Shown in pieces: positions 1 through 64,000 of a stretch of 64,000 nt of DNA. Both the position numbers and the translations under genes were made by a program. Origin of the DNA: Vicugna vicugna (lineage: Eukaryota). The stretch spans positions 5,890,302 through 5,954,301 of the forward strand of contig MU058065.1 of the NCBI GenBank assembly GCA_013265495.1, written 5' to 3'. The notes beneath the pieces were generated by a model, which was not told the DNA's origin, did not search any database, and saw only the letters and a program-made list of their open reading frames with translations. How positions within the stretch are numbered: position 1 is the stretch's first letter; each line of letters begins with the position of its first letter.

Positions 1-1096
1 CTCACACCACCCACGCCCCCACACACCAGGGGTTTGTGTTTTGTCAGGAGCCTCATGTCAACTCAGCCATCTCCCTGGCAGCAACAGCTGCCAACCCAAA
101 ATACCAGAGCTGGTATTTATAGAGGAGAATGCATCCGGGAAACAAGAGCATAGGAGAGGACCTCTGAGGGGTGGGGGCTGGGTACCTGAGGGGACACGGG
201 TGTCAGAGGGCCGAGGGAGGCTTGGAGGGTGATGAGCCGCAATCACTTCCCACCCCCCATATTGCCTCAAGCCCCCGGCAGGAATGGAGCCCAGCAGAGC
301 GCTTGTCCATCCCTTTCACAGGCCCCCCTCCTTAGTACAAGGCACTGGCTGACCGCTAAGCACATCCCTACTTCTCCATGAATACTAGCTGTCTCTCTGC
401 ACCTCCACCAAGCCTCTCAGCCCTGACCTTTTTGAAGCGCAAAGCTTGGAAAGAGAAGGCTGCTCTTATCCTATCTCTGCCATGACCAGCAGACGTAATT
501 ACAAGCCGCCAAGTATTTACTTCTCTGTGTCCTCAACTATAAAGTGAGAATGTTCAGCCTGCCAATGTCTACTCTGTAGGGGTTTTAAGAAGCTCAGGTA
601 ACAATAGGCAAATAATAACACCTTACCTATGCTGAGCACCCCCCACCCATGACCCCGCATACTCTGCCACTCCTGTGAGGTAGGAACTAGTATCATTCCC
701 ACTTTAAAGCTCAGGAAGCTGAGGCAGCCTGACTCCAGAGCCATGCTTTGCCTCCAGGGTGGGTGTGAATGTGCCAGGTGAACTGTAAAGGGCTTTGTTG
801 CTGCTGTCTTTGCAAAAAAAAGCCCTTTCGCATTCAGTATCTCATTTTTATCCAAGAGACAAGCTTATGAGGTGGGTGGGGAGTTCCAGATATTCTTATC
901 CAACCTTCGAGTCAGTGCAAGCTGTTGTGTTCTGGTTATTTTTGTGTCTCTTCTCCCAAACTAGATTGTAGGCTCTTGGAGAATTTTAGAGACTGTGTGG
1001 ATCCTTAGCACATCCTAGGCAGCAGTGTCCTTGTTTTAGCTCAAAGTAGCCTGCAGGCTTTCTTTCCTATCCTTTTATTTTGTTAACAAATGCTAC

Positions 1097-1097
<1 letters not shown>

Positions 1098-1144
<47 letters not shown>

Positions 1145-1146
1145 AC

Positions 1147-1183
<37 letters not shown>
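1098..1183. repeat. (CA)n microsatellite, imperfect
   Basis: Direct reading. Confidence 0.95.
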
Positions 1184-1186
<3 letters not shown>

Positions 1187-3070
1187 TGGACAGGTGACTC
1201 AGCTCCCAGCCAGTCTTATAACGGCATTGCTTTGACTGCAGTGATTGGCTCAAGGGGTGGGCCTGGACCTGAGCAGGGCCAATCAGAGAACTACCCTGTA
1301 ATTTATAGATGGAACTGGGACTACTAAACTGGAGCCTATGGCAACCATGTCTCCTGCCCACTGGGGAGATCTTTCTGGAGTAGGAAGAGAGGTCAGCACG
1401 CCAAGAGAAGCACAGAAACCTAGAGAGGAGGAGAATGTGGTGCCAGAAGTCCTAAATTCCATCCCCTAGGGCCCTGGTTCTGCAGCTCTTCCCTCATTTT
1501 GTGAGCTCCCCCAGTGTCCCTCCTAGTTTTGAGGCCAATAAACTTTTCCTTTTTATTTTTCCACTTAAGACACTTGGGATTACTGTCACCTGTAACCCAA
1601 ACAATCCTAATTAATCTACTATAGGAAACTGTGCACCCATTTCCATGACAGAACATTTCTGAGACTTCTCTCTGTGAACACTCTCCACAAGTCAGGAGGA
1701 AACTGCCGTTCATGCCAGCCCGAGGCCTTAGTTCCTTGGTGAAATGAGGCAGTAAACAAATAAATAAATTATGCTATCTATTCTCTAGTCAAAATCAACA
1801 TCTACCAGACTTGGCTCTGAGCCATTTGGAGCTGTTCCCAAAATCTGATACCACCCCTAAGGATTTGCTACCATGGAGGACAGCAAAACAACACTCTGAG
1901 GCTTGGGAGGCAGGTGAAAAGAAGAGCATTCCAAATCGTGCTCTGAACCAGGCAGCACCTCTCAAATAAGAGACTCTCCAAGGGACTACTTCCAACTGGA
2001 CATGCTAAAAATAATAATTTATCTGGATAGGTAACATACTTGGCACAAAATTTCAGAGGTCCCATTATGTGAGTGGCTTTTTCTCTCTGTTGGTAATATC
2101 CTTTGATGCACAATAGGTTTTAATTTCGATAAACTCCAATTTATCTATTTACTGTTATATTGCCTGTGCTTTTAGTGTCATATCCAAGAAATCATTGCCA
2201 AATCCAATATGAGGAATATTAGCCCCTGTGTTTACATCTAAGAGTTTTACAGTTTTATGTCTTTGACCCATTATGAGTTAATTTTCGTATGTGGTATAGG
2301 GTAAGGATCCAACTTCATTCTTTTGCATGTGAATACCTAGTTTTCCCAGTAAAAAGACTGTCCTTCCCCCCTAATTGAAAACCATTTAGCCATACATGCG
2401 AGGATTCATTTCTGGACTCTCTATTCTATTCCACTGATCTATATATCTGTCCTCACACCAGTACCACACTGTTTTGATTACCATAATTTTGCAGTGAGTT
2501 TTGAAATCAGGGAATGCAAGTCCTCCAACTTTGTTCGTTTTCAAGATATTTTGGTTATTCAGGATTCATATTGAGATTCAATATGAATTTTAGATAGAAT
2601 AGATTTTTCTATTTCTTAAAAAAATGGTGGGATTTTGATTGGGATTCATTAAATCTGAAGATCGCTTTGGGTAGTATCAACAGCTTAACAATATTAAGTC
2701 CTCCAGTCAATGAACACTGGATGTCTTTCCATTTATTTATTTCTTCTTTAATTTATTTCAGCAATCTGTTATAATCTTTAATGTACAAGTCTTGTGTCTC
2801 CTTGGTTATGTTTATTCCTAAATATTTTTTTCTTTTTGATGTTATTGTAAATCAGATTGATCATGAGGGGTTTTCCTTTCATTCTGTTAATGTGGTATAT
2901 TATACTGATTGATTTTCGTATGTTGAATCATCCTTCCATTCCAGGAATAAATCCCTCTTTGTCATGTGTATAATCTTTTTAATATGCTGCTGAATTTGGT
3001 TGCTAGTATTTTGTTGAGAATTTTAACATCAATATTCATAAGGAATATAGACTTGTAGTTTTATTTTCTT

Positions 3071-3318
3071 TTTTTTTTTTTTTATCATTTTACAGTGTTG
3101 TGTCAAATTCCAGTGTTCAGCACAATTTTTCAGTCATTCATGGACATATACACACTCATTGTCACATTTTTTTCTCTGTGATTTATCATAACATTTTGTG
3201 TATATTTCCCTGTGCTATACAGTGTAATCTTNNNNNNNNNNNNNNNNNNNNNNNNNNNNNNNNNNNNNNNNNNNNNNNNNNNNNNNNNNNNNNNNNNNNN
3301 NNNCCCCCCCCCCCGGTA
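3071..3318 (-). mobile_element. Young lineage-specific L1 3' end spanning an assembly gap
   Basis: Poly(T) followed by camelid/artiodactyl-type L1 3'UTR; perfect 17-bp TSD TGTAGTTTTATTTTCTT at 3054-3070 and 3319-3335. Confidence 0.8.
3232..3303. other. Assembly gap (72 N)
   Basis: Run of N characters. Confidence 1.
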
Positions 3319-6300
3319 TGTAGTTTTATTTTCTTATATTACTATGTCTGGCTTTGGTATCAGGCTAATGCTGGCCTCAAAGAATGTGTTAGGAAATATT
3401 TCCTTTTTTTAGCGTTTGAGAAGAGTTGGTGTTAATTCTGAAATATTTGGTAGAATTCACCAACAAGGCTATCTGGTCCTGCTCTTTTTTTCACTGAGAT
3501 CTTTTGAGTCATTCTTCTTAATATCCTCATTTGTATTTCACTGTATGGATTTACCATAATTTTTTGACCAATTTTTTTATTGATGGAAATTTATATTGCT
3601 TCCAATCTTTTGCTATTATAAACAATGCTGCTATGAGCATCCTCAGGACAAATGTTCAAATATACAAATTTTGGTAAGCTGTTCTTTTTTAAAAAAAAAA
3701 AACATTATTTTACGGTCACACCTCTCACCTGAGCTAAATGATATTGGAAATAGGAAGGTCTTCCAAGACAGACCATTTTGTTCAGTGTTTGTCAGAAAAA
3801 GGAGACAATTTATAAATTTAAGTACATGATATGCAGCCTTGTACACTGAGTGTTAGCAATATATTTTGTTGAATCAATTAAAGGAAGTCAGACCTGATAC
3901 TTGATTGAAACCTTCCCAGATTACTCCAAACTTGGAAAGTCTTGGAAACTTATGGTTGGAGGTAACTTCACAGGTCACAAGATCAACCAGTCCCCTGCCC
4001 CCACTTCTCAGTTAAGGCTTAAATATTTTCTACTGTGATTCCAGCAAGTACTGTTCCAGTTTGAATCCCTCTACTGCCTGGGAACTTGATGTCGTCAGGC
4101 AGCCCATTCCACTCCACAAAGAGCACTGGGTACCTGACATATCTCCTTCATGGGTCGGTGGACAGCTCTGCTGTTAGAAAACATTTCCTTATATTTGAAC
4201 CCAGGTGATATGATGTCTCTGCTATGCCTCTTATTCTGCCCTGGGAGCCAAACAGAGCAAGAAGAAACCTCTTTCACAGATCTACTCTTCAAATATTTGG
4301 GGACAGTGTTCATGCCTCTTGGAGACTATGCCTGTTTCACCATTCCCAATTTCTCCCCCTTCCCTGAACTAATGAACCAGCAAAACCCAAACTCCTCATA
4401 GCCTTCAAGGCCCCACAGAACTGGCCCTGCCCACCTTGCCAACCTCAGCTCACTCACGTCTCCTTTGGGTTCACTTCACTTCAGCCATCTTGTCCTCTTT
4501 TCTGTTGGGTAACACTGCCAAGCCCTTCCCTGCCCTCCCCAAAGGTCAGTGACCAGAGGGCTTGTGGATGCTTGGGCAGGTCTCTGAACTTCATAGAGGG
4601 CTCCCTGGAAGACAAGGGCCCTGGCTTCCTACAGAACATCACAGATCTCATGGATAGCATGGATGGGGGGAGGTGGCTTGTATGTGTGGAAGGCTGGGGT
4701 GGGGACACTGACTTGGCCAGCACAGGGCATTTGGATTGAGGAAAAAACTGAAAGGAGTCAAAAAGGAGAGAACCAGAAGTGACTTTTCTACCTTGTCCTG
4801 CCTAGGAGTGTCTCACTCACCCCTGGTCTACTCTAGGATCCGTGTGAGACGGTGCTGATGCCACCCCATGGTGTGCCCTCCCTCCACTGACTGACCCCGA
4901 CCTCCAGGGTTGCCTTTGTCCCTTCGTTCAGGGCCCATCCTCCTCCTCTTTCTGTTTCCCAGCCTAGGACCTAGTTCTCCCATCCCAAGCTGGGTCATGG
5001 GATATAGCCATTGCATGAGAGCCTTCAGGACAGTGTGGCAGGGATAAACTCTGGGACCCTGGCTCTTGCCTTTAGCATTTGGTGGGGAGGTGGGAGGCCC
5101 AAGCATGGGGGTGTAGAGGTGGGGTGGTCAGCCAGATGCTAAGATGTGGGGATTTATTCTGGTGGTTCACCAACTAACCATCTGTACCACTTGGGCAAGT
5201 CCCATTTCCTCTCTGGCCCTGTCATGCCCAGGTGTGAAACAGGACCAGGCTGGGCCATCTCTGGAGCCCCCCAGCTTAGGACATCCTGAGTCTCTAGGCC
5301 CAGGGGGTGGGACATTGAGTGGCCCCGGCTGAGCCCTCGCTGCATCAGTGCTCCCAGAGCCCCTCCCTCCAACAGTCCCCTTCTGTGCTGCCAGCCTCCC
5401 CCCATCCACCTTCCTCTCCGTTGTAGTGGCTGCTTAACCTCCACAGGCGGCTGAGGAGCCCGGAGTGACTGTAAAAGGGAAGGAATGTCCAGAGGCAATT
5501 GTTTCTTCCTGATATCACCCGGGGGAGGTTGAGTTGGGGGGCCCAGCTGGAACGGTGGCGTCAGGATTCTCCCTGAAATTCATCTCCCCCGTGCTGCACA
5601 GGCCCCCCTGCCCCAGGCTCAGCTAGCAACCCACCCCCTCTCATCTGCCACTCTCTGCATCTCATTGGTTTAAGACCTACAGGCCTCCCTCTCCCAACTT
5701 TCTCCACCTCCTGACCCCAGACCCTTTCCTGGGCCTCTTCTTTCATGACACCTCCCCCCCAGTTCTTGTAAATCCTCCTCCTCCTCAGCACCCCCACACC
5801 CCACACCCCTGACCTAGCTCCTTCTCTGGGAAGCCCCACAGCCCAGCTTCAACCCCCTCCAGCCCTGCACTCCTTTTACAGACATGGAGTGCTTCAGGTT
5901 TTCTGCCAAAGTAGGAGAAGTCCGAGGCTAATCTCACCTCCTCCCAGCTCCCTCCCAACTTCTACCAAATAGGATGCCTTCCAGGCTGGGGAGGAGGAGG
6001 AGGAAGGGGGGTGAAATTGAGTCTCAAGGGGAGGAGCTAATGAGATGGGGGAGGTGAAAGCACTTTATGGACTCTAAACATCCTGGAAATTTAAGGTGTT
6101 ATTCGCTTCAGTAAGAGATTTGGGACAGGGAGGATGGGGATGAAAGTCAGGTTGAGGGAAGAAGATGAGAAGGCTTTGCTAGCATTGAGGAAAGCTCCCC
6201 AGGAAGGCATCCTGATGGATGGCAGCAGTGGCATGGCTGGGAGTCAGGGAGCAGGAGTCCTGGCCTACCCTGGATAAGTGTGTGACTTTGGACTGGCTGC

Positions 6301-7809
6301 CTCCCCTCTCTGGGTTTCAGTTTCTCCTGGCTTAAAGTGAAATATCCTGGACATCCCTCCCTGTTCTGACCTGCAGGAGAGGAGTGAGAGAGGCCCTTTT
6401 CTTTTCAAAAGGTGCCTCTCTCGGCTGCCTCGCCGTTTTGCTCACACAGACTCACCAGCAAGCTAGACCTAGACCATTGGCACATCCCCAGAACAGATCC
6501 AATCCCACCATATGTTGATGAGATGTGGCTACCCCTGCCAGCAGAACTGGACTCAGCCTCCTCTGCAGACACATAAGTTCCCTACCTCCAGGTTCCTCCT
6601 GACAGCCAGCCCTCCTCTCTTCCCTCTTCCCTGGCTCCTGTCCTCACTGTATGGGGACTTGGTCCTGCCCAACAAAACGGATGCAGCCCCCACCCTCTTA
6701 CGGGCTCCCAGAGTCTCATTTGTCCCGCATCTCTCTCCCCACCACATCCAGCCATCTCCCCACCATCCCCAGCTGTCTGTAGGAGATACCCCTGAACTTC
6801 TGCAAATCCCCCCCCACCCGCCCTGTCCTGAGCCGTTTCCTGAAGAGGCAGAGGAGCCCTCTTTCCCCAGCACAAACATGCACCCTCCCCTAGTTGACAA
6901 CCCCAAGGAGAGCAGAAGAAAACTCTTCTTGACCAGACTAGGGTATGTCGGGGTGGAAGGGGTGAAGGGGTGTGAGAACTGGGGTGGGAAGGAGTCAGGG
7001 TGAGTGGGGAGCCACTGAGATAGTACAGGGTGGCACTCAGTCCTGCTCCAACCTCCATAGAAGGGGACTTCACAGGCTTCTTCACCTACCCACGGACTCA
7101 CACTCTAGAGAGCTGCTCAAGGCCTAACTCTAATCCCTCCGCTAAAATGTAAGCCCCTTCTTTCCTTCTTAGACCTTAACCCAGATAGAGAAAAGTAGCT
7201 TCCTTTCCTCCCTGGAGTTCTCTGCCAGGATCTTAGTGCCATCACTCAGCCTTCTCTTCTCCCTGATTCATCCCCATTCCTTTCATCTTTCCTCATAGGC
7301 TTTTTCTGGTTTTAGCCCCTCCAGTTTGGTCATATCCCTGCTGTCCTGGGTGCTTTCCAGGTTTCCTACATCCCTCTGAGACTGTGGAGTGCTTTAAACA
7401 GGGCCTGAGCAGGCTGGCAATGACCTCACGGGGCCACTATGCACGGTTGCTATCTATAGCCTTATAGGATCATCCTCCTTTTCCTCTAGGCAGCTGAGTC
7501 ACAGTCAGCTTGGGGTCCCCTCAGACCCCAGGGCCTTCTCTGCCACTCCAGACCACAGTCCATTACAGCATCCTGAGTTGTTCTTACTGCTGGGTAGGAT
7601 GATTATTCTCTGAAACGTCTAAATACACAATGAAAGTGAGTCTTGGGTTTCAGAAGACACCCATTCTCAGACCCTCAGTGTTGTTATAGCCCAAGTTCTC
7701 TATCTTCTCACATCTGTCCAGATCGACAGCCAGTGGCCTAAGTTCCACTTGACTCTGCAGAGGTACAGGCAAGGTGAGGAATTTGGGGAGCAGCTGCTGG
7801 GCTGGGTTC

Positions 7810-8380
7810 AGATTGGATCTACCACTCTTGGGTGAGTTGCTTCATCCCTCAGAGCCTTAGTTTCCTCATCTGTAAAATAATAGCAGCATAGGGTGTGGGG
7901 GAAGATTAAATGAGAAAATGTCTATAAAGTGCTTAGCACAGTGCCTGTCACACAGTGAGTGTTCAGTAAGTGCCAGCCATTACTACTGTTTTGTTGCCCT
8001 TGGACAGATAAGGAAACTGGTTCATGGAAGTCCAGGGACTGGCTTGAGTCTTTGCTTCAGGAGAGCAGGTGTAGGGCCAAGATTCATAGCCAACACTGCC
8101 TAACTCCAAAGCTTCACTCCAGAGCTCTCTATTACAGGATGTGCTGCCTCTGATAATAGCATAGCTACCACTTATTGAGTGCCTATTGTATACTAGACAT
8201 GGTATTCTGGACACCTGCTATATCAAATCACTGTACCTCTAACTAATCTTTACAACCCTGGGAAGTAACTATGAGCCTCATTTTACAGTTAGTATACTAG
8301 GCTCAGAGAGGTTAGGTAAGTTCCCTAAGGTTGCACAGCAAGTAAAAACAAAGTCTGGATTTGAACTTTAGCTGATGGCT
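7810..8380. mobile_element. Pair of MIR SINE remnants in opposite orientations
   Basis: CCTTAGTTTCCTCATCTGTAAAAT...AAAGTGCTTAGCACAGTGCCTG (7810-7985) and CATTTTACAG...GGCTCAGAGAGGTTAGGTAAGTT (8150-8380); other MIR remnants near 10230, 20270, 26940, 36610, 57330 and 62500. Confidence 0.7.
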
Positions 8381-11300
8381 CCTAGAAACCCAGCTCCTCT
8401 CTCTATGTGGTAGCTAAGGCCTTGCCATATACTGACTTGACAGGCTTAGCTATAGTCTTTCCCCTTTTAACTTGGCCCTGTCCAGGGATCTCCGCTGAAA
8501 AGTCCCTTGTCCAGTAATGGGCAAGTCCCTCTGAACACTGTGCCCTGCTCCTCTCCCCAACCCCACTGCCCTCCAGAGAGGGGCCCGGGCTTGGAAGGTG
8601 CAGGTTTCAGGAAGTCTGGCCTTCATCCCACCAGAGCTAGGGGGCAGTGAAGATTTCCTATCCAGGGAATAAAGGGGCCAGTGGGGGCCACTCTGCCTTG
8701 TGTCACCCTCAGGCCAGCCAGGCACAGGGCTCCCCCGCAGGCTGGAGGGGCTCCCCGAGTGCACCCTGGCCTCAGACTGCCCCCAACTGGCCTGGGAGGA
8801 GGCCTCAGGCAACAGCATGCACAATTCTGTCCTGAAGAGGTGGCCTGGAGGACTGGGACCAGGGACTGAGCTTGGTCCTGTGGCCTCGGGGTTCAAAAGA
8901 AACTCTGGGGTCCACTGCCTCAGCTGCCCAGCCCCAGAGGTGCCAAGAGACATCCCAGATACACTCCCCTTCCCAATTTTAAAGATCCTGAGGGATTCAA
9001 TTTGTTAAAAACAGAGCGCTGGTGTTCTTCCTCCCCACCCATAGTCAGAACTCTACCCCACAACCGTCCCAAAGGGCCCCTGACGCCCCCTCCCCATCCA
9101 GCCTCAAAGAGATGGGCCAAGCTCTCCCTCTGCCCTTCTCCAGGCTCCCCAGCCACGCTGGGCACCAGAATAGACCACTGACCACCTGCCCCGGGGGGCT
9201 GGGCGGGGCCACAGCCGGTGTTGCCACTCAGGCTGGGGTAGGGGATTGGAAGGCGGGGCGAGGACTGCACTAGGGCGCTCCAGGGCCCCAGGCGATTTCC
9301 AGCGGCTTCTCTGTGTGGTGCAAAGGGCTCTCCACCGACACCGGACCGACAACTTCCCAGCCTGGACAAGGCTTGGAGCACCAGACACTCTCAAGATAGG
9401 GCTCAGGCCGAGTTTCGGGCCCCAGCTTCTTCCGCCTCTGTCTCCGGCCTCCGTTTCTCCCCCTCTCTGGGCTCTGCCCACTTGCCCTCACCCCCACCTC
9501 AGGTCTTTCTTCACCACCCCTGTAATCTCAGCCCCTCGACCCCAACTCCGGATCTCTGGGTCTCTACCCCTTCCCCTCCCCCAGCTCCATCTAAGTGAGA
9601 ATGCCCTCGCTCGGTGACCTCACATTCCAGCCTGACTGGGGTCAGGAGGGCTTCCTGCCTGATGTGAGATCCCTGCCCCCACCCTTAGCTCCCGGCAGCC
9701 TCTCCAGACCGTCCGGCTGCTGCTGGCCCTTTGCAGTTCCCTTCTTGAACCTCCCCCAGCCCCAGGCCCAATTTAGCTCCTTAATCTTCCCTGTAATCCA
9801 ATCTGACCATTTCCTGAGCACACACTGCACTTCCCAAACTGCCAGTCCCTGGAGAGGGGTGGGGTGGGGGCCGGACAGCTTCCGCTCTTCCCAACACCAG
9901 AGCACCCCCACCCCACCCCATCGCGGGCACTCCTGCTGTACCCCGCTTCTTTTCCCCACTCCTAGGAGGCCCCAGGGAGCTCTGGTTGCGCAGGCCTCTG
10001 CCATCTTGACTCCATAGCCCAGGCCTGAGACCATTCTGACTCCTCGCCTCTTGTTTTCCCACCTCCGAGCCTTTGCCTGTGGTGTTCCCTCTGCCTGGAA
10101 CACCCTCACCTCCACGTGCACTTCTTGTGAAACTCTACCCCCTCCTCTCTCCCGGCCAACTCCAGCCCGGTTTCCCAAATTCCAGAGACCACCTGGGCCT
10201 CTAATCCCATGTCTACCTCTCACCAGCCAAGTGACCTGGGGCAGGTTGCTTCCCTCTCCAAGTCTCCATTTCCTCATCTGTAAATGGGAATCATAATAGT
10301 GCATCCCTCCCTTTACTTTATATAAAGTGATTAGAACAGGCACTGGGAAATGCTATTTAAGTGTTAAACAAAAATTATCTTTTCCTGCCTTGTATTACAA
10401 TGACTTTATTTCCTCCCAAGTTAAGACACCATGAATTGTGAAACACTTCATTTATTTGATAGCATCATTTCAAGGGGAGAAAAAGAAACATTACCATATG
10501 AAATGTACAAATTGTAAGCCATCTTCCAATATCATACATGTGTAAACTGTTCAGTAACAGTCTATGTGTAGCATCCTCGTCTCTCTGCTTTTGTCCAGTC
10601 AGTCCCCTTTTCAGCTTCAGGTACATTAATTGTTCATGGTCGGTGCCCAAGGGCTTGGGTTCAAGTTCTTACTCCCAAATTGTATTTAGCTAGGGGAACT
10701 TAGGTAAATTTCTTGGCTCCTTTAAGCCTCAGTTTTTTCTGAATAGCCAAAGTAATTCACAACAATCGTAGTGAATATTAAACAAGGCAATATATGTTTA
10801 AGGCGTTTAGCGCCTTATTGAATATTCAATCAGGAGAGCTATCAGTATTGTGATGATTTTAAAACGTTTGCTGAATCTCGGCTCTCCAAAGACGTGAGAG
10901 ATGGAGGAGAGCTGGTATTTCATGGTCGAAGTGCCCTCCAGTGGTCATGTAGGGAAACTGCAGGCTTCTGATATGCTTGGAAAGTCTTTCCTTTGCTAGT
11001 CCAGGAACTAACTCAGCCACCCCCACCCCCAGATCAGGCCTATCCAACCCTCTTAGAATTCTACACATTATCTTTCCTTTTACAGAGGCCTTAAGGTATT
11101 TTTAAAAACACTTAATAAGATAAGAGACTGGGAGCAGAGCTTTAGCCTAGGAAGGCTACAGCCTGGAAGTAGACTGTCACTCAAAGCTTGTGGGCCCAGG
11201 GCCCTGAGACAGGAAGGCAGAGTGGTGGAGAGCTGTGTCTTGGGCATCAGTTCTCCTCTGGCCTGGACACTGATATCTGGACTGTGAGAGACCCTTCTTG

Positions 11301-11451
11301 CTGCTCACATCCAAAAATCTAGCACAGAACAAGTATAGCCCATTCCAAATATCCGCTTCTGTGTTTTGACAGATTTGTAGTTTGTTCATCCTTTCTTCCT
11401 TCCCTCACTCCTCCTCCCTCCCTCCCTCTCTCCTTCCTTCATCCCTTCCGT

Positions 11452-11934
11452 CCCAGCTCAAGGGCCAACTCCACATTGTCCATCAATATTTATTGAATAC
11501 TGGCTCTGTACCAAGCCTCACGTCCTAGGTGTTGGGGGTTAAAAAGATCAATCCTAACACAGACACAAACATACCACCAAGAGTTGTTCACAATGTCCCA
11601 GACACCACATGCAGAGTTAATCCTTGCATTTGAGTGTTTACAAGCTTCTCCATGTGGCTGAGTGGGAGGGCAGAGGCAGGGACATCAGATCCAGGCTACC
11701 TGATTTCCCTGATGAAATGTGTGGAAGATTTGTCTGGCCAAGTTTTAGGGCTGACGTCCTCCTCTTGGACCACACTGCTCCTCTGAGAAGTCCTCCCCAT
11801 CTCAAACACTGACCAAACTCCCAGTTCCCCCTGAACTCCCTTCCCTTCCCCCACCATTGCCCTTTCCCCGGGGCTGAGAGTCAGCCAACACTTAGCATCT
11901 AAACCCAGCTCAAGGGCCAACTCCACATTGTCCA
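11452..11934 (+). repeat. Perfect 31-bp direct repeat (11452-11482 and 11904-11934)
   Basis: CCCAGCTCAAGGGCCAACTCCACATTGTCCA occurs twice, 452 bp apart. Confidence 0.9.
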
Positions 11935-12254
11935 GCAGTGAGAGGAAGGAGGCGTCCTCTAGAGTCATTGCTTGGGAGAGTAGCTGGAGGTACTCAGGGT
12001 CTGTCTTTTCGAAAGATGTCAGGAGCCGGAGGAAGAGATGGGTGAGTGATGTGTGCATTGTTCCTGGGACTCTGTTGCCTCCTTGAGCTGCCATCCTCTC
12101 TCCTTCCCTTCATGATCAAACTTCTCAAATGACTTCCCACGCCCTTCCTCAGTGCCCTCTTGCTTGCTCCTAATCATTCCATTTCCCCAGAAATCTTCTC
12201 AACTGTAGTAGCACAGGCTACTGGTCCCTTAGTGGGTTCCCTCAACTCCTAGAC

Positions 12255-12555
12255 CAGTGCTGTCCAACAGAAACAAAATGGGATTTTTTAAATAAATGTC
12301 ATTTCCAATGTTCTAGATGCCACATTTTAAAACGGTAAAAGAAACTGGTGACATTAACTTTAATAATATATTTAACCCATGTATCCAAAATATTATCATT
12401 TTAACATGTAATCAATAGCTTCAAATTGAGATATGTTACATGTTTTTCATAATCCTACATATACAATATTTTATACATTTAGCACCTTTCAATTCAGACT
12501 AGGCCACCTTTTAAGCTACTCAGGTGGCTGGTTGCTAGTGTATAGGGCAGTGCAG
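12255..12555. mobile_element. MER3/MER33-like hAT-Charlie element
   Basis: CAGTGCTGTCCAACAGAAA...GCCACATTTTAAAA...TTAGCACCTTTCAATTCAGACTAGGCCAC...GGGCAGTGCAG. Confidence 0.65.
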
Positions 12556-14031
12556 TTGTAGAACCTTCATTCACTACTTGGCATACACTCTTTCATTCTG
12601 TGTGGCTAATCATCTCATCTCCATGTGTCCTGTCTCCCCAGGGAGGTTCTGATCCCCTGGGTCAGAGCCCCCACTTTATTCATCCCTGTGTCTCCCTTGG
12701 CACCTTGAAGCTATCTGTGTGCCACACTCCAGAGGCCCTGCAAGCGAGTTTGTTAATGGGAGCAAGCATTGGGGATTGATTTTTGTGGTTTCGTTATGGC
12801 TGTAAATGGTATGTTATAGATTGCTTCTGTAGATGCACCCTGCTGCAATATTAGCAGAAATAAGCAGCCTGGTTGTCAGCGCAGGCAGAGGCCTGGGGCA
12901 GATGGGGCTCGATGACTCAGGCAGGGGAAATCCTGCCAGACCACATACCATTTCTCTGGCTTAAGAGCCTGTCATTGCCACCTCCTTGCAACCCCATCTC
13001 AGATACAGCCCTTGTCAGGGAGCATTACACAAAGGATGTGTCTCCAATATCCCACTACCAGGCTGGGAGCTCCTTGGGGCAGAAAAGGAGTTTTATTCAG
13101 ATCAACAAGAGCCTGACTCACAGGTCAATGAGAATGAATAAATGAATGGGTGGCTGGAGCCTGAGAAGCCTTTCCCTCGGGTACTCATGCATCCCCAAAA
13201 TCTTGGAGCACTTACTACATGTCAGGCACTGTGCTAGACATTGGAGATCAGTAGTGAACAAGGCCAATGTGGGCTCTGCCCTCCTGGAGCTCACATTCTG
13301 GAGTGGGGAACAGAAATCTATAGTCTCCTGGAATACAGGGTACCCTCCCCTAAGTCAAAAGTCATCATTTAGACACAGGCCACAATAGTCTGGGTGCTGT
13401 GAGGACCTTACTATTTCAAATTGCATTGATGATGTCATAATGGGCTCTATGGGATGGACCAAAGACCTCGCAGGTTGGAGCAGTGGGGCCACAGCAGGAG
13501 GAGGAGCTGATGGTGTCCATTCGGCCTCCGATAGACCTGGCCTCAGCTCGGAAGGAGGCAAGCAGGTGACCAATGATGCTCAGCCTCTCTGCCACGTCCA
13601 TTCCTAACTGGCTTCCGGGCTACCCTGAGGTAACCGGGCCTGTCTTCTAGGGCTGTCTCAGGTGGGAGTGTCCCAGCCAGTGCAGAGTGCCAACCTGTGA
13701 GCCATGCACTGTCTCAGAGATTGGGGGGATAAAAAGAGACTTGGTCTCTGCCATTGAGTTGCTGACAAATTAGACCTTGAGCAAGTGGCCCACCAGCACA
13801 TCATCCTCTTGGCTAACTTTGGAGGACCAGTGTGCTAAGTGGTGATGGAAATACTCTGAACAGCTTGCTCTGGTTCCTGAGCTTCTCTCCATATCGCCCC
13901 ATGATGTGGCACTGAGTTCAAGGGCAGCCCACCTGTTGGCACTTGTGGTTTTGAGAATCTAGATTAGTGTTACTTAGGATGGTCCAAGGATAGATTTATT
14001 TGCAGTACAGTTAGAAATACACATCCCTGGT

Positions 14032-14170
14032 GGGGGAGGGTACAGCTCAATGGTAGGGCTCATGCTTAGCATGCATGAGGTCCTGGGTTCAATCCCCAGT
14101 ACCTCCATTAAAAAAAAAAAAGGCTTAGAAAAAAAGATAGTAAAAGTTAATAAGTAAATAAATTTTTTAA
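14032..14170 (+). mobile_element. Camelid tRNA-derived SINE (vic-1-like)
   Basis: GGGGAGGGTACAGCTCAATGGTAG...GGTCCTGGGTTCAATCCCCAG (A/B boxes), A-rich tail, and 16-bp TSD with 2 mismatches (14015-14030 / 14171-14186). Confidence 0.88.
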
Positions 14171-14964
14171 AAATGCACATCACTGGGCCTTTGCCCAAAC
14201 CTTCCAAAGCAGAATTGTCAAGTCGGGAAGGGGGTGCTCATGATTCTGCATCATTTATGAAAACATTCTAGGTAATTCTTATCCTAAGCACTGCCCTAGA
14301 ATGGAAATACCTACCATACTCCCTAAGTTCCATATCTAGCTGGCCAGGGTGGGTTGGTTTCTCTGTCCAGAGATGGGTGTTGACTTTTGATATTTTATTA
14401 CTGATGAAAAGCCATGATTCAGAGGCTGCTGGTGGCCAGCTGTCAGCTTGGAAGGAATCAGAGGCCACTGAGAACAGAAATCTCTATCTTTTCAACCCAT
14501 CTATAAAATGCTTACTTGAGCAGACACTGTTTAAAGGCCATTAAAATACCAGACACAGAATAAGCCAGTCCCTGGAACTTTATAGACATATTTACTCAAA
14601 CCCAAGTGCTTGCAAAGAGTAAATAAAAGGGAAGCAAAATGAGCAAGCACCCCTAGAAATACGAACCGAAAGTAAACAGCCCTGTTCACTAAAATAAACA
14701 GGACAAATCCAGCGAGGATTAAATGACCTCTAGTCAGACAGGCTCGGAGCCAGAAATGTCCCGTCTTGGCTCCTGGAAGATGATCAGGTGAGGGCTTGTC
14801 CCCACCACCTGGGAGCATGAGCCCGGAGGGCCACCTTAGGAGGTCAGGGCCAGGCCTGCAAGGGCAGACACCACCCTTGAGGGTGTGCGTGCTGCACAGA
14901 ACCCCCTGGCAGGCTGCACTGGGCCTGAAATCTCCCAGATTAAAGATTAAGAAATATGCCCTAA

Positions 14965-15087
14965 GGGGAGGGTATAACTCAGTGGTAGAGCACATGCTTA
15001 GCATGCATGAGGTCCTGGGTTCAATCCCTAGTACCTTCATTAAATAAATAAACCTAATTGCTACCCCCCTAAAAAAACAAACAAAAA
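14965..15087 (+). mobile_element. Camelid tRNA-derived SINE (vic-1-like)
   Basis: Same tRNA-like head and A-rich tail as the 14032 copy. Confidence 0.88.
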
Positions 15088-16184
15088 GTGCACCCTGAAA
15101 GGCCTCTGATAAAGGACACATTTTCTGGAGGTGTAGCTTCTCAAGTCACTATTATTTGTGGTTTATTCATTAATTTAGCACACGTTTGTCTCTTTAGCAC
15201 TTGGCTATGTTTCAGGCCCTGTGCCAGTCGCTAAAGTTATCAAAGTGAAGAAGGCATAAACCTACCCTCAAGTTGCTCAGTTTAATGAGAGATAAGATTG
15301 AGAGATAATAATAGTGGACATTTATTACTTCTCTATTTATTTATTTATGTATTAAAGCACTTGAGCAGGGAAAAGGTGCTCAAGTCTGAGCCATCAGCCA
15401 AGACGGCTGGTCAAGACAGCTCCTGTTCATTTATTTTTTGGCAAACTTAACAATAAGCACTTCATATCTCATCTAATCCTCTTACTGTGATAAGGTTATT
15501 ACTGCTATCTACCCCCATTTTACAGATGAGGACACTGAGGCTCACCGTCTGTGATATGGTAGGCAAAGTTTAACAATTAGCTCTCTGGAAGAAAATAAAC
15601 AAACAAACAAATCAAAAGCCATGATTTGTAGGATTTGCCAGTCGCAGTAGTGTAAATACTCCCAGGCCGGTTTCAAGCCACCAGCCTAAAGTCGCTGAAG
15701 GTGGAGCTGGAAGGGGTGGGAGTGTGAGCTGGCTACAACATAGCATTGCAGATAGGGCCTGCAGCCAGTTGGTGGAGGGGGTGGAGCTTGAACTCAGCTG
15801 CATCTGATCCTGAGCTCAGGCACAGGACCACTTTGTTATACTGTCAATAATTACACGAGATCATTGACATTTGAGAGGGAAACATCTTAAGACCTTTGTG
15901 AAGCACTGGTTTTACAATGCTCCATAAATTTCCCAAGGTTAATCACCAGTGCTTCCCTATATCTCTTTGTTTTTATCACCCACAGGAACGGTTGGTTTTA
16001 TTTTGAGGGCCATTTAAAAAAAAACTTTATATCTTGAAATAATTATACATTCCCAGGAGGCTGCAAAAATAGTACAGAGAGGTCCTGTCTACCCTTCACC
16101 CAGTTTCCCTCAGTGGTTACATCTTACATAACTACAGTACACTATGGCAACCAAGCCAGTGACATTGTTCTAGGCCATATTGTC

Positions 16185-16379
16185 AAGGATCACTGGATTT
16201 AGCAAATAAAAATACAGGACACTCAGTTAAATTTTGTTTTTAGGGTAAGTATATCCCAAGTATTGCATGGGATATACTTTTGTTAAGAAATTATTCTTTG
16301 TAAAAAAAAAAGAAATTATTCTTTGTTTATCTGAAATTCAAACTTAACTGGGTGTCCTGTCTTTTAGCTGGCATCCCTA
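16185..16379. mobile_element. MER53-like palindromic hAT MITE nested in an old L1
   Basis: GATTTAGCAAATAAAAATACAGGACACTCAGTTAAATTT...CTGAAATTCAAACTTAACTGGGTGTCCTGT...CTGGCATCCCTA; internally palindromic. Confidence 0.75.
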
Positions 16380-18294
16380 ACTTTATCACATGGGTAGTTA
16401 CACAACCACCACCATAATCATGATACAGAACTATTTTAACACAAAGATGTTCCCTCGAGAAAGCCACACCCATCCCATCCCCACAACTTCCCTAACCGTT
16501 GGCAACCACTCATCTGCTCTCCATGTCTATAATTTTGTCATTTTTTTCACTTAGCATAATGCCTGTGAGATCCATCCAAGTTGCCGCACTTATCAACAGT
16601 TTGTCCCTTTTTATTATTGGGGAATATTCTACGAGGGCCATTTCTCATAAATAACAATTATTTTTAAAAATTTCATTCATTCGAGAAATATTTATTGTAT
16701 ATCTACTATGTGCTAGGCGCAGACACAGGGAAGATGGGAACTGGTTGCAGTCAGGGTTGGGGTATTTGCCAGGCAAGTAAGCAAACCCAGAGTGAGCAAG
16801 AGATGTGGAGCTGTGTGCAAGGAAATGATTATAATGATGGAGCAGATGAGTTATGCTGGGCTGGAGGCGAGAGGAGTGAAGAACAGGAAAGAGGCAGGAT
16901 CAATAGTTTGTAGTGCTTGTGTAGCTGAGCATTGAATGGAGTTGGGTACCTTTTTCTGAAGGTCTCCGTATCTCAACTTCAACTGACTTTGTTTAAAATA
17001 TCAACATCAAACGAAACATTCCATTCAACATCAGACATAATTTCCATGTCATAGCATCAAACAGCTTTTCATGGGCTTTTTTAAACTGAAGGCTTTAGGG
17101 TTAAATGCTAACTAACAAAACCTTACCAACTCAATCCGGGTACAGAAGAAAACAAAAATTATGGTCACAGAAAGCACTTAAAGATCATCTTTCCAACTGC
17201 TGCTTTTTAAATTTACTTAGTTTTTAAAAGTTTTTTATGTACACACATAGAAAACATTCAGAAAGTTCAAAAGGATTTGTAGGGATCTGTTTTATAGGAA
17301 TAAGGAAGTGTCCCTTCTACTCCCAACCCTCAGCTACCTCACCCTCCTTCCCAGAGTCAATTACCATTTTTTGCGGTTCCTGATGTATATTAAACACATA
17401 AGAATAGGTGTGTGTGTGCATTTATACACACAAAGGACAGCATGCCATAACTGCTATGCTGCGTCTTGTTTTTCACTTAGTAGTCTATCTTAGAAATGGT
17501 TCCCTACCACTACCTGTAGAGGTACTTCATTCTTTTAACAATAAAAAGTGTTTTTCAAACCTCTCTCCTAGAACATGATTGGTTGGAAATTATAATCTTG
17601 CCTGAGCTACTCACCTCAAGGCATCCTGGGACTTGCAGTTCTTACTCAGTTGAGGCTTGCTCAGAAATCAGGACTTGACGAGAAAACATGTGTTGGAAAC
17701 TAAAGTGCCCTTTCAATGATTACGTAAGAGAACAAAGTGCGCTGTGTTATGCAAGCCCCTATCATTTCATCCAGAAGCAAATTATTTATTTATTTAAACA
17801 ACCAAGATACCTACCAGCAATGAGATACCCAGTGCTGTCTTGGCATCAGGAAATCAAGGTCATTTGATTCATACCCAGTACCAGTTCCTTACCCAGAGAT
17901 GACCACTCTCCTTCCAAACCTACTTCCATAAATTTACACATATATTTATATAAAACCTAGAAATTTGGTTCACTGAGTAAGTTTCACCAAAATGCTTTTG
18001 CCCCATAAATATTATTCTGGAAATTGCATTTTTTTTTCACTCAACAATATATTTGGCACTTTTTTCTACGATAATACATAAAGATTGACCTCACACTGTT
18101 GTTTACTGCCATATGATACTCTAAAAAACACTGTGTCTCAAACTTTTTTGTGAGTTGAGATCATCTAACGATCACGTTAACATGCAGGTTCTGATTCGGC
18201 AGGTCTAGGGTAAGCCCTGATGGTCTGCATTTCTGAAAAATTCCCTCGTCAACAAAACACACTCTGAGGAACAGAGGTGTAGAGTATGGGTGAA

Positions 18295-18635
18295 GTTGTG
18301 TGTTAGAACTGACTTGGACCAGCTCATAAGAACTGACTCTCAAATTGCTAGGAATTTTGTGATCCTATCATTAAACACAGTGATTATTTAAAAATTAATT
18401 CATGTAAACTTACAAGTAAATAAATCATATTACAGAGATAACAAATACTCAAAAATCATCGTTTTCCTAATTATTTTACTATAAATCTATGCTCCTGAGG
18501 TTATTTATGTCTACTATACATTTGGTAGAAATCTACACAATGATGTAGTTTTCCCAACTTCCCAACTCCACGTTCAGTTCACATTGGCAGCCTGAAATTG
18601 GCCACAGGGAGTGTTCACATGACAGAAACTAGGTA
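18295..18635. mobile_element. MER63-like hAT DNA transposon fragment (a second, opposite-strand piece at ~15590-15730)
   Basis: AAACTTACAAGTAAATAAAT...TTCCTAATTATTTTACTA...TCCCAACTCCACGTTCAG...TGAAATTGGCCA. Confidence 0.6.
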
Positions 18636-20062
18636 GAAAGGCATACATCACCCCAAGCCTTTTCCAGCACTTGCTATTACCAATCTTTTTCATTTTTGCT
18701 AATCTGACAAAGCAAACATGGTATCTCATTTTTAATTTGCATTCCCTGGTTACAGTGAGATTGGGTTATGTATATGCTTATTCTTAGGAATTTAATAGTA
18801 CTTTTTATTCTTGTAAATAAGCCCTTTCTCCTATTACATTTTCTAGTTGATTACCATACAGGACACTCCTTCTATCAGTTCTAACAGCTTATCAGTCTAT
18901 TTTCTTGGAGGTTCTATTTAATCATATCATCTATGAACAGCGACAGCTTGTGCTTTTCCATGTATGTAATTGTATGTTTTGTGGACCTGGCTCTGACTGC
19001 AGGTCCACATTGACTACTGGTGATAATAGCTCATCAGTACCTTGCTTCTGATTTGAACAGGGACACTTCTCTATTTCCTCAATAATGTCTACCGTAGATT
19101 TCTGCAGGTAGTCTCCTTTATCCTTTATCTTCCAGTTTCTTAAGAGGATTTTGGTTTTGTTTTTATTAAGACTGGATGTTCAATTTATCAAACGTTTACT
19201 TTCACTTTCTAAGTTTTGCATTTTGGTGATATTTGAATTTCTCACATTAACCTGCACTATTTTTAAACTATCAAACAATGCATTTTAATTTTTTATTTTT
19301 ATGTTTTTGTGATTTGAATTAAGTTTTATCTGCACTTACTTTTAATTGAAGTTTAGTTGATTTGCAATGTTGTCAACTTGTACTCTTTTTTGTGATTAGG
19401 AGAACATTTTTAAGCCTCCCTCCCTTATATGTTGTACTCGTTTCAGCTCTTTTCACTGTCCTTGAATGTGTCCCTTCCCCAGTAGCCAGCCTCTGGCTCC
19501 TCAGAGAACAAGAATGTTCTCTCCATGTCCCACTCAGCAGTGAAATTTTATACATAATGGCATTTCAATAAATGGCTGGGAATGCCATGAATTAAACCAT
19601 CACCTAGTGTGCATAGTCCTGAACACTCCATTGCAATGTCTACACCTTTGAAGTGAGGGCTACAGGATCTTTCCGACTACTCCCCACTCCTCCAGACATT
19701 CCTACCTCAGTCCATAAGCGTCAGGTTGCTCCATTGACCTGTAATCTCTGGAATGTTAATAACCCTGTTTTGAACCTAGAGGCCACCAAGGGTCTTGATC
19801 AGAACTGATGGCTAAGCAGGTGCCTGGGTTTTTTAAATTGCTACTCACCACTCTTGACATAGGAATATTGGAACTGCCTCCAAGAACATACGGAGTTTGT
19901 TTTTTTTTCCCTATCATTTTAAGAAGTGGGACGAGTACAGATACCAGAGTCAAATCCCAGATGAATCCAAACAGCTGTGTGATCTCGGGCAAGTCATTCA
20001 TTTCTCCATCCCTTAGGGACCTCCCATATTAACATAACGTTTACCAAGAAAAGGGCCCAGAA

Positions 20063-20184
20063 GAATTATATCCAATATTTTGTAATAACCTGTAATGGAA
20101 GAGAATCTGAAAAAGAACATATGTATATTTGAATTACTTGAAACTAACACAACATTGTAAATCAACTATACTTCAAACAAAGAA
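20063..20184 (+). mobile_element. 5'-truncated L1 3' end upstream of the DNPEP promoter
   Basis: AACACAACATTGTAAATCAACTATACTTCAA tail; perfect 17-bp TSD AAGAAAAGGGCCCAGAA at 20046-20062 and 20185-20201. Confidence 0.82.
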
Positions 20185-20705
20185 AAGAAAAGGGCCCAGA
20201 AAAGATCTGAGAGTGGGTGGTTCCAAGCCCCAGAAATCAAATTAACTGTGTCCAAACCCCACCTTTGCCACTTACTACTTTGGACAGGTTATTCTCTCTG
20301 CGTTTCGATTTGGTCATGTATAAATGGGGACACTAAAGATACAAAGTTGACAGGGCAGGGATGAAGATTAAACGAGATAGCACGTTAAATTTTATCATAA
20401 AACTAAAACTCATGAACGCTCCATGAACACTACCCATGTGGCTTTTATTATCACCAGGGTGCCTGTGGAGAGAGAGAGCTCTTTGTACAGCACCCGTCGG
20501 ACCAGGTGAGCTGGCCAGGTGTTTTTATGCGGACTTCCTAACCCCGGGTAGGGGTGGGGGCAGGCGGTTCCCCGCTGTTCTAGCACCTCCGGGTCGGCAG
20601 AGGGCGCCCGTCACCGCCGCGGAGGAGGGCGGGTCGAGCGGCGGGGGCGGTTCGGGTCGCGGGATTGGGGGCGGGCCGAGCGGACGCAGGCCCGCGCGAA
20701 AGGCT

Positions 20706-30351
<9,646 letters not shown>

Positions 30352-30417
30352 GGCCTCTTGGAAAGACTTCTCTTGCACTCGAGAAGGGAACATTCTCAGC
30401 TGAGCTGAAGCTGGATT

Positions 30418-30423
30418 ATTAAA
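30418..30423 (+). terminator. DNPEP polyadenylation signal (ATTAAA)
   Basis: ATTAAA 67 nt after the stop codon; the homologous hexamer is kept in the paralogous copies at 38606 and 50628. Confidence 0.75.
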
Positions 30424-31209
30424 GTGAATTTTTCACTCAAACTCATTCTGTAGTGCTAATTTAGAGGTTGGAGAGGTGGGAGTTCAACCTGGCTTAAACT
30501 TCTGGAACCAGAACAGATGGGGAGGTTAGGGTACAGGTAGAAAAGGCTACAGCTTCTGGAAGTTGATGGAGGCCTGATTTCAAATCTCTTTTCTTTCTTT
30601 TTTAAGCTCCTGCCGGATGCAGAGGGTGGGTGGGTTCACAACGAGAGGGTTACTTCTCCCATCCCCAGGCCTTCCATTCCTAGAGTAGTCCAGGAGCCCA
30701 GCTTGGTCCTCTCAGGCCTGGGTGCTCAGCATTAGCGCCCCCTTAGCTGCCCTGGGCAGCCCAGACTTTCCCTCCCTCCCCTAATCCCTCCCTGCCCATC
30801 CCAGGCACAGTAAAGAGGAGGACACAGTCTGGACTTCAGCCTCACCCTTCCTCATCCCCTTCACTTAGCAGCTGCTCGTGTTACTTGATTGTTAATGTAT
30901 TACCAAGAAAAGATTATCACTGAAAAGATCAAAATAGGAAAAGTCAAAGTCTGCTCATAAACTCTTCTATCAAAACAGTTGTGCTAATTGCTGTCTTTCC
31001 AATTACTTGGATACCAATATAAAAATTTTTTATATAAAATGACCATTTAAGTTTTTAAAAACAAGATGCATAAACAATGCTTGTGGAGTTAAAACATACA
31101 TGATTAAACACAGTACCGTAAAACTCAGGAGAAGTATACGTGTTAAAGAGTCCTAAGGTTCTTGCAATGTCCAGGAAGAGAGTGAAGGAATCAGTTAATA
31201 CTATACCTA

Positions 31210-31336
31210 TTTTTTTCCCTGGGGGAGGTAATTTGGTTTACTCATTTATTTATATTTCTGATGGAGGTGCTGGGGATTGAACCCAGGACCTCATGCATGC
31301 TAGGCATGCATTCTACCACTGAGCTGTACCCTCCCC
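31210..31336 (-). mobile_element. Camelid tRNA-derived SINE (vic-1-like)
   Basis: Reverse complement of the same SINE (GGGGATTGAACCCAGGACCTCATGCATGCTAGGCATG...CTACCACTGAGCTGTACCCTCCCC) with a degenerate TSD. Confidence 0.88.
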
Positions 31337-31421
31337 ACTTAATATTATACTTTGAAGTCAAGGATACATACTGTAATTTTTAAGAAAACCACTAAAAGTT
31401 CAGAAAGAATCTATAGCTTCC

Positions 31422-31889
31422 ATTAGGGGTTGAATTGTGTCCGCCCAAAAATGTTGAAATCCTAACCCCTAGTACCTATCAGCGTGTTCTTACTTAGAAA
31501 TAGGGTCTTTGCAGATGATCAAGTTAAGATGAGGTCATTATTGTGGGTCCTCATCGAATATGACTGTGTCCTTGTAAAAAGGGGAAATGTGGACACACAG
31601 ACAGACATGCACAGAGGGAAGAAGATATGAAGACAGGGAGGATGCTGTGTGAAAATATAGGATCCGAGTGATGCATTTACAAGCCAAGGAGAGTCAAAGA
31701 TTGCCAGCAAACCACGTGAAGCCAGCAGGAGGTGGGAAGGATTCCCCTACAGGTTTCAGAGGGAGCACAGCCCTGCCAACACCTGGATTCCAGGCTTCTA
31801 GCCTCCAGAACTGTAAGAGAACAAATTTCTGTGGTGTCAAGCCACCTGGTTTGTGGTACTTTGTTATAGCAGCCCAAGGAAACAGTACA
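31422..31889 (+). mobile_element. MaLR solo LTR (MLT1-type)
   Basis: GGGTTGAATTGTGTCC...TAGGGTCTTTGCAGATG...GCCTCCAGAACTGTAAGAGAACAAATTTCTGT...TTTGTTATAGCAGCC. Confidence 0.85.
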
Positions 31890-34649
31890 ACTTCAAACTA
31901 ATTGAGTGAGGAAAATGGGGTAATAAAAAATAATAGGTCTATTCTGCAACTTCACTTCAAATGGTTCAGCAAAACCATATTATGTATGTAATAGAATATA
32001 GTAAAATGAGTTGACTCTAGGACAAAAAGCATTGACTCCAGGTAGAGAGACCGTAGGTGTTCATTGTACTATTTTTTTCAAACTTTTGTACGTTTGAACA
32101 TTTTTATACTAAAAGTGTGGGGACAAATTTTAAAAATTCAACCCGAAAGAAGGAGAAATGAGGAAAAAGAAGGCGAAGCAATAGAAAGCACTTAAGATGG
32201 TAGACAAACTCACATAGCTCTAGTTACAATATTAATAAGTGGACTAATTATATCGTGAAGTTGTTGCTTAAAAAAAGTGGACTGTTTCAGTTAAAATACA
32301 GAGACTGTCAGACTCAAAACAAAAAGATATAGAAAGCTGACAAAACATTACTATAGATTCTTTTTTGAATTTCACAAATGTCTTATATGTACTCTTTTTG
32401 TCCAGATTCTCAGATTCTTTTTTTTTTCCCCAATTTTCCTGGCTTATTTTGATCAATGTAGTATTTTTGAGATTTACCTATGTGGTAGCATCTGGAAGTA
32501 GTTCTTTCCTTTTTATTGCTAAATATTATTCTTTTATGTAACTATACCATAGTTTCTTCATCCATTCTCCTACTGACGATAATGGGTTGCTTCTAGTGTT
32601 TGTCTATGATGAAGAAAGCTCTTAAGAACATTCTAATACAAGTATATTTGTGGACAAATACTCATTACCCTTGGATATACAACTAGGAATAGAATTGCGA
32701 GATTATAGGATAGATGCATGCTTATTTTTATAAAACACTGCCAAACAAGTTTACAAAGTGGCTGTGCCATTTTACACACCCACCAGAAATATGAGAGTTG
32801 CAGTTGCTTTACACCTTTACCTACACTTGGTATTGTCAGTCTCTTTAATTTTAGCCATTCTATTCAGTGTGTAGTGGTAACTTACTGTGATTTTAATTTG
32901 CCTTTTCCTGATAAGTAATTTTGAGCACTTTTTTTTGTGAGCGTATTGGCCATTTGGATGTCCTTATGTGAAGTTACTATTCAAATATTTTGATCATTTT
33001 CACTGAATTATTCATCCTGGTCTTATTCATAATATTGAGTATACATACACACATAGAACTTACATTCTGAATGTTTGTGTATGTACATATATATTCAGAA
33101 TCCAAGTCCATTAGATACATGCATCACATTGTCCCCCAGTGTGGGGCTAGTAAAGTTGATTGATTTTTAAAATATTTTTCAGTTTTATTGAGGTATAATT
33201 TACATACAAGAAACCGCACCCATTTAAAGTATACGATTCTGTGAATGTTTAGATATATACTCCTGATAAACCACTTCCACAATCAAGATCCAGAACATTC
33301 CCGTCACCCCCCCAAAAGATTCCTTGTACCCCCTGTGCAATCAATCAATCTCCCTCCACCCCTGAGCCCCAAGCAACCAGTAATCTGCTTTCTGTCAATG
33401 TAGATTAGTTTGCATTAGTTTTGCCTTTTTTGGAATTTTACATCAATGGAATCACGCAGTCTGTGATTTCTGTGTCTAGTGCATAATCACCCGATTGTTT
33501 CTCCTTAGATCTATTAACATGGAGAATTATGCTGATGGATTTTTTCCTAATATCAAGTCATACTTAGATTCCCAGAACACGTCACATTATATTATTTTTT
33601 AATGGGTCATTAATTGTGTTTGACAACATTTTATTTCACTTTATTTGGGATTTTTGTGTGTGTATTTATAAATAAGATTGATTTGCAGGGTTTTTGGTGT
33701 GTTACCAGGTTTAGGTATTTTACTTTTGCTTCATAAAAATGTTTTTGGAAAATTTCCTGTTTTATTTACTTATTTAATTATGCTCTGAACAATTTAAACA
33801 GCATCCTAGGATTATCTGTCTTGAAAATGTGTAGACTTCCCCTGCAAAATCGTACTGACCTTGATGCTGCTTTGTGGAAATTTCTTTCATAAATTTCTCT
33901 ATTTGTTGTATGGAAATTGGTGTGCTTAAACTTTCTATCTCTAATGGCATCAATTTTTGTAAATTTTATGTTTTAGAAGTTGGTCATGTTATCTAAGTGC
34001 TCATATTTATTTGCATGGTTCTCTAAAGCAGTCTCACTGGTAAGTTTTTCTCCTCTGGGTAATAATTTCTCCCTCTAATTTCATAATTTCTCTCCTCTCT
34101 CTCTCCTTCTCCCCTTCCCCCATTTCCCTCCTTTCTTCTTCTTCCTCTTCTTCCTTTTTGCATTTTTTCATTCTCCCTTTTTCTCTTAAGTTAGCTAGTA
34201 GTTTGCCTATTTGGTGGATCTTTTCTTAAGTACCGGCGGGGGTATGTATTCATTAGTGCTAAGCATGTTGGTGATAAACCTGCCTGCTGTTGTATCTCAA
34301 TTACCAAGCCTCTCACTCACTGGGGACGGCAGTGGTGGCTGTCCTCTCAGGCAGGGTTGACGGCAGGGAACGCTGCTTCAGAACTGAGCTCCCTAGTGTT
34401 GATGTGATAATGGCATTCAGAACGGCAGAGACCAGGTGGCAGCACTTTACCACGAGAGTTGGTAGTATTTTGTGTCTCCCAATTATGCTGTAAGCACAGG
34501 TTCTGAGTATTTTTATTTCCTTCTTTCTCCTTTTTGTTAAACTGCATGATTTCTGGAGGATTCTTAGAGAGATTTGGACTCAGGCAGCTGCTGATAGCCC
34601 ATGGGGACTGCAAATGTTACTTGTAATAGTAAAATGTTGACGGTGTTTG

Positions 34650-35115
34650 CAGAGGGCGCTGTGGGTAACCTAACTGCGTCTCTCACTCTTCCCACTTCAG
34701 TGAACTTGACCCCACTTCCAACTGCCAATATCTGTACTTCTTTGCCTGCAGGCTTTCTTTTGCTGCTTGACTACAGTTTTCCACTCACATGGCAGTTGGA
34801 AATGCTAGGGAACTCATGCTCTCTACCCCAGAGCAGCTCTAACCAGTGACTGGTGAGACTTTGGGTATGAATCCCCCAGCTCCCGCATGTCTTGGGTGAG
34901 ATAACTCCCCAAGGTGTGTAGTTTACACTAGCTCCCAGAGTCTCTCCAGCAGGATTAAGCCCAGAATTAAGCCTGATAACACACCCCTTTATTGGCCACC
35001 CTCCCTTCCTTGTCTCACTGCCCCGCATCCCTACCAGTGTTCTCCTTCACCTCCCAAATAAACTCCTTGCCCTCAGATTCTTGTCTGGGGTCTGCTTCTG
35101 GGGAAACCTAAAGTA
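34650..35115 (+). mobile_element. ERVL-type solo LTR (LTR16-like)
   Basis: ATAACACACCCTTTATTGGC...CACCTCCCAAATAAACTCCTTGCCCTCAGATTCTTGTCTGGGGTCTGCTTCTGGGGAAACC. Confidence 0.65.
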
Positions 35116-35239
35116 AGTTAGAATTCCTTTGAAATTGAGAATAAGTTAAGAATGCCTGCTATTCTGTTTCTATTGAACACTGTACTGTAGGTCCTGAATT
35201 GGAGTGGGCAACTCCGAGTGTATGGTGAATAGAAGACAT

Positions 35240-38200
35240 GAAAGTTGGGGGTGGAGAGAGGGAGGTGATTCCTTAGGAGAAAGTGTCTCACACTTCCTGG
35301 AAGCAGTTTCATGGTAGCAGGGCTCAGAAGGGAGGTTGGCTTTGAGTTCGAATTACTACTATTAATCACCATAGGTTTTAATGTGCAAATCATGCCTTAG
35401 TGTTTTCAAAGCACTCTTTACATCTTCAGCCTCATTTGATTCTCATAACAGCATCATTATTAAATTCCCGCTTGATCACATAATACATGCCAAGCACTGT
35501 GCTAAGAAACTTACATGCATTGGCTCCTGTCATTCTCTCAACAACTCTCTGAAGTTAGTCATTTCATAGATGAGAAAACTGAAGCTTGGCAAGTTTAATT
35601 AAATTTCCCTTGGTCACAGAGCTAGTAAGAACAGGGACTCAAATACTGAGCTGGGCAGAAGGCAAACTCCTGCACCCCAGCCAGTCTCTGGATTCCTCCA
35701 CCTTGTGGTCGCTGTGCACTTTAGGGAAAGTGGAAATTCAAATCACACTCTGGTTTCTGGGGTGGGTCTGTCAGACTGGCCCAAGTGTTAGCTCATTCCA
35801 TCCTTTCACCATGATATCACTAGAGATGTGAAGACTCAGAAGTTGGAGCACACGCCCAGCCTCCATGGCCCGGAGACCTGCTCAAGGGATGGGCAGGCGA
35901 CCTTTCCCACCAAAACCACCAGACCAAGGTGTGTGAGGCCTGTGCCCTGTCCACACTGCACATGTCTGGTAGACAGAGCAATTGGGAAGGAAATGAGTTT
36001 TAGGGCTATAGGTAGGAGCTGTCAGAAGTCCTATGAATAGAATGAAGACAGGGCCTGTCTGATTTCAGCCAGAAGCAACCCCATGATCCATTAGTGATGT
36101 CTGCAAAGGGAGGGGAGTGGGAAGCACACCTTCTATTTGCTATCCCCAACTTAATCTTTGTCTTCTAGGGGCAAGCTCCAAGAGAAACTGCCACTGTTTT
36201 TCCCTAGGGTGAGAGTCCTTCATGGATTTTGGGCCTCTTCTCTTCTTCCCTGGGCCCTTTCACCCTTTTCTCTTCACCTTTGACTCCTGGCTTCCCTCCC
36301 CTCAGAGCCCAGTGACCAAGGTGAACAGGGAGCAATGCTTGAACTCTGAAGTGGTTTCAGAGGCCCTGAACCAAGAGGTGACCAACCCCAGCAAGGCCTT
36401 GCTGTGTGTGTTTTGGTGAGGGGGGCTGGCCTTGTCCAGGAAGGCTGAGCCAGCCAAGAGTCTGTTTAAAGAGGGAGGCAAGGTGAAGGAAGGGACAGGT
36501 GTTGGCTGATAAGGAATGACAGGACTCCACTGAGCCTGATGGAGAACCTTCAGGAAGAGAGGGCCTGGAGGATAGGAAAGAACAGAGCTTTCAGTACAGA
36601 CAAAGCCAGCCCAATCCTGGCTCTGTCGCTGCCCAGCTGTGACCTTGGACACATTATCCAAGCCCTTCAAGTCCCTTCTTCCACAGCTGTGAAATGGGGA
36701 TGGTAGTCATGGTGACCCTCAGGGATTGATGTAAGAATTAAAGACAACTGTATGAAAAACGCCTTGGCTGCCAGTGGTTGCTGGATTCTAAGGGAGATTC
36801 TTCCTTTTGCCCACTGGAGGGTGCCCCCACAAGCATCTTTACACAGACACCTTTACACAGATTGCAGAAATGTGAGATACAGGGGTTGCGGGTCTCCAGT
36901 GGCCTGGTGTTCTGTAAGATCAAGCACAGGCACAGAGCTCGAAGGACCTGCAGAAATCTACTTCAGAACTTGTCTAACTTAAAAAGTATATACACAAGCC
37001 CTGTTTTTCTAAGAAAATCTTCAGTATGACATGACCCTAATCCTCCCCTCACCCACCCATCCGTATGTATTATACGTACATACATAAAGATTTTGTCCTA
37101 AAATGAAGTGGGAGAGACGTAGCCAGAGCACCTTACATTCAGCCTCCCCCTTGCTCTTCTCTTGGTGTCGAGGAATTCACCTGAGTAAAGCTTTCAGGCA
37201 TCTCTTGGGACCCTTAAGTTCTTTGGCGCCAGGAGAGAAAATCTCCCATCTAATAGGTATCTACCCGTCTTTACAGATGAGAAACTGAATGGGCAGGTGT
37301 GGAGCAGAACTAGACCAAGTGTCCTGACTCCCAGCCGTCCCTCTGCACTGCCCACACCCTTCCTCCCAGGGACCCTGGTAGAGGTTGGGCTGCTTCACAC
37401 CTCAGACTTTTTTATTCAAGGATTGCCTGAGGAGGTGACTACTTGAACTTTAACCTAAAGAACACAAAGAAACAGCCAGGGGGAGAGCTGGAGGAAGAGT
37501 CCGGAAGGCGGGGAGAAGCAAATACAGTCGCCCTTAGGTGTGATGGTAGAACTTTCAGGGCAATGGACAGTATGGCCTGCGGCAGGAGAGGAGCTTGGAG
37601 ATGAGGCCCAGGACTACTCAAGGTTTTTTTTTTCAAACATTTTTTTATTGAGTTATAGTCATTGTACAATGCTGTGTCAAAGTCCAGTGTAGAGCACAAT
37701 TTTTCAGTTATACATGAACATACATATATTCATTGTCACATTTTTTTTCGCTGTGAGCTCAAGGTTTATAATCTACAGACAGCCTCTGGGTTTGATTCAA
37801 AATGCAGTGGGAAGTCATCAGGGGATTTTAAAGGAAAGAACAGGAAAATATGATAAATATTTTCTAAAGTTACACTGATGCTGATGGAAAAATAGATTAT
37901 GAAATGGACAAGAAGAGAAGCAAGTAGACCTTTTTGGGGCTACTGAGTTATCCAGACAGGATCTGTTGGTACCTCAGACTAAGATCGGGGCAGCGTTGCT
38001 GAGAACCTCCACCTGGGCTCTGTCTGGAGGCGGCCTGCTCCTCAGAGGCACTCCAGCCCTTCACCCTTTTCAGAGACACTAGTCCCATCCCTGTCACCAT
38101 GGCAGCAGAGCTTCCTTAGCTCGTATTGGCTGCTGGACCACATTATCGGTCCTGTGACTGACCCTGTGATGAGGACTGGTTACCATGGTTCTATCAAGTA

Positions 38201-38750
38201 TGTAAACAAGGAGCTGCCAGTCTCCTCCAGGCTCAGGGGACGAACCAGCCCTGTGTCTAACAGAAAATCTGTGGTAGGAGATGGGACTAGAGACAGGGGC
38301 CAGGGGAGGGCCTGCAGTCTGACAGTTTCTGAGCCACTAGTCTCAGGGCCTATTCAGATCAAGACTGCTATTGAGATTCCTTCTGAATTTGGTTGAGGTG
38401 GGGTGGGTGAGGGAGTAGCAACACCTACCTCATTGCATTCACTGAAAATTGCTAGTTTCTTCCCATTTTAGGGTGTTCTTGAGCTGTTCCCTACTCTGAG
38501 TCACAACCTTGCAGCTGATTAAGGCCTCAGGGGAAGCCTCCCATCCTCCACACCTTCCCTGGTGCTTTCCAGAAGGGCAATTTCAGGCTGATCCAAATAT
38601 GGGTTATTAAAGCCAATTTCCAAGAAAACTCTTTCTACAGACTTGTCTAGAAGTAGGATGGGCGGGGCTTGGACCTGACCAGCGTCTCAGAGGTGAGAAA
38701 AGTGGGATCCGAACACAGGGGAGCTTGGGGTATGGAGGACAGAGAGCACA
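35240..38750 (+). pseudogene. Decayed RESP18-like copy A (PTPRN exon 4 / DNPEP exon 12-15 chimera), 5'-truncated
   Basis: Exon 3-like 35811-35928 (acceptor deleted); 40-nt exon 4-like 36169-36208 (GKLQEKLPLFFPR); 90-nt exon 5-like 36306-36395 (SPVTKVNREQCLNSEVVSEALNQEVTNPSK, GT donor lost); DNPEP exon 14 remnant ~38001-38075; terminal exon 38472-38522 (GVLELFPTLSHNLAAD*); ATTAAA 38606-38611. No exon 1 or 2 homologue found upstream. Confidence 0.88.
37627..37757 (-). mobile_element. Young L1 3' end inserted in pseudogene copy A
   Basis: Same 3'UTR family as the 3071 element; 10-bp TSD CTCAAGGTTT at 37617-37626 and 37758-37767. Confidence 0.8.
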
Positions 38751-39260
38751 GCCCCTGGTTGCCCTGCAGGCCTGGCTTCAGATCCCTTCCTCCTCCCACA
38801 GCCCATTTCTAAGGCAGGTTAGAGGCAAGGTGGAACTGCAGCCAGAGCAGCAGCCATCCCTACTCACAGCCTTCAGATGCGTCTCCTTGGTCTTCCTTCC
38901 ATTTGTGGAAGGAAAATGTTCTCTCCAGAGCCCAAGTCTGAAAGGCCTGGTATGTTGCTCTGCCTTTTGAGGTTCACGGTATCCTCTGAGCATTGGGGTC
39001 CCCTACAGAGCAGTCATGCCAGTCCTGGCCCCAAGAAACCACACAGAGAATAATGCAGCTAAAGGCTATGCACATTTAACAGGCTGATATCTGTGGCCGG
39101 TTTGCCACATTTCCTGGGAGGCAGGAAATTAGTCACCATTGCTCAACACAGCCGAACTCCAGCTGTCGCGTGTTCCAGGATTTACATTTCTCAAAGCACC
39201 TTCACACTCAGTTCATTTGATCCTTGCAAATAGGAGCACATGGAAAAGTATCAAGACCAC

Positions 39261-39621
39261 TGTCTTAATCTGTTTGGGCTGCTATAACAAAATACCATAA
39301 ACCTGGTGGCTTGTAAACAACGGAAATTTATTTCTCATAATTCTAGAGGCTGGGAAGACCAAGATTAAAGCCCTGGCAGATTAGGTGTCTGGTGAGGGCC
39401 TGCTTCTTGGCTCATAGATGGCACCATCTTGCTGTAACTTCACATGGTGGAAGGGTGAGAGCTCTCTCTAGGGCGCCTTTTATAAAGGCACTAATTTCAT
39501 TCATGGGGGCTTCATCCTCATGACCTAATCACTCCCAAAGTCCCCACCTCCAAATACTATCACCTTGGGGGTTAGGATTTCAACATATAAATTTGGGGGG
39601 ATATAAACATTCAGACCATAG
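39261..39621 (-). mobile_element. MaLR solo LTR (MLT1A/MST-type)
   Basis: TGTCTTAATCTGTTTGGGCTGCTATAACAAAATACC...TTAGGATTTCAACATATAAATTTGGGGG...AACATTCAGACCATAGCA. Confidence 0.85.
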
Positions 39622-40282
39622 CATCCACCCACTTATAGAGCCCAGAGAAATTAAGAGACACTCCTCTGGTAATACAGACTTCATCATGCTGCCAGTACAT
39701 GTCCCCTTCCCCATAACCTTGCATCTAAGGACATAGCTAAATATAATACTCATCATATTTACTATCTCTAGTTCTTATTAGTGAGGTTGACCCCTACCAC
39801 CCATCTTACTTTTTCCCATCATGTGTTTACTTTGCCTGGCCACTGGGATACATGGTTCCTGCCTCAAGGCAATTGAAGACTAGCGAGGGAAGTAAATCAT
39901 AGATATAACACATTTATGCAATAGATACTTATTGAACACATGTGTAATTGACCCCATAGGATCCCTGCTTTGTGTCTCCTACCCAGTCTCTGAGCTCATA
40001 AGCAGCTGGACAGTGTCTGCATGTGCTGACACCTTCCCACCTCAAGCCATGGGATTTCTCATCCAGTGGATTCTCTGGAATGCCTGGAAACTTGCCTACT
40101 TATGCTCAAGACAGTCTTGAATTATCTGGGATTTAACACCCTCAGAGGCAGCCCTCAAACAGGTAAGGTCTTAGTTTAGTAGTAAATGTCCCAACATATC
40201 CTGTTCTTGTTGGAGTCAATCTGAGACAATTTCTACAGACGCTCAGGTGTCTCCAGCAGGGTATACTCCCAGTTTCTTACTG

Positions 40283-40660
40283 TGAAGGATAACTTTCTAT
40301 GTCAGTTTGCCTGGGTTAAGGGATGCCCACATAGCTGGTAGAGCATTATTTCTGAGTGTATCTGTGATGATATCTCTGGAAGAGATTAACATTTGAAACA
40401 GCAGATTGATAAAGAAGATCACCAATGCAGATGGGCATTATTCAATCCGCAGAGGACCTGAATAGAATAAAAAAGTGGAAGAAGGGCAATTTGCTCTCTC
40501 TACTTGCGCTGAGATAGCCATCTTTCCCTGCTCCTGGACATCAGTGCCTCTGGTTCTTGGGCCTTTGGACCCAGACTGAATTACAGCACCAGCTCTCCTG
40601 GTTCTGTGCTTGCAGGTGGCAGAATACGGGACTTCTCAACCTCCACAATTGTGTGCTTGA
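40283..40660 (+). mobile_element. MLT2-type (ERVL) LTR fragment
   Basis: TATGTCAGTTTGCCTGGGTTAAGGGATGCCC...GGGACTTCTCAACCTCCACAATTGTGTG. Confidence 0.7.
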
Positions 40661-40679
40661 CCTTTCCTTCCTTATTTTG

Positions 40680-41780
40680 AATTATTGAAACAGTTTTAAG
40701 TGTTCTAGTTTAATGTATCAATTGTGGTTTTTACTATCTTTCTATAGTTTTTTATGTGGTTGCTCTGAGGATCAGAGTATACATAAGTTTTCGCAGTCTA
40801 CTTATAATCACTGTTTCACCATTTCAAGTGGAATGGTAGAAATCTCACCAGCATACAGTTCCCATTACTCTCCCACAATTCTGTTGTAGTTGTCAACCAG
40901 AATCAGTAACATCTTTATACATTGAAGCCTTTATCAGACAATGTTATAATTTTTGCTTCCAACCATCATACATGTTTTAAATGATTCTAGAGGAAACAAA
41001 TAGTATACAATACTCATCCAGATATTTCCCACTTCTATTGTTCCTCCTTCATCCTGACATTTCAAATTTCCTTCAGATACTGTTTCCCTTTATCCGAAGA
41101 ACTTCCTTCAGCAATTCTTGTAGCGCAGGTATGCTTGCAATTAATTAATTTTTCTTCATCTTAATTTCACTTTCATTCCTGAAGTGTATTTTACTGGATA
41201 TAAAATCCTGGGTTAACAGCTCATTTCTTCACCGCTCAAAATATGTTATTACACTTCCTTCTGGGCCCCATGGTTTATAATGAAAAATCCACTGTCATTT
41301 GGATTATAGTTCTCCTTTAAGTGATGTGCTATTTTTCCTCCCTGGATTTTTTCAAGATTTTTTTCTTTGTTTTTAGTTTTTAGATGTCTGACTATGATGT
41401 ATCAGGACACGGATTTTTTTCAGGTTTATCCTGTTTGGAATTCACTGAACTTATTGACTCTATAAATTCATGATTTTGACAAATTTGGGAAGTTTTCAGC
41501 CATGATTTCTTCAAGTTTTTTTTTTCTTAATATACTACTTTTTTCCTCCTCTCCTTCAGGGACTCCAGCAACATGAATGTTAGACTCTGTGTATTCTCCC
41601 ACAGGTCTATGAGGCTCTGCTAACTTCCCCCCCCAATATTTTGTCTCTGTTGTTCTGATTGCATCATGTCTATTGATCCATCTTTAAGTTAACTAACACT
41701 TTCCTTTGTCATTCTTATTTTGTTGTTGAACTTACCTAGTGAATTTTTATTTTTGTTATTGTATTTTCCATTTCTATATA
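40680..41780 (-). mobile_element. Old L1M fragment (ORF1 region)
   Basis: Antisense L1 motifs (AAATTTGGGAAGTTTTCAGCCATGATTTCTTCAA, CCCACAGGTCTATGAGGCTCTG). Confidence 0.75.
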
Positions 41781-41841
41781 GCACATTAGAAGAACAAACA
41801 GAACAGCTAGTAGGAGGAGATGTGATTGGAGAAGTAAGCTC

Positions 41842-42028
41842 AAACAACAAGTTTATACTGTATAGCACAGGGAACCATATTCAATATCTTGTAGTAACTT
41901 ATGGTGAAAAAGAATATTAAAGTGAATATATGTATGTTCCTATATGACTGAAGTATTGTGCTGTACACCAGATATTGACACAACATTGTAAACTGACTAT
42001 ACTTCAATAAAAAAATATTAAAAAAAAG
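41842..42028 (+). mobile_element. Artiodactyl-type L1 3' end
   Basis: ACTGTATAGCACAGGGAACCATATTCAATATCTTGTAGTAAC...ACAACATTGTAAACTGACTATACTTCAATAAAAAA. Confidence 0.82.
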
Positions 42029-42039
42029 TAATCCCAGAA

Positions 42040-42920
42040 CTGACCACATAGAGTCTTGCAGGTAATAGTAAAGAGTCTAGATCTTACACAAAGGACAGAA
42101 GAAGATCATTAGGGCTTTTAAGGAAATGAGTAGAATAATGATGCAAAAATTTTAAAGACCAGCTTAGTACTGTTGGAGAATGTATTGACAGAGGGCAAGA
42201 GTGGAACAGATAGATCTGTTAGGAAGTATTATTTTGGTCCAGGGAATACTGCAGTAGTTTGAACTGGGCAACCACACAGAGCCAAGAACCTCCAGCTGGC
42301 CATGGACTTTACCCAGAGGAGCCTGAGCCTCAAGGGGAATGCTCTCCAAGGAAACAGCTTCTGACTTCTGTCACCATGGCAACTGTGCTTCATTTGCCCA
42401 GAATGGTTGCTGGGGTGACACATCAGCACTGAGTGACTGATCACCACAATAAGAACTGGTTACCATGGTATAAAGTCTGCAAACAAAAAGCTGCCATTCT
42501 TCTCCAGGTTAGAGTTCTTGACTAGCTATAAATCTAAGAGAAAATCAGGAGCTGGAGAGAAGATCAGGGCCAGAGAGCCAAGGGGAGGCCAGCTGTGGGG
42601 CAGTTGCTGAGTCATTTTGCCTCAGAACTTGCCCAAATCAAGACAGCTATTAGAGGGGAAAGGGGAGTTTACATTGTAGAGAGGGAGTACTCCAGCACAT
42701 ATACACACAAATTACAAATTCCACATTTCCTTCCATTTTAGGGCTTCTTTGAACTGTTTCCTTCTCCAAGCAAAACTTTGTAGCTGACTGAAGCATCGCT
42801 ATCCTCCACCCACTGCACTGCCATTTAGAGGGGCAGGTCTAAGACAACTTGCTTCAGAATTTTTAATGTGGGTTTTGGTCAAAATCCTTCTTGTGGGCTT
42901 GTCTGATGGCAGGAAATGTG
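42040..42920 (+). pseudogene. Decayed copy B: 3' fragment of the RESP18/DNPEP-derived unit
   Basis: DNPEP exon 14 remnant ~42281-42350 (AACCTCCAGCTGGCCATGGAC), intron 14-like sequence, and terminal exon 42742-42791 (GGCTTCTTTGAACTGTTTCCTTCT... = GFFELFPS) with a 1-nt deletion and degenerate poly(A) signal; flanked by L1 sequence on both sides. Confidence 0.85.
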
Positions 42921-43930
42921 GGCCCTAATAATTAAAACACAAAAAAGTAATGCTTAGAGGGAAAATATAGATTTACTTGCGTTTATTGTAAAGAAAAAAA
43001 AATTGAGTCAATGATCTAAGCTACTAACTCAAGAAGCTAGAAAAAGATAAGCAAAACTCAAAGAAAATAGAAGGAGATAATAGTAAAGAATGGACATCAA
43101 AAAAATGGGTAAACAATAGAGAAAAACCAATAAAACCAAAAGTCAGTTCTTTAAAAAGATCAATAGCATTTGTAAATCGCTAGCTACACTGATGAAGAAA
43201 AAGAGAGGAAAAATATGAAGTATCAAAATCATGAATTTAAAAAGTGAAATCACTTCAAATTTCTACAGCCATTAAAATGATAAATATTATGAATATCTTT
43301 ATGCTAACAAATGTGATAACTTAAATGTTAGAGACAAATTTCTTGAAAAATTCAAGTTTCCAAAACAGACATGAAAAGAAATAGAACAACTGAATAGCTA
43401 AAGAGATTGAAATTGTAATAAAACTTTCTCACAAAGAAACTCCAGGCCCAAAGAGGTGAGACGTATAGCTCAGTGGTAGAGCCCATGCTTGGCATGCATG
43501 AGGTCTTGGATTCAATCCCCAGTGCCTCCATTAATGGGGGGAAAAAAGAATCTCCAGGCCCATACACTCAAACAAGTAATATCAATCATACAGAAACTCT
43601 TTCAGAACATAACAAAAGAGGAATGCTTTCTGACTGATTTTATGAGGTCAGGATAATCAAACATTTGGAAGAAAGCATAGGAGAAAAATCTTTGTGAATT
43701 TGGGATAGGCAAACATTTCTAAGAACACAGAAAGCATTAGTGATAAAAAATAAAGTCAATAAATTGGACTTCCTCAAAATTAAAATACTTTGCTCTTCAA
43801 AAACACTATTAAGAAAATTAAAATTAAGTGCTCAGAATTGGGGAAAATATCCATAAAGCATTAACCTGTTAAAGAAGTTGTAACCAGAAGTACTAGAGAA
43901 TTATGTCAATTATGGAATAGTAAATATTTT
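42920..43930 (+). mobile_element. Old L1 ORF2 fragments
   Basis: A-rich sense L1 ORF2 motifs (AAAGTCAGTTCTTTAAAAAGATCAATA, AAATTGGACTTCCTCAAAATTAAAA). Confidence 0.78.
43453..43544 (+). mobile_element. Camelid tRNA-derived SINE inserted into L1
   Basis: tRNA-like head; 18-bp TSD AAAGAA(A/T)CTCCAGGCCCA at 43433-43450 and 43545-43562. Confidence 0.88.
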
Positions 43931-43937
43931 TAAACAA

Positions 43938-44412
43938 TTGTGTTCATTTTCAATTGCTGCTGTAACAAATCACCTCAAATCTAGTGGCTTGAACAACACA
44001 AATTTGTTATCTTACAGTTCTGAAAGTCATAAGTCTAAAATCAATATCAAAATGTCAGCAGGGCTGTGCTCCTTCTGGGGGCTTAAAGGGAGAATATATT
44101 TCCTTGTCTTTTTCAGCTTCTAGAGGTTGTTTGCATTCCCTGGCTTGAGGCCCCTTTCTCGTACCACTCCAACCTCTTGCTTCCAATATTATAACTCTGA
44201 CTACTGATTGTGACCCCTCTACTTCTCTTTTCTAAAGACTTTGTGATTATATTGGGCATACCAGAAAATCCAAGAAACTCCCCATCTGAAGTGAACCACA
44301 TTCTAAGTTTAATCACACCTGCAAAATCCCTTTTACCATGTGAAGTAACATATTCACAGGTTCTAGAGATTTGAATGTGGACATCTGTGGGAGCCGTTAT
44401 TCAGCCTAAAAC
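43938..44412 (-). mobile_element. MaLR solo LTR (MLT1-type)
   Basis: TTGCTGCTGTAACAAATCACC...CAAAATCCCTTTTACCATGTGAAGTAACATATTCACAGGTTCTAGAGATT. Confidence 0.82.
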
Positions 44413-45316
44413 AGATATCATAATGCTATTGTGATTATGCAGAAAATTCATTCATTCTAAAAGATGTATATTGAATTTTTTAGGTGTGAAATGTCATGAT
44501 GTCTGTAAATTACTTTCAAATACTTCAGCAAGAAAAAGAAGCAATTGTGACAAAATCTTATTAATTGTTAAATCTGAGTGGTAAATATATTAATGTTCAT
44601 TTGAGTCTTCTCTCTTTTTATATTTGAAAATGTTCATAATAAAATTTTAAGCTTAATAAAAAAAAGATTGAAATGTCAGTCTAGAGTTTAGGAAGCCTGT
44701 AACTAAATTAAGTGGAAGCAAGGGATCAGTTAGTTAGCTAGTTATTACAATAGCTCTATTAAAAAGAGTACAGTGGTTTGATCCCAGGCTATGGCAGTGG
44801 ATGTGGAGAAGTAGATGGATGTGCTTATTCTTAGCAGGTCAAACCCATGATTGCTGAAGGGTTTTAGATGGGTGAGGGCAAAGTTAGCATCAAGATAATA
44901 AAAATAGACTAGATTCATTGAGTGCCGGCTACCCAGTTGCTGTTCATTTTTAATCTTCACAGCAAACCTATGAGTTAGGTACAAATCGCACCTGCGTTTC
45001 ACATGCAGTCCATTTCTCCAACCTTGGGACTGGGAGTAGAGGCAGCAGTCCTTGGCATACGATTTATGTAAAAAAGGAGTGGGTTCCTGGGGATGGGGTG
45101 TGGTGGGATGGTTGTGGGGGCGGTAGGGGAAGTAGGGGCTGGATAGGAGTCCGCAGGGGCAGGGCCCGCCAGTGATTGGTCCAGCTGCCAAGGGAGGGTT
45201 GTGCAGATCCCGTTTCGCTAGCGGGTGGGAAGCCACAGCCCCGCTCAGTCCCTCAGGCAGCTGTCCCTACCTTCTCTGCGACTTAGGTGGGGAGCCAGCG
45301 CGCCAAGCCCAGGAGG

Positions 45317-48300
45317 ATGCAGCGCCTGCTGTGGTCTGGGGGCTCCCGGGGGCTCTGGCTGCTCCTCTGTTTCCTGCTTCTGAACAGCCGCCCAGGGGGC
45401 TGCAACGACATTGGTGGCCACGGTCAGGAGGAAACCTGGGGGGTGCGGGCAAGGCTAGAGAGCGATTCTGAGCGAAGCACGCTGGGATGGGGGAGCTCAA
45501 GGTTTGGAACTTAAGAGGAAAGTAATGTGTTTAGGGGTGAAAATAGATGAATGTAGAGAGCATCTCGCCCAAAGAGGCGCAGGCTTGGAGTGGGGCTCGG
45601 CATAGGGGCTTTGCGACTCAGAGGACTCAGGGAAGCCCACTCAGGGGAAGACTGGGGATTTGGGAGGAGGACGGGGAAACATGCATTGGGGGAAGTAAAA
45701 CTGGCCTGTGAGGCCGCAAGAAAAGCAAGACGAGCCAAGGGGCCAGGGAAAAGATGCCTATGGCTGAGGGGTAGGCAGGGGACTAGAATCTCTAGACTGC
45801 AGGAGCAGGGACCGCGGGTTATCGGAGTCCTGGCTCCGAAGAGAAGGCTGGGCCGAGGGATGAGCCAAGGCTTCTTTATAAGCCCCCCAGAGCCTGGTGT
45901 CAGCGATCCAATTTCTGCTAAGAAGTGGAAGGCTAGGCCGGGGTAGAAGAGGATGGAGAGAGAAACAGTCCATCCTTTTTCCATCCCCTTCACTCTGAGC
46001 CAGCCAGGTAGACCATCGCTGACTCATGTCTGAGCTGCCAGAGACCGACTGCGCAGACTCAGGGATTCCAGCGCCTGGCGCGTGGGGCAGACGGCGCAAA
46101 CTCAGAGACTAACGCCAACTTTCCTCCCCCTATCTGTGGGGTTTAGATGCCAATGCAGAGGACTCCCGAAGAACTGTGGGAGGAGGCCTGATGTCAAGCG
46201 ACAGGAAGCAAGGCGTGGGGAGCGGGTGGGGGTTGGTTGTAAGGACGATCAAGCCTTGCGGGAATGCCCAGCTCTCTTCACCGCTCAAAGTCGCCCCCAT
46301 GTCAGGCTTCGGCCATCACTCAGCACCGCGGACAGCGCCAGGAGCCCTGTGGGTCTGACCCAGGGTGTCCAGGTCACTGCTTTTCCTATCCGTTCTGGGA
46401 GTGCTGCCTCAGAGAACAATCTCTCCTTCCAGAAGCTCTTTTCCTTCTCAACAGGGTGCTGGAGGTTCTGGTCCTTCCTAAAGCCAGGAAATTAATACTA
46501 GGATCCATTTGACTGGGGAGAATTCCCAGTCCATAATGACTTGTGGTAATTCCACTATAGGGAAAACAAACAAACAAACAGACTCCAGTCCTACCCATCT
46601 ACCTGGAATAAGGAAAGTGTGTATAGCGTTAGGGATTATCTCCATCTCCTTTCCTTCCCTTATGCAGAGTCTGCCAAACTGTGGCTTTCAGGACAAGGAT
46701 CCAGACACTCAAACCCTATACATACCATACTTTTTTTCCTTTAAGGATTCCAGACCTCCTCTGTAATCCCCTCCAGGCTTCAAAGACTTCCCTGAATGCA
46801 ATTTGCCTGTTTTCCATGCCCTGCCTTTTCACCTGATTATCCATTTCATGTGTGTAGCTTTCTGAGTCTCTGCTTATCTTAACCTCCACAGGATGCTCTT
46901 TGCCTGTAAGCTTGGTTCTTACTGGAAGTTGGTGCCAAAGATGAATGAGATTCAGGGGCTGAAGAACAGGGAAAGTGGTGATGGGGAGGGAAATATGAAA
47001 AGAAGGAGGACTTGAAATTAGGAGGGAGTCTGATGAGGGGGACAGAGACCAGTGAACCCAGGGATGTTAGTGGGAGGAAGCTGCTTTCCTTCAACTGGGA
47101 TTTGTAAGTCTTCTGGCCAGGCTCCTTTCTCACACCACTATTTTGCTCTTAGATGGTCAGAGCCAAGTGGGAGTGGGGCAGCTCTGGTCCCTCCAAGGAT
47201 TTACTACCCCAGTCTTCCAGCGCTTGCAAGTTTTCTTCCAGCAGATTGTGCCTCAAGGTGAGTAAAAGGTGAAGAGAGTCTGGGACCTGGTCAGATACAA
47301 GGGTAGGTAATAATGAGGGGCTTTTTATCTGAGAACAGGTTTTCTTCCCCAGATATCTCTTCTTGAAACTTTTCTGTCATGCTTACCTCCTGGAGGACCA
47401 GGTGGGACCAGAGTAAGTGTGGAGCTGGAAGGACAGGCTGTTTGCACTTGAACATCCTGGAAGAACCCAGTAGAGGCTTCTAGAAGAAGCCCTTGGAAGA
47501 TGTCAGCATCCAACTCCTTGAGACTAGCCCCAACCCCAACCACAGGCACTATCTGAGATTTTACAGAGACAGGAATCCTTAAATTCTCAGCCAGAACACA
47601 CACACACACATATACACACACACTTCAGCTTCTGAGTAGGAAGCAGAGCAGATTATAGGACAAATAGAAGGGAGGAATGAAGGGAGTGAGGAGCCTCTTG
47701 AAGACAGATGGCCAACCCTTCCTTATAGCAGAGTTGCATGAATGAGAGAAGAGTCAGATAGGAAATGCAGCTTGAGTTCATTGTACTACTACCACTACGA
47801 ATGTCTATCATGTTTATAATGCCTTAGAGCAGCGGTTCTCAAAGTGCATCTCTGGACCAGTAGCAGCATCACCAGGAGACTTGTTAGAAATGCTAATTCT
47901 TGAGCGTCATCTCAGACCTCTTGAATCAGAAACTCTAGGAGTGAGGAACAACAATCTGTGTTTTAACAAGCTTTTTGGGAGATTCTGATGCACCCTAAAG
48001 TTTGGAAATCACTGTCTTAGTTTTCTCAGCAATTTTTATATCCCTAATCTCATTTAATCCTCACAATAGCATCAAATGAATCAGCAAAAAGAGTATAGTC
48101 TTAATCCTAACTGAACATTTATTACATGCCAGGAACTGTGCTATGCAACTTTTATATGTCATCTCATTTAATTCTCTCCACAAATTGTGATCTTTTATCT
48201 ACCTGAGGGAGAGGGGGAGTGTTGATCTCACTCTGGTCCCTGGAGTGGGCCAGTTAGAACATCCCTGGTGTTAATTCACCACATCTTTTCACCCTGCAGG

Positions 48301-50550
48301 TTTGTTCTGGAAGGATGACATGACCCAGAATGTGATGACCCAGAAGATGGGACACATTAGCAAACTCCATCCCCAGGATCCATGTGTGAGGGTTGGACAG
48401 GCAGCCTTTCCCACCAGAACCACTGGGATGAGGTATGTGAGGCCTATGGTCAGTCCATGCTGTCTGACTGACAGACAGAGCAAGGAGGGAGCAGGCATTA
48501 ATGCAGGTAAGAGCTGCCAGGAGCACTATGAGAATGATTCAGAGGTCCTGTCTGTGATCTGCAGGAAACAGTTCCATGAGCCATTAGTAATGTCTGCAAA
48601 GGGAGAGGAGGCGGGTGCTAACAAGCCTAGGTCCCATTTATCATCCTCATGTCTTTTAGGGGCAAGCAAGAGGAGAAACTTCGACTCTTATTCCCCAAGG
48701 TGAGACCCATGTGTCTTCTCAAGACATGAATCCTGACTTTGGGTCCCATCTCTTTCCCTCAGGGGCTCTGCCACCTTTTTCTGTCTCCTTCTTGATTCCT
48801 GTCTTCCTTCTTCACAGAGCCCAATGGCCAAGGTGAACAAGGATCAGTGCTTTACCTCCAGAGTGGTTTCAAAGGCCTTGAAACAAGAGGTGGCCAACCC
48901 TGTCAAGGTGAGGGCTCACTTTTTCTTGGGAGGCTAGAATCACCAAAGACTTCTTTAAATGAGGGAGGCAGGTGTGAAGGAGGGAATGGGCATTGGGATG
49001 TGAACAAAAAAGCTGAAGAAAATATCTTTCCCAATTGAATGGTACCCAGATTTTCCTGTCTCTCAGACCACCTTTGGGTGTCCAAATAAGAGGTTGAGGG
49101 GCATGATGTAGGTGCTGAGAGCCTCTAAGGGTGAAATGATCTATAGTATCATGAAAAACAATTGAGTTTAAAATAGGCATGCAAAATTGAAGGGTTTCAC
49201 AATTAAGTAAAAGGTCCCTCTTTTCTCCATGCACTCCTCTGTATATAGCAAGTGATAGTGAAGTTACTTTGGATGAATGGAAGAGGTAGCCCAGAGGCCT
49301 TTGCATTCAGCACCTCCCTGCCTTGCTCTACTCTGTGGCCTGAGTGAGCATCCCAAGGTTCTGCATTATCTCTTTGGGATGCTTGAACACTTCAGAATTC
49401 GACTGAAAACACTCATATAGCCCTCCCATCTATCTTTATAGATAAGACATTGGGGCCCAGGCTGGTCAAGCAGCTTACTCAAGGCTTCATAGCAGGTTCG
49501 TGGCAGAGCAAAGACTGGACCCAGGTGTCCTGATTCTCAGCCCTTTCCCCTGAAAAGCCTCTGCCCTTCCTCTCAGGGACTGCAGCAGGGGTTGGGCTGT
49601 CCCACATACCAGACTCTTCAACATGGACAAGTCTTTTTTTGGACTAAGGCCTAAATTACAAGAAGGTGCCAGCCAGAGGACAATATAAAGGAAGGGCATC
49701 CAAGGCAGAGAGCACCATACTGACAAATGCCCTGAGACAAAGATCCATAGTATGTCTGAGGGACAGATGGAAAAGTCAGTGGTAGAGAATTAGGTTAGAG
49801 AATGTAGGACTGGGGTTGACCACACAAGGACTCATAGATCATGGTGGAAGGTTTGGATTTTATTCCAAGTATGGTGGCAAGTCGATGGGGAAATTTTAAG
49901 GAAAGGGATATCATAATGTGATATGATTTGAAAAGACCACTCTAGTGATATTGGGGGATGGATTGTGAGAAAACTAAGAGTGAAAACTAAGAGGCCTATA
50001 AGGAGCTGATCATCCTGGTACAAGGGAGACTGAGGTGGCTTGGACTGGAATGGTGGCAGTGGAGTCAGCACCTCCAGCTGGCCGTGCACTCCATCCAGAG
50101 GCATCCTGCATCTCTGGGGCTTCCAGCCCCTTATGCTCTCCTAGGAAACCTGTTCTCACTCCCATAAGATGGCAGCTGGGCTTCCTAAGCCTGGATCGGC
50201 TGCTGGGTCGGAGCACACAGAGCTAAGTGAAGACCACCTTTGGGAGACTTGTTGGTGTGGTGCTTTCAAGAAAACAAACAAGATACTGCCATGCTTCTCC
50301 AGCCTGAGCCCAAGGGAAAATCACAGGATGAGAACCCTATGAATTCCATGTGGGAGCAAGGGGACAAGCACTCAATCGATGGACTGAGTTACTGTGGGCT
50401 TACTTAAATCAGGCTGTTACTGAAGCATTTTGGAACGACTAGGTGAGGGAGGGGCCACCTTCCCACATACTGATTCCAATCCTTTGTTTCTTGTTTTAGG
50501 GCTTCTTTGAGTCACCCTCCACTGTAGGCCACAACCTTGTCGCTGACTGA
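45317..50550 (+). CDS. RESP18: Regulated endocrine-specific protein 18, complete, 6 coding exons, 174 aa with N-terminal signal peptide
   Basis: Exons 45317-45422, 47153-47257, 48300-48432, 48660-48699, 48818-48907, 50500-50550 (525 nt, all GT-AG, frame preserved). Protein: [174 protein letters not shown]. It resembles rodent RESP18 as I recall it and sits at the expected position between DNPEP and PTPRN. Confidence 0.93.
46319..46339 (+). promoter_or_regulatory. RE1/NRSE (REST-binding) element in RESP18 intron 1
   Basis: CTCAGCACCGCGGACAGCGCC is a near-perfect canonical RE1, at the position homologous to the PTPRN element. Confidence 0.85.
46892..46940 (+). pseudogene. Dead exon: remnant of PTPRN exon 2 within RESP18 intron 1
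   Basis: CCTCCACAG|GATGCTCTTTGCCTGTAAGCTTGGTTCTTACTGGAAGTTGGTGCCAAAG|AT aligns to PTPRN CCTCCACAG|GCTGTCTGTTTGACCGCAGACTCTGCTCTCACCTGGAAGTCTGTATTCAGG|GT, with two 1-nt gaps and donor GT>AT. Confidence 0.8.
47830..48014. mobile_element. MER5A-like hAT-Charlie element in RESP18 intron 2
   Basis: Terminal inverted repeats CAGCGGTTCTCAAA / TTTGGAAATCACTG; internal TTGTTAGAAATGC...GAATCAGAAACTCT...TGTGTTTTAACAAGC. Confidence 0.8.
50064..50145 (+). pseudogene. Dead exon: 3' half of DNPEP exon 14 within RESP18 intron 5
   Basis: CCTCCAGCTGGCCGTGCACTCCATCCAG matches DNPEP CCTCAACTGGCCATGCACTCCATCCGG (PQLAMHSIR); 5' half missing and donor GT replaced (CTAG|GAA); the downstream ATGGCAGCTGGGCTTC matches DNPEP intron 14. 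Confidence 0.85.
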
Positions 50551-50627
50551 GACCTCGTGCAAGCCTCTCTGCCCCAGTGCCCTCCCCATTGCCCTCCAGG
50601 GAGGTAGTTCCAGGATGAATCTCCAAC

Positions 50628-50633
50628 ATTAAA
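50628..50633 (+). terminator. RESP18 polyadenylation signal (ATTAAA)
   Basis: ATTAAAGTG 78 nt after the stop, homologous to the DNPEP ATTAAAGTG at 30418. Confidence 0.7.
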
Positions 50634-51349
50634 GTGGCTTTCATGCAAACTCTCTGTGACTTGCCCTGAGGCAGGATGGGTGGGGTTTGGACCTGGCTAG
50701 AGTCCTCTAAGTGAGAGAGGCAGGACCTGAACAGGGGGTGGGGTGAGAAGAACACAGCGCCTTGGTATTGCTCAAAGGCTGCTTTCTGTCCTGTTTTCCT
50801 TCCTGAAGTAGGGAAAGTGAGGGTGGGACCATAGCTAGAAAGGCTAGCCTTCTCTGCCCACATCTGATGATGCTCTATGATCCAGTTGCCCACCCATCCT
50901 TCCATGTCAGACTTGCTTGGATGGTGCTGTTCTATGAGGGTCTCCACCTCCAGCATTACAGCCCCTGCCAAGGCTCTCCCATTCTTTGTGCTTCCAAGAA
51001 TCAACATAAAAGTGCTGTAATCAAAGTGTACGCACATTAAATGTTTTGCTGACTCTTGCTAGTTTGCTCCTGGTAGCTTAAAATTTTTAAAAGGAGTGAG
51101 TAATCTGATCACTCGTGATCAGCCAAATACCAGAATGTCCTATCCTCAGAGCTTTATACTTCCCAAGACACTCTCATACTCATTGGACATTCACAGGTAC
51201 ATGAAAATGGGCAAATATCTAGATTTTGTTTCTCTAAGAAATTGGGACTTGGCCACACACCACATCCATTTAAACAACCCAGAGAAATTAAGTGACTAGT
51301 TCTTGATGGCACAGATTCTTTGTCATGCTGCTGTTCTTGCCCTCTCTAC

Positions 51350-52080
51350 TTATCAACTATGTCAAAATGCATAAGGCAAAAACTGATAGAACTGACAGGA
51401 GAAATAGAAAAATTCACCTTTATAATTAGAGACTTCAGCACTCCTCTGTCAGTAATTGACAGATCAAGCAGACAGAAGATCAGAAAGGATATAGATGACC
51501 TCAACAGAACAATCATTCAATCTGATCTAATTGATGGTTAGAATATACCATCCAACAACAGCAGAATGCAAATTCTTCTCAAGCTCACATGGAACATTCA
51601 TCAAGATAGACCATCATAAAACACACCCCAACAAATTTAAAAGAAGAGAAATCACACAGAATACATTCTTAGACCATAATGAAGTTAAACTAGAAATCAA
51701 TAACAGAAAGATAGCTGGAAAAATCCCCAAATATATGGAAAACAACACCTTTTTAAATAACCCATGGGCCAAAGAAGAAATTGCAAGAGAAATTTTAAAA
51801 TATTTTGAAGTAAACAAAAATGAAAATACAATTTGTGGCATGCAGTGAAAGCAGTGCTTTGAAGAAAATTTATAGCAATGAATGCATACATTAGAAAGTA
51901 AGAATGACCTAAAATCAATACACTAAGTTCACACTTTAGGAAACTAGAGAAAGAAGAGCAATTTAAGCTTAAAGGCAGCAGAAGAAAATAAACAATAAAA
52001 ATTAGAGCAGAAATCAGTAAAATTGAAAATAGGAAAAGATAGAAATTAATAAAACTCAAAATTCGTTCTTTGAAAAGAAA
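51350..52080 (+). mobile_element. Old L1 ORF2 endonuclease-domain fragment
   Basis: ORF-track peptides IIRDFSTPLSVIDRSSRQKIRKDIDDLNRTI and YHPTTAECKFFSSSHGTFIKIDH are L1 endonuclease sequence, broken by frameshifts and stops. Confidence 0.9.
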
Positions 52081-55000
52081 AAGAATTATTAGAAATTCTA
52101 AAACTTAAAAATGTGAGAACCAAAAATTTAGTTGAATAGGTTTAATAGCAGATTAGAGACAGCTGAAATAGAATTGGTGTACCAGAAGACACGTCAGAAG
52201 AAATTTAGCCTTTCCCTCCAAAAAACACAAAGAGGCAAAGGATGGAAAATAAAGGGAAAAGGGTAAGAAACCAAGAGGATATAGTGAGTAGAGTCACCAT
52301 TTATTTAATTGGCATCCTAGAAAGAAGAGAGAGAATAGGGCATAAGCAGTATTTAAAGAGATTGTAGCCAGAAAATTTCCAAAACTGTTGAAAGATATCA
52401 ATGAACAGATTCAAGATTACCAAGTCTCAAGCAAAATACTAAAAGACAAAAAACTAAAACTAAAACTAACAGAAAACTGACATTTCAGGAAAACAAAGCC
52501 AAAGAGAAAAATCTTATAAGCAGCTGTGAATGTGTGGAGAAGATTATTTTCAAGGGAGCAACATTTAGCCTCATAATTAACTCCACAACAGCAACAAAAG
52601 AAGCCAGAAGATAGAGAAATAACATTTTAAATGTGTTGAAAGAAAGTAACTGTCATTCTAGAATTCTATAACTGACAATTACCCTTCAAAATGAAAGAGT
52701 TCCACATCTGCCTGGGATGTAGGAAGCCCAAAAGATAAACACTCCCATTCTAACAACAAGAAAATAGCTGGTTCAACTACAGAATCACAACTTTTCTTGA
52801 GTGCATCAGAGAGCTGAGGTCACAGAGAGCTGATTTCTTTCAGGGCAGATGTAGATAGAAACTTTCAGGTTCCTTATAAGAAATTTGAGCTGGAAATTTA
52901 AGCCCTGAGCTAATAATTTTTTTGTCAAGTCTCCAGAACATGTAGAAGCAACCAACCCACAACACAACACTCCTTATTTCCCTAAAATATTCTACAGCAA
53001 TAAACTTTTGGTCATCTAAAGTCTTGTCTTCTGTAGGCACTTGATTATAAGTATCTACAGGCAATAATGTGAGGAATTATCTTGCCACTGCATGTCATGG
53101 ACTGCCAATATCCCCTCTACCACTGGAAACAGTCATTAATGCTTTTATATCTAATAGAGCAGAAAACCAATAACAGAAAACCATCAGAGAACACATCCTT
53201 AAGATTCTGTTTCTTTGGAATCACTATCAGTACCAAATTCTTATCAGTCAGGGTTCAATCAGAGAAGCAGATTCACTAGGGATTGTAGCAGCTGTGTTTA
53301 AAGTAACTTTTTTCCCCCTCTCATTTCTTTTCCCTGCTACTTTATATCAGGAGCACTGATATTGACAATGCTTTAGATTTCATATGAGAGTATGTCTGAA
53401 TTAAGGGATGTGTGCATCACTTGTCATAAGGGTACAAAGTTTTCATTCAAACAAAACACAAGGATGGAAGCTAGAATTAAGGTAGATGGTCACCATTTTC
53501 CCACCCATATTTATGCTGCATCATTCTTCATCCTGCTCTATGTCTCCAAGTTGATGTCTTTGGATTGCATAAACCAGAGGACTTTGCTCACTGACTTCCG
53601 GTTAAGTTTAGACAATAGTAGGTATTTGCAAGAGTTTAGAGGCCAAAAAAGGAGAGAGGCCAAGATGAGTATTCCTCTGGCTCCCTCCCTAACAGCTGTG
53701 ACTTCACAAAGGTCTATATTCCTTTACCTGTCCACACCTTTATAAATAGTTACTTTGTTAAACTCTTCTTATTTACTCGGATTGGCCATCTGTTTCAGGC
53801 CAAGTTCAAGACAATAGACTGTACACAGATCAACAAAAAGTAAACTGGAATATAGGTCAAAAGATAAGGTAGAATCATAGAAGGTACCACAAGAAAGTTT
53901 AACACAAATTTACTTGGAATCCCAGAAAGAAAGGAGCAAGTAAATGGGACAGAGTCAATATTTAAAGAGATAATGTCTGAGAATGTTTCAAAACTGATGA
54001 AAGGCATGAGCCCATGTAGTCAAGAAGCCCTTTGAATATCAAAGAGAATAAATAAAAAGAAATTCTCCCCTAGTCACAGCCTAGTGAAACTGTGGATAAA
54101 GGCAAGTTATCTACAAAGGAATAACAATTATACTGACAGATAATCTCTCAAAAAATAAAAAATAAAAAGGAGGGAGAAGGGGATCAGATGAGCAATAACT
54201 TAAGTTTGCCCCTATATTCTACTCTCCACCAATTTTTACCCAGTTTTCTGTCCCAAGAGGCTGACCTGTGTGGACTACTTCAATGAGTTCCCTGTTCCTC
54301 TGGATTCTGGTTTGGTTTAGGACAAAGGTAATACTTAGAAGCAGATCAGAGGGAGGGAATGAAGAGAATGAAGAGAGACTACCTATTTCCACAGCTTCTT
54401 CCCTGTGAGAAGGTACAGGCTGTCTGCCTCCCCTGGCACATATGTGCAACAGGAAACATGTACAAGAGTATATATGTATATATTTATATACGTGTGTGTG
54501 TGTATATATACGTATACATATACATATATATATGTGTGTATATATATATACAATCACACCATTCATGATAACCCAAGACTGGAGATAATCTAAAATCAAT
54601 GTTTATTAGTTTTTCTTTACAGTTTTATAACCTATGCATGCATCCTTAGGTTATAAAATCATAAAGAAAAGCAAGGAAACATTGTCAAGTAGAGAATGGA
54701 TAATGGTTACCTTTGGGAAGAGGTTATGACTAGGGGACAAAATAATGCTTCCAGGATGTTAGAAATGTTCAATTTCTGGACCTGGGTTACATGGGTGTTC
54801 ATTTGGTGATAATTTATTGAGCTATTCATTTTTGTTTTATGCATTTTCTGCTTTTCATATTACACAATTTACAAAGTTTTAAAAAAGGAAATAAATAGGG
54901 TGAAGTGATAAAGATGGCAGGGAGAATTGTGGAAGGTGCAGAGACGACTTTCCTGAGTACGCCTTATTATATAGGTTTGACTTTTGAACAACATTTTACA

Positions 55001-57000
55001 TATTCAAGAAATAGAAGTATATAAAAATAAAAAGCAAATTATAATATTAAAAATTAACAAACCAAATTATATATTGAATTGGTAAAAATGACTACACAAA
55101 CAAAAGAATTATTTCAAATGACATTAGACACAGTATTTTGATGGTGTACCCTTAGGGGTACATGGTGTATATATGGTATAACCCTTAGGGGTTATAAGGA
55201 CAAAATAAACTATGCAAAGTCTTAAACGTATTCACATTTATTTTATTAGTAGAATAGTATTTAGTAGAATAATATTTGAATTATTATTTGTAAATTATTG
55301 TGTGCATATTGTAGGATTAAACATGTAAGTGGTGTTAATGTTATTAGAAACCAAATTTTTCAGTGTAGTAAAGAGATACAAGTATAAAATTAAGAGTTCA
55401 GTAAAAGTTACAGCTAAATTTTAACTGGAAATATCAGCATGAGAGTGTGTGTATCTTACTGTCCTAGCTCTGTGCACTGAAAGGACCTGGAGGCACCATC
55501 AATCACCTCAATAGCCATTATCACCCCTGAAACCCTTATTACGGTCTCTAAAAGCAGTTCTTACTAAAAGCTACCAAGTCTCTTTGGAGGAATGGCTGCT
55601 TCTATGACTAAGGCAAGGAATAAAAAAGATTAACCTGGTACGTACTGAAATGATAGAAAGCAAGGGAGCTTTTGGTAATTAATAGAGTATTTCAAAAAGA
55701 AACAAGAGCCAGTTTAAAGGAGCTTTCACTTACTTCAGGGTAATCTGAACATCAAAAGAATAATTACTGTGATTGCCCAATACACATTGAATATATAATA
55801 ATCCATACTTTCATAGTAATGCTCAGAAAGTCATAAATAATTTTTTAAAAAAACTTATTTGCCATTCTTGGAGGTAACTATTACACTGACTCATTAATCT
55901 GTAACTTAATAGTTAAAGAGAAGAAATGAAGAATGTATGCTACCTTTCCAGTTGGAATTGTATTTCAAAGTAACTAAGCCCAGTTGGTGAGAGAGTGCTC
56001 TTCTTTATGAAATAATATCAGCTAACAAATGTTAAAGGAATGATAGAATTAGAAAAATCACCATTTTAGTCAAGGATCATCAATGAATGGCATACTGATA
56101 TGTGAAAAGTTATTGGGGAACTAGATATTCTCAGAATGCTAAAATATCTTCCATGGATTACATACTTATGGTCACAAGAGGAAAACATCACTTTATGATA
56201 GACCCCTGGCTGTCTCTGTCTTAAACCAGTGATCAATTTCAGCATCACTAAATAGTGGGACAGCCAGACATTATGCACTTCCTGAAACCATGCAATTGGA
56301 GACATACGGTATCACCTGTAAAATTTTTGCTTTAAATTTTTTTTACCTGATCCAATCAAGACTTTAAATATAACTTCCTTTTTTTTTCAGGAAATACAGG
56401 GGATATACAGGATATATACAATGGAAATACAGGCTATATACAGGGGAAATACAGGGAAACATATCACAAGCAAATAGTCAGACAAATTCAGAAGGTGGAG
56501 AGTTGTAAACAAAAACTGGCCTGGTCTCTTCTGCAAGAAGATGTCAAAAATGGAGGTGGGAGTTTAGGAGGGGAGGAGCACTCTTTAGGCTAATTTAAAG
56601 AGAATTAAGAAACATAACTAAATGCAATGGTGATCTTTGATTGACTCCTATTTTGAAAAAAACAGCTGAAAAGGGGGCACTTTGGGAAACAATTTGAGAT
56701 CTCTGAATAGGAACTGAGCATTAAACGATATTCAGGAATTACTATAAATTTTGTTAGGTGTCAATGGCATTTTGGTTATGTGGGAAATATCCTTGTCTCT
56801 TGGAGATGCATATTGAAATATTTAGAAGGAAAATATAATGTCTATTATTTACTTTTAAATACTAAAAAGATGCAAATATGGCAAAACAATAACTGTTAAG
56901 TCTAAATGATGAGTGTATGAGGATTTACTAGGCACTACTATTTTCTTTTTCTTTTCCTTTTTTTTTTTTTGGATTTTGGAAATTTTTTACTGAAAAGCAA
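52080..57000 (+). mobile_element. Cluster of old L1M fragments (ORF1 and 3'UTR) with interspersed LTR pieces
   Basis: ORF1-like motifs at 52080-52700 and 53800-54150; L1MC/ME-type 3'UTR motifs at 54600-57000; boundaries approximate. Confidence 0.6.
54467..54551. repeat. Compound (TA)n/(TG)n microsatellite
   Basis: Direct reading. Confidence 0.85.
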
Positions 57001-57659
57001 GAGTAAAGTGATAAGTTTTGAACTTTAGAAATTCCATTCCCGAGTTTATTGGGTGACAAAAATGGAAGCAAAAGGCTAGTTGGTTGATTACTGCAATAGT
57101 CATCATGTAAGAGTACAGTGGTTTGCATAGGATAGCGAGTATGGAGAGAAGTGGACTGATGGGAGATAATATTTTGTAGGTAGAAACCATGAGGTTGTTG
57201 ATAGACTCGAGGTGGAAGAAGGCGAAGGAAAGGAGAGTCGAGGCTAATCACATAGGCGAGTATGTATCAATTGTTTAGTATATACCAATGCAATGGTTGT
57301 TCTAAGTGAGCTTCATGAGTTTAACTCCCGTAATCTTCACAACCACCTTGTGAGGTAGGTAGTATTGGCACCTTCATTTTACACATCAGGAAATTTGGGC
57401 TCAGAGAGGTTAAGCAACTTGCCCAAAGTTATACACTTGGAAGGTGGCATTGCTGGAACTGTAATCCAAACACACAAACACGTAACCATTGCTGCTCTTT
57501 ACAGGACATCGATTGCATTGAGATGCGAAATAGTACATATTCTATTCATTTTTAAGCTCTTCTCTTAAAATTTTTACTATCCGGCTCATTTCTTTCCTGG
57601 CCCCCACCCAACTGTCATCCTTTTCGCCAACCGTGCGCCTGAGTGATGGAGGTAGTAGT

Positions 57660-58100
57660 CCTTGGGGAGCAGCATACGTCAAGATAAGGTCAAGTGGGAA
57701 TTCTAGTGAGGCGCCTACTGTTTGGTGTAGGAGGCTGGGGTGGGTAGGACCGCGGCTAAGACAGTGCTCTTACGCCACGTATGACGCAAATTAGCGCAAG
57801 TGCTGGGGGTGGAGGTGTCGTCACCACATACCCGGGGTTGGCGGAGCTGCTGCGAGAGGGGCGTGTAGACCCCGCCTCGGTGGGTGGGGAGTGGCAGGCC
57901 CCGCCTCGGCCCCTTTGGCAGGCTCCGGCCGGCGTCGCTGCGGCTCTGGCAGCGGAGCGAGAGCCCGGAGCCTGGAAAGATGCGGCGCCCGCGGCGGCCT
58001 GGAGGTCCCGGGGGATCTGGGGGTCTCCGGGTGCTCCTCTGCCTGCTGCTGCTGGGCAGCCGCCCGGGAGGCTGCAACGCCATTAGTGCCCACGGTCAGA
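57660..58100 (+). promoter_or_regulatory. PTPRN CpG-island promoter with CRE-like sites
   Basis: CpG-rich region before the ATG; CRE-like motifs TACGTCA (57675-57681), TGACGCAA (57782-57789) and CGTCA (57819-57823); CCCGCC GC boxes near 57870 and 57900. Confidence 0.75.
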
Positions 58101-61100
58101 AGGGAACGGGGGTTGGGGGGAGGGGAGGGGAGGATGGTGCCGGGAGCAAAACTCAGTGGGGGATGTGGAGGGCAAGTGCCAGGAAGGTAGGAATCTTAGG
58201 TAGAATGTATGTGTGGAGTGGGGTAGGGGAGGCACTGAGAGATGAGGAAGACGAGAGGGCCTCTTAGAGGAAAGGGGCGTAGGCCTGGAGGTGGGGCTGG
58301 GAACACGGGGGCGGGACCTAAGAGAAGCGGGCTCAGGGGAAGATTGCGGTTATGGGAGAAGGAATGGGGGTGCATATGGACAGAGGGACCTATAGAGACA
58401 GGATACAATACCACGGGAGAAGCCAGTCGCTCCAAGGCGCCAAAAAGTGGCGATTGGCGCTGAAGGATGGAGGGGTGGAGGGAGGGAGAGGGAACCCTGA
58501 TCTCTGGGCAGTAGAAGTCGGGGCCGTGAGCTTTGGGGTCCCAGCTTTCAGTAGAAGATCAGGCCGAGGGAGGATCCAGGGTTTCTCTTCAAGCCTAGAG
58601 AGGCCAATAGCTATAATCTGATCTCCGGATAAGAGGGGTACAGCTGGGGGAGGGGCAGAAGAGAGTGAAGAGGGAAGGGTCGTCTCCCGTCCCCCTCCCC
58701 ACAGCCAGGCCTGGTGCTGACTCACATCTTAGAGGACAGAGACAGTCAGCGCTGACTCACGGGCAGGGGGAGGGTGGGAGCGGGGGGCGTGTGGGGGAAG
58801 GGGCGCAGCCTCGCCGTCTGGCGCTCTCCTTCCCCACCCGGCTTGGAGGCCAATACAAGGTACTTCCTGTGGCGCTGCGAGTTGGTAAGGTGGAAGATGA
58901 AGACTGGAATGGCGCAGAGGTCGGGTCCCTTGGCGACTCCTCACCCTGTCACCCTTCCCTCCCCCCATAACTGCTTCCAGGCAAGCCTTCAGCGGCACCA
59001 AGCTCAGAGCTTCAGCACCGCGAACAGCGCCAGCGGCATTGGGGCCACGGACCGCAGGGACAGTGTGGGGAGCATTGCCTTACCCCACCCTTACCCCTTT
59101 CCCCTAAAAGGGGAAGTGTGCTAAGGTTTCCATCTCTTCCGAGTCCCGGGCCATCATAAGATGCTTTTGGTGATTTGGGAAGGAAAGTCCCTTTTTTCTC
59201 AGAACTTGGCAAAAAGCTCTCCCACAGTAATTCTATGAGAGTAGAATATATGATTCTCTACTTTCACTACCCCCATGCACCTGGAGGGCTTCTTCTCCTC
59301 GTTACTTAGTTAAGCAACTGAAGATTTTAGGGGAAGAATCCAGACTTGCAAATCTTTAAAATCCAAAGCCAGGTCCTGTGCTTTCTTCTCTTAAGAATTC
59401 TAGGCCTCTTCTCACCTCTCCTCCCAGCTTAAAGTCTTCCTTAGAATGAAAGAATGAATCCCCTCTGCTTCCCCCTTTCCTAGCCTGTCCATCCATCTGA
59501 CCATTCTGTGTGTGCGTGTGTGTGTGTCTGAGCCTATGCTCACCTGTCCTCCACAGGCTGTCTGTTTGACCGCAGACTCTGCTCTCACCTGGAAGTCTGT
59601 ATTCAGGGTAAGGCCCAGACACAGGATATACAAGATGGGGGTGTGTGTGGTAGGGTACACAGTAAGAAAGAAGTGGGGAGTGGGAGGCCTGGAAGGGAGA
59701 AGGGGAATTGGGTTTGAGGAGAAAAGGGACTGGCCTGGAGGAGCAGAGCTCTCTGAAGCCAAGAGAAGAGTTAGACGTAGTGCTGTCTATTTGCAACATG
59801 GGCTTTGGAAGGCCTCTTGGAAGCCCCTTGTGACATGACTTTTTTGCTCTTAGATGGCTTGTTTGGACAGTGCCAGGTGGGAGTGGGGCAAGCCCGGCCC
59901 CTTCTGCAAGTCACTTCCCCAGTTCTTCAACGCTTACAAGGTGTGCTCCGACAGCTCATGTCCCAAGGTGAGGTCTAGGTGCACTGGAGGAGAGAGACTG
60001 AAACTTCATTAGATAAGGGTGGGGAAGTGAGGGGCCACCTGACTCAAAGGTTTCTCTCATGGAGCATTCCTATTACAGCCACTCTAGCGCCTCACCTTCC
60101 CAGGCCTTGCTGGAGGAGACAGGAGTGGGGGTGGAACCCTAGAGATAGGCTTTTCACATGTAGACTCTCTGGAGGAATCCAAAGGAGGTTTTTAGAAGAA
60201 GCCACTGGAACAGACCAGCATCCATCTCTTTAGGACCAGCCTAATCTCTAGAACTGACTGAGTGCTCCAGAAACATGAGTTCTGGAGTCCTCAGCCAGAA
60301 CAGCCCACTCATCTAATTCACTCATTCAACCAGTATTTATTGGGTACTTCTGTGTGGCCAACATAGTTTTAGGTGCTTGGGATGTAGCAAGGAGTAAAAC
60401 AGACAAAGATCTCTGCCTCCTGGGGTTTACATTCAGGGGTGAAGGGAGGGAATACATTATATAAATTAGAAAATATATAGTGTATTAAAAGGTAATAAGT
60501 ATCATGGGAAAAAAACAAATACTATAGTAAGATAAAGGAATCATAAATAGTGAGGTAGGAAGCTGCAGGATTAAATTGAGTGGTCAAGATGGAACTTACT
60601 GAGACTATGAAATTTAAATAAAGACATCAAGGAGGTGAGGGTGTTTTCCAGAAGGTTATCTAGTGGAAGAGTGTTTAAGGTGGCCAGAGAGCTAGAACAT
60701 GCTCCCTAAGGTAGGAGAATGACTTTGAGGAACACCATGGAGAACACCTTTACAGTGTGGCTGTAGAGGAGTGATGGAGAAGCAGAGTAGAAGATGCAGT
60801 CAGGTAGGTGAAGAAGAAGGATTTTCCTCTAGGATTTTATAAGAGAATGTGTGGACATTGGCATTACTCTGAGTAAAAGAGGAAGCCATCACAAGATTTG
60901 AGCATAGGGGTGCATGATCTCACTTCTACTTTAAAAGGATCACTCTTGCTGCTGTGTTAAGAACAGAGTGTAGGGAGTCAAGGGTAGAAACAGAACACTA
61001 AACATTAAAAGCTACCACAATAACTCATATAAGTGAAGAATAGGTGTGGATGAGGGTGGTTGCAGGGAGGTAATGAGAAATGACAGGATTCTGCCTATAT

Positions 61101-64000
61101 TTTTAAGGTAGTGAGCATGATTTCATGAAATATTGGATAGAGCCATGAAAGAAAGGGAGGAGTCAAGGATGACACTCAGGTTTTATTGCCTGAACAACTG
61201 AGTTGATGGACATGTCATTAACTCTGCTGAAGGATCAACTGGGGGTAAGGGGTGTTCAGTTTTGAATGTTCTTAGTTTAAGATAGCCATTCAAATAGAAT
61301 GGGAAGTTGAGTACATAATCTTGGGTTTAGAAAGAGAAAAGTCTGGAGTGGAGATATAAATTTGGAATTCTTTGATATATAGATGGTAATTAAAACCTTG
61401 AGATGGATGAAATAATCAAAGGATTGAATGTTTACGAAGAAGAGCCCTAGAGAATTCTAATATTAAGAGGATGAGGAGAAGGAGTATAACTATCAAGGGA
61501 GACTGAGAAGGAGAAGCCAGTGAGGTAGGAGGAAAAACAAGAGTGTTTGGTGTCCTGGAAGCCAAGAGAAAGTGTATCAAGGAGGAAGGAGTGACCAAAC
61601 AGTGTCAAATGATGTGGTAGGTTAAATCAGATGAGATCTGAGAATTGACCACTTAATTTAGATATACGGAAGCCCCTGGTGATCTTGGTGAAAGCAGTTT
61701 TAGTAGAATAGTTGGAAATAAAATCCTGGGTAGGGTGGATTAAGAGAGAATGGGAGGAGAGGAATTGGATATAGCCAGCATAGGTAACACTTTCAAAGAG
61801 TCTTGCTGCAAAGAAAATCAAAGACAGGGTGATAGATGGAGGGGAATGTAGGATCAAGCAGAATTTTTATAAGATGGAAGACATTGCATCATGTTTGTGT
61901 GCTAATGGGAATAATTCAGTAGAGAACAGGAGAAAATGATGATGTAGGAAAAAGGGGAGGATTGGGGGGGAGATTTTTCTGAGTAGGTGGTACGGATGAA
62001 ATCTAGTGCTCAAGTGGAGGAACTGGCCTTATACAGGAACACAGAGATTTCATCTAATGCTAATAGGCAAAAAGGCTGGTATGGATGCTAGTAGACCCCA
62101 GGGTGTGAATTAAGAACAGTACAGATTATTAACCCAGAAGCAGAGGAAAAGGAATAGGGGAGTGGGTGTGGAGAGTGGGAGATTATTTCTTTAGAATAGG
62201 TGACTGACCTTTCCTGAGAGCAGAGTTGCATTGAGGGAAGCAGCCAAACAGATCTGCCTCAGCATAAGATGGTGGTGACGAATGTTTAAAACAAGTGTAT
62301 AGTACTTTGGAGTTTTCCAAGCACTTCGATTTCCCTGATTGCATTTAATCTTTACTACAGATCCATAAAGTATGTATTATTCTTATTTTACATATAAAGA
62401 AAACAAAGGTTCAGGGCCCCAAAAAAGAAGAAGATGAATAATAATTATGATGATGATAATAATAGCAGTTATGGAAAGCACACTATGTATCAGGTACTAT
62501 TCTAACTATTTAATGTTGTGTTATTTATCACAACAATCTTAGCAGGTTATAAACCACCATTTTTCAGATGAAAGAACTGAGGCTCAGACAGGTTCAGCCA
62601 AGGTCACACAATTAGTAAGTGGCAGAGGATTTAAACCAAGTCTCACTCCCAAATCTATACCTGAGGGTGGGAAAAGGACAGCTCAGATCACCCACTGAGT
62701 CTCCAAACTCCCTCCACTGCTCTTCTGCTCTGCCAAATTCAGTACACTGCAAGGTAGGGGGTGCAGTTTTTATCTGCACTGGTCCCTGTTACTGGGCTCT
62801 CAGACTGTCCCAAGCCAACCATCTTACCCTATCCTGCTCCCCGGCAGGACTGTCCTGGCACGATGACCTCACCCAGTATGTGATCTCCCAGGAGATGGAA
62901 CGCATTCCCAGGCTTCGCCCCCCAGAGCCCCATCCAAGGGACAGGTATGCATCCTTTCTCATCATCTCTAGCATGACAAGGCTGCTGGGTCTGATGGACA
63001 GAGGGACATGGGCACGAAGCAGGCTGGGGCATGGGTAAAAGAGGTTCTGGAGTGGTCATCTGACATGTTCACATGCCCAACATAAGCTGAGTTCATCCCC
63101 GGGGACCCAGCTAAACAGGGACATTAAAAGATGTTTTGAAACATTTGGACATTTGGAATTTTTAAAGAAGCATCAAAGTAGTCATCATGAAACAAATTAG
63201 AATTTTGTTGGACCTAAGTTGTTTAATGTTCAGTTTGATTACTATGTGGAATTGTATATGGTAGGAGGTACCATCATCTTTTTGTGGTTAGGGTCTCTGA
63301 AGGCATCATTCAGACCCTGTAAAGCAGAGGAAAGTAAATGAGGGCTTGGGGCTCAAATGATAATACCAAATAAAGAAGGCACAGTGGGGCTGGGGGAGCA
63401 GAGTGAGGGGGCACAGTACTGAATGTCTGAACGTGTACTTGGAGACCCAGGTGCGGGGACATGCACACCGGGACAGTGAGGCAAGCTGCAGCCAGAGTTG
63501 GTCTAGAGAGGTTCCTGGCTGCCTTTCCCTGCTACTGTTCTCCCTTTCTCTGTCCCGTAGCCTCACGCTTCATCAGTTCCGCCACTGTGTTTCAGGGACC
63601 CAGGCATGCTTACCAGGGAGGCAATGACCTCTGCTCCAGGCTTGGCCCTCTGGCCTTCCCCATGCTACTCCCTCCTTTCCTGAGGCTACCTCATCTCTTA
63701 CGAAGTCAGGCTCACCCTAAGCTAAGCCTGCCTGGCCCCTTCTCTCTGTCTCGTAGGCTCTGCCCCACACAACCAACACACACACATACACAAACACACA
63801 CACACACTTTGCTTTCCTCCCCAGATCTGGCTTGGTGCCCAGGAGACCTGGTCCCACTGGGGAGCTGCTTTTACAGGGCATCCCCACTGGCTCTGCTCCT
63901 GCTCCCCAGCACCGGCTTCCTCGACCTCCAGTAGGTGGGGGCGGAGCTGGGGCGGGCTCCTCCCTGTCCCCTCTGCAAGCTGAGCTGCTGCCCCCTCTCT
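57980..64000 (+). CDS. PTPRN: Receptor-type tyrosine-protein phosphatase-like N (IA-2/ICA512), 5' part; continues beyond the window
   Basis: Exons 57980-58094 (MRRPRRPGGPGGSGGLRVLLCLLLLGSRPGGCNAISAH), 59557-59607 (GCLFDRRLCSHLEVCIQ), 59854-59967 (DGLFGQCQVGVGQARPLLQVTSPVLQRLQGVLRQLMSQ), 62848-62944 (GLSWHDDLTQYVISQEMERIPRLRPPEPHPRD), 63825->64000 (SGLVPRRPGPTGELLLQGIPTGSAPAPQHRLP...). Canonical splice sites, phases consistent. Confidence 0.97.
59011..59031 (+). promoter_or_regulatory. RE1/NRSE (REST-binding) element in PTPRN intron 1
   Basis: TTCAGCACCGCGAACAGCGCC versus the canonical RE1 TTCAGCACCnCGGACAGCGCC (one core mismatch). Confidence 0.8.
60305..62090 (-). mobile_element. L2 LINE remnant in PTPRN intron 3
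   Basis: Begins with the antisense L2 tail CACTCATTCAACCAGTATTTATTG, followed by L2 motifs (TTAAAAGGATCACTCTTGCTGCTGTG, GAGGGAGTCAAGGATGAC, GGTGTCCTGGAAGCCAAG). Confidence 0.82.
63765..63807. repeat. (CA)n repeat just upstream of the PTPRN exon 5 acceptor
   Basis: Direct reading. Confidence 0.85.

Follow-up and report, generated by a model that had tools for sequence, protein, structure and literature searches.

Between DNPEP and RESP18, the vicugna genome carries a second, broken version of the PTPRN/DNPEP chimera, here called copy A, and the question it raises is whether this is a dead copy of RESP18 or the remains of a separate gene. The window, meaning the whole 64,000-nucleotide stretch that was analysed (contig MU058065.1), holds DNPEP, copy A, copy B, RESP18 and PTPRN in this order, all on the plus strand (Table 1). 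A first-pass annotation of this DNA had read copy A as a pseudogene copy of the RESP18 chimera. The locus is indeed a broken copy of the chimera, but sequence comparison makes it an old and unrecognised sister gene of RESP18, itself a neuroendocrine gene, rather than a copy of RESP18 proper: a new member of a known family.

Anatomy of copy A and the array

The first-pass annotation took copy A to align collinearly with RESP18, and this holds over the whole of 35184-38790, an intron-containing paralogue of RESP18 47620-50800. The exon-3 and intron-2 blocks reach alignment scores of 170 and 53, against shuffle maxima of 31 and 30, respectively. Identity to RESP18 is 69% in non-coding sequence (1075/1556, seven alignable blocks) and 71% in the coding exons, and 54/97 residues are identical over exons 3-6. 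The RESP18 intron 2 homologue is present as described, but it starts at 35184 and not at ~35240. This block is an empty site for an insertion of ~185 nt that RESP18 carries at ~47830-48015. The exon 3 remnant is open beyond its deletion, is followed by a GT donor at 35929 and matches the Pfam RESP18 family with 38.2 bits, above the cut-off of 25. Exon 4, said to be intact, has both splice sites and an open frame, and the terminal exon and ATTAAA were likewise found as described; all four remaining exons are open in the homologous frame.

Table 1. Features of copy A, its parents and the other array units in the window
Feature	Position	Strand	Remarks
DNPEP 3' part, parent of copy A 3' half	26342..30590	+	
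Repeat-derived block where copy A 5' exons would lie	31400..35120	.	no homology to RESP18/PTPRN 5' exons
RESP18 intron 2 homologue / 3' part of PTPRN intron 3; 5' homology limit	35184..35810	+	
Exon 3 remnant, from PTPRN exon 4, with 36-nt extension as in RESP18	35811..35928	+	PF14948, E 1.8e-9
PTPRN-to-DNPEP fusion junction (approximate)	35990..36015	+	same place in RESP18, ~48500-48513
Exon 4, from 40-nt DNPEP exon 26514-26553	36169..36208, 40 nt	+	AG/GT intact, open
Exon 5, from 102-nt DNPEP exon 26678-26779	36306..36415, 110 nt	+	open for 34 codons' worth
Young retroposed insertion, ~10-nt target-site duplication, inside intron 5	37626..37760	-	
Junction of ~310-nt deletion (DNPEP 29550-29860) and 3' half remnant of DNPEP 168-nt exon	37995..38075	+	
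Terminal coding exon, from last DNPEP exon	38472..38522	+	AG acceptor, open, stop kept
3' UTR homologue	38523..38790	+	ATTAAA at 38606
Copy B, third array unit, only DNPEP-derived 3' end	42040..42925	+	
RESP18, intact sister gene	45317..50550	+	near-identical to alpaca RESP18 (P0001)
PTPRN exons 1-4, parent of copy A 5' half	57980..63020	+	

The PTPRN/DNPEP junction lies at the same place in copy A as in RESP18, in agreement with the first-pass annotation. In both, the PTPRN exon is 36 nt longer than in the parent, and DNPEP homology begins at DNPEP 26342-26354. Directly ahead of the junction, the intron match on the PTPRN side scores only at shuffle level (29, against maxima of 28 and 32); the evidence for the PTPRN side is therefore exon 3, with its Pfam match, and the upstream intron. 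Copies A and B and RESP18 have in common the ~310-nt deletion, by which the penultimate DNPEP exon lost its acceptor half, and none of the three has the 1.7-kb insertion of that DNPEP intron. The shared junctions and deletion imply that A, B and RESP18 descend from one fusion. The small tandem array proposed earlier is therefore real, with chimeric units lying between both parents and one common junction. Copy B is without the fusion point itself and without ATTAAA, and its terminal exon has a 1-nt deletion.

The array units are 57-62% identical in the 3' segment, and the four 3' segments (A, B, RESP18 and DNPEP) form nearly a star, with 19, 24 and 18 informative sites for the three arrangements; a four-way DNA tree joins A with RESP18 at 89%, on 24 sites against 19 and 18, and is given no weight here. 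Copy A keeps a full DNPEP-type exon 5 and a DNPEP-like terminal peptide, both lost by RESP18. PTPRN exon 2 is used by relatives of copy A, and RESP18 has only a decayed relic of it in intron 1. By these sequence features, copy A stands beside RESP18 as its sister, with ancestral features still in place, and is not a copy of modern RESP18.

Lesions of the camelid copy and its missing 5' half

In this camelid, copy A is dead: it has no exons 1-2, the acceptor of exon 3 is deleted and exon 5 is frameshifted. The deletion at the acceptor, previously put at ~21 nt, measures exactly 21 nt at 35810/35811 and comprises 6 intronic and 15 exonic bases. Exons 1-2 of copy A had been called absent, and a set of 27 local alignments (nine queries against each of the three gaps of the array) found no remnant in these gaps of RESP18 exons 1-2, PTPRN exons 1-3, the promoter or intron 1; the best scores of 18-43 were at or near the shuffle maxima of 22-41, with positive controls at 145 and 185. 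The block that occupies the expected place of the 5' exons is one that we take, from the look of its sequence, to be L1/LTR material. The N-terminal signal peptide of the RESP18 family has no counterpart at this locus, where the 5' exons are absent.

The lesion in exon 5 is not the one first described. A donor change from GT to GC had been proposed, which proved to be a misalignment: an intact GTGAGG at 36416 is the homologous donor. The GC at 36396 belongs to coding sequence kept by DNPEP and by copy-A orthologues and deleted by RESP18, and a GC-AG donor at this position was rejected on these two grounds. The DNPEP exon has 34 codons and RESP18 exon 5 has 30, and copy A keeps the extra codons. 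Orthologous versions of exon 5 end in ...PLQ or ...LLQ, and the intron that follows them matches what lies beyond 36416 in copy A (P0133, P0135). The disabling change is a net gain of 8 nt near the 3' end, which gives the 110-nt exon; the shifted frame would end after 8 codons of the last exon. A weak in-frame GT is also present at 36408. The camelid locus is predicted to make no protein. One sequencing run recorded as RNA held 0.14 of the copy-A words, a small share that is no evidence of transcription.

Copy A in other mammals and its age

The cross-species evidence consists of protein models and records. Exon 3 of copy A and of RESP18, used as the first queries, retrieved RESP18-type proteins only (11 of 14 candidates). 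When 89 proteins were scored exon by exon, only the N-terminal part of P0051 (wild dog, KAM8900798.1) preferred copy-A exon 5 over RESP18 exon 5, with scores of 116 and 69, and this copy-A-type unit lies upstream of a RESP18 unit within the same model. A profile of this first unit gave 5 matches among 46 candidates, one of them an ordinary RESP18, and led to the colugo model P0094 (XP_008561437.1) and to P0095 and P0096 from Rhinolophus sinicus, where the cluster comprises six annotated isoforms, X1-X6. The bat and colugo copy-A models carry PF14948. The frame of P0102, a cluster member on a 1229-base contig, crosses four exon joints and is thus likely to be that of a spliced transcript. Rhinolophus ferrumequinum carries both genes: its RESP18 is P0066, and its copy-A model, P0097 (KAF6362088.1), starts inside exon 3 and has an intact terminal exon.

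Several bat isoforms bear the imprint of the copy-A locus. A read-through tail in R. sinicus is translated 3' UTR, with 92.8 bits to copy A against 40.8 to the RESP18 UTR, and another isoform includes a piece of intron with a match in copy A only. Isoform X6 splices into the downstream RESP18 exon 3, and in the bat models P0105 and P0109 copy-A exon 5 is spliced into downstream RESP18 exons. Canid and horseshoe-bat models place copy A upstream of RESP18. An exhaustive search gave 42 matches, 27 of them new (24 read, all 27 mapped); by our own reading 12 of the 27 are of copy-A type, three are PTPRN and the rest are RESP18. The 12 assignments rest on higher scores to copy A, flanking intron included (five), on near-identity to named copy-A models (three) and on shared signature residues (four).

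PTPRN-type exons 1, 2 and 3 occur in P0110, P0124, P0126 and P0127, and the first two of them also in bat copy-A isoforms. Between them, these relatives have the complete set of 5' exons, so the 5' half of copy A was lost secondarily in camelids. The ancestral copy A is likely, from these models, to have had seven exons: PTPRN exons 1-4 and three DNPEP exons. The disabling lesions seen differ between lineages. They comprise a frame shift late in exon 3 (canid-like P0124), a frame shift early in exon 3 (bat-like P0134), a frame that ends in exon 3 (P0110) and an altered tail in the terminal exon of R. sinicus, while the partial colugo model P0094 is out of frame in its middle; records of the P0110, P0124 and P0134 type carry no species label, and their taxa are given by likeness. 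The first-pass annotation had pointed to orthologous copies, and to a lineage with an intact one, as things to look for. Copies do occur in wild dog, colugo and horseshoe bats, but no single copy-A model was found in which the ancestral frame is complete, with exon 1 through to the last stop. Its statement that one array member survived is correct for the camelid, where only RESP18 is intact, but is not safe elsewhere, because the annotations of horseshoe bats include spliced isoforms of copy A whose frames are long.

In a protein tree of 31 rows and 102 columns, from which the exon-5 tail was left out, the five copy-A rows form one clade (98/98), and the AU test rejects a pairing of the two camelid genes, copy A and RESP18 (p-AU 1.3e-5). 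Copy A accordingly does not behave as a RESP18 orthologue, which would group with the RESP18 of the same species and have a 30-codon exon 5; it falls in a separate clade with a 34-codon-type exon. Four RESP18 proteins (P0059, P0060, P0061 and P0079) have an exon 3 that scores higher to copy A than to camelid RESP18. They were rejected as copy-A orthologues on their short exon 5 and their position outside the A clade, P0079 standing weakly beside it (87/67). As the A clade spans camelid, dog, bat and colugo, the duplication predates the split of Laurasiatheria and Euarchontoglires. Placed against the Afrotheria by substitutions, the split gives p-AU values of 0.32 and 0.41, which favour neither placement. 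The 4-codon deletion in exon 5 is present in all three afrotherian RESP18 models, as in other RESP18s, which suggests that the duplication also predates the afrotherian split.

Probable past function, rival readings and known systems

With fair confidence, we favour a history in which the fusion gene was re-duplicated in tandem in a common ancestor of camels, dogs, bats and colugos, copy A worked for long as a gene for a granule protein and was then disabled lineage by lineage. One duplication spanning the 3' end of DNPEP and the 5' end of PTPRN would have made the fusion gene, and unequal crossing-over between the repeats, by analogy with Drosophila Sdic, may have produced the three units A, B and RESP18. 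The re-duplicated unit would have included the whole fusion gene. The ancestral product would have joined a signal peptide, a RESP18-homology segment and a DNPEP-derived tail too small for catalysis, and is likely, by analogy with RESP18, to have been a luminal protein of the secretory pathway. Neuroendocrine expression and a granule or ER location characterise the RESP18 family. Bat P0102 has a signal-peptide-like start, with a hydrophobic core of 3.6 against 3.5 in RESP18. In PTPRN the homologous segment condenses granule cargo, and the same role is envisaged for ancestral copy A as the second secretory-granule protein gene; condensing activity of its product is putative. This product was likely short and disordered. 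In the camelids, a deletion would then have taken the promoter and the 5' exons.

A long-lasting ancestral function is probable on the substitution record. Over 85 codons, the camelid branch of copy A has 14 silent changes beside 22 replacements, whereas under neutrality replacements would make up 0.75 of all changes. The silent excess has P 0.005-0.03 in simulations of neutrality and P <= 0.007 jointly with the lack of stops, under settings that are our own assumptions (kappa 4, CpG x8, branch 0.2-0.3); the test is noisy, since the RESP18 branch itself has 9 silent and 22 replacement changes. No stop arose in 97 codons of the camelid branch (P 0.08-0.18), and at most one frameshift, against 3.5-5 expected (P 0.04-0.14). 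Camelid and wild-dog copy A are identical at 41/59 positions (69.5%; RESP18 against fox, 63/89), above the 60-65% that marks the 95% neutral bound at an assumed distance of 0.30-0.35 substitutions per site. No lesion is common to the lineages, and the indels of bat exons 3 and 5 preserve the frame, in gene models that are themselves selected for open frames.

These results weigh against the strongest rival, to which we give a real but clearly smaller share of belief: that copy A never had, or quickly lost, a protein function and was already a drifting, transcribed pseudogene before the boreoeutherian mammals radiated, as it has been ever since, the bat isoforms being spliced noise from an inherited PTPRN-type promoter. 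Part of the record agrees with it. Bat copy A diverges near the neutral rate: camelid and R. sinicus copy A are identical at 54/88 positions (61%), no higher than a translated 3' UTR control (60%, 80 columns), whereas the RESP18 orthologues of the same pair reach 64/86 (74%), and with bat and colugo copy A is less conserved than RESP18 (61% against 74-78%). Pairwise dN/dS between A and RESP18 is 0.37-0.40 and gives no significant rejection of neutral evolution in A next to a RESP18 under constraint (P 0.18-0.38). The many alternative tails and read-through splices of the R. sinicus isoforms, and the lack of an intact full frame among the models, would also be expected of drift. The ESM Atlas gave no usable match for P0102, with a low recognition that is uninformative by the Atlas's own text. 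P0102 has a signal-peptide-like start, with a hydrophobic core of 3.6 against 3.5 in RESP18.

Present-day translation of copy A in horseshoe bats is doubtful on this sequence evidence. Equally tentative is a bolder form of the favoured history, in which copy A was a protein-coding gene of the placental ancestor, specifying a second RESP18-type granule protein, was lost independently in many orders and is still translated in horseshoe bats. According to Table 1 of PMC7498332, RESP18 is eroded in two Myotis bats and is prenatal-lethal in mouse knockouts; if the bolder form were true, copy A could explain the tolerance of this erosion in Myotis.

A partial RESP18 duplicate born without exons 1-2 and dead on arrival, as the first-pass annotation implied, would account for the exons missing in the window and is nevertheless very improbable: the relatives have PTPRN-type exons 1-3, copy A keeps four codons and a terminal peptide that are changed in all examined RESP18s, and it is without the RESP18 intron-2 insertion. 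A recent camelid-specific duplication or an assembly artefact can be dismissed, given the non-coding divergence from RESP18, the private insertion in A, the AU test and the presence of copy-A words in independent sequencing runs, where 6 of the 16 listed runs carry at least half of the sampled words of 35700-36500, five of them at 0.99-1.00. These five come from two studies, and the sample of one study is possibly the source sample itself.

Viewed as a camelid pseudogene, copy A is nothing unusual. Viewed as a sister gene, it preserves the original make-up of the fusion (seven exons and a full DNPEP-type tail), so that the steps which shaped RESP18 can be put in order, and it is likely to be an ancestral placental gene that annotation has missed or mislabelled. 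Databases file copy-A models as 'RESP18', 'RESP18-like' or 'uncharacterized', and at least one R. ferrumequinum and one wild-dog 'RESP18' record are wholly or partly copy A, which can corrupt orthology and gene-loss calls. If it is still translated in bats, it would be a natural variant for testing which segments of RESP18 drive granule condensation. The primary RESP18 papers are Zhang 2007 and Atari 2019. No paper on a RESP18 paralogue was found among the matches listed for RESP18 in an open-access library, as covered by titles and the starts of abstracts.

Copy A can be compared with four known systems. It resembles RESP18 itself in the fusion junction, the 36-nt extension of the PTPRN exon, the deleted DNPEP exon and the exon phases. 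It differs in its 34-codon exon 5 and DNPEP-like last exon, in the use of PTPRN exon 2 by its relatives, in being broken in camelids and in evolving faster in bats and colugo. Like duplicated (unprocessed) pseudogenes and lineage-wise gene losses, vicugna copy A is an intron-containing copy near its parent, in tandem position and with disabling lesions, but its reference gene is an unnamed paralogue and not RESP18. In PTPRN/ICA512 (IA-2), according to PMC10201709, residues 91-109 are by themselves enough to condense insulin in vitro. PTPRN exon 4, the source of copy-A exon 3, encodes most of this condensing segment. Copy A is without the transmembrane and phosphatase parts, and the camelid deletion removes five codons of the segment. 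A parallel in mode of origin is the sw/AnxB10 chimera Sdic of Drosophila, in which, according to PMC7475035, two neighbouring genes were fused by a duplication that spanned both, and tandem copies of the chimera then arose between the parent genes. The same sequence of events fits A, B and RESP18. Sdic, however, is ~1.4 million years old, near-identical among its copies and variable in copy number, whereas in the RESP18 array the 3' segments give no sign of ongoing homogenisation or copy-number variation: its units are 57-69% identical and frozen, and one of them has decayed separately in several orders.

Insertions in the parent genes and in RESP18

Intron 3 of PTPRN carries an insertion of ~1.8 kb, which we take to be L2-like, that is absent from the fusion gene RESP18, where the sequence directly joins both flanks; the fusion would thus predate this insertion. 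A DNPEP intron carries a 1.7-kb insertion, presumably L1-like, which interrupts an older element and is missing from RESP18, from its broken paralogue copy A and from copy B. RESP18 bears an insertion of its own, of ~185 nt and assumed here to be MER5A-like, in intron 2, and the corresponding empty site is seen in both copy A and PTPRN. This insertion serves as a marker for dating the split between copy A and RESP18.

Further features of the window, outside copy A
Feature	Position	Remark
Run of N	3232-3303	72 bases; distant from copy A
DNPEP intron insertion	27770-29470	
Copy B	42040-42925	Third unit of the array; DNPEP-derived 3' end only
Region upstream of RESP18	44422-45003	
PTPRN exon 2 relic	~46892-46942	RESP18 intron 1
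RESP18 intron 2 insertion	~47830-48015	
Region upstream of PTPRN	56763-57383	
PTPRN intron 3 insertion	60313-62090	

Inherited sequence in RESP18 and copy B

The regions upstream of RESP18 and PTPRN are homologous, which indicates that the RESP18 promoter was brought along by the duplication. Within intron 1, RESP18 holds a decayed PTPRN exon 2, the end of which matches the exon still in use by bat copy-A isoforms. Copy B has an exon deletion that is also common to copy A and RESP18. Its terminal exon features a 1-nt deletion, and ATTAAA is absent.

RESP18-type proteins in other species

Among the stored protein records, P0079, a RESP18-type protein without a species label, has an A-like exon 3 and a short exon 5, and was placed weakly in the tree beside the A clade (camelid copy A with wild-dog, colugo and horseshoe-bat models). 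This mix may reflect ancestral states or gene conversion. The star-nosed mole has two accession series of RESP18 type, XP_012580702 and XP_0125846-7xx (P0033, P0063, P0106-P0108), possibly owing to a lineage-specific duplication of RESP18. Giant-panda RESP18 (P0018, G1MEF3) is labelled 'Aspartyl aminopeptidase' in UniRef, an automatically assigned name that reflects its tail of DNPEP origin.

What the first reader, a model, noticed from the sequence alone, without database searches (positions are those of the whole stretch)
45317..50633. RESP18 is a PTPRN-DNPEP chimeric gene: its C-terminal third derives from the neighbouring aminopeptidase
Seen in sequence: RESP18 exons 1-3 match PTPRN exons 1, 3 and 4 (the RESP18/IA-2 N-terminal homology is established knowledge). 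RESP18 exons 4-6 match DNPEP exons 12, 13 and 15. Exon 4 and DNPEP exon 12 are both 40 nt, phase 2->0, 32/40 nt identical ([13 protein letters not shown] vs [13 protein letters not shown]). Exon 5 [30 protein letters not shown] aligns with [30 protein letters not shown] (14/30 aa). Exon 6 and DNPEP exon 15 are both 51 nt with the stop at the same codon ([16 protein letters not shown] vs [16 protein letters not shown], 34/51 nt). The short intervening intron (118 vs 124 nt), the 3'UTR and ATTAAA are also homologous. Inference: one tandem duplication running from DNPEP intron 11 to PTPRN intron 4 of an ancestral DNPEP>PTPRN pair gives exactly DNPEP - [PTPRN 5'::DNPEP 3'] - PTPRN. A signal peptide and granule luminal domain were thereby fused to a fragment of a cytosolic peptidase. 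I am not aware of the DNPEP origin being described, but cannot check the literature.
Basis: partly seen in the sequence, partly recalled or inferred. Interest (0 to 1): 0.95.

Follow-up and report, generated by a model that had tools for sequence, protein, structure and literature searches.

The report
RESP18 is a PTPRN-DNPEP fusion gene
The neuroendocrine gene RESP18 was built in early mammals by a DNA duplication that joined the front of its neighbour PTPRN to the last exons of its other neighbour, the peptidase gene DNPEP, and a second, decayed copy of the same fusion lies beside it.

Summary
RESP18 exons 4, 5 and 6 match DNPEP exons 12, 13 and 15 in the same reading frame (32/40, 60/90 and 34/51 nt). 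The stop codon and ATTAAA signal sit at the same aligned places. The introns match too: 48513-48910 aligns with 26354-26770 at E 3e-26, and a dead relic of DNPEP exon 14 lies in RESP18 intron 5.

Protein searches agree. RESP18 against all PDB sequences returns DNPEP as its top three hits. A RESP18-versus-DNPEP profile comparison gives E 5e-8.

RESP18's promoter and exons 1-3 match PTPRN's promoter and exons 1, 3 and 4. The join lies in RESP18 intron 3, and the exon phases fit (2 with 2).

- A second, truncated copy of the same fusion at 35.4-38.7 kb, with relatives predicted in bat, seal, raccoon dog and colugo.
- A fourth copy of the last-exon region near 42.5 kb.
- 36 nt of RESP18 exon 3 are exonised PTPRN intron.

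So there were at least two rounds of duplication, not one.

The DNPEP-derived tail lacks exon 14, which I recall carries a zinc-binding histidine of DNPEP. It is as conserved among 20 placentals as the PTPRN-derived part.

Seven literature searches found no description of this origin. I could not check outgroup synteny or lay RNA reads.

The parts
21321..30423 (+). DNPEP (aspartyl aminopeptidase, M18), parent gene of the 3' part. There are 14 coding-exon matches to sheep DNPEP P0115 aa 20-492. ATTAAA lies at 30418-30423.
   Evidence: tblastn. Exon 14 is 55/56 identical to PDB 7u5h. Pfam M18 for P0115 and for exon 13.
26354..26513 (+). 3' part of DNPEP intron 11 that is homologous to the 3' part of RESP18 intron 3. 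It marks the left breakpoint side.
   Evidence: blastn; three-way alignment A1.
26514..26553 (+). DNPEP exon 12 (40 nt, phase 2->0), parent of RESP18 exon 4.
   Evidence: 32/40 nt, 7/13 aa.
26678..26779 (+). DNPEP exon 13 (102 nt), parent of RESP18 exon 5.
   Evidence: 60/90 nt, 14/30 aa; M18 profile positions 340-373.
29770..29937 (+). DNPEP exon 14 (168 nt, phase 0->0). It is present only as a dead relic in the three copies.
30301..30351 (+). DNPEP exon 15 coding part (51 nt with TGA), parent of RESP18 exon 6.
   Evidence: 34/51 nt, 8/16 aa.
35384..38715 (+). Second, truncated chimera ('MID copy'). It holds part of RESP18 intron 2, an exon-3-like piece (35813-35929, lacking its first 7 codons and acceptor), an exon-4-like piece (36169-36208), an exon-5-like piece (36306-36395, donor GT lost), an exon-14 relic (37934-38132), and an exon-6-like piece (38472-38522, TAA) with ATTAAA. 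No exon 1 or 2 was found. It is a pseudogene in this genome.
   Evidence: blastn (69% over 600 columns, E 9e-59); tblastn; alignments.
42116..42791 (+). Fourth copy of the exon-14-relic / last-exon region. A 1-nt deletion in the exon-6-like part shifts the frame.
   Evidence: blastn; alignment A2; (z 7.4).
44422..45316 (+). RESP18 5' flank and promoter, homologous to the PTPRN 5' flank (56763-57979).
   Evidence: 44907-45454 vs 57505-58124, 382/539, z 28.6; 44422-44575 vs 56763-56903, E 9e-10.
45317..45422 (+). RESP18 exon 1 (ATG, signal peptide), from PTPRN exon 1.
47153..47257 (+). RESP18 exon 2, from PTPRN exon 3 (three codons shorter).
48300..48432 (+). RESP18 exon 3. This is PTPRN exon 4 (97 nt) plus 36 nt of exonised PTPRN intron 4. 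The ancestral donor is missing at a 4-nt gap in the alignment.
48440..48512 (+). Interval in RESP18 intron 3 that contains the PTPRN-intron-4 / DNPEP-intron-11 junction.
48660..48699 (+). RESP18 exon 4, from DNPEP exon 12.
48818..48907 (+). RESP18 exon 5, from DNPEP exon 13 minus 12 nt at its 3' end.
49067..49162 (+). Alternative 3' exon used in predicted camel, pig and chimpanzee isoforms. Here it carries an in-frame stop.
   Evidence: tblastn.
50030..50203 (+). Relic of DNPEP exon 14 and the start of intron 14, inside RESP18 intron 5. The donor GT has become GA.
   Evidence: 126/169, z 17.4.
50500..50633 (+). RESP18 exon 6 (51 nt coding, TGA), 3'UTR and ATTAAA (50628-50633), from DNPEP exon 15.
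57980..62944 (+). PTPRN exons 1-4 (57980-58094, 59557-59607, 59854-59967, 62848-62944), parent of the 5' part. Exon 5 begins near 63823.

Best explanation
RESP18 is a chimeric gene made at the DNA level. In an ancestor where DNPEP lay directly upstream of PTPRN on the same strand, a tandem duplication copied the block from DNPEP intron 11 to PTPRN intron 4. This placed a copy of the PTPRN promoter and exons 1-4 in front of a copy of DNPEP exons 12-15.

PTPRN exon 4 ends in phase 2 and DNPEP exon 12 begins in phase 2. Splicing across the new hybrid intron therefore read the DNPEP exons in their own frame, down to DNPEP's stop codon and ATTAAA signal. PTPRN supplied neuroendocrine transcription, the signal peptide and part of the luminal 'RESP18 homology domain'. 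DNPEP supplied 60 C-terminal residues and the mRNA 3' end.

Later changes:
- The exon-14 donor was lost (GT to GA), which dropped the 168-nt exon without breaking the frame.
- The PTPRN-exon-2-like exon was lost from RESP18.
- 36 nt of intron were exonised at the end of exon 3.
- 12 nt were lost at the end of exon 5.

The chimera was then duplicated again. This left a second paralogue, which is a truncated pseudogene here but is predicted as a gene in some other placentals, and a further 3' fragment.

Shown: homology, junction, phases, the extra copies, and conservation of the tail. Inferred: the single-block tandem mechanism, the timing (mammalian lineage, before the placental radiation), and any function of the tail. 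My guess for the tail is a constrained, unstructured luminal segment that affects RESP18's fate in the ER or granule pathway. It is not a peptidase.
For: DNA homology, including introns:
- 48513-48910 vs 26354-26770, E 3.5e-26 (alignment).
- Exon-14 relic: 126/169 identical, z 17.4 against 200 shuffles.
- Last exon, stop codon, 3'UTR and ATTAAA are aligned in four copies.
- Exon identities are 32/40, 60/90 and 34/51. None of 200,000, 100,000 and 200,000 random pairs reached these levels.
- This is not a dispersed repeat. In the 2.03-Gb assembly, the 398-nt exon 4-5 block found only itself and the second copy.

Protein level:
- phmmer of RESP18 P0001 against 177,635 PDB sequences returned 4 hits at E<=10. 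The top three are aspartyl aminopeptidases (4dyo E 2.3e-4, 7u5h 3.8e-3, 3var 4.2e-3), aligning aa 116-158 with 367-409.
- hhalign of 20 RESP18 against 13 vertebrate DNPEP gave probability 94.8 and E 5.2e-8, aligning 116-156 with 374-414.

Direction of descent: the DNPEP 3' exons are ordinary M18 sequence conserved to fish and bacteria. DNPEP is therefore the parent.

PTPRN side: promoter plus exon 1 is 382/539 identical, z 28.6. Exons 2 and 3 give E 5.5e-11 and 6.7e-10.

Block duplication: the spacer between the second copy and RESP18 is colinear with the spacer between RESP18 and PTPRN at 4 plus-strand anchors. The best is 44422-44575 vs 56763-56903, E 9e-10.

Phases.

Single origin of the junction: the second copy aligns to RESP18 straight across it (600 columns, E 9e-59). 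It shares the GT-to-GA donor change. It is closer to RESP18 than to DNPEP in exons 4 and 5 (30/40 and 73/90 against 24/40 and 63/90).

Timing:
- In a 59-column tree, the RESP18 and second-copy tails form one clade (100/100) that groups with mammalian DNPEP (85/92), outside sauropsid and fish DNPEP.
- In an 88-column tree, 7 second-copy-type sequences (91/92) separate from 20 RESP18 sequences that include a tenrec (86/84).
- All 83 of the 89 hits that carry an organism name are placentals.

The tail is real coding sequence:
- It is 60 aa in 19 of the 20 chosen placentals and 61 aa in one.
- Mean pairwise identity is 0.716, against 0.651 for residues 36-114 (190 pairs).
- One unnamed 1,089-nt contig encodes the full 174-aa form. 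The same CDS spans 5.2 kb here, so that contig must be spliced sequence.
Against: - No outgroup genome could be examined. Absence of RESP18 outside placentals, and ancestral DNPEP-PTPRN adjacency, rest only on which names turned up in protein searches that are limited by word sharing.
- The four copies of the last-exon region are about equally distant (K2P 0.58-0.79) and quartet site patterns are 16/18/20. The order of the later duplications is therefore not resolved from that region.
- Tree supports of 85/92, 91/92 and 86/84 fall below the tool's star threshold, on 59 and 88 columns.
- No colinear homology remains between the DNPEP 3' spacer and the other two spacers. The first unit is inferred rather than seen end to end.
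- The 20 RESP18 sequences used for conservation were picked because they have the canonical ~174-aa form (20 of 89 hits). Many other predicted isoforms end differently. The chimpanzee 228-aa form lacks exon 4 and uses another last exon.
- Pfam's M18 model does not hit RESP18 at E<=10. No DNPEP-length protein reached E<=0.001 in the 1.84-billion-protein search.
- The structure model is of low confidence (pLDDT 49.5), so 'disordered tail' is only weakly supported.
Confidence: 0.88

Rival explanations
1. The chimera was assembled by two separate events: a partial copy of the DNPEP 3' end and a partial copy of the PTPRN 5' end, inserted next to each other. It was not one tandem duplication of a single block.
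For: The spacer downstream of DNPEP (30.4-35.4 kb) shows no colinear homology to the other spacers. The locus clearly underwent several rearrangements, with four copies of the last-exon region.
Against: The order and orientation are exactly what a single tandem duplication predicts. There is one junction inside one intron. The unit from the second copy's 3' part through the spacer to the RESP18 5' part is colinear with the unit from the RESP18 3' part through the spacer to the PTPRN 5' part. Two events landing so as to mimic this are less parsimonious.
Confidence: 0.08
2. Exons 4-6 are a gene-prediction artefact (read-through into DNPEP-like relics), and the real RESP18 protein ends earlier or elsewhere.
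For: Many predicted isoforms end differently. These include an alternative exon at 49067-49162 in the camel, pig and chimpanzee models, and intron-retaining forms.
Against: The three exons keep AG/GT borders, phase and an open frame. The tail has the same 60-aa length in 19 of 20 chosen placentals and is more conserved than the N-terminal part. By contrast, the second copy has lost its exon-5 donor and the 42-kb copy carries a frameshift. A 1,089-nt contig encodes the full 174-aa form. The Pfam RESP18 model itself extends 25 residues into this tail.
Confidence: 0.02
3. The resemblance is chance or convergence between short basic peptides.
For: The individual exon-level protein matches are weak on their own: tblastn E values of 35, 0.001 and 1.2 for the three exons.
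Against: Nucleotide homology continues through non-coding sequence at E 3.5e-26. Exon lengths, phases, stop position and poly(A) signal all coincide. The order is colinear, an exon-14 relic is present, and the profile-profile E value is 5.2e-8.
Confidence: 0.005

Closest known systems
RESP18 / 'RESP18 homology domain' of PTPRN (ICA512/IA-2) and PTPRN2 (phogrin)
   Same: This is the known N-terminal homology. ICA512 residues 35-131 resemble Resp18, and the Cys-rich part 35-62 is absent from Resp18 (bioRxiv 10.1101/521351, passage read). Exon 4 encodes ICA512 residues 94-126 (PMC10201709, passages read). The window shows the same thing: exons 1-3 match PTPRN exons 1, 3 and 4, and PTPRN exon 2 is missing.
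   Different: The literature I could read treats RESP18 as the namesake of the domain and says nothing about its last 60 residues. 'Gene duplication', 'chromosome' and 'ancest' occur 0 times in PMC10201709. Here RESP18 appears as the derived gene, and residues 115-174 come from DNPEP. Pfam PF14948 spans the junction: RESP18 matches profile positions 1-103, while PTPRN matches only 1-79.
DNPEP, aspartyl aminopeptidase (peptidase family M18; PDB 4dyo, 3var, 7u5h)
   Same: RESP18 residues 116-158 align to 4dyo residues 367-409. The last 16 residues align to the DNPEP C-terminus, in the same frame, with the same exon borders.
   Different: Only about 59 of about 475 residues are retained. Exon 14 is absent. 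From recalled UniProt annotation, not tested here, exon 14 carries a zinc-binding histidine, and the other metal ligands lie upstream of exon 12. The Pfam M18 model does not hit RESP18. The fragment sits behind a signal peptide, so it is a relic of the enzyme and not an enzyme.
Chimeric genes created by tandem duplication across two adjacent genes (for example Drosophila Sdic from AnnX and Cdic, and tandem-duplication chimeras in D. yakuba). These examples are recalled, not looked up.
   Same: The 5' part and promoter come from the downstream parent and the 3' part from the upstream parent. Both parents stay intact on either side, and the junction lies in non-coding DNA.
   Different: This case is old: it predates the placental radiation by the trees. 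It is fixed and conserved across placentals, and it was itself re-duplicated. It joins a secretory-pathway module to a piece of a cytosolic enzyme, read in that enzyme's original frame.

Membership tests
Chimeric gene formed by tandem segmental duplication across two neighbouring genes | Both parent genes flank the chimera, are intact, and lie on the same strand in the order upstream parent - chimera - downstream parent. | tested here: met
   DNPEP 21.3-30.4 kb, RESP18 45.3-50.6 kb and PTPRN from 57.98 kb are all on the + strand. A second, truncated chimera lies in between.
Chimeric gene formed by tandem segmental duplication across two neighbouring genes | Homology extends into introns and flanks, showing a DNA-level copy rather than retroposition of an mRNA. 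| tested here: met
   Intron 11/3, intron 12/4, the exon-14 relic, intron 14/5 and the 3' flank; promoter.
Chimeric gene formed by tandem segmental duplication across two neighbouring genes | A single junction between the two parental sequences. | tested here: met
   PTPRN-like sequence runs to about 48440 and DNPEP-like sequence starts at about 48513, both within RESP18 intron 3. The exact base is not resolved.
Chimeric gene formed by tandem segmental duplication across two neighbouring genes | The duplicated units are colinear over the whole block, including the intergenic spacer. | tested here: inconclusive
   Units 2 and 3 share 4 colinear spacer anchors, the best at E 9e-10. Unit 1's spacer shows none.
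Chimeric gene formed by tandem segmental duplication across two neighbouring genes | Outgroups have the two parents adjacent without the chimera. | not testable with these tools
   No vertebrate outgroup genomes are held. The only indirect evidence is that 83 of 83 named RESP18 hits are placental, while platypus and marsupial DNPEP are present in the same collection.
RESP18 family (Pfam PF14948) | Match to the RESP18 domain model above its gathering score. | tested here: met
   P0001, which is 172/174 identical to the window's model: E 4e-56, 188 bits against a cutoff of 25, aa 37-139.
Peptidase family M18 (Pfam PF02127) | Match to the M18 model. | tested here: not met
   No M18 hit at E<=10 for 5 RESP18 proteins. 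DNPEP exon 13 alone does hit (E 7e-7, profile 340-373).
Peptidase family M18 (Pfam PF02127) | A complete set of metal-binding and catalytic residues. | tested here: not met
   Only the equivalents of 4dyo residues 367-409 and the last 16 residues are retained. Exon 14 survives as a non-spliced relic. The identity of the ligand residues is recalled, not tested.

The most novel reading that the evidence does not exclude
Placental mammals acquired not one but two neuroendocrine genes, RESP18 and a 'RESP18-like' paralogue that keeps the PTPRN Cys-rich exon. They arose by serial tandem duplication that fused the PTPRN promoter, signal peptide and condensing domain to the in-frame tail of a cytosolic zinc peptidase. 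After a burst of change (stem length 0.74 per site), the peptidase-derived tail became a constrained functional module. It may be the determinant of RESP18's ER residence and short life, or a new processed peptide. The 'RESP18 homology domain' is therefore named after the derived gene, and Pfam's model of it is partly peptidase-derived.
Probability: 0.45. Interest if true: 0.75.

Novelty: new member of a known kind. Interest (0 to 1): 0.62.

Why it matters
RESP18 has been studied for over thirty years, in pituitary, islet, hypertension and Parkinson models. Its name was given to a domain of the diabetes autoantigen ICA512/IA-2. Yet the origin of its last third appears undescribed.

Knowing that residues 115-174 are a re-used piece of DNPEP has four consequences:
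- It explains why RESP18 has no homology to PTPRN beyond exon 3.
- It shows that the Pfam RESP18 model mixes two ancestries.
- It gives a clear experiment: delete or swap the tail and measure stability, ER versus granule localisation, and condensation.
- It adds a rare, well-dated vertebrate example of a gene born by tandem duplication across two neighbours. The parental frame, stop codon and poly(A) site are still in use, and a fossil sister copy lies alongside.

It also flags an unstudied 'RESP18-like' paralogue that may still be active in some bats and carnivores.

Tried and rejected
- RNA evidence in this species. The look-up of sequencing runs listed 21 runs. These rows are therefore no evidence either way.
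- Library-wide phmmer with RESP18 gave 61 hits at E<=0.001 among 1.84 billion representatives. None has the length of a DNPEP. The only 430-530-aa hit, P0223, is a PTPRN isoform. So the relationship is invisible to a database-wide search. I fetched 31 of the 61.
- AlphaFold2 of RESP18 with 20 sequences gave pLDDT 49.5 and pTM 0.16. This is too poor for a fold search, so none was run.
- Relic of PTPRN exon 2 in RESP18 intron 1: the local alignment found only the 60 nt just upstream of RESP18 exon 2.
- Quartet analysis of the four last-exon copies gave 16/18/20 informative sites, so there is no resolution.
- Earlier notes of this scan held nothing on this place or these genes.
- Pfam scan of 8 long open frames in 5-15 kb upstream of DNPEP found no family.
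- The review by Atari et al. 2019 on RESP18 could not be opened.
- Literature searches:
  - RESP18+DNPEP: 4 papers, all deletion, mapping or GWAS gene lists by title and abstract.
  - RESP18+'chimeric gene': 1 paper, unrelated.
  - 'RESP18 homology domain'+evolution: 9 papers, none on origin by listing.
  - RESP18+'aspartyl aminopeptidase': 0 papers.
  - RESP18 alone: 190 papers, 40 listed.
  - RESP18+eutherian: 1 paper, a phosphatase survey.
  - RESP18+PTPRN+'tandem duplication': 0 papers.
  - The library lacks most subscription journals and I read no supplements. 'Not in print' means not found in these searches.

Full report
WHAT IS THERE

The window is mammalian DNA with three genes on the + strand. 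DNPEP runs from about 21.3 to 30.4 kb. It gives 14 coding-exon matches to sheep DNPEP P0115 residues 20-492, and its exon 14 is 55/56 identical to bovine DNPEP 7u5h. RESP18 lies at 45317-50633. PTPRN starts at 57980 and runs off the end of the window.

The RESP18 model I read has six exons with AG/GT borders and encodes 174 residues. It differs at two residues from the protein named RESP18 of Vicugna pacos (P0001).

CHECK OF THE OBSERVATION

- RESP18 exon 4 (48660-48699) and DNPEP exon 12 (26514-26553) are both 40 nt, both phase 2->0, and 32/40 identical.
- RESP18 exon 5 (48818-48907) aligns without gaps to the first 90 nt of DNPEP exon 13 (26678-26779) at 60/90 nt and 14/30 aa.
- RESP18 exon 6 and DNPEP exon 15 are both 51 nt with the stop in the last codon, 34/51 identical.
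- The introns between the first two exons are 118 and 124 nt.

None of 200,000, 100,000 and 200,000 random ungapped pairs from the window reached these identities.

The decisive point is that the similarity does not stop at exon borders. Blastn of the RESP18 region against the window aligns 48513-48910 with 26354-26770 (420 columns, E 3.5e-26). That stretch covers 160 nt of intron upstream of the 40-nt exon, the short intron and the next exon.

RESP18 intron 5 contains a recognisable relic of DNPEP exon 14 and the start of intron 14 (50030-50203 vs 29820-30005, 126/169, z 17.4 against 200 shuffles). The last exon, the stop codon, the 3'UTR and the ATTAAA signal (50628-50633 and 30418-30423) line up.

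The 398-nt exon 4-5 block is not a dispersed repeat. In the 2.03-Gb assembly that holds the window, it found only itself and one more copy 12 kb upstream.

INDEPENDENT PROTEIN-LEVEL TESTS

- A phmmer search of RESP18 (P0001) against all 177,635 distinct PDB sequences returned four hits at E<=10. The top three are aspartyl aminopeptidases (4dyo 2.3e-4, 7u5h 3.8e-3, 3var 4.2e-3), with residues 116-158 on 367-409.
- A profile of 20 placental RESP18 against a profile of 13 vertebrate DNPEP gave hhalign probability 94.8 and E 5.2e-8 over 41 columns.
- In a search of 1.84 billion representatives, no DNPEP-length protein reached E<=0.001.
- Pfam's M18 model does not hit RESP18 at E<=10.

The last two results probably explain why the link has gone unnoticed. 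An automatic trace does exist: UniProt entry G1MEF3, the panda RESP18, carries the name 'Aspartyl aminopeptidase'.

THE PTPRN SIDE AND THE JUNCTION

RESP18's 5' flank and exon 1 align with PTPRN's over 539 columns (382 identical, z 28.6). A further anchor lies about 0.8 kb upstream (E 9e-10). RESP18 exons 2 and 3 match PTPRN exons 3 and 4 (E 5.5e-11 and 6.7e-10).

PTPRN exon 2 (59557-59607, the Cys-rich piece) has no counterpart, and no relic of it was detectable. This agrees with the published remark that the Cys-rich part of the ICA512 domain is absent from Resp18 (bioRxiv 10.1101/521351, passage).

PTPRN exon 4 is 97 nt and ends in phase 2. RESP18 exon 3 is 133 nt. Its last 36 nt align to the start of PTPRN intron 4, where a 4-nt gap has removed the old GT donor.

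PTPRN-like sequence fades at about 48440 and DNPEP-like sequence starts at 48513.

Both parental exons at the junction are in phase 2. The fused transcript therefore read DNPEP's exons in DNPEP's own frame from the start.

1. A second chimera. Positions 35384-38715 align with RESP18 48003-50733 (the best piece is 600 columns, 69%, E 9e-59). The alignment runs straight across the junction. It covers the end of intron 2, an exon-3-like piece, intron 3, exon-4-like and exon-5-like pieces, an exon-14 relic, and an exon-6-like piece with a stop and ATTAAA.

   In this genome the second chimera is a pseudogene.
   - No exon 1 or 2 was found upstream.
   - The exon-3-like piece lacks its first seven codons and its acceptor.
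   - The exon-5 donor is gone.

   In exons 4 and 5 it is closer to RESP18 (30/40, 73/90) than to DNPEP (24/40, 63/90).

   In other species, proteins of this type are predicted. Some carry a signal peptide and a PTPRN-exon-2-like Cys-rich piece. They occur in Rhinolophus sinicus ('RESP18-like'), Leptonychotes weddellii, Nyctereutes procyonoides and Galeopterus variegatus.

   In an 88-column tree, seven such sequences group together (91/92), apart from 20 RESP18 sequences that include a tenrec (86/84). The root was a proxy made of PTPRN exon 4 plus DNPEP exons 12-13. The support is moderate, not starred.

2. A fourth copy of the exon-14-relic / last-exon region at about 42116-42791, with a 1-nt deletion.

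3. All three non-DNPEP copies have GA where DNPEP has the exon-14 GT donor. Exon 14 is 168 nt and phase 0->0, so dropping it kept the frame. The shared change implies that it happened before the copies separated.

4. RESP18 exon 5 lacks 12 nt that DNPEP and the second copy both keep.

MECHANISM

The arrangement consists of three units. Unit 1 is the DNPEP 3' part with its spacer. Unit 2 is the second copy's 3' part, a spacer, and the RESP18 5' part. Unit 3 is the RESP18 3' part, a spacer, and the PTPRN 5' part.

Units 2 and 3 still share four colinear spacer anchors. Unit 1's spacer has none.

The simplest history has three steps. First, one tandem duplication from DNPEP intron 11 to PTPRN intron 4 created the chimera. 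Second, the chimera accumulated changes. Third, it was duplicated again at least once, partly or wholly.

The four last-exon copies are roughly equidistant (K2P 0.58-0.79; quartet patterns 16/18/20). That region therefore does not order the later events.

Direction is not in doubt. The DNPEP exons are ordinary M18 sequence shared with fish and bacteria.

TIMING

In a 59-column tree rooted on shark DNPEP, the RESP18 and second-copy tails form a clade (100/100) on a long stem (0.74 per site). That clade groups with mammalian DNPEP (85/92), outside sauropsid and fish DNPEP. By eye, the tails share several states with mammalian DNPEP only. Examples are Ser in AVSEAL, Val in REVA, and His/Arg-Asn before the C-terminus.

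Of the 89 RESP18 hits, 83 carry an organism name, and all 83 are placentals, Afrotheria included. Platypus and marsupial DNPEP are present in the same collection.

I could not examine outgroup genomes. 'Arose in the mammalian lineage before the placental radiation' is therefore an inference.

IS THE TAIL USED?

In 20 placental sequences of the canonical form, the tail is 60 aa in 19 and 61 aa in one. These 20 were chosen out of 89 hits, which is a selection. Mean pairwise identity is 0.716, against 0.651 for the PTPRN-derived residues 36-114 (190 pairs). By contrast, the second copy has lost its exon-5 donor and the 42-kb copy carries a frameshift.

One unnamed 1,089-nt contig encodes the whole 174-aa form, which must be spliced sequence.

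Not all isoforms keep the whole tail. Predicted camel, pig and chimpanzee forms use an alternative exon (49067-49162 here, with an in-frame stop in this genome). The chimpanzee 228-aa form also lacks exon 4.

The tail keeps none of exon 14. I recall, but did not test, that exon 14 holds a zinc-binding histidine of DNPEP. The tail is therefore not a peptidase. The AlphaFold2 model is poor (pLDDT 49.5) and gives the tail no regular structure.

My working guess, which is inference only, is a constrained unstructured luminal segment that shapes RESP18's behaviour in the early secretory pathway. RESP18 is described as an ER-resident 18-kDa protein (PMC11302214, passage) and as 'short-lived' in the title of Bloomquist et al. 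1994 (seen in reference lists).

A SIDE RESULT

Pfam's RESP18 domain (PF14948, 103 positions) covers RESP18 residues 37-139 and so crosses the junction at 114/115. A PTPRN isoform matches only profile positions 1-79. The last quarter of that model is therefore DNPEP-derived sequence.

NOVELTY

The N-terminal RESP18/IA-2 homology is established. In seven full-text searches I found no paper that links RESP18 to DNPEP other than as neighbouring genes in deletion or GWAS lists. I also found none that discusses a tandem-duplication origin or a second paralogue. The two RESP18HD papers I searched by passage say nothing on gene origin.

The library lacks most subscription journals. The 2019 RESP18 review could not be opened, and I read no supplements.

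The kind of event, a chimeric gene made by tandem duplication across two neighbours, is well known. This is a new, old and unusually clean vertebrate member of that kind.

VERDICT

Interest is 0.62.

Noticed in passing
window 35384-38715: Truncated second PTPRN-DNPEP chimera (pseudogene here). Related 'RESP18-like' proteins, some with a signal peptide and Cys-rich exon, are predicted in a bat, a seal, a raccoon dog and a colugo. These may be an unstudied paralogue.
   Followed up: partly
window 42116-42791: A further partial copy holding the exon-14 relic, intron and last exon, with a 1-nt deletion. It lies about 2.2 kb upstream of the start of the RESP18 promoter homology. Its place in the order of duplications is unresolved.
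   Followed up: partly
window 49067-49162: Alternative RESP18 3' exon that replaces exon 6 in the predicted camel, pig and chimpanzee isoforms. In this genome it has an in-frame stop after ...RLRGMM. I did not check its origin, for example whether it comes from DNPEP intron 13.
   Followed up: no
Pfam PF14948 on RESP18 aa 37-139 (window exons 2-5): The curated 'RESP18 domain' model crosses the chimeric junction. PTPRN matches only profile positions 1-79 of 103.
   Followed up: yes
protein P0018 (UniProt G1MEF3, panda RESP18): It carries the automatic name 'Aspartyl aminopeptidase', so some pipeline apparently detects the DNPEP-like tail.
   Followed up: no
protein P0132 (Cricetulus griseus, 1502 aa): A gene model with RESP18, M18, tyrosine-phosphatase and IA-2 Pfam domains. 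It is presumably a mis-merged DNPEP/RESP18/PTPRN prediction, which fits adjacency and co-orientation in hamster.
   Followed up: no
window 14033-14120, 14965-15052, 31249-31336, 43463-43534: Four copies (85-90% identical) of a short interspersed repeat, in both orientations. Further repeat pairs are 31757-31877 with 39274-39351 and 43956-44077, and 3056-3231 with 37626-37756 and 41849-42030. A run of 72 N lies at 3232-3303.
   Followed up: no
proteins P0050 (chimpanzee), P0216 (mouse cDNA product), P0088 (grey seal): Several isoform products end in sequences that look like the last exon read in another frame. So the DNPEP-derived last exon may be translated in more than one frame in different isoforms.
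   Followed up: no

Follow-up and report, generated by a model that had tools for sequence, protein, structure and literature searches.

The window analysed here, a 64-kb (64,000-nucleotide) stretch of vicuña DNA, carries in order along its + strand DNPEP, a partial RESP18-like copy (copy A), RESP18 itself (copy B) and the 5' part of PTPRN. All features described below lie on this strand. Copies A and B are the sole RESP18-like sequences in the assembly, and RESP18 is flanked by both of its apparent parent genes in the same orientation. The window encodes exons 2-6 of the camelid RESP18 protein in NCBI (P0001) at 97-100% identity (tblastn), with exons 3 and 4 mapping to 48300-48432 and 48660-48699 at 98-100%. 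The splice sites used here are those of this annotated protein of a close relative, together with conservation.

Exon 1 of RESP18 (45317-45422), with the start codon and signal peptide, is homologous to PTPRN exon 1 (about 58007-58117), exon 2 (47153-47257) to PTPRN exon 3 (about 59862-59969), and exon 3 (48300-48432), mapped with P0001 and matched by blastn to 62752-62964, to PTPRN exon 4. Exon 4 (48660-48699) is the homologue of DNPEP exon 12, as read from the aligned 13-residue peptides; both exons are 40 nt long and in the same frame. Exon 5 (48818-48907, tblastn) corresponds to DNPEP exon 13 (26678-26779), and the last exon with the stop codon (50500-50550; tblastn, aligned 16-residue peptides) to the last DNPEP exon (30301-30351). 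In exons 4-6, RESP18 keeps the reading frame of DNPEP. Intron 3 (48433-48659, 227 nt; donor GTATGT at 48433, acceptor AG at 48658-48659) appears chimeric, and is exactly the range in which an earlier sequence-only reading had placed a fusion breakpoint. The corresponding parental introns are DNPEP 'intron 11' in the numbering of that reading (26124-26513), which lies upstream of the exon encoding 13 residues, and the intron at 62945, which is PTPRN intron 4 because PTPRN exon 2 lies at 59559-59606. According to the available text of PMC10201709, PTPRN exon 4 encodes residues 94-126. By direct reading both parental introns are phase 2, as the earlier reading had stated.

The homology to the two parents extends far beyond the exons. 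Introns and flanks included, RESP18 resembles PTPRN from the promoter region to 48416, and DNPEP from 48513 to the stop codon. The segment 44422-48416 is colinear with PTPRN 56763-62964 in four blocks (61-65% identity, E down to 1.5e-64), among which the upstream flank of RESP18 (44422-44883) matches the upstream flank of PTPRN (56763-57227). The segments 48513-48910 and 50063-50802 are colinear with DNPEP 26354-26770 and 29856-30597 (E 3.4e-45 and 1.6e-15). Intron 4 resembles DNPEP also when the intron sequence is taken alone (z 8.7), and the score of the end of RESP18 intron 2 against PTPRN intron 3 was reached by 5 of 1000 shuffles. The region just downstream of DNPEP (30600-35246) has no match in the sequence that follows RESP18; stretches matching 51263-51345 and 51848-52087 are found instead behind copy A and fragment C. 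A one-switch alignment model fits the locus, and we consider RESP18 to be a well-supported chimera, with a 5' part from PTPRN, a 3' part from DNPEP and a single junction in intron 3.

The same division is visible at the protein level. A profile built from 25 RESP18 orthologues matches solved DNPEP chains (4dyo_A, E 6.4e-5; 7u5h_A; 3var_A), and this match begins with the first residue that exon 4 encodes, exactly at profile position 116; a second, weak stretch of the profile aligns to the DNPEP C-terminus. At E values up to 10, none of four RESP18 proteins matches the Pfam family PF02127 (Peptidase M18), and neither does RESP18 exon 5 alone, whereas DNPEP exon 13 by itself gives a match (E 7.1e-7, profile positions 340-373 of 432). 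RESP18 retains homologues of just three short DNPEP exons, and the M18 metal ligands presumably belong to the part before the breakpoint or to the homologue of exon 14, which is skipped. Judged by these matches, the RESP18 tail is evidently a homologous fragment of DNPEP that stands outside the M18 enzyme family. Afrotheria, Euarchontoglires and Laurasiatheria all retain the chimeric exon pattern.

The 3' end of exon 3 has been remodelled. In the alignment of copy B 48302-48416 with PTPRN 62850-62964, the PTPRN donor (62944/62945) falls inside RESP18 exon 3, and copy A shares this layout, with the ancestral PTPRN donor inside the exon. By this alignment the present donor at 48433 is evidently not the ancestral one, and some 32-36 bases that once belonged to PTPRN intron 4 (48397-48432, with a start uncertain within 48397-48401) now appear to code for the end of exon 3. 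The peptide from this part, GQAAFPT.TTG.R, is conserved across the 25 aligned orthologues. Since the donor has shifted, the claim of the earlier reading that the fusion was in frame from birth cannot be read from the present splice sites; it is compatible with the parental phases, from which it was deduced.

Within intron 3, the likeness to DNPEP intron 11 is strong. The segment 48514-48659, which includes the acceptor region of the former DNPEP exon 12, is the DNPEP-derived part; its intron sequence alone (48514-48657) matches DNPEP 26355-26500 at 100 of 147 positions (68%; 0 of 1000 dinucleotide shuffles, z 23.6). The same intron-only comparison for copy A gave 97 of 159 positions (61%; 0 of 1000 shuffles, z 13.2). 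Likeness to PTPRN is absent past the switch (controls 255/500 and 274/500; 974 of 1000 shuffles), and likeness to DNPEP before it is not significant (691/2000; 54/300 for a profile combining copies A and B, the A+B profile).

We located the switch with single-switch alignments of copy B, copy A and the A+B profile under four gap schemes (12 runs), all within one genome. The best-supported interval is 48495-48514 (an interval of about 3 bits; the wide interval of 6.6 bits is 48478-48524). All eight runs that used copy B, alone or in the profile, had their optimum after 48496-48512, and the optimum fell exactly after 48512 in 7 of the 12 runs (9 of 12 as counted among runs with copy B). The four runs with copy A alone gave 35998-36004, and some runs set the switch 9-17 bases upstream of an AGAGG motif discussed below. 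The PTPRN coordinate of the switch shifts between 63013 and 63054 with the gap costs, and with copy A the DNPEP match can start 12-20 bases earlier, at DNPEP 26335-26342. The position is fixed almost entirely by the onset of DNPEP-likeness. The parental breakpoints would lie at about 26335-26355 in DNPEP and, within the first 110 nt or so of PTPRN intron 4 (62945-63054), near 63040-63044 (range 63013-63054). The breakpoint that had been described as mapped at about 48510 lies inside our interval, beside AGAG at 48510-48513, but the precision implied was overstated. A search of metagenomes with the RESP18 alignment matched 594 patterns, of which 0 were confirmed.

Copy A carries the same switch, as previously proposed. 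Its 35801-35929 matches PTPRN 62853-62981 and its 36006-36385 matches DNPEP 26342-26757 (blastn), single-switch alignments place the change at 35997-36019, and copy A 36017 corresponds to copy B 48512. The 'RESP18-like' proteins P0063, P0085 and P0088 of other species were considered as orthologues of copy A and rejected, as they are alternative models of RESP18 itself.

We propose that a single tandem segmental duplication gave birth to RESP18. The duplicated unit would have started in the DNPEP intron before the 13-residue exon and extended as far as the first 100 bases or so of PTPRN intron 4. Such a duplication makes one new junction, in which the end of the first copy, with the PTPRN 5' part, would have been joined to the start of the second, with the DNPEP 3' part, and this junction would have become an intron of a new gene between two intact parents. 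Because both broken introns are phase 2, the donor of PTPRN exon 4 could have been spliced in frame to the acceptor of DNPEP exon 12; both this splicing at birth and the singleness of the event are what we infer. Later, the ancestral PTPRN donor would have been lost and replaced by a phase-2 donor lying some 32-36 bases further downstream, and the homologues of PTPRN exon 2 and DNPEP exon 14 would have come to be skipped; the donor shift and both skips are common to all placental orthologues aligned. A further duplication of the chimera may have produced copy A with its identical junction. The junction itself is probably a fossil without a function of its own today, legible partly because its DNPEP-derived side is unusually conserved. 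Overall, we regard it as likely that there was one tandem duplication, with its junction most probably within 48495-48514.

How the ends were joined is less certain. The sequence-only reading suggested a microhomology-mediated junction, and it is correct that both parents carry AGAGG followed by CTGGA directly at the best-scoring switch, in DNPEP at 26350-26354 and 26359-26363 and in PTPRN at 63040-63044 and 63047-63051, so that CTGGA follows 2-4 bases after AGAGG. By direct reading, copy B has AGAG at 48510-48513 before the DNPEP-like CTGCC, possibly a remnant of the AGAGG common to both parents, and copy A has GGAG and then CTG at 36015-36021. For one fixed junction pair in the two introns, a shared run of at least 5 bases has a probability of 0.007. 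Under realistic positional uncertainty, however, such a run is found in 1858 of 3000 random 27x27 boxes, and the two 36-mers at the junction resemble each other no more closely than random pairs do (1294/5000), so that the AGAGG at the switch is statistically indistinguishable from chance. Moreover, both copies hold 4 of the 5 bases, with a G missing in comparison with each parent, so that neither has the motif intact as a clean single copy; a later loss of one base in AGAG is conceivable. The upstream optima of some runs also speak against the motif, and some 100 million years, a figure that follows from the general placental divergence, separate the event from the parental sequences of today. 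From this single genome, we therefore consider microhomology-mediated repair or template switching on AGAGG a possible but rather doubtful origin of the junction.

A second question is whether the edge near 48513 is the breakpoint at all. The fusion could be real with its true breakpoint further 5', within 48417-48494, if the DNPEP-derived sequence upstream has decayed and the edge is that of a conserved or gene-converted block. The DNPEP-like block of intron 3 is indeed unusually conserved, with a K2P distance of 0.34 (A-B and B-D) compared with 0.6-1.1 in the other paralogous non-coding stretches (intron 4, intron 5 and the 3' end region), and its edge could for this reason mark conservation instead of a junction. 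Copy A also aligns to DNPEP from 26342 or even 26335, and solid homology to PTPRN stops at 48416 in copy B (PTPRN 62964) and at 35929 in copy A. This leaves a zone, 48417-48512, in which the likeness to PTPRN intron 4 is significant only when the two copies are combined.

All strings and coordinates given in the earlier reading agree with the sequence, for this comparison in copy B (GTCTGACTGACAGACAGAG from 48462, GAGCAGGC at 48489-48496 and GGTAAGAG at 48506-48513) and in PTPRN (GTCTGATGGACAGAGGGAC from 62989, AAGCAGGC at 63018-63025 and GGTAAAAGAGG at 63034-63044). In local alignments with the 200 bases of PTPRN intron 4 that follow the solid homology, the zone gave scores reached by 107 of 2000 shuffles for copy B and 51 of 2000 for copy A, and the PTPRN tile ranked 24 of 838 and 37 of 838, respectively. 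Such single-copy values mean little, as copy A also has a weak, non-colinear match to the upstream DNPEP intron (77/2000). An anchored global alignment through the zone was not significant (58/500 for B, 246/500 for A) because both copies are longer than PTPRN there by about 26 bases. The A+B profile, by contrast, matches the colinear PTPRN 62966-63053 with a score of 18.6 (shuffle mean 11.5, sd 1.6; 0 of 300 shuffles), and this tile ranks 10 of 1238 real window tiles, while six or seven sites elsewhere in the window, unrelated to it, score equally well. The earlier claim that the 5' part of the intron follows PTPRN intron 4 consequently holds for the profile but not for either copy by itself, and we take the PTPRN likeness of 48417-48512 to be probably real but weak.

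Two observations weigh against a breakpoint further 5' in addition to this match, which runs up to about PTPRN 63040-63053. The profile finds no corresponding likeness in the upstream DNPEP intron (the 54/300 given above), and the lengths agree: a breakpoint at PTPRN 63044 / DNPEP 26355 predicts 259 bases in total, 100 from the PTPRN intron and 159 from the DNPEP intron, and the corresponding stretch of copy B, which starts at the position homologous to the PTPRN donor and ends at the acceptor, measures about 259-263 bases. We consider a more 5' breakpoint unlikely.

It could also be proposed that RESP18 arose in two steps, in which the 5' part of PTPRN was at first simply duplicated and the duplicate later gained the DNPEP 3' exons by a separate rearrangement or by gene conversion. 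Nothing specific points to this beyond a regional instability, of which copy A and fragment C are the signs; one tandem duplication accounts for how the genes are ordered and oriented, for there being one junction, and for non-coding homology that is colinear on either side of it. Synonymous distances for A-B, B-D and A-D are about 0.6-0.7 (dS 0.73 for A-B and 0.61 for B-D), with no sign of a younger DNPEP part, and none of the 120 orthologues listed has a different 3' part as its main form. Two steps are thus highly improbable. That there was no fusion, and that the resemblance is one of chance or composition, as the weakness of the 48417-48512 match taken alone might suggest, has a negligible probability, being refuted by the colinear blocks (E 1.5e-64 and 3.4e-45), by the z of 23.6 on intron sequence alone and by the independent protein-profile match to DNPEP that starts exactly at exon 4. 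Apart from the question of origin, copy A and fragment C are later rearrangements within the window, and the region is in this sense unstable.

The tandem duplication that we favour resembles known routes to new genes. Rogers, Bedford and Hartl have reportedly surveyed chimeric genes in Drosophila that arose from tandem duplications spanning parts of neighbouring genes. As in those chimeras, RESP18 would be a new gene between intact parents, with its 5' part from the downstream and its 3' part from the upstream neighbour, and with one intronic junction that preserves the frame. In contrast to them, the RESP18 event appears to predate the placental radiation, given orthologues in Afrotheria and Boreoeutheria, its parents are unrelated genes, and the position of its non-coding junction can still be narrowed down to about 20 bases despite its age. 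Among placental mammals, the beta/delta-globin fusion genes are likewise chimeras that arose in a tandem gene cluster, but, as far as the available part of the source describes, they formed by unequal crossing-over, a homologous exchange between paralogues (PMC4041002). A shared repeat that could have served as substrate for a homologous exchange was sought between PTPRN intron 4 and DNPEP intron 11 and rejected: the + strand similarity is out of register (41/500), which makes non-homologous joining more likely, and the reverse strand gave 9/500, treated as chance after two tests. Microhomology-mediated tandem duplications, by alternative end joining or FoSTeS/MMBIR, have been described for human copy-number variants. 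RESP18 resembles them in the run of 4-5 bases common to both parents at the best-scoring switch, and differs in that this run is not distinguishable from chance and that the chimera retains 4 of its 5 bases.

Zhang et al. 2007 is cited for the RESP18 homology domain of PTPRN/ICA512 and PTPRN2/phogrin. That the N-terminal part of RESP18 is homologous to the luminal domain of PTPRN is established (PMC10201709, PMC6457024; available portions), and the window shows this homology for RESP18 exons 1-3. In these portions, RESP18 is treated simply as a homologue of the RESP18 homology domain, with mention neither of 59 C-terminal residues derived from DNPEP nor of a chimera. A DNPEP contribution was not found in the literature searched; subscription papers, such as the RESP18 review of Atari et al. 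2019, may bear on novelty. On balance, we lean towards the view that RESP18, a neuroendocrine secretory-granule protein found here only in placentals, is a one-step tandem-duplication chimera of PTPRN exons 1-4 and DNPEP exons 12-15 whose junction, about 100 million years old, is readable to about 20 bases, and whose origin is undescribed in print.

If so, a concrete and testable mechanism of birth could be given for a placental-specific endocrine gene whose origin is undiscussed in the RESP18 papers found. Junctions of such age are rarely legible, and a comparison of many mammalian genomes could reveal the repair pathway behind this gene birth. The last 59 residues of RESP18 would stem from a metallopeptidase gene rather than the luminal domain of PTPRN. 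This affects domain annotation: P0001 matches the Pfam 'RESP18 domain' (PF14948) with 188 bits (cut-off 25) over residues 37-139, and so overruns the chimeric seam at residue 115/116 by 24 residues, which matters for defining the RESP18 homology domain of ICA512. In the databases, the sole hint of a link to DNPEP is the UniRef cluster of giant panda RESP18, which is named 'Aspartyl aminopeptidase'.

Every gene of the window is carried by the + strand. DNPEP runs to ~30600 (last exon 30301-30351) and is followed by copy A, a partial RESP18-like copy (~35246-39707), by fragment C, which resembles the DNPEP 3' end (~41849-43170), by RESP18 itself (copy B; upstream homology from 44422, coding 45317 to 50550), and by the 5' part of PTPRN (from 56763). 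The closest database protein is a camelid RESP18 (P0001; 98% over exon 3). Its tblastn map and the splice sites define six RESP18 exons, at 45317-45422, 47153-47257, 48300-48432, 48660-48699, 48818-48907 and, stop included, 50500-50550, with a coding total of 525 bases (174 codons and the stop). This places intron 3 at 48433-48659, precisely the range given by the sequence-only reading.

RESP18 is a chimera of PTPRN exons 1, 3 and 4 and DNPEP exons 12, 13 and 15 (DNPEP numbering of the sequence-only reading). In a self-comparison of the window, RESP18 44422 to 48416 is colinear with PTPRN 56763-62964 in four blocks (61-65% identity, E down to 1.5e-64). From 48513, RESP18 is colinear with DNPEP 26354-26770 (67%, E 3.4e-45), and a second block corresponds to DNPEP 29856-30597 (E 1.6e-15). 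RESP18 exons 4, 5 and 6 have DNPEP exons as counterparts, in the identical reading frame. When all solved structures were searched with a profile built from 25 RESP18 orthologues, aspartyl aminopeptidase was the only match at E < 0.001 (4dyo_A, 6.4e-5, then 7u5h_A and 3var_A). The match opens at profile position 116, precisely the residue with which exon 4 starts, and a second, weak stretch falls on the DNPEP C-terminus. PTPRN exon 4 codes for residues 94-126 according to PMC10201709. PTPRN exon 2 (CLFDRRLCSHLEVCIQ, 59559-59606) is without counterpart in the RESP18 mRNA, and the homologue of DNPEP exon 14 is a degenerate, skipped stretch 3' of RESP18 exon 5 (~50063-50140); the frame is kept because both skipped exons comprise a whole number of codons.

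Pfam did not detect the DNPEP-derived part, as four RESP18 proteins matched PF14948 only. On RESP18 this family covers residues 37-139 (exon 2 to mid exon 5, 47153-48850) and crosses the seam at residue 115/116, so that its last ~24 positions there are DNPEP-derived. For giant panda RESP18 (P0018), the UniRef cluster bears the name 'Aspartyl aminopeptidase', which appears to be an automatic annotation that picked up the DNPEP-derived tail. This name was the only hint of a DNPEP link; the openly accessible literature yielded no description of a DNPEP contribution to RESP18 or of a chimeric origin. RESP18 is a new case, apparently not yet described, of an established route by which genes arise.

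All strings quoted in the sequence-only reading were found at their quoted positions. With intron sequence alone, 48514-48657 matches DNPEP 26355-26500 at 100/147 positions (68%; score reached by 0/1000 shuffles, z 23.6), and the DNPEP-like intron part of copy A shows 61% identity (z 13.2). PTPRN likeness was not found 3' of the switch from PTPRN-like to DNPEP-like sequence (controls 255/500, 274/500 and 974/1000). Solid PTPRN homology ends at 48416 in copy B and at 35929 in copy A. For the zone 48417-48512, aligned locally with the 200 bases that follow in PTPRN intron 4, shuffles reach the score in 107/2000 (B) and 51/2000 (A) cases, the PTPRN tile ranks 24/838 and 37/838, and an anchored global test of PTPRN likeness before the switch failed (58/500 and 246/500). 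These single-copy values carry little weight, because a non-colinear match of copy A to the upstream DNPEP intron is about equally strong (77/2000). Copies A and B are two long-separated witnesses to one ancestral junction. Their combined profile scores 18.6 against PTPRN 62966-63053 (shuffle mean 11.5, sd 1.6), exceeding 300/300 shuffles and ranking 10/1238 among real window tiles, and does not match the upstream DNPEP intron (54/300). On the strength of this profile, we accept the 5' part of intron 3 as PTPRN-like at roughly the 1% level.

The switch was located by single-switch alignment of copy B, copy A and the combined profile, each with PTPRN as the left-hand and DNPEP as the right-hand reference, under four gap schemes. 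The optimum lay after 48496-48512 in 8/8 runs using copy B (alone or in the profile) and at 35998-36004 in the four runs of copy A alone; in 7/12 runs it lay after 48512, which corresponds to 36017 in copy A. In the B-using runs, the switch is bounded to about 48495-48514 at the 3-bit level (the lower end reaching 48480 under one scheme) and, at the widest, to 48478-48524 at the 6.6-bit level. The previously proposed switch at ~48510 falls inside the best interval, and its proposed presence in copy A is borne out, the junction being shared. The DNPEP sequence starts at 26335-26355, and the end of the PTPRN sequence floats from 63013 to 63054. A breakpoint at PTPRN 63044 / DNPEP 26355 predicts a hybrid intron of 259 bases, and copy B has about 259-263 bases from the PTPRN donor homologue to the acceptor. 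In substance the sequence-only reading is right: the seam in intron 3 is the join left by the duplication that created the gene. It is located to ~20 bases, with the precision claimed on the PTPRN side overstated.

We consider it unlikely that the 5' edge of the DNPEP-like block marks the limit of constraint or gene conversion instead of the breakpoint. In favor of such a limit, K2P distances among copies A, B and DNPEP are far lower in the DNPEP-derived part of intron 3 (0.34-0.47) than in the other paralogous non-coding stretches, intron 4, intron 5 and the 3' end region (0.6-1.1). The strong conservation of 48514-48659 could reflect a splicing element, another constraint, or gene conversion. 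A 27-base core (48581-48607, DNPEP 26424-26450) is near-identical in A, B and DNPEP. Retroposition as the origin of RESP18 is excluded, since introns and flanks take part in the homology.

In each parent the motif AGAGG, from which a microhomology-mediated junction had been suggested, sits right where the best switch falls. A shared run of at least 5 bases has a probability of 0.007 at one fixed position pair, but the true positions are known only to within tens of bases, and 1858/3000 random 27x27 boxes contain such a run. The 36-mers around the junction are not unusually alike (1294/5000), and before CTG copies A and B each have just AGAG or GGAG. In-register similarity of the two parental introns, as a sign of homologous exchange, was not found (41/500). 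These results speak neither for nor against a microhomology-mediated junction. Near the breakpoint, PTPRN intron 4 (63016-63119) and the opposite strand of DNPEP intron 11 (26391-26499) show marginal inverted similarity (9/500 shuffles, in one of two tests). Four colinear inverted matches (58-64% identity) between DNPEP intron 13 (27989-29182) and 55450-56735, just upstream of PTPRN, are probably an old shared repeat.

As had been claimed, each parental intron is phase 2: CT closes the DNPEP exon, with GTAAGT following at 26124, and AG closes PTPRN exon 4, with GTATG following at 62945. Today's RESP18 donor (48433) is phase 2 as well, but is not the ancestral donor. The PTPRN donor aligns within RESP18 exon 3 (~48397-48401), and 32-36 bases of former PTPRN intron now code for the end of this exon, an extension common to copy A and the aligned orthologues. 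The reading frame of exon 3 stays open through intron 3 (48275-48700). Recorded protein models from camel, a macaque, a titi monkey, a pig-like source and dingo read into the intron and differ from one another by in-frame changes only; a beluga model uses an acceptor within it, near 48563.

All named RESP18 matches come from placental mammals, Afrotheria among them (89 proteins; in a second search, the best 120 of 138). Neither set contained a marsupial, monotreme or other vertebrate protein, which is weak evidence of absence. The synonymous distances (A-B 0.73, B-DNPEP 0.61, A-DNPEP 0.64) indicate that copy A split off soon after the fusion. Copy A is truncated at the 5' end, lacks exons 1 and 2, and has lost the exon-3 acceptor to a 21-base deletion. 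Its four exon-like pieces (35813-35928, 36169-36208, 36306-36395 and 38472-38522, + strand) nevertheless comprise 97 codons that contain neither a stop nor an indel, with a dN/dS of 0.39 against RESP18; in 1473/20000 trials of random substitution at the distance of copy A, the frame stayed free of stops. Coding constraint may have acted on copy A in the past or may act on it still. Fragment C is a third version of the stretch that resembles the DNPEP 3' end: 42076-42797 matches copy A 37785-38528 and DNPEP 29957-30480, and 42944-43170, which comes next, matches 51848-52087 on the 3' side of RESP18. Copy A and fragment C together point to several cycles of duplication and loss in the interval from DNPEP to RESP18.
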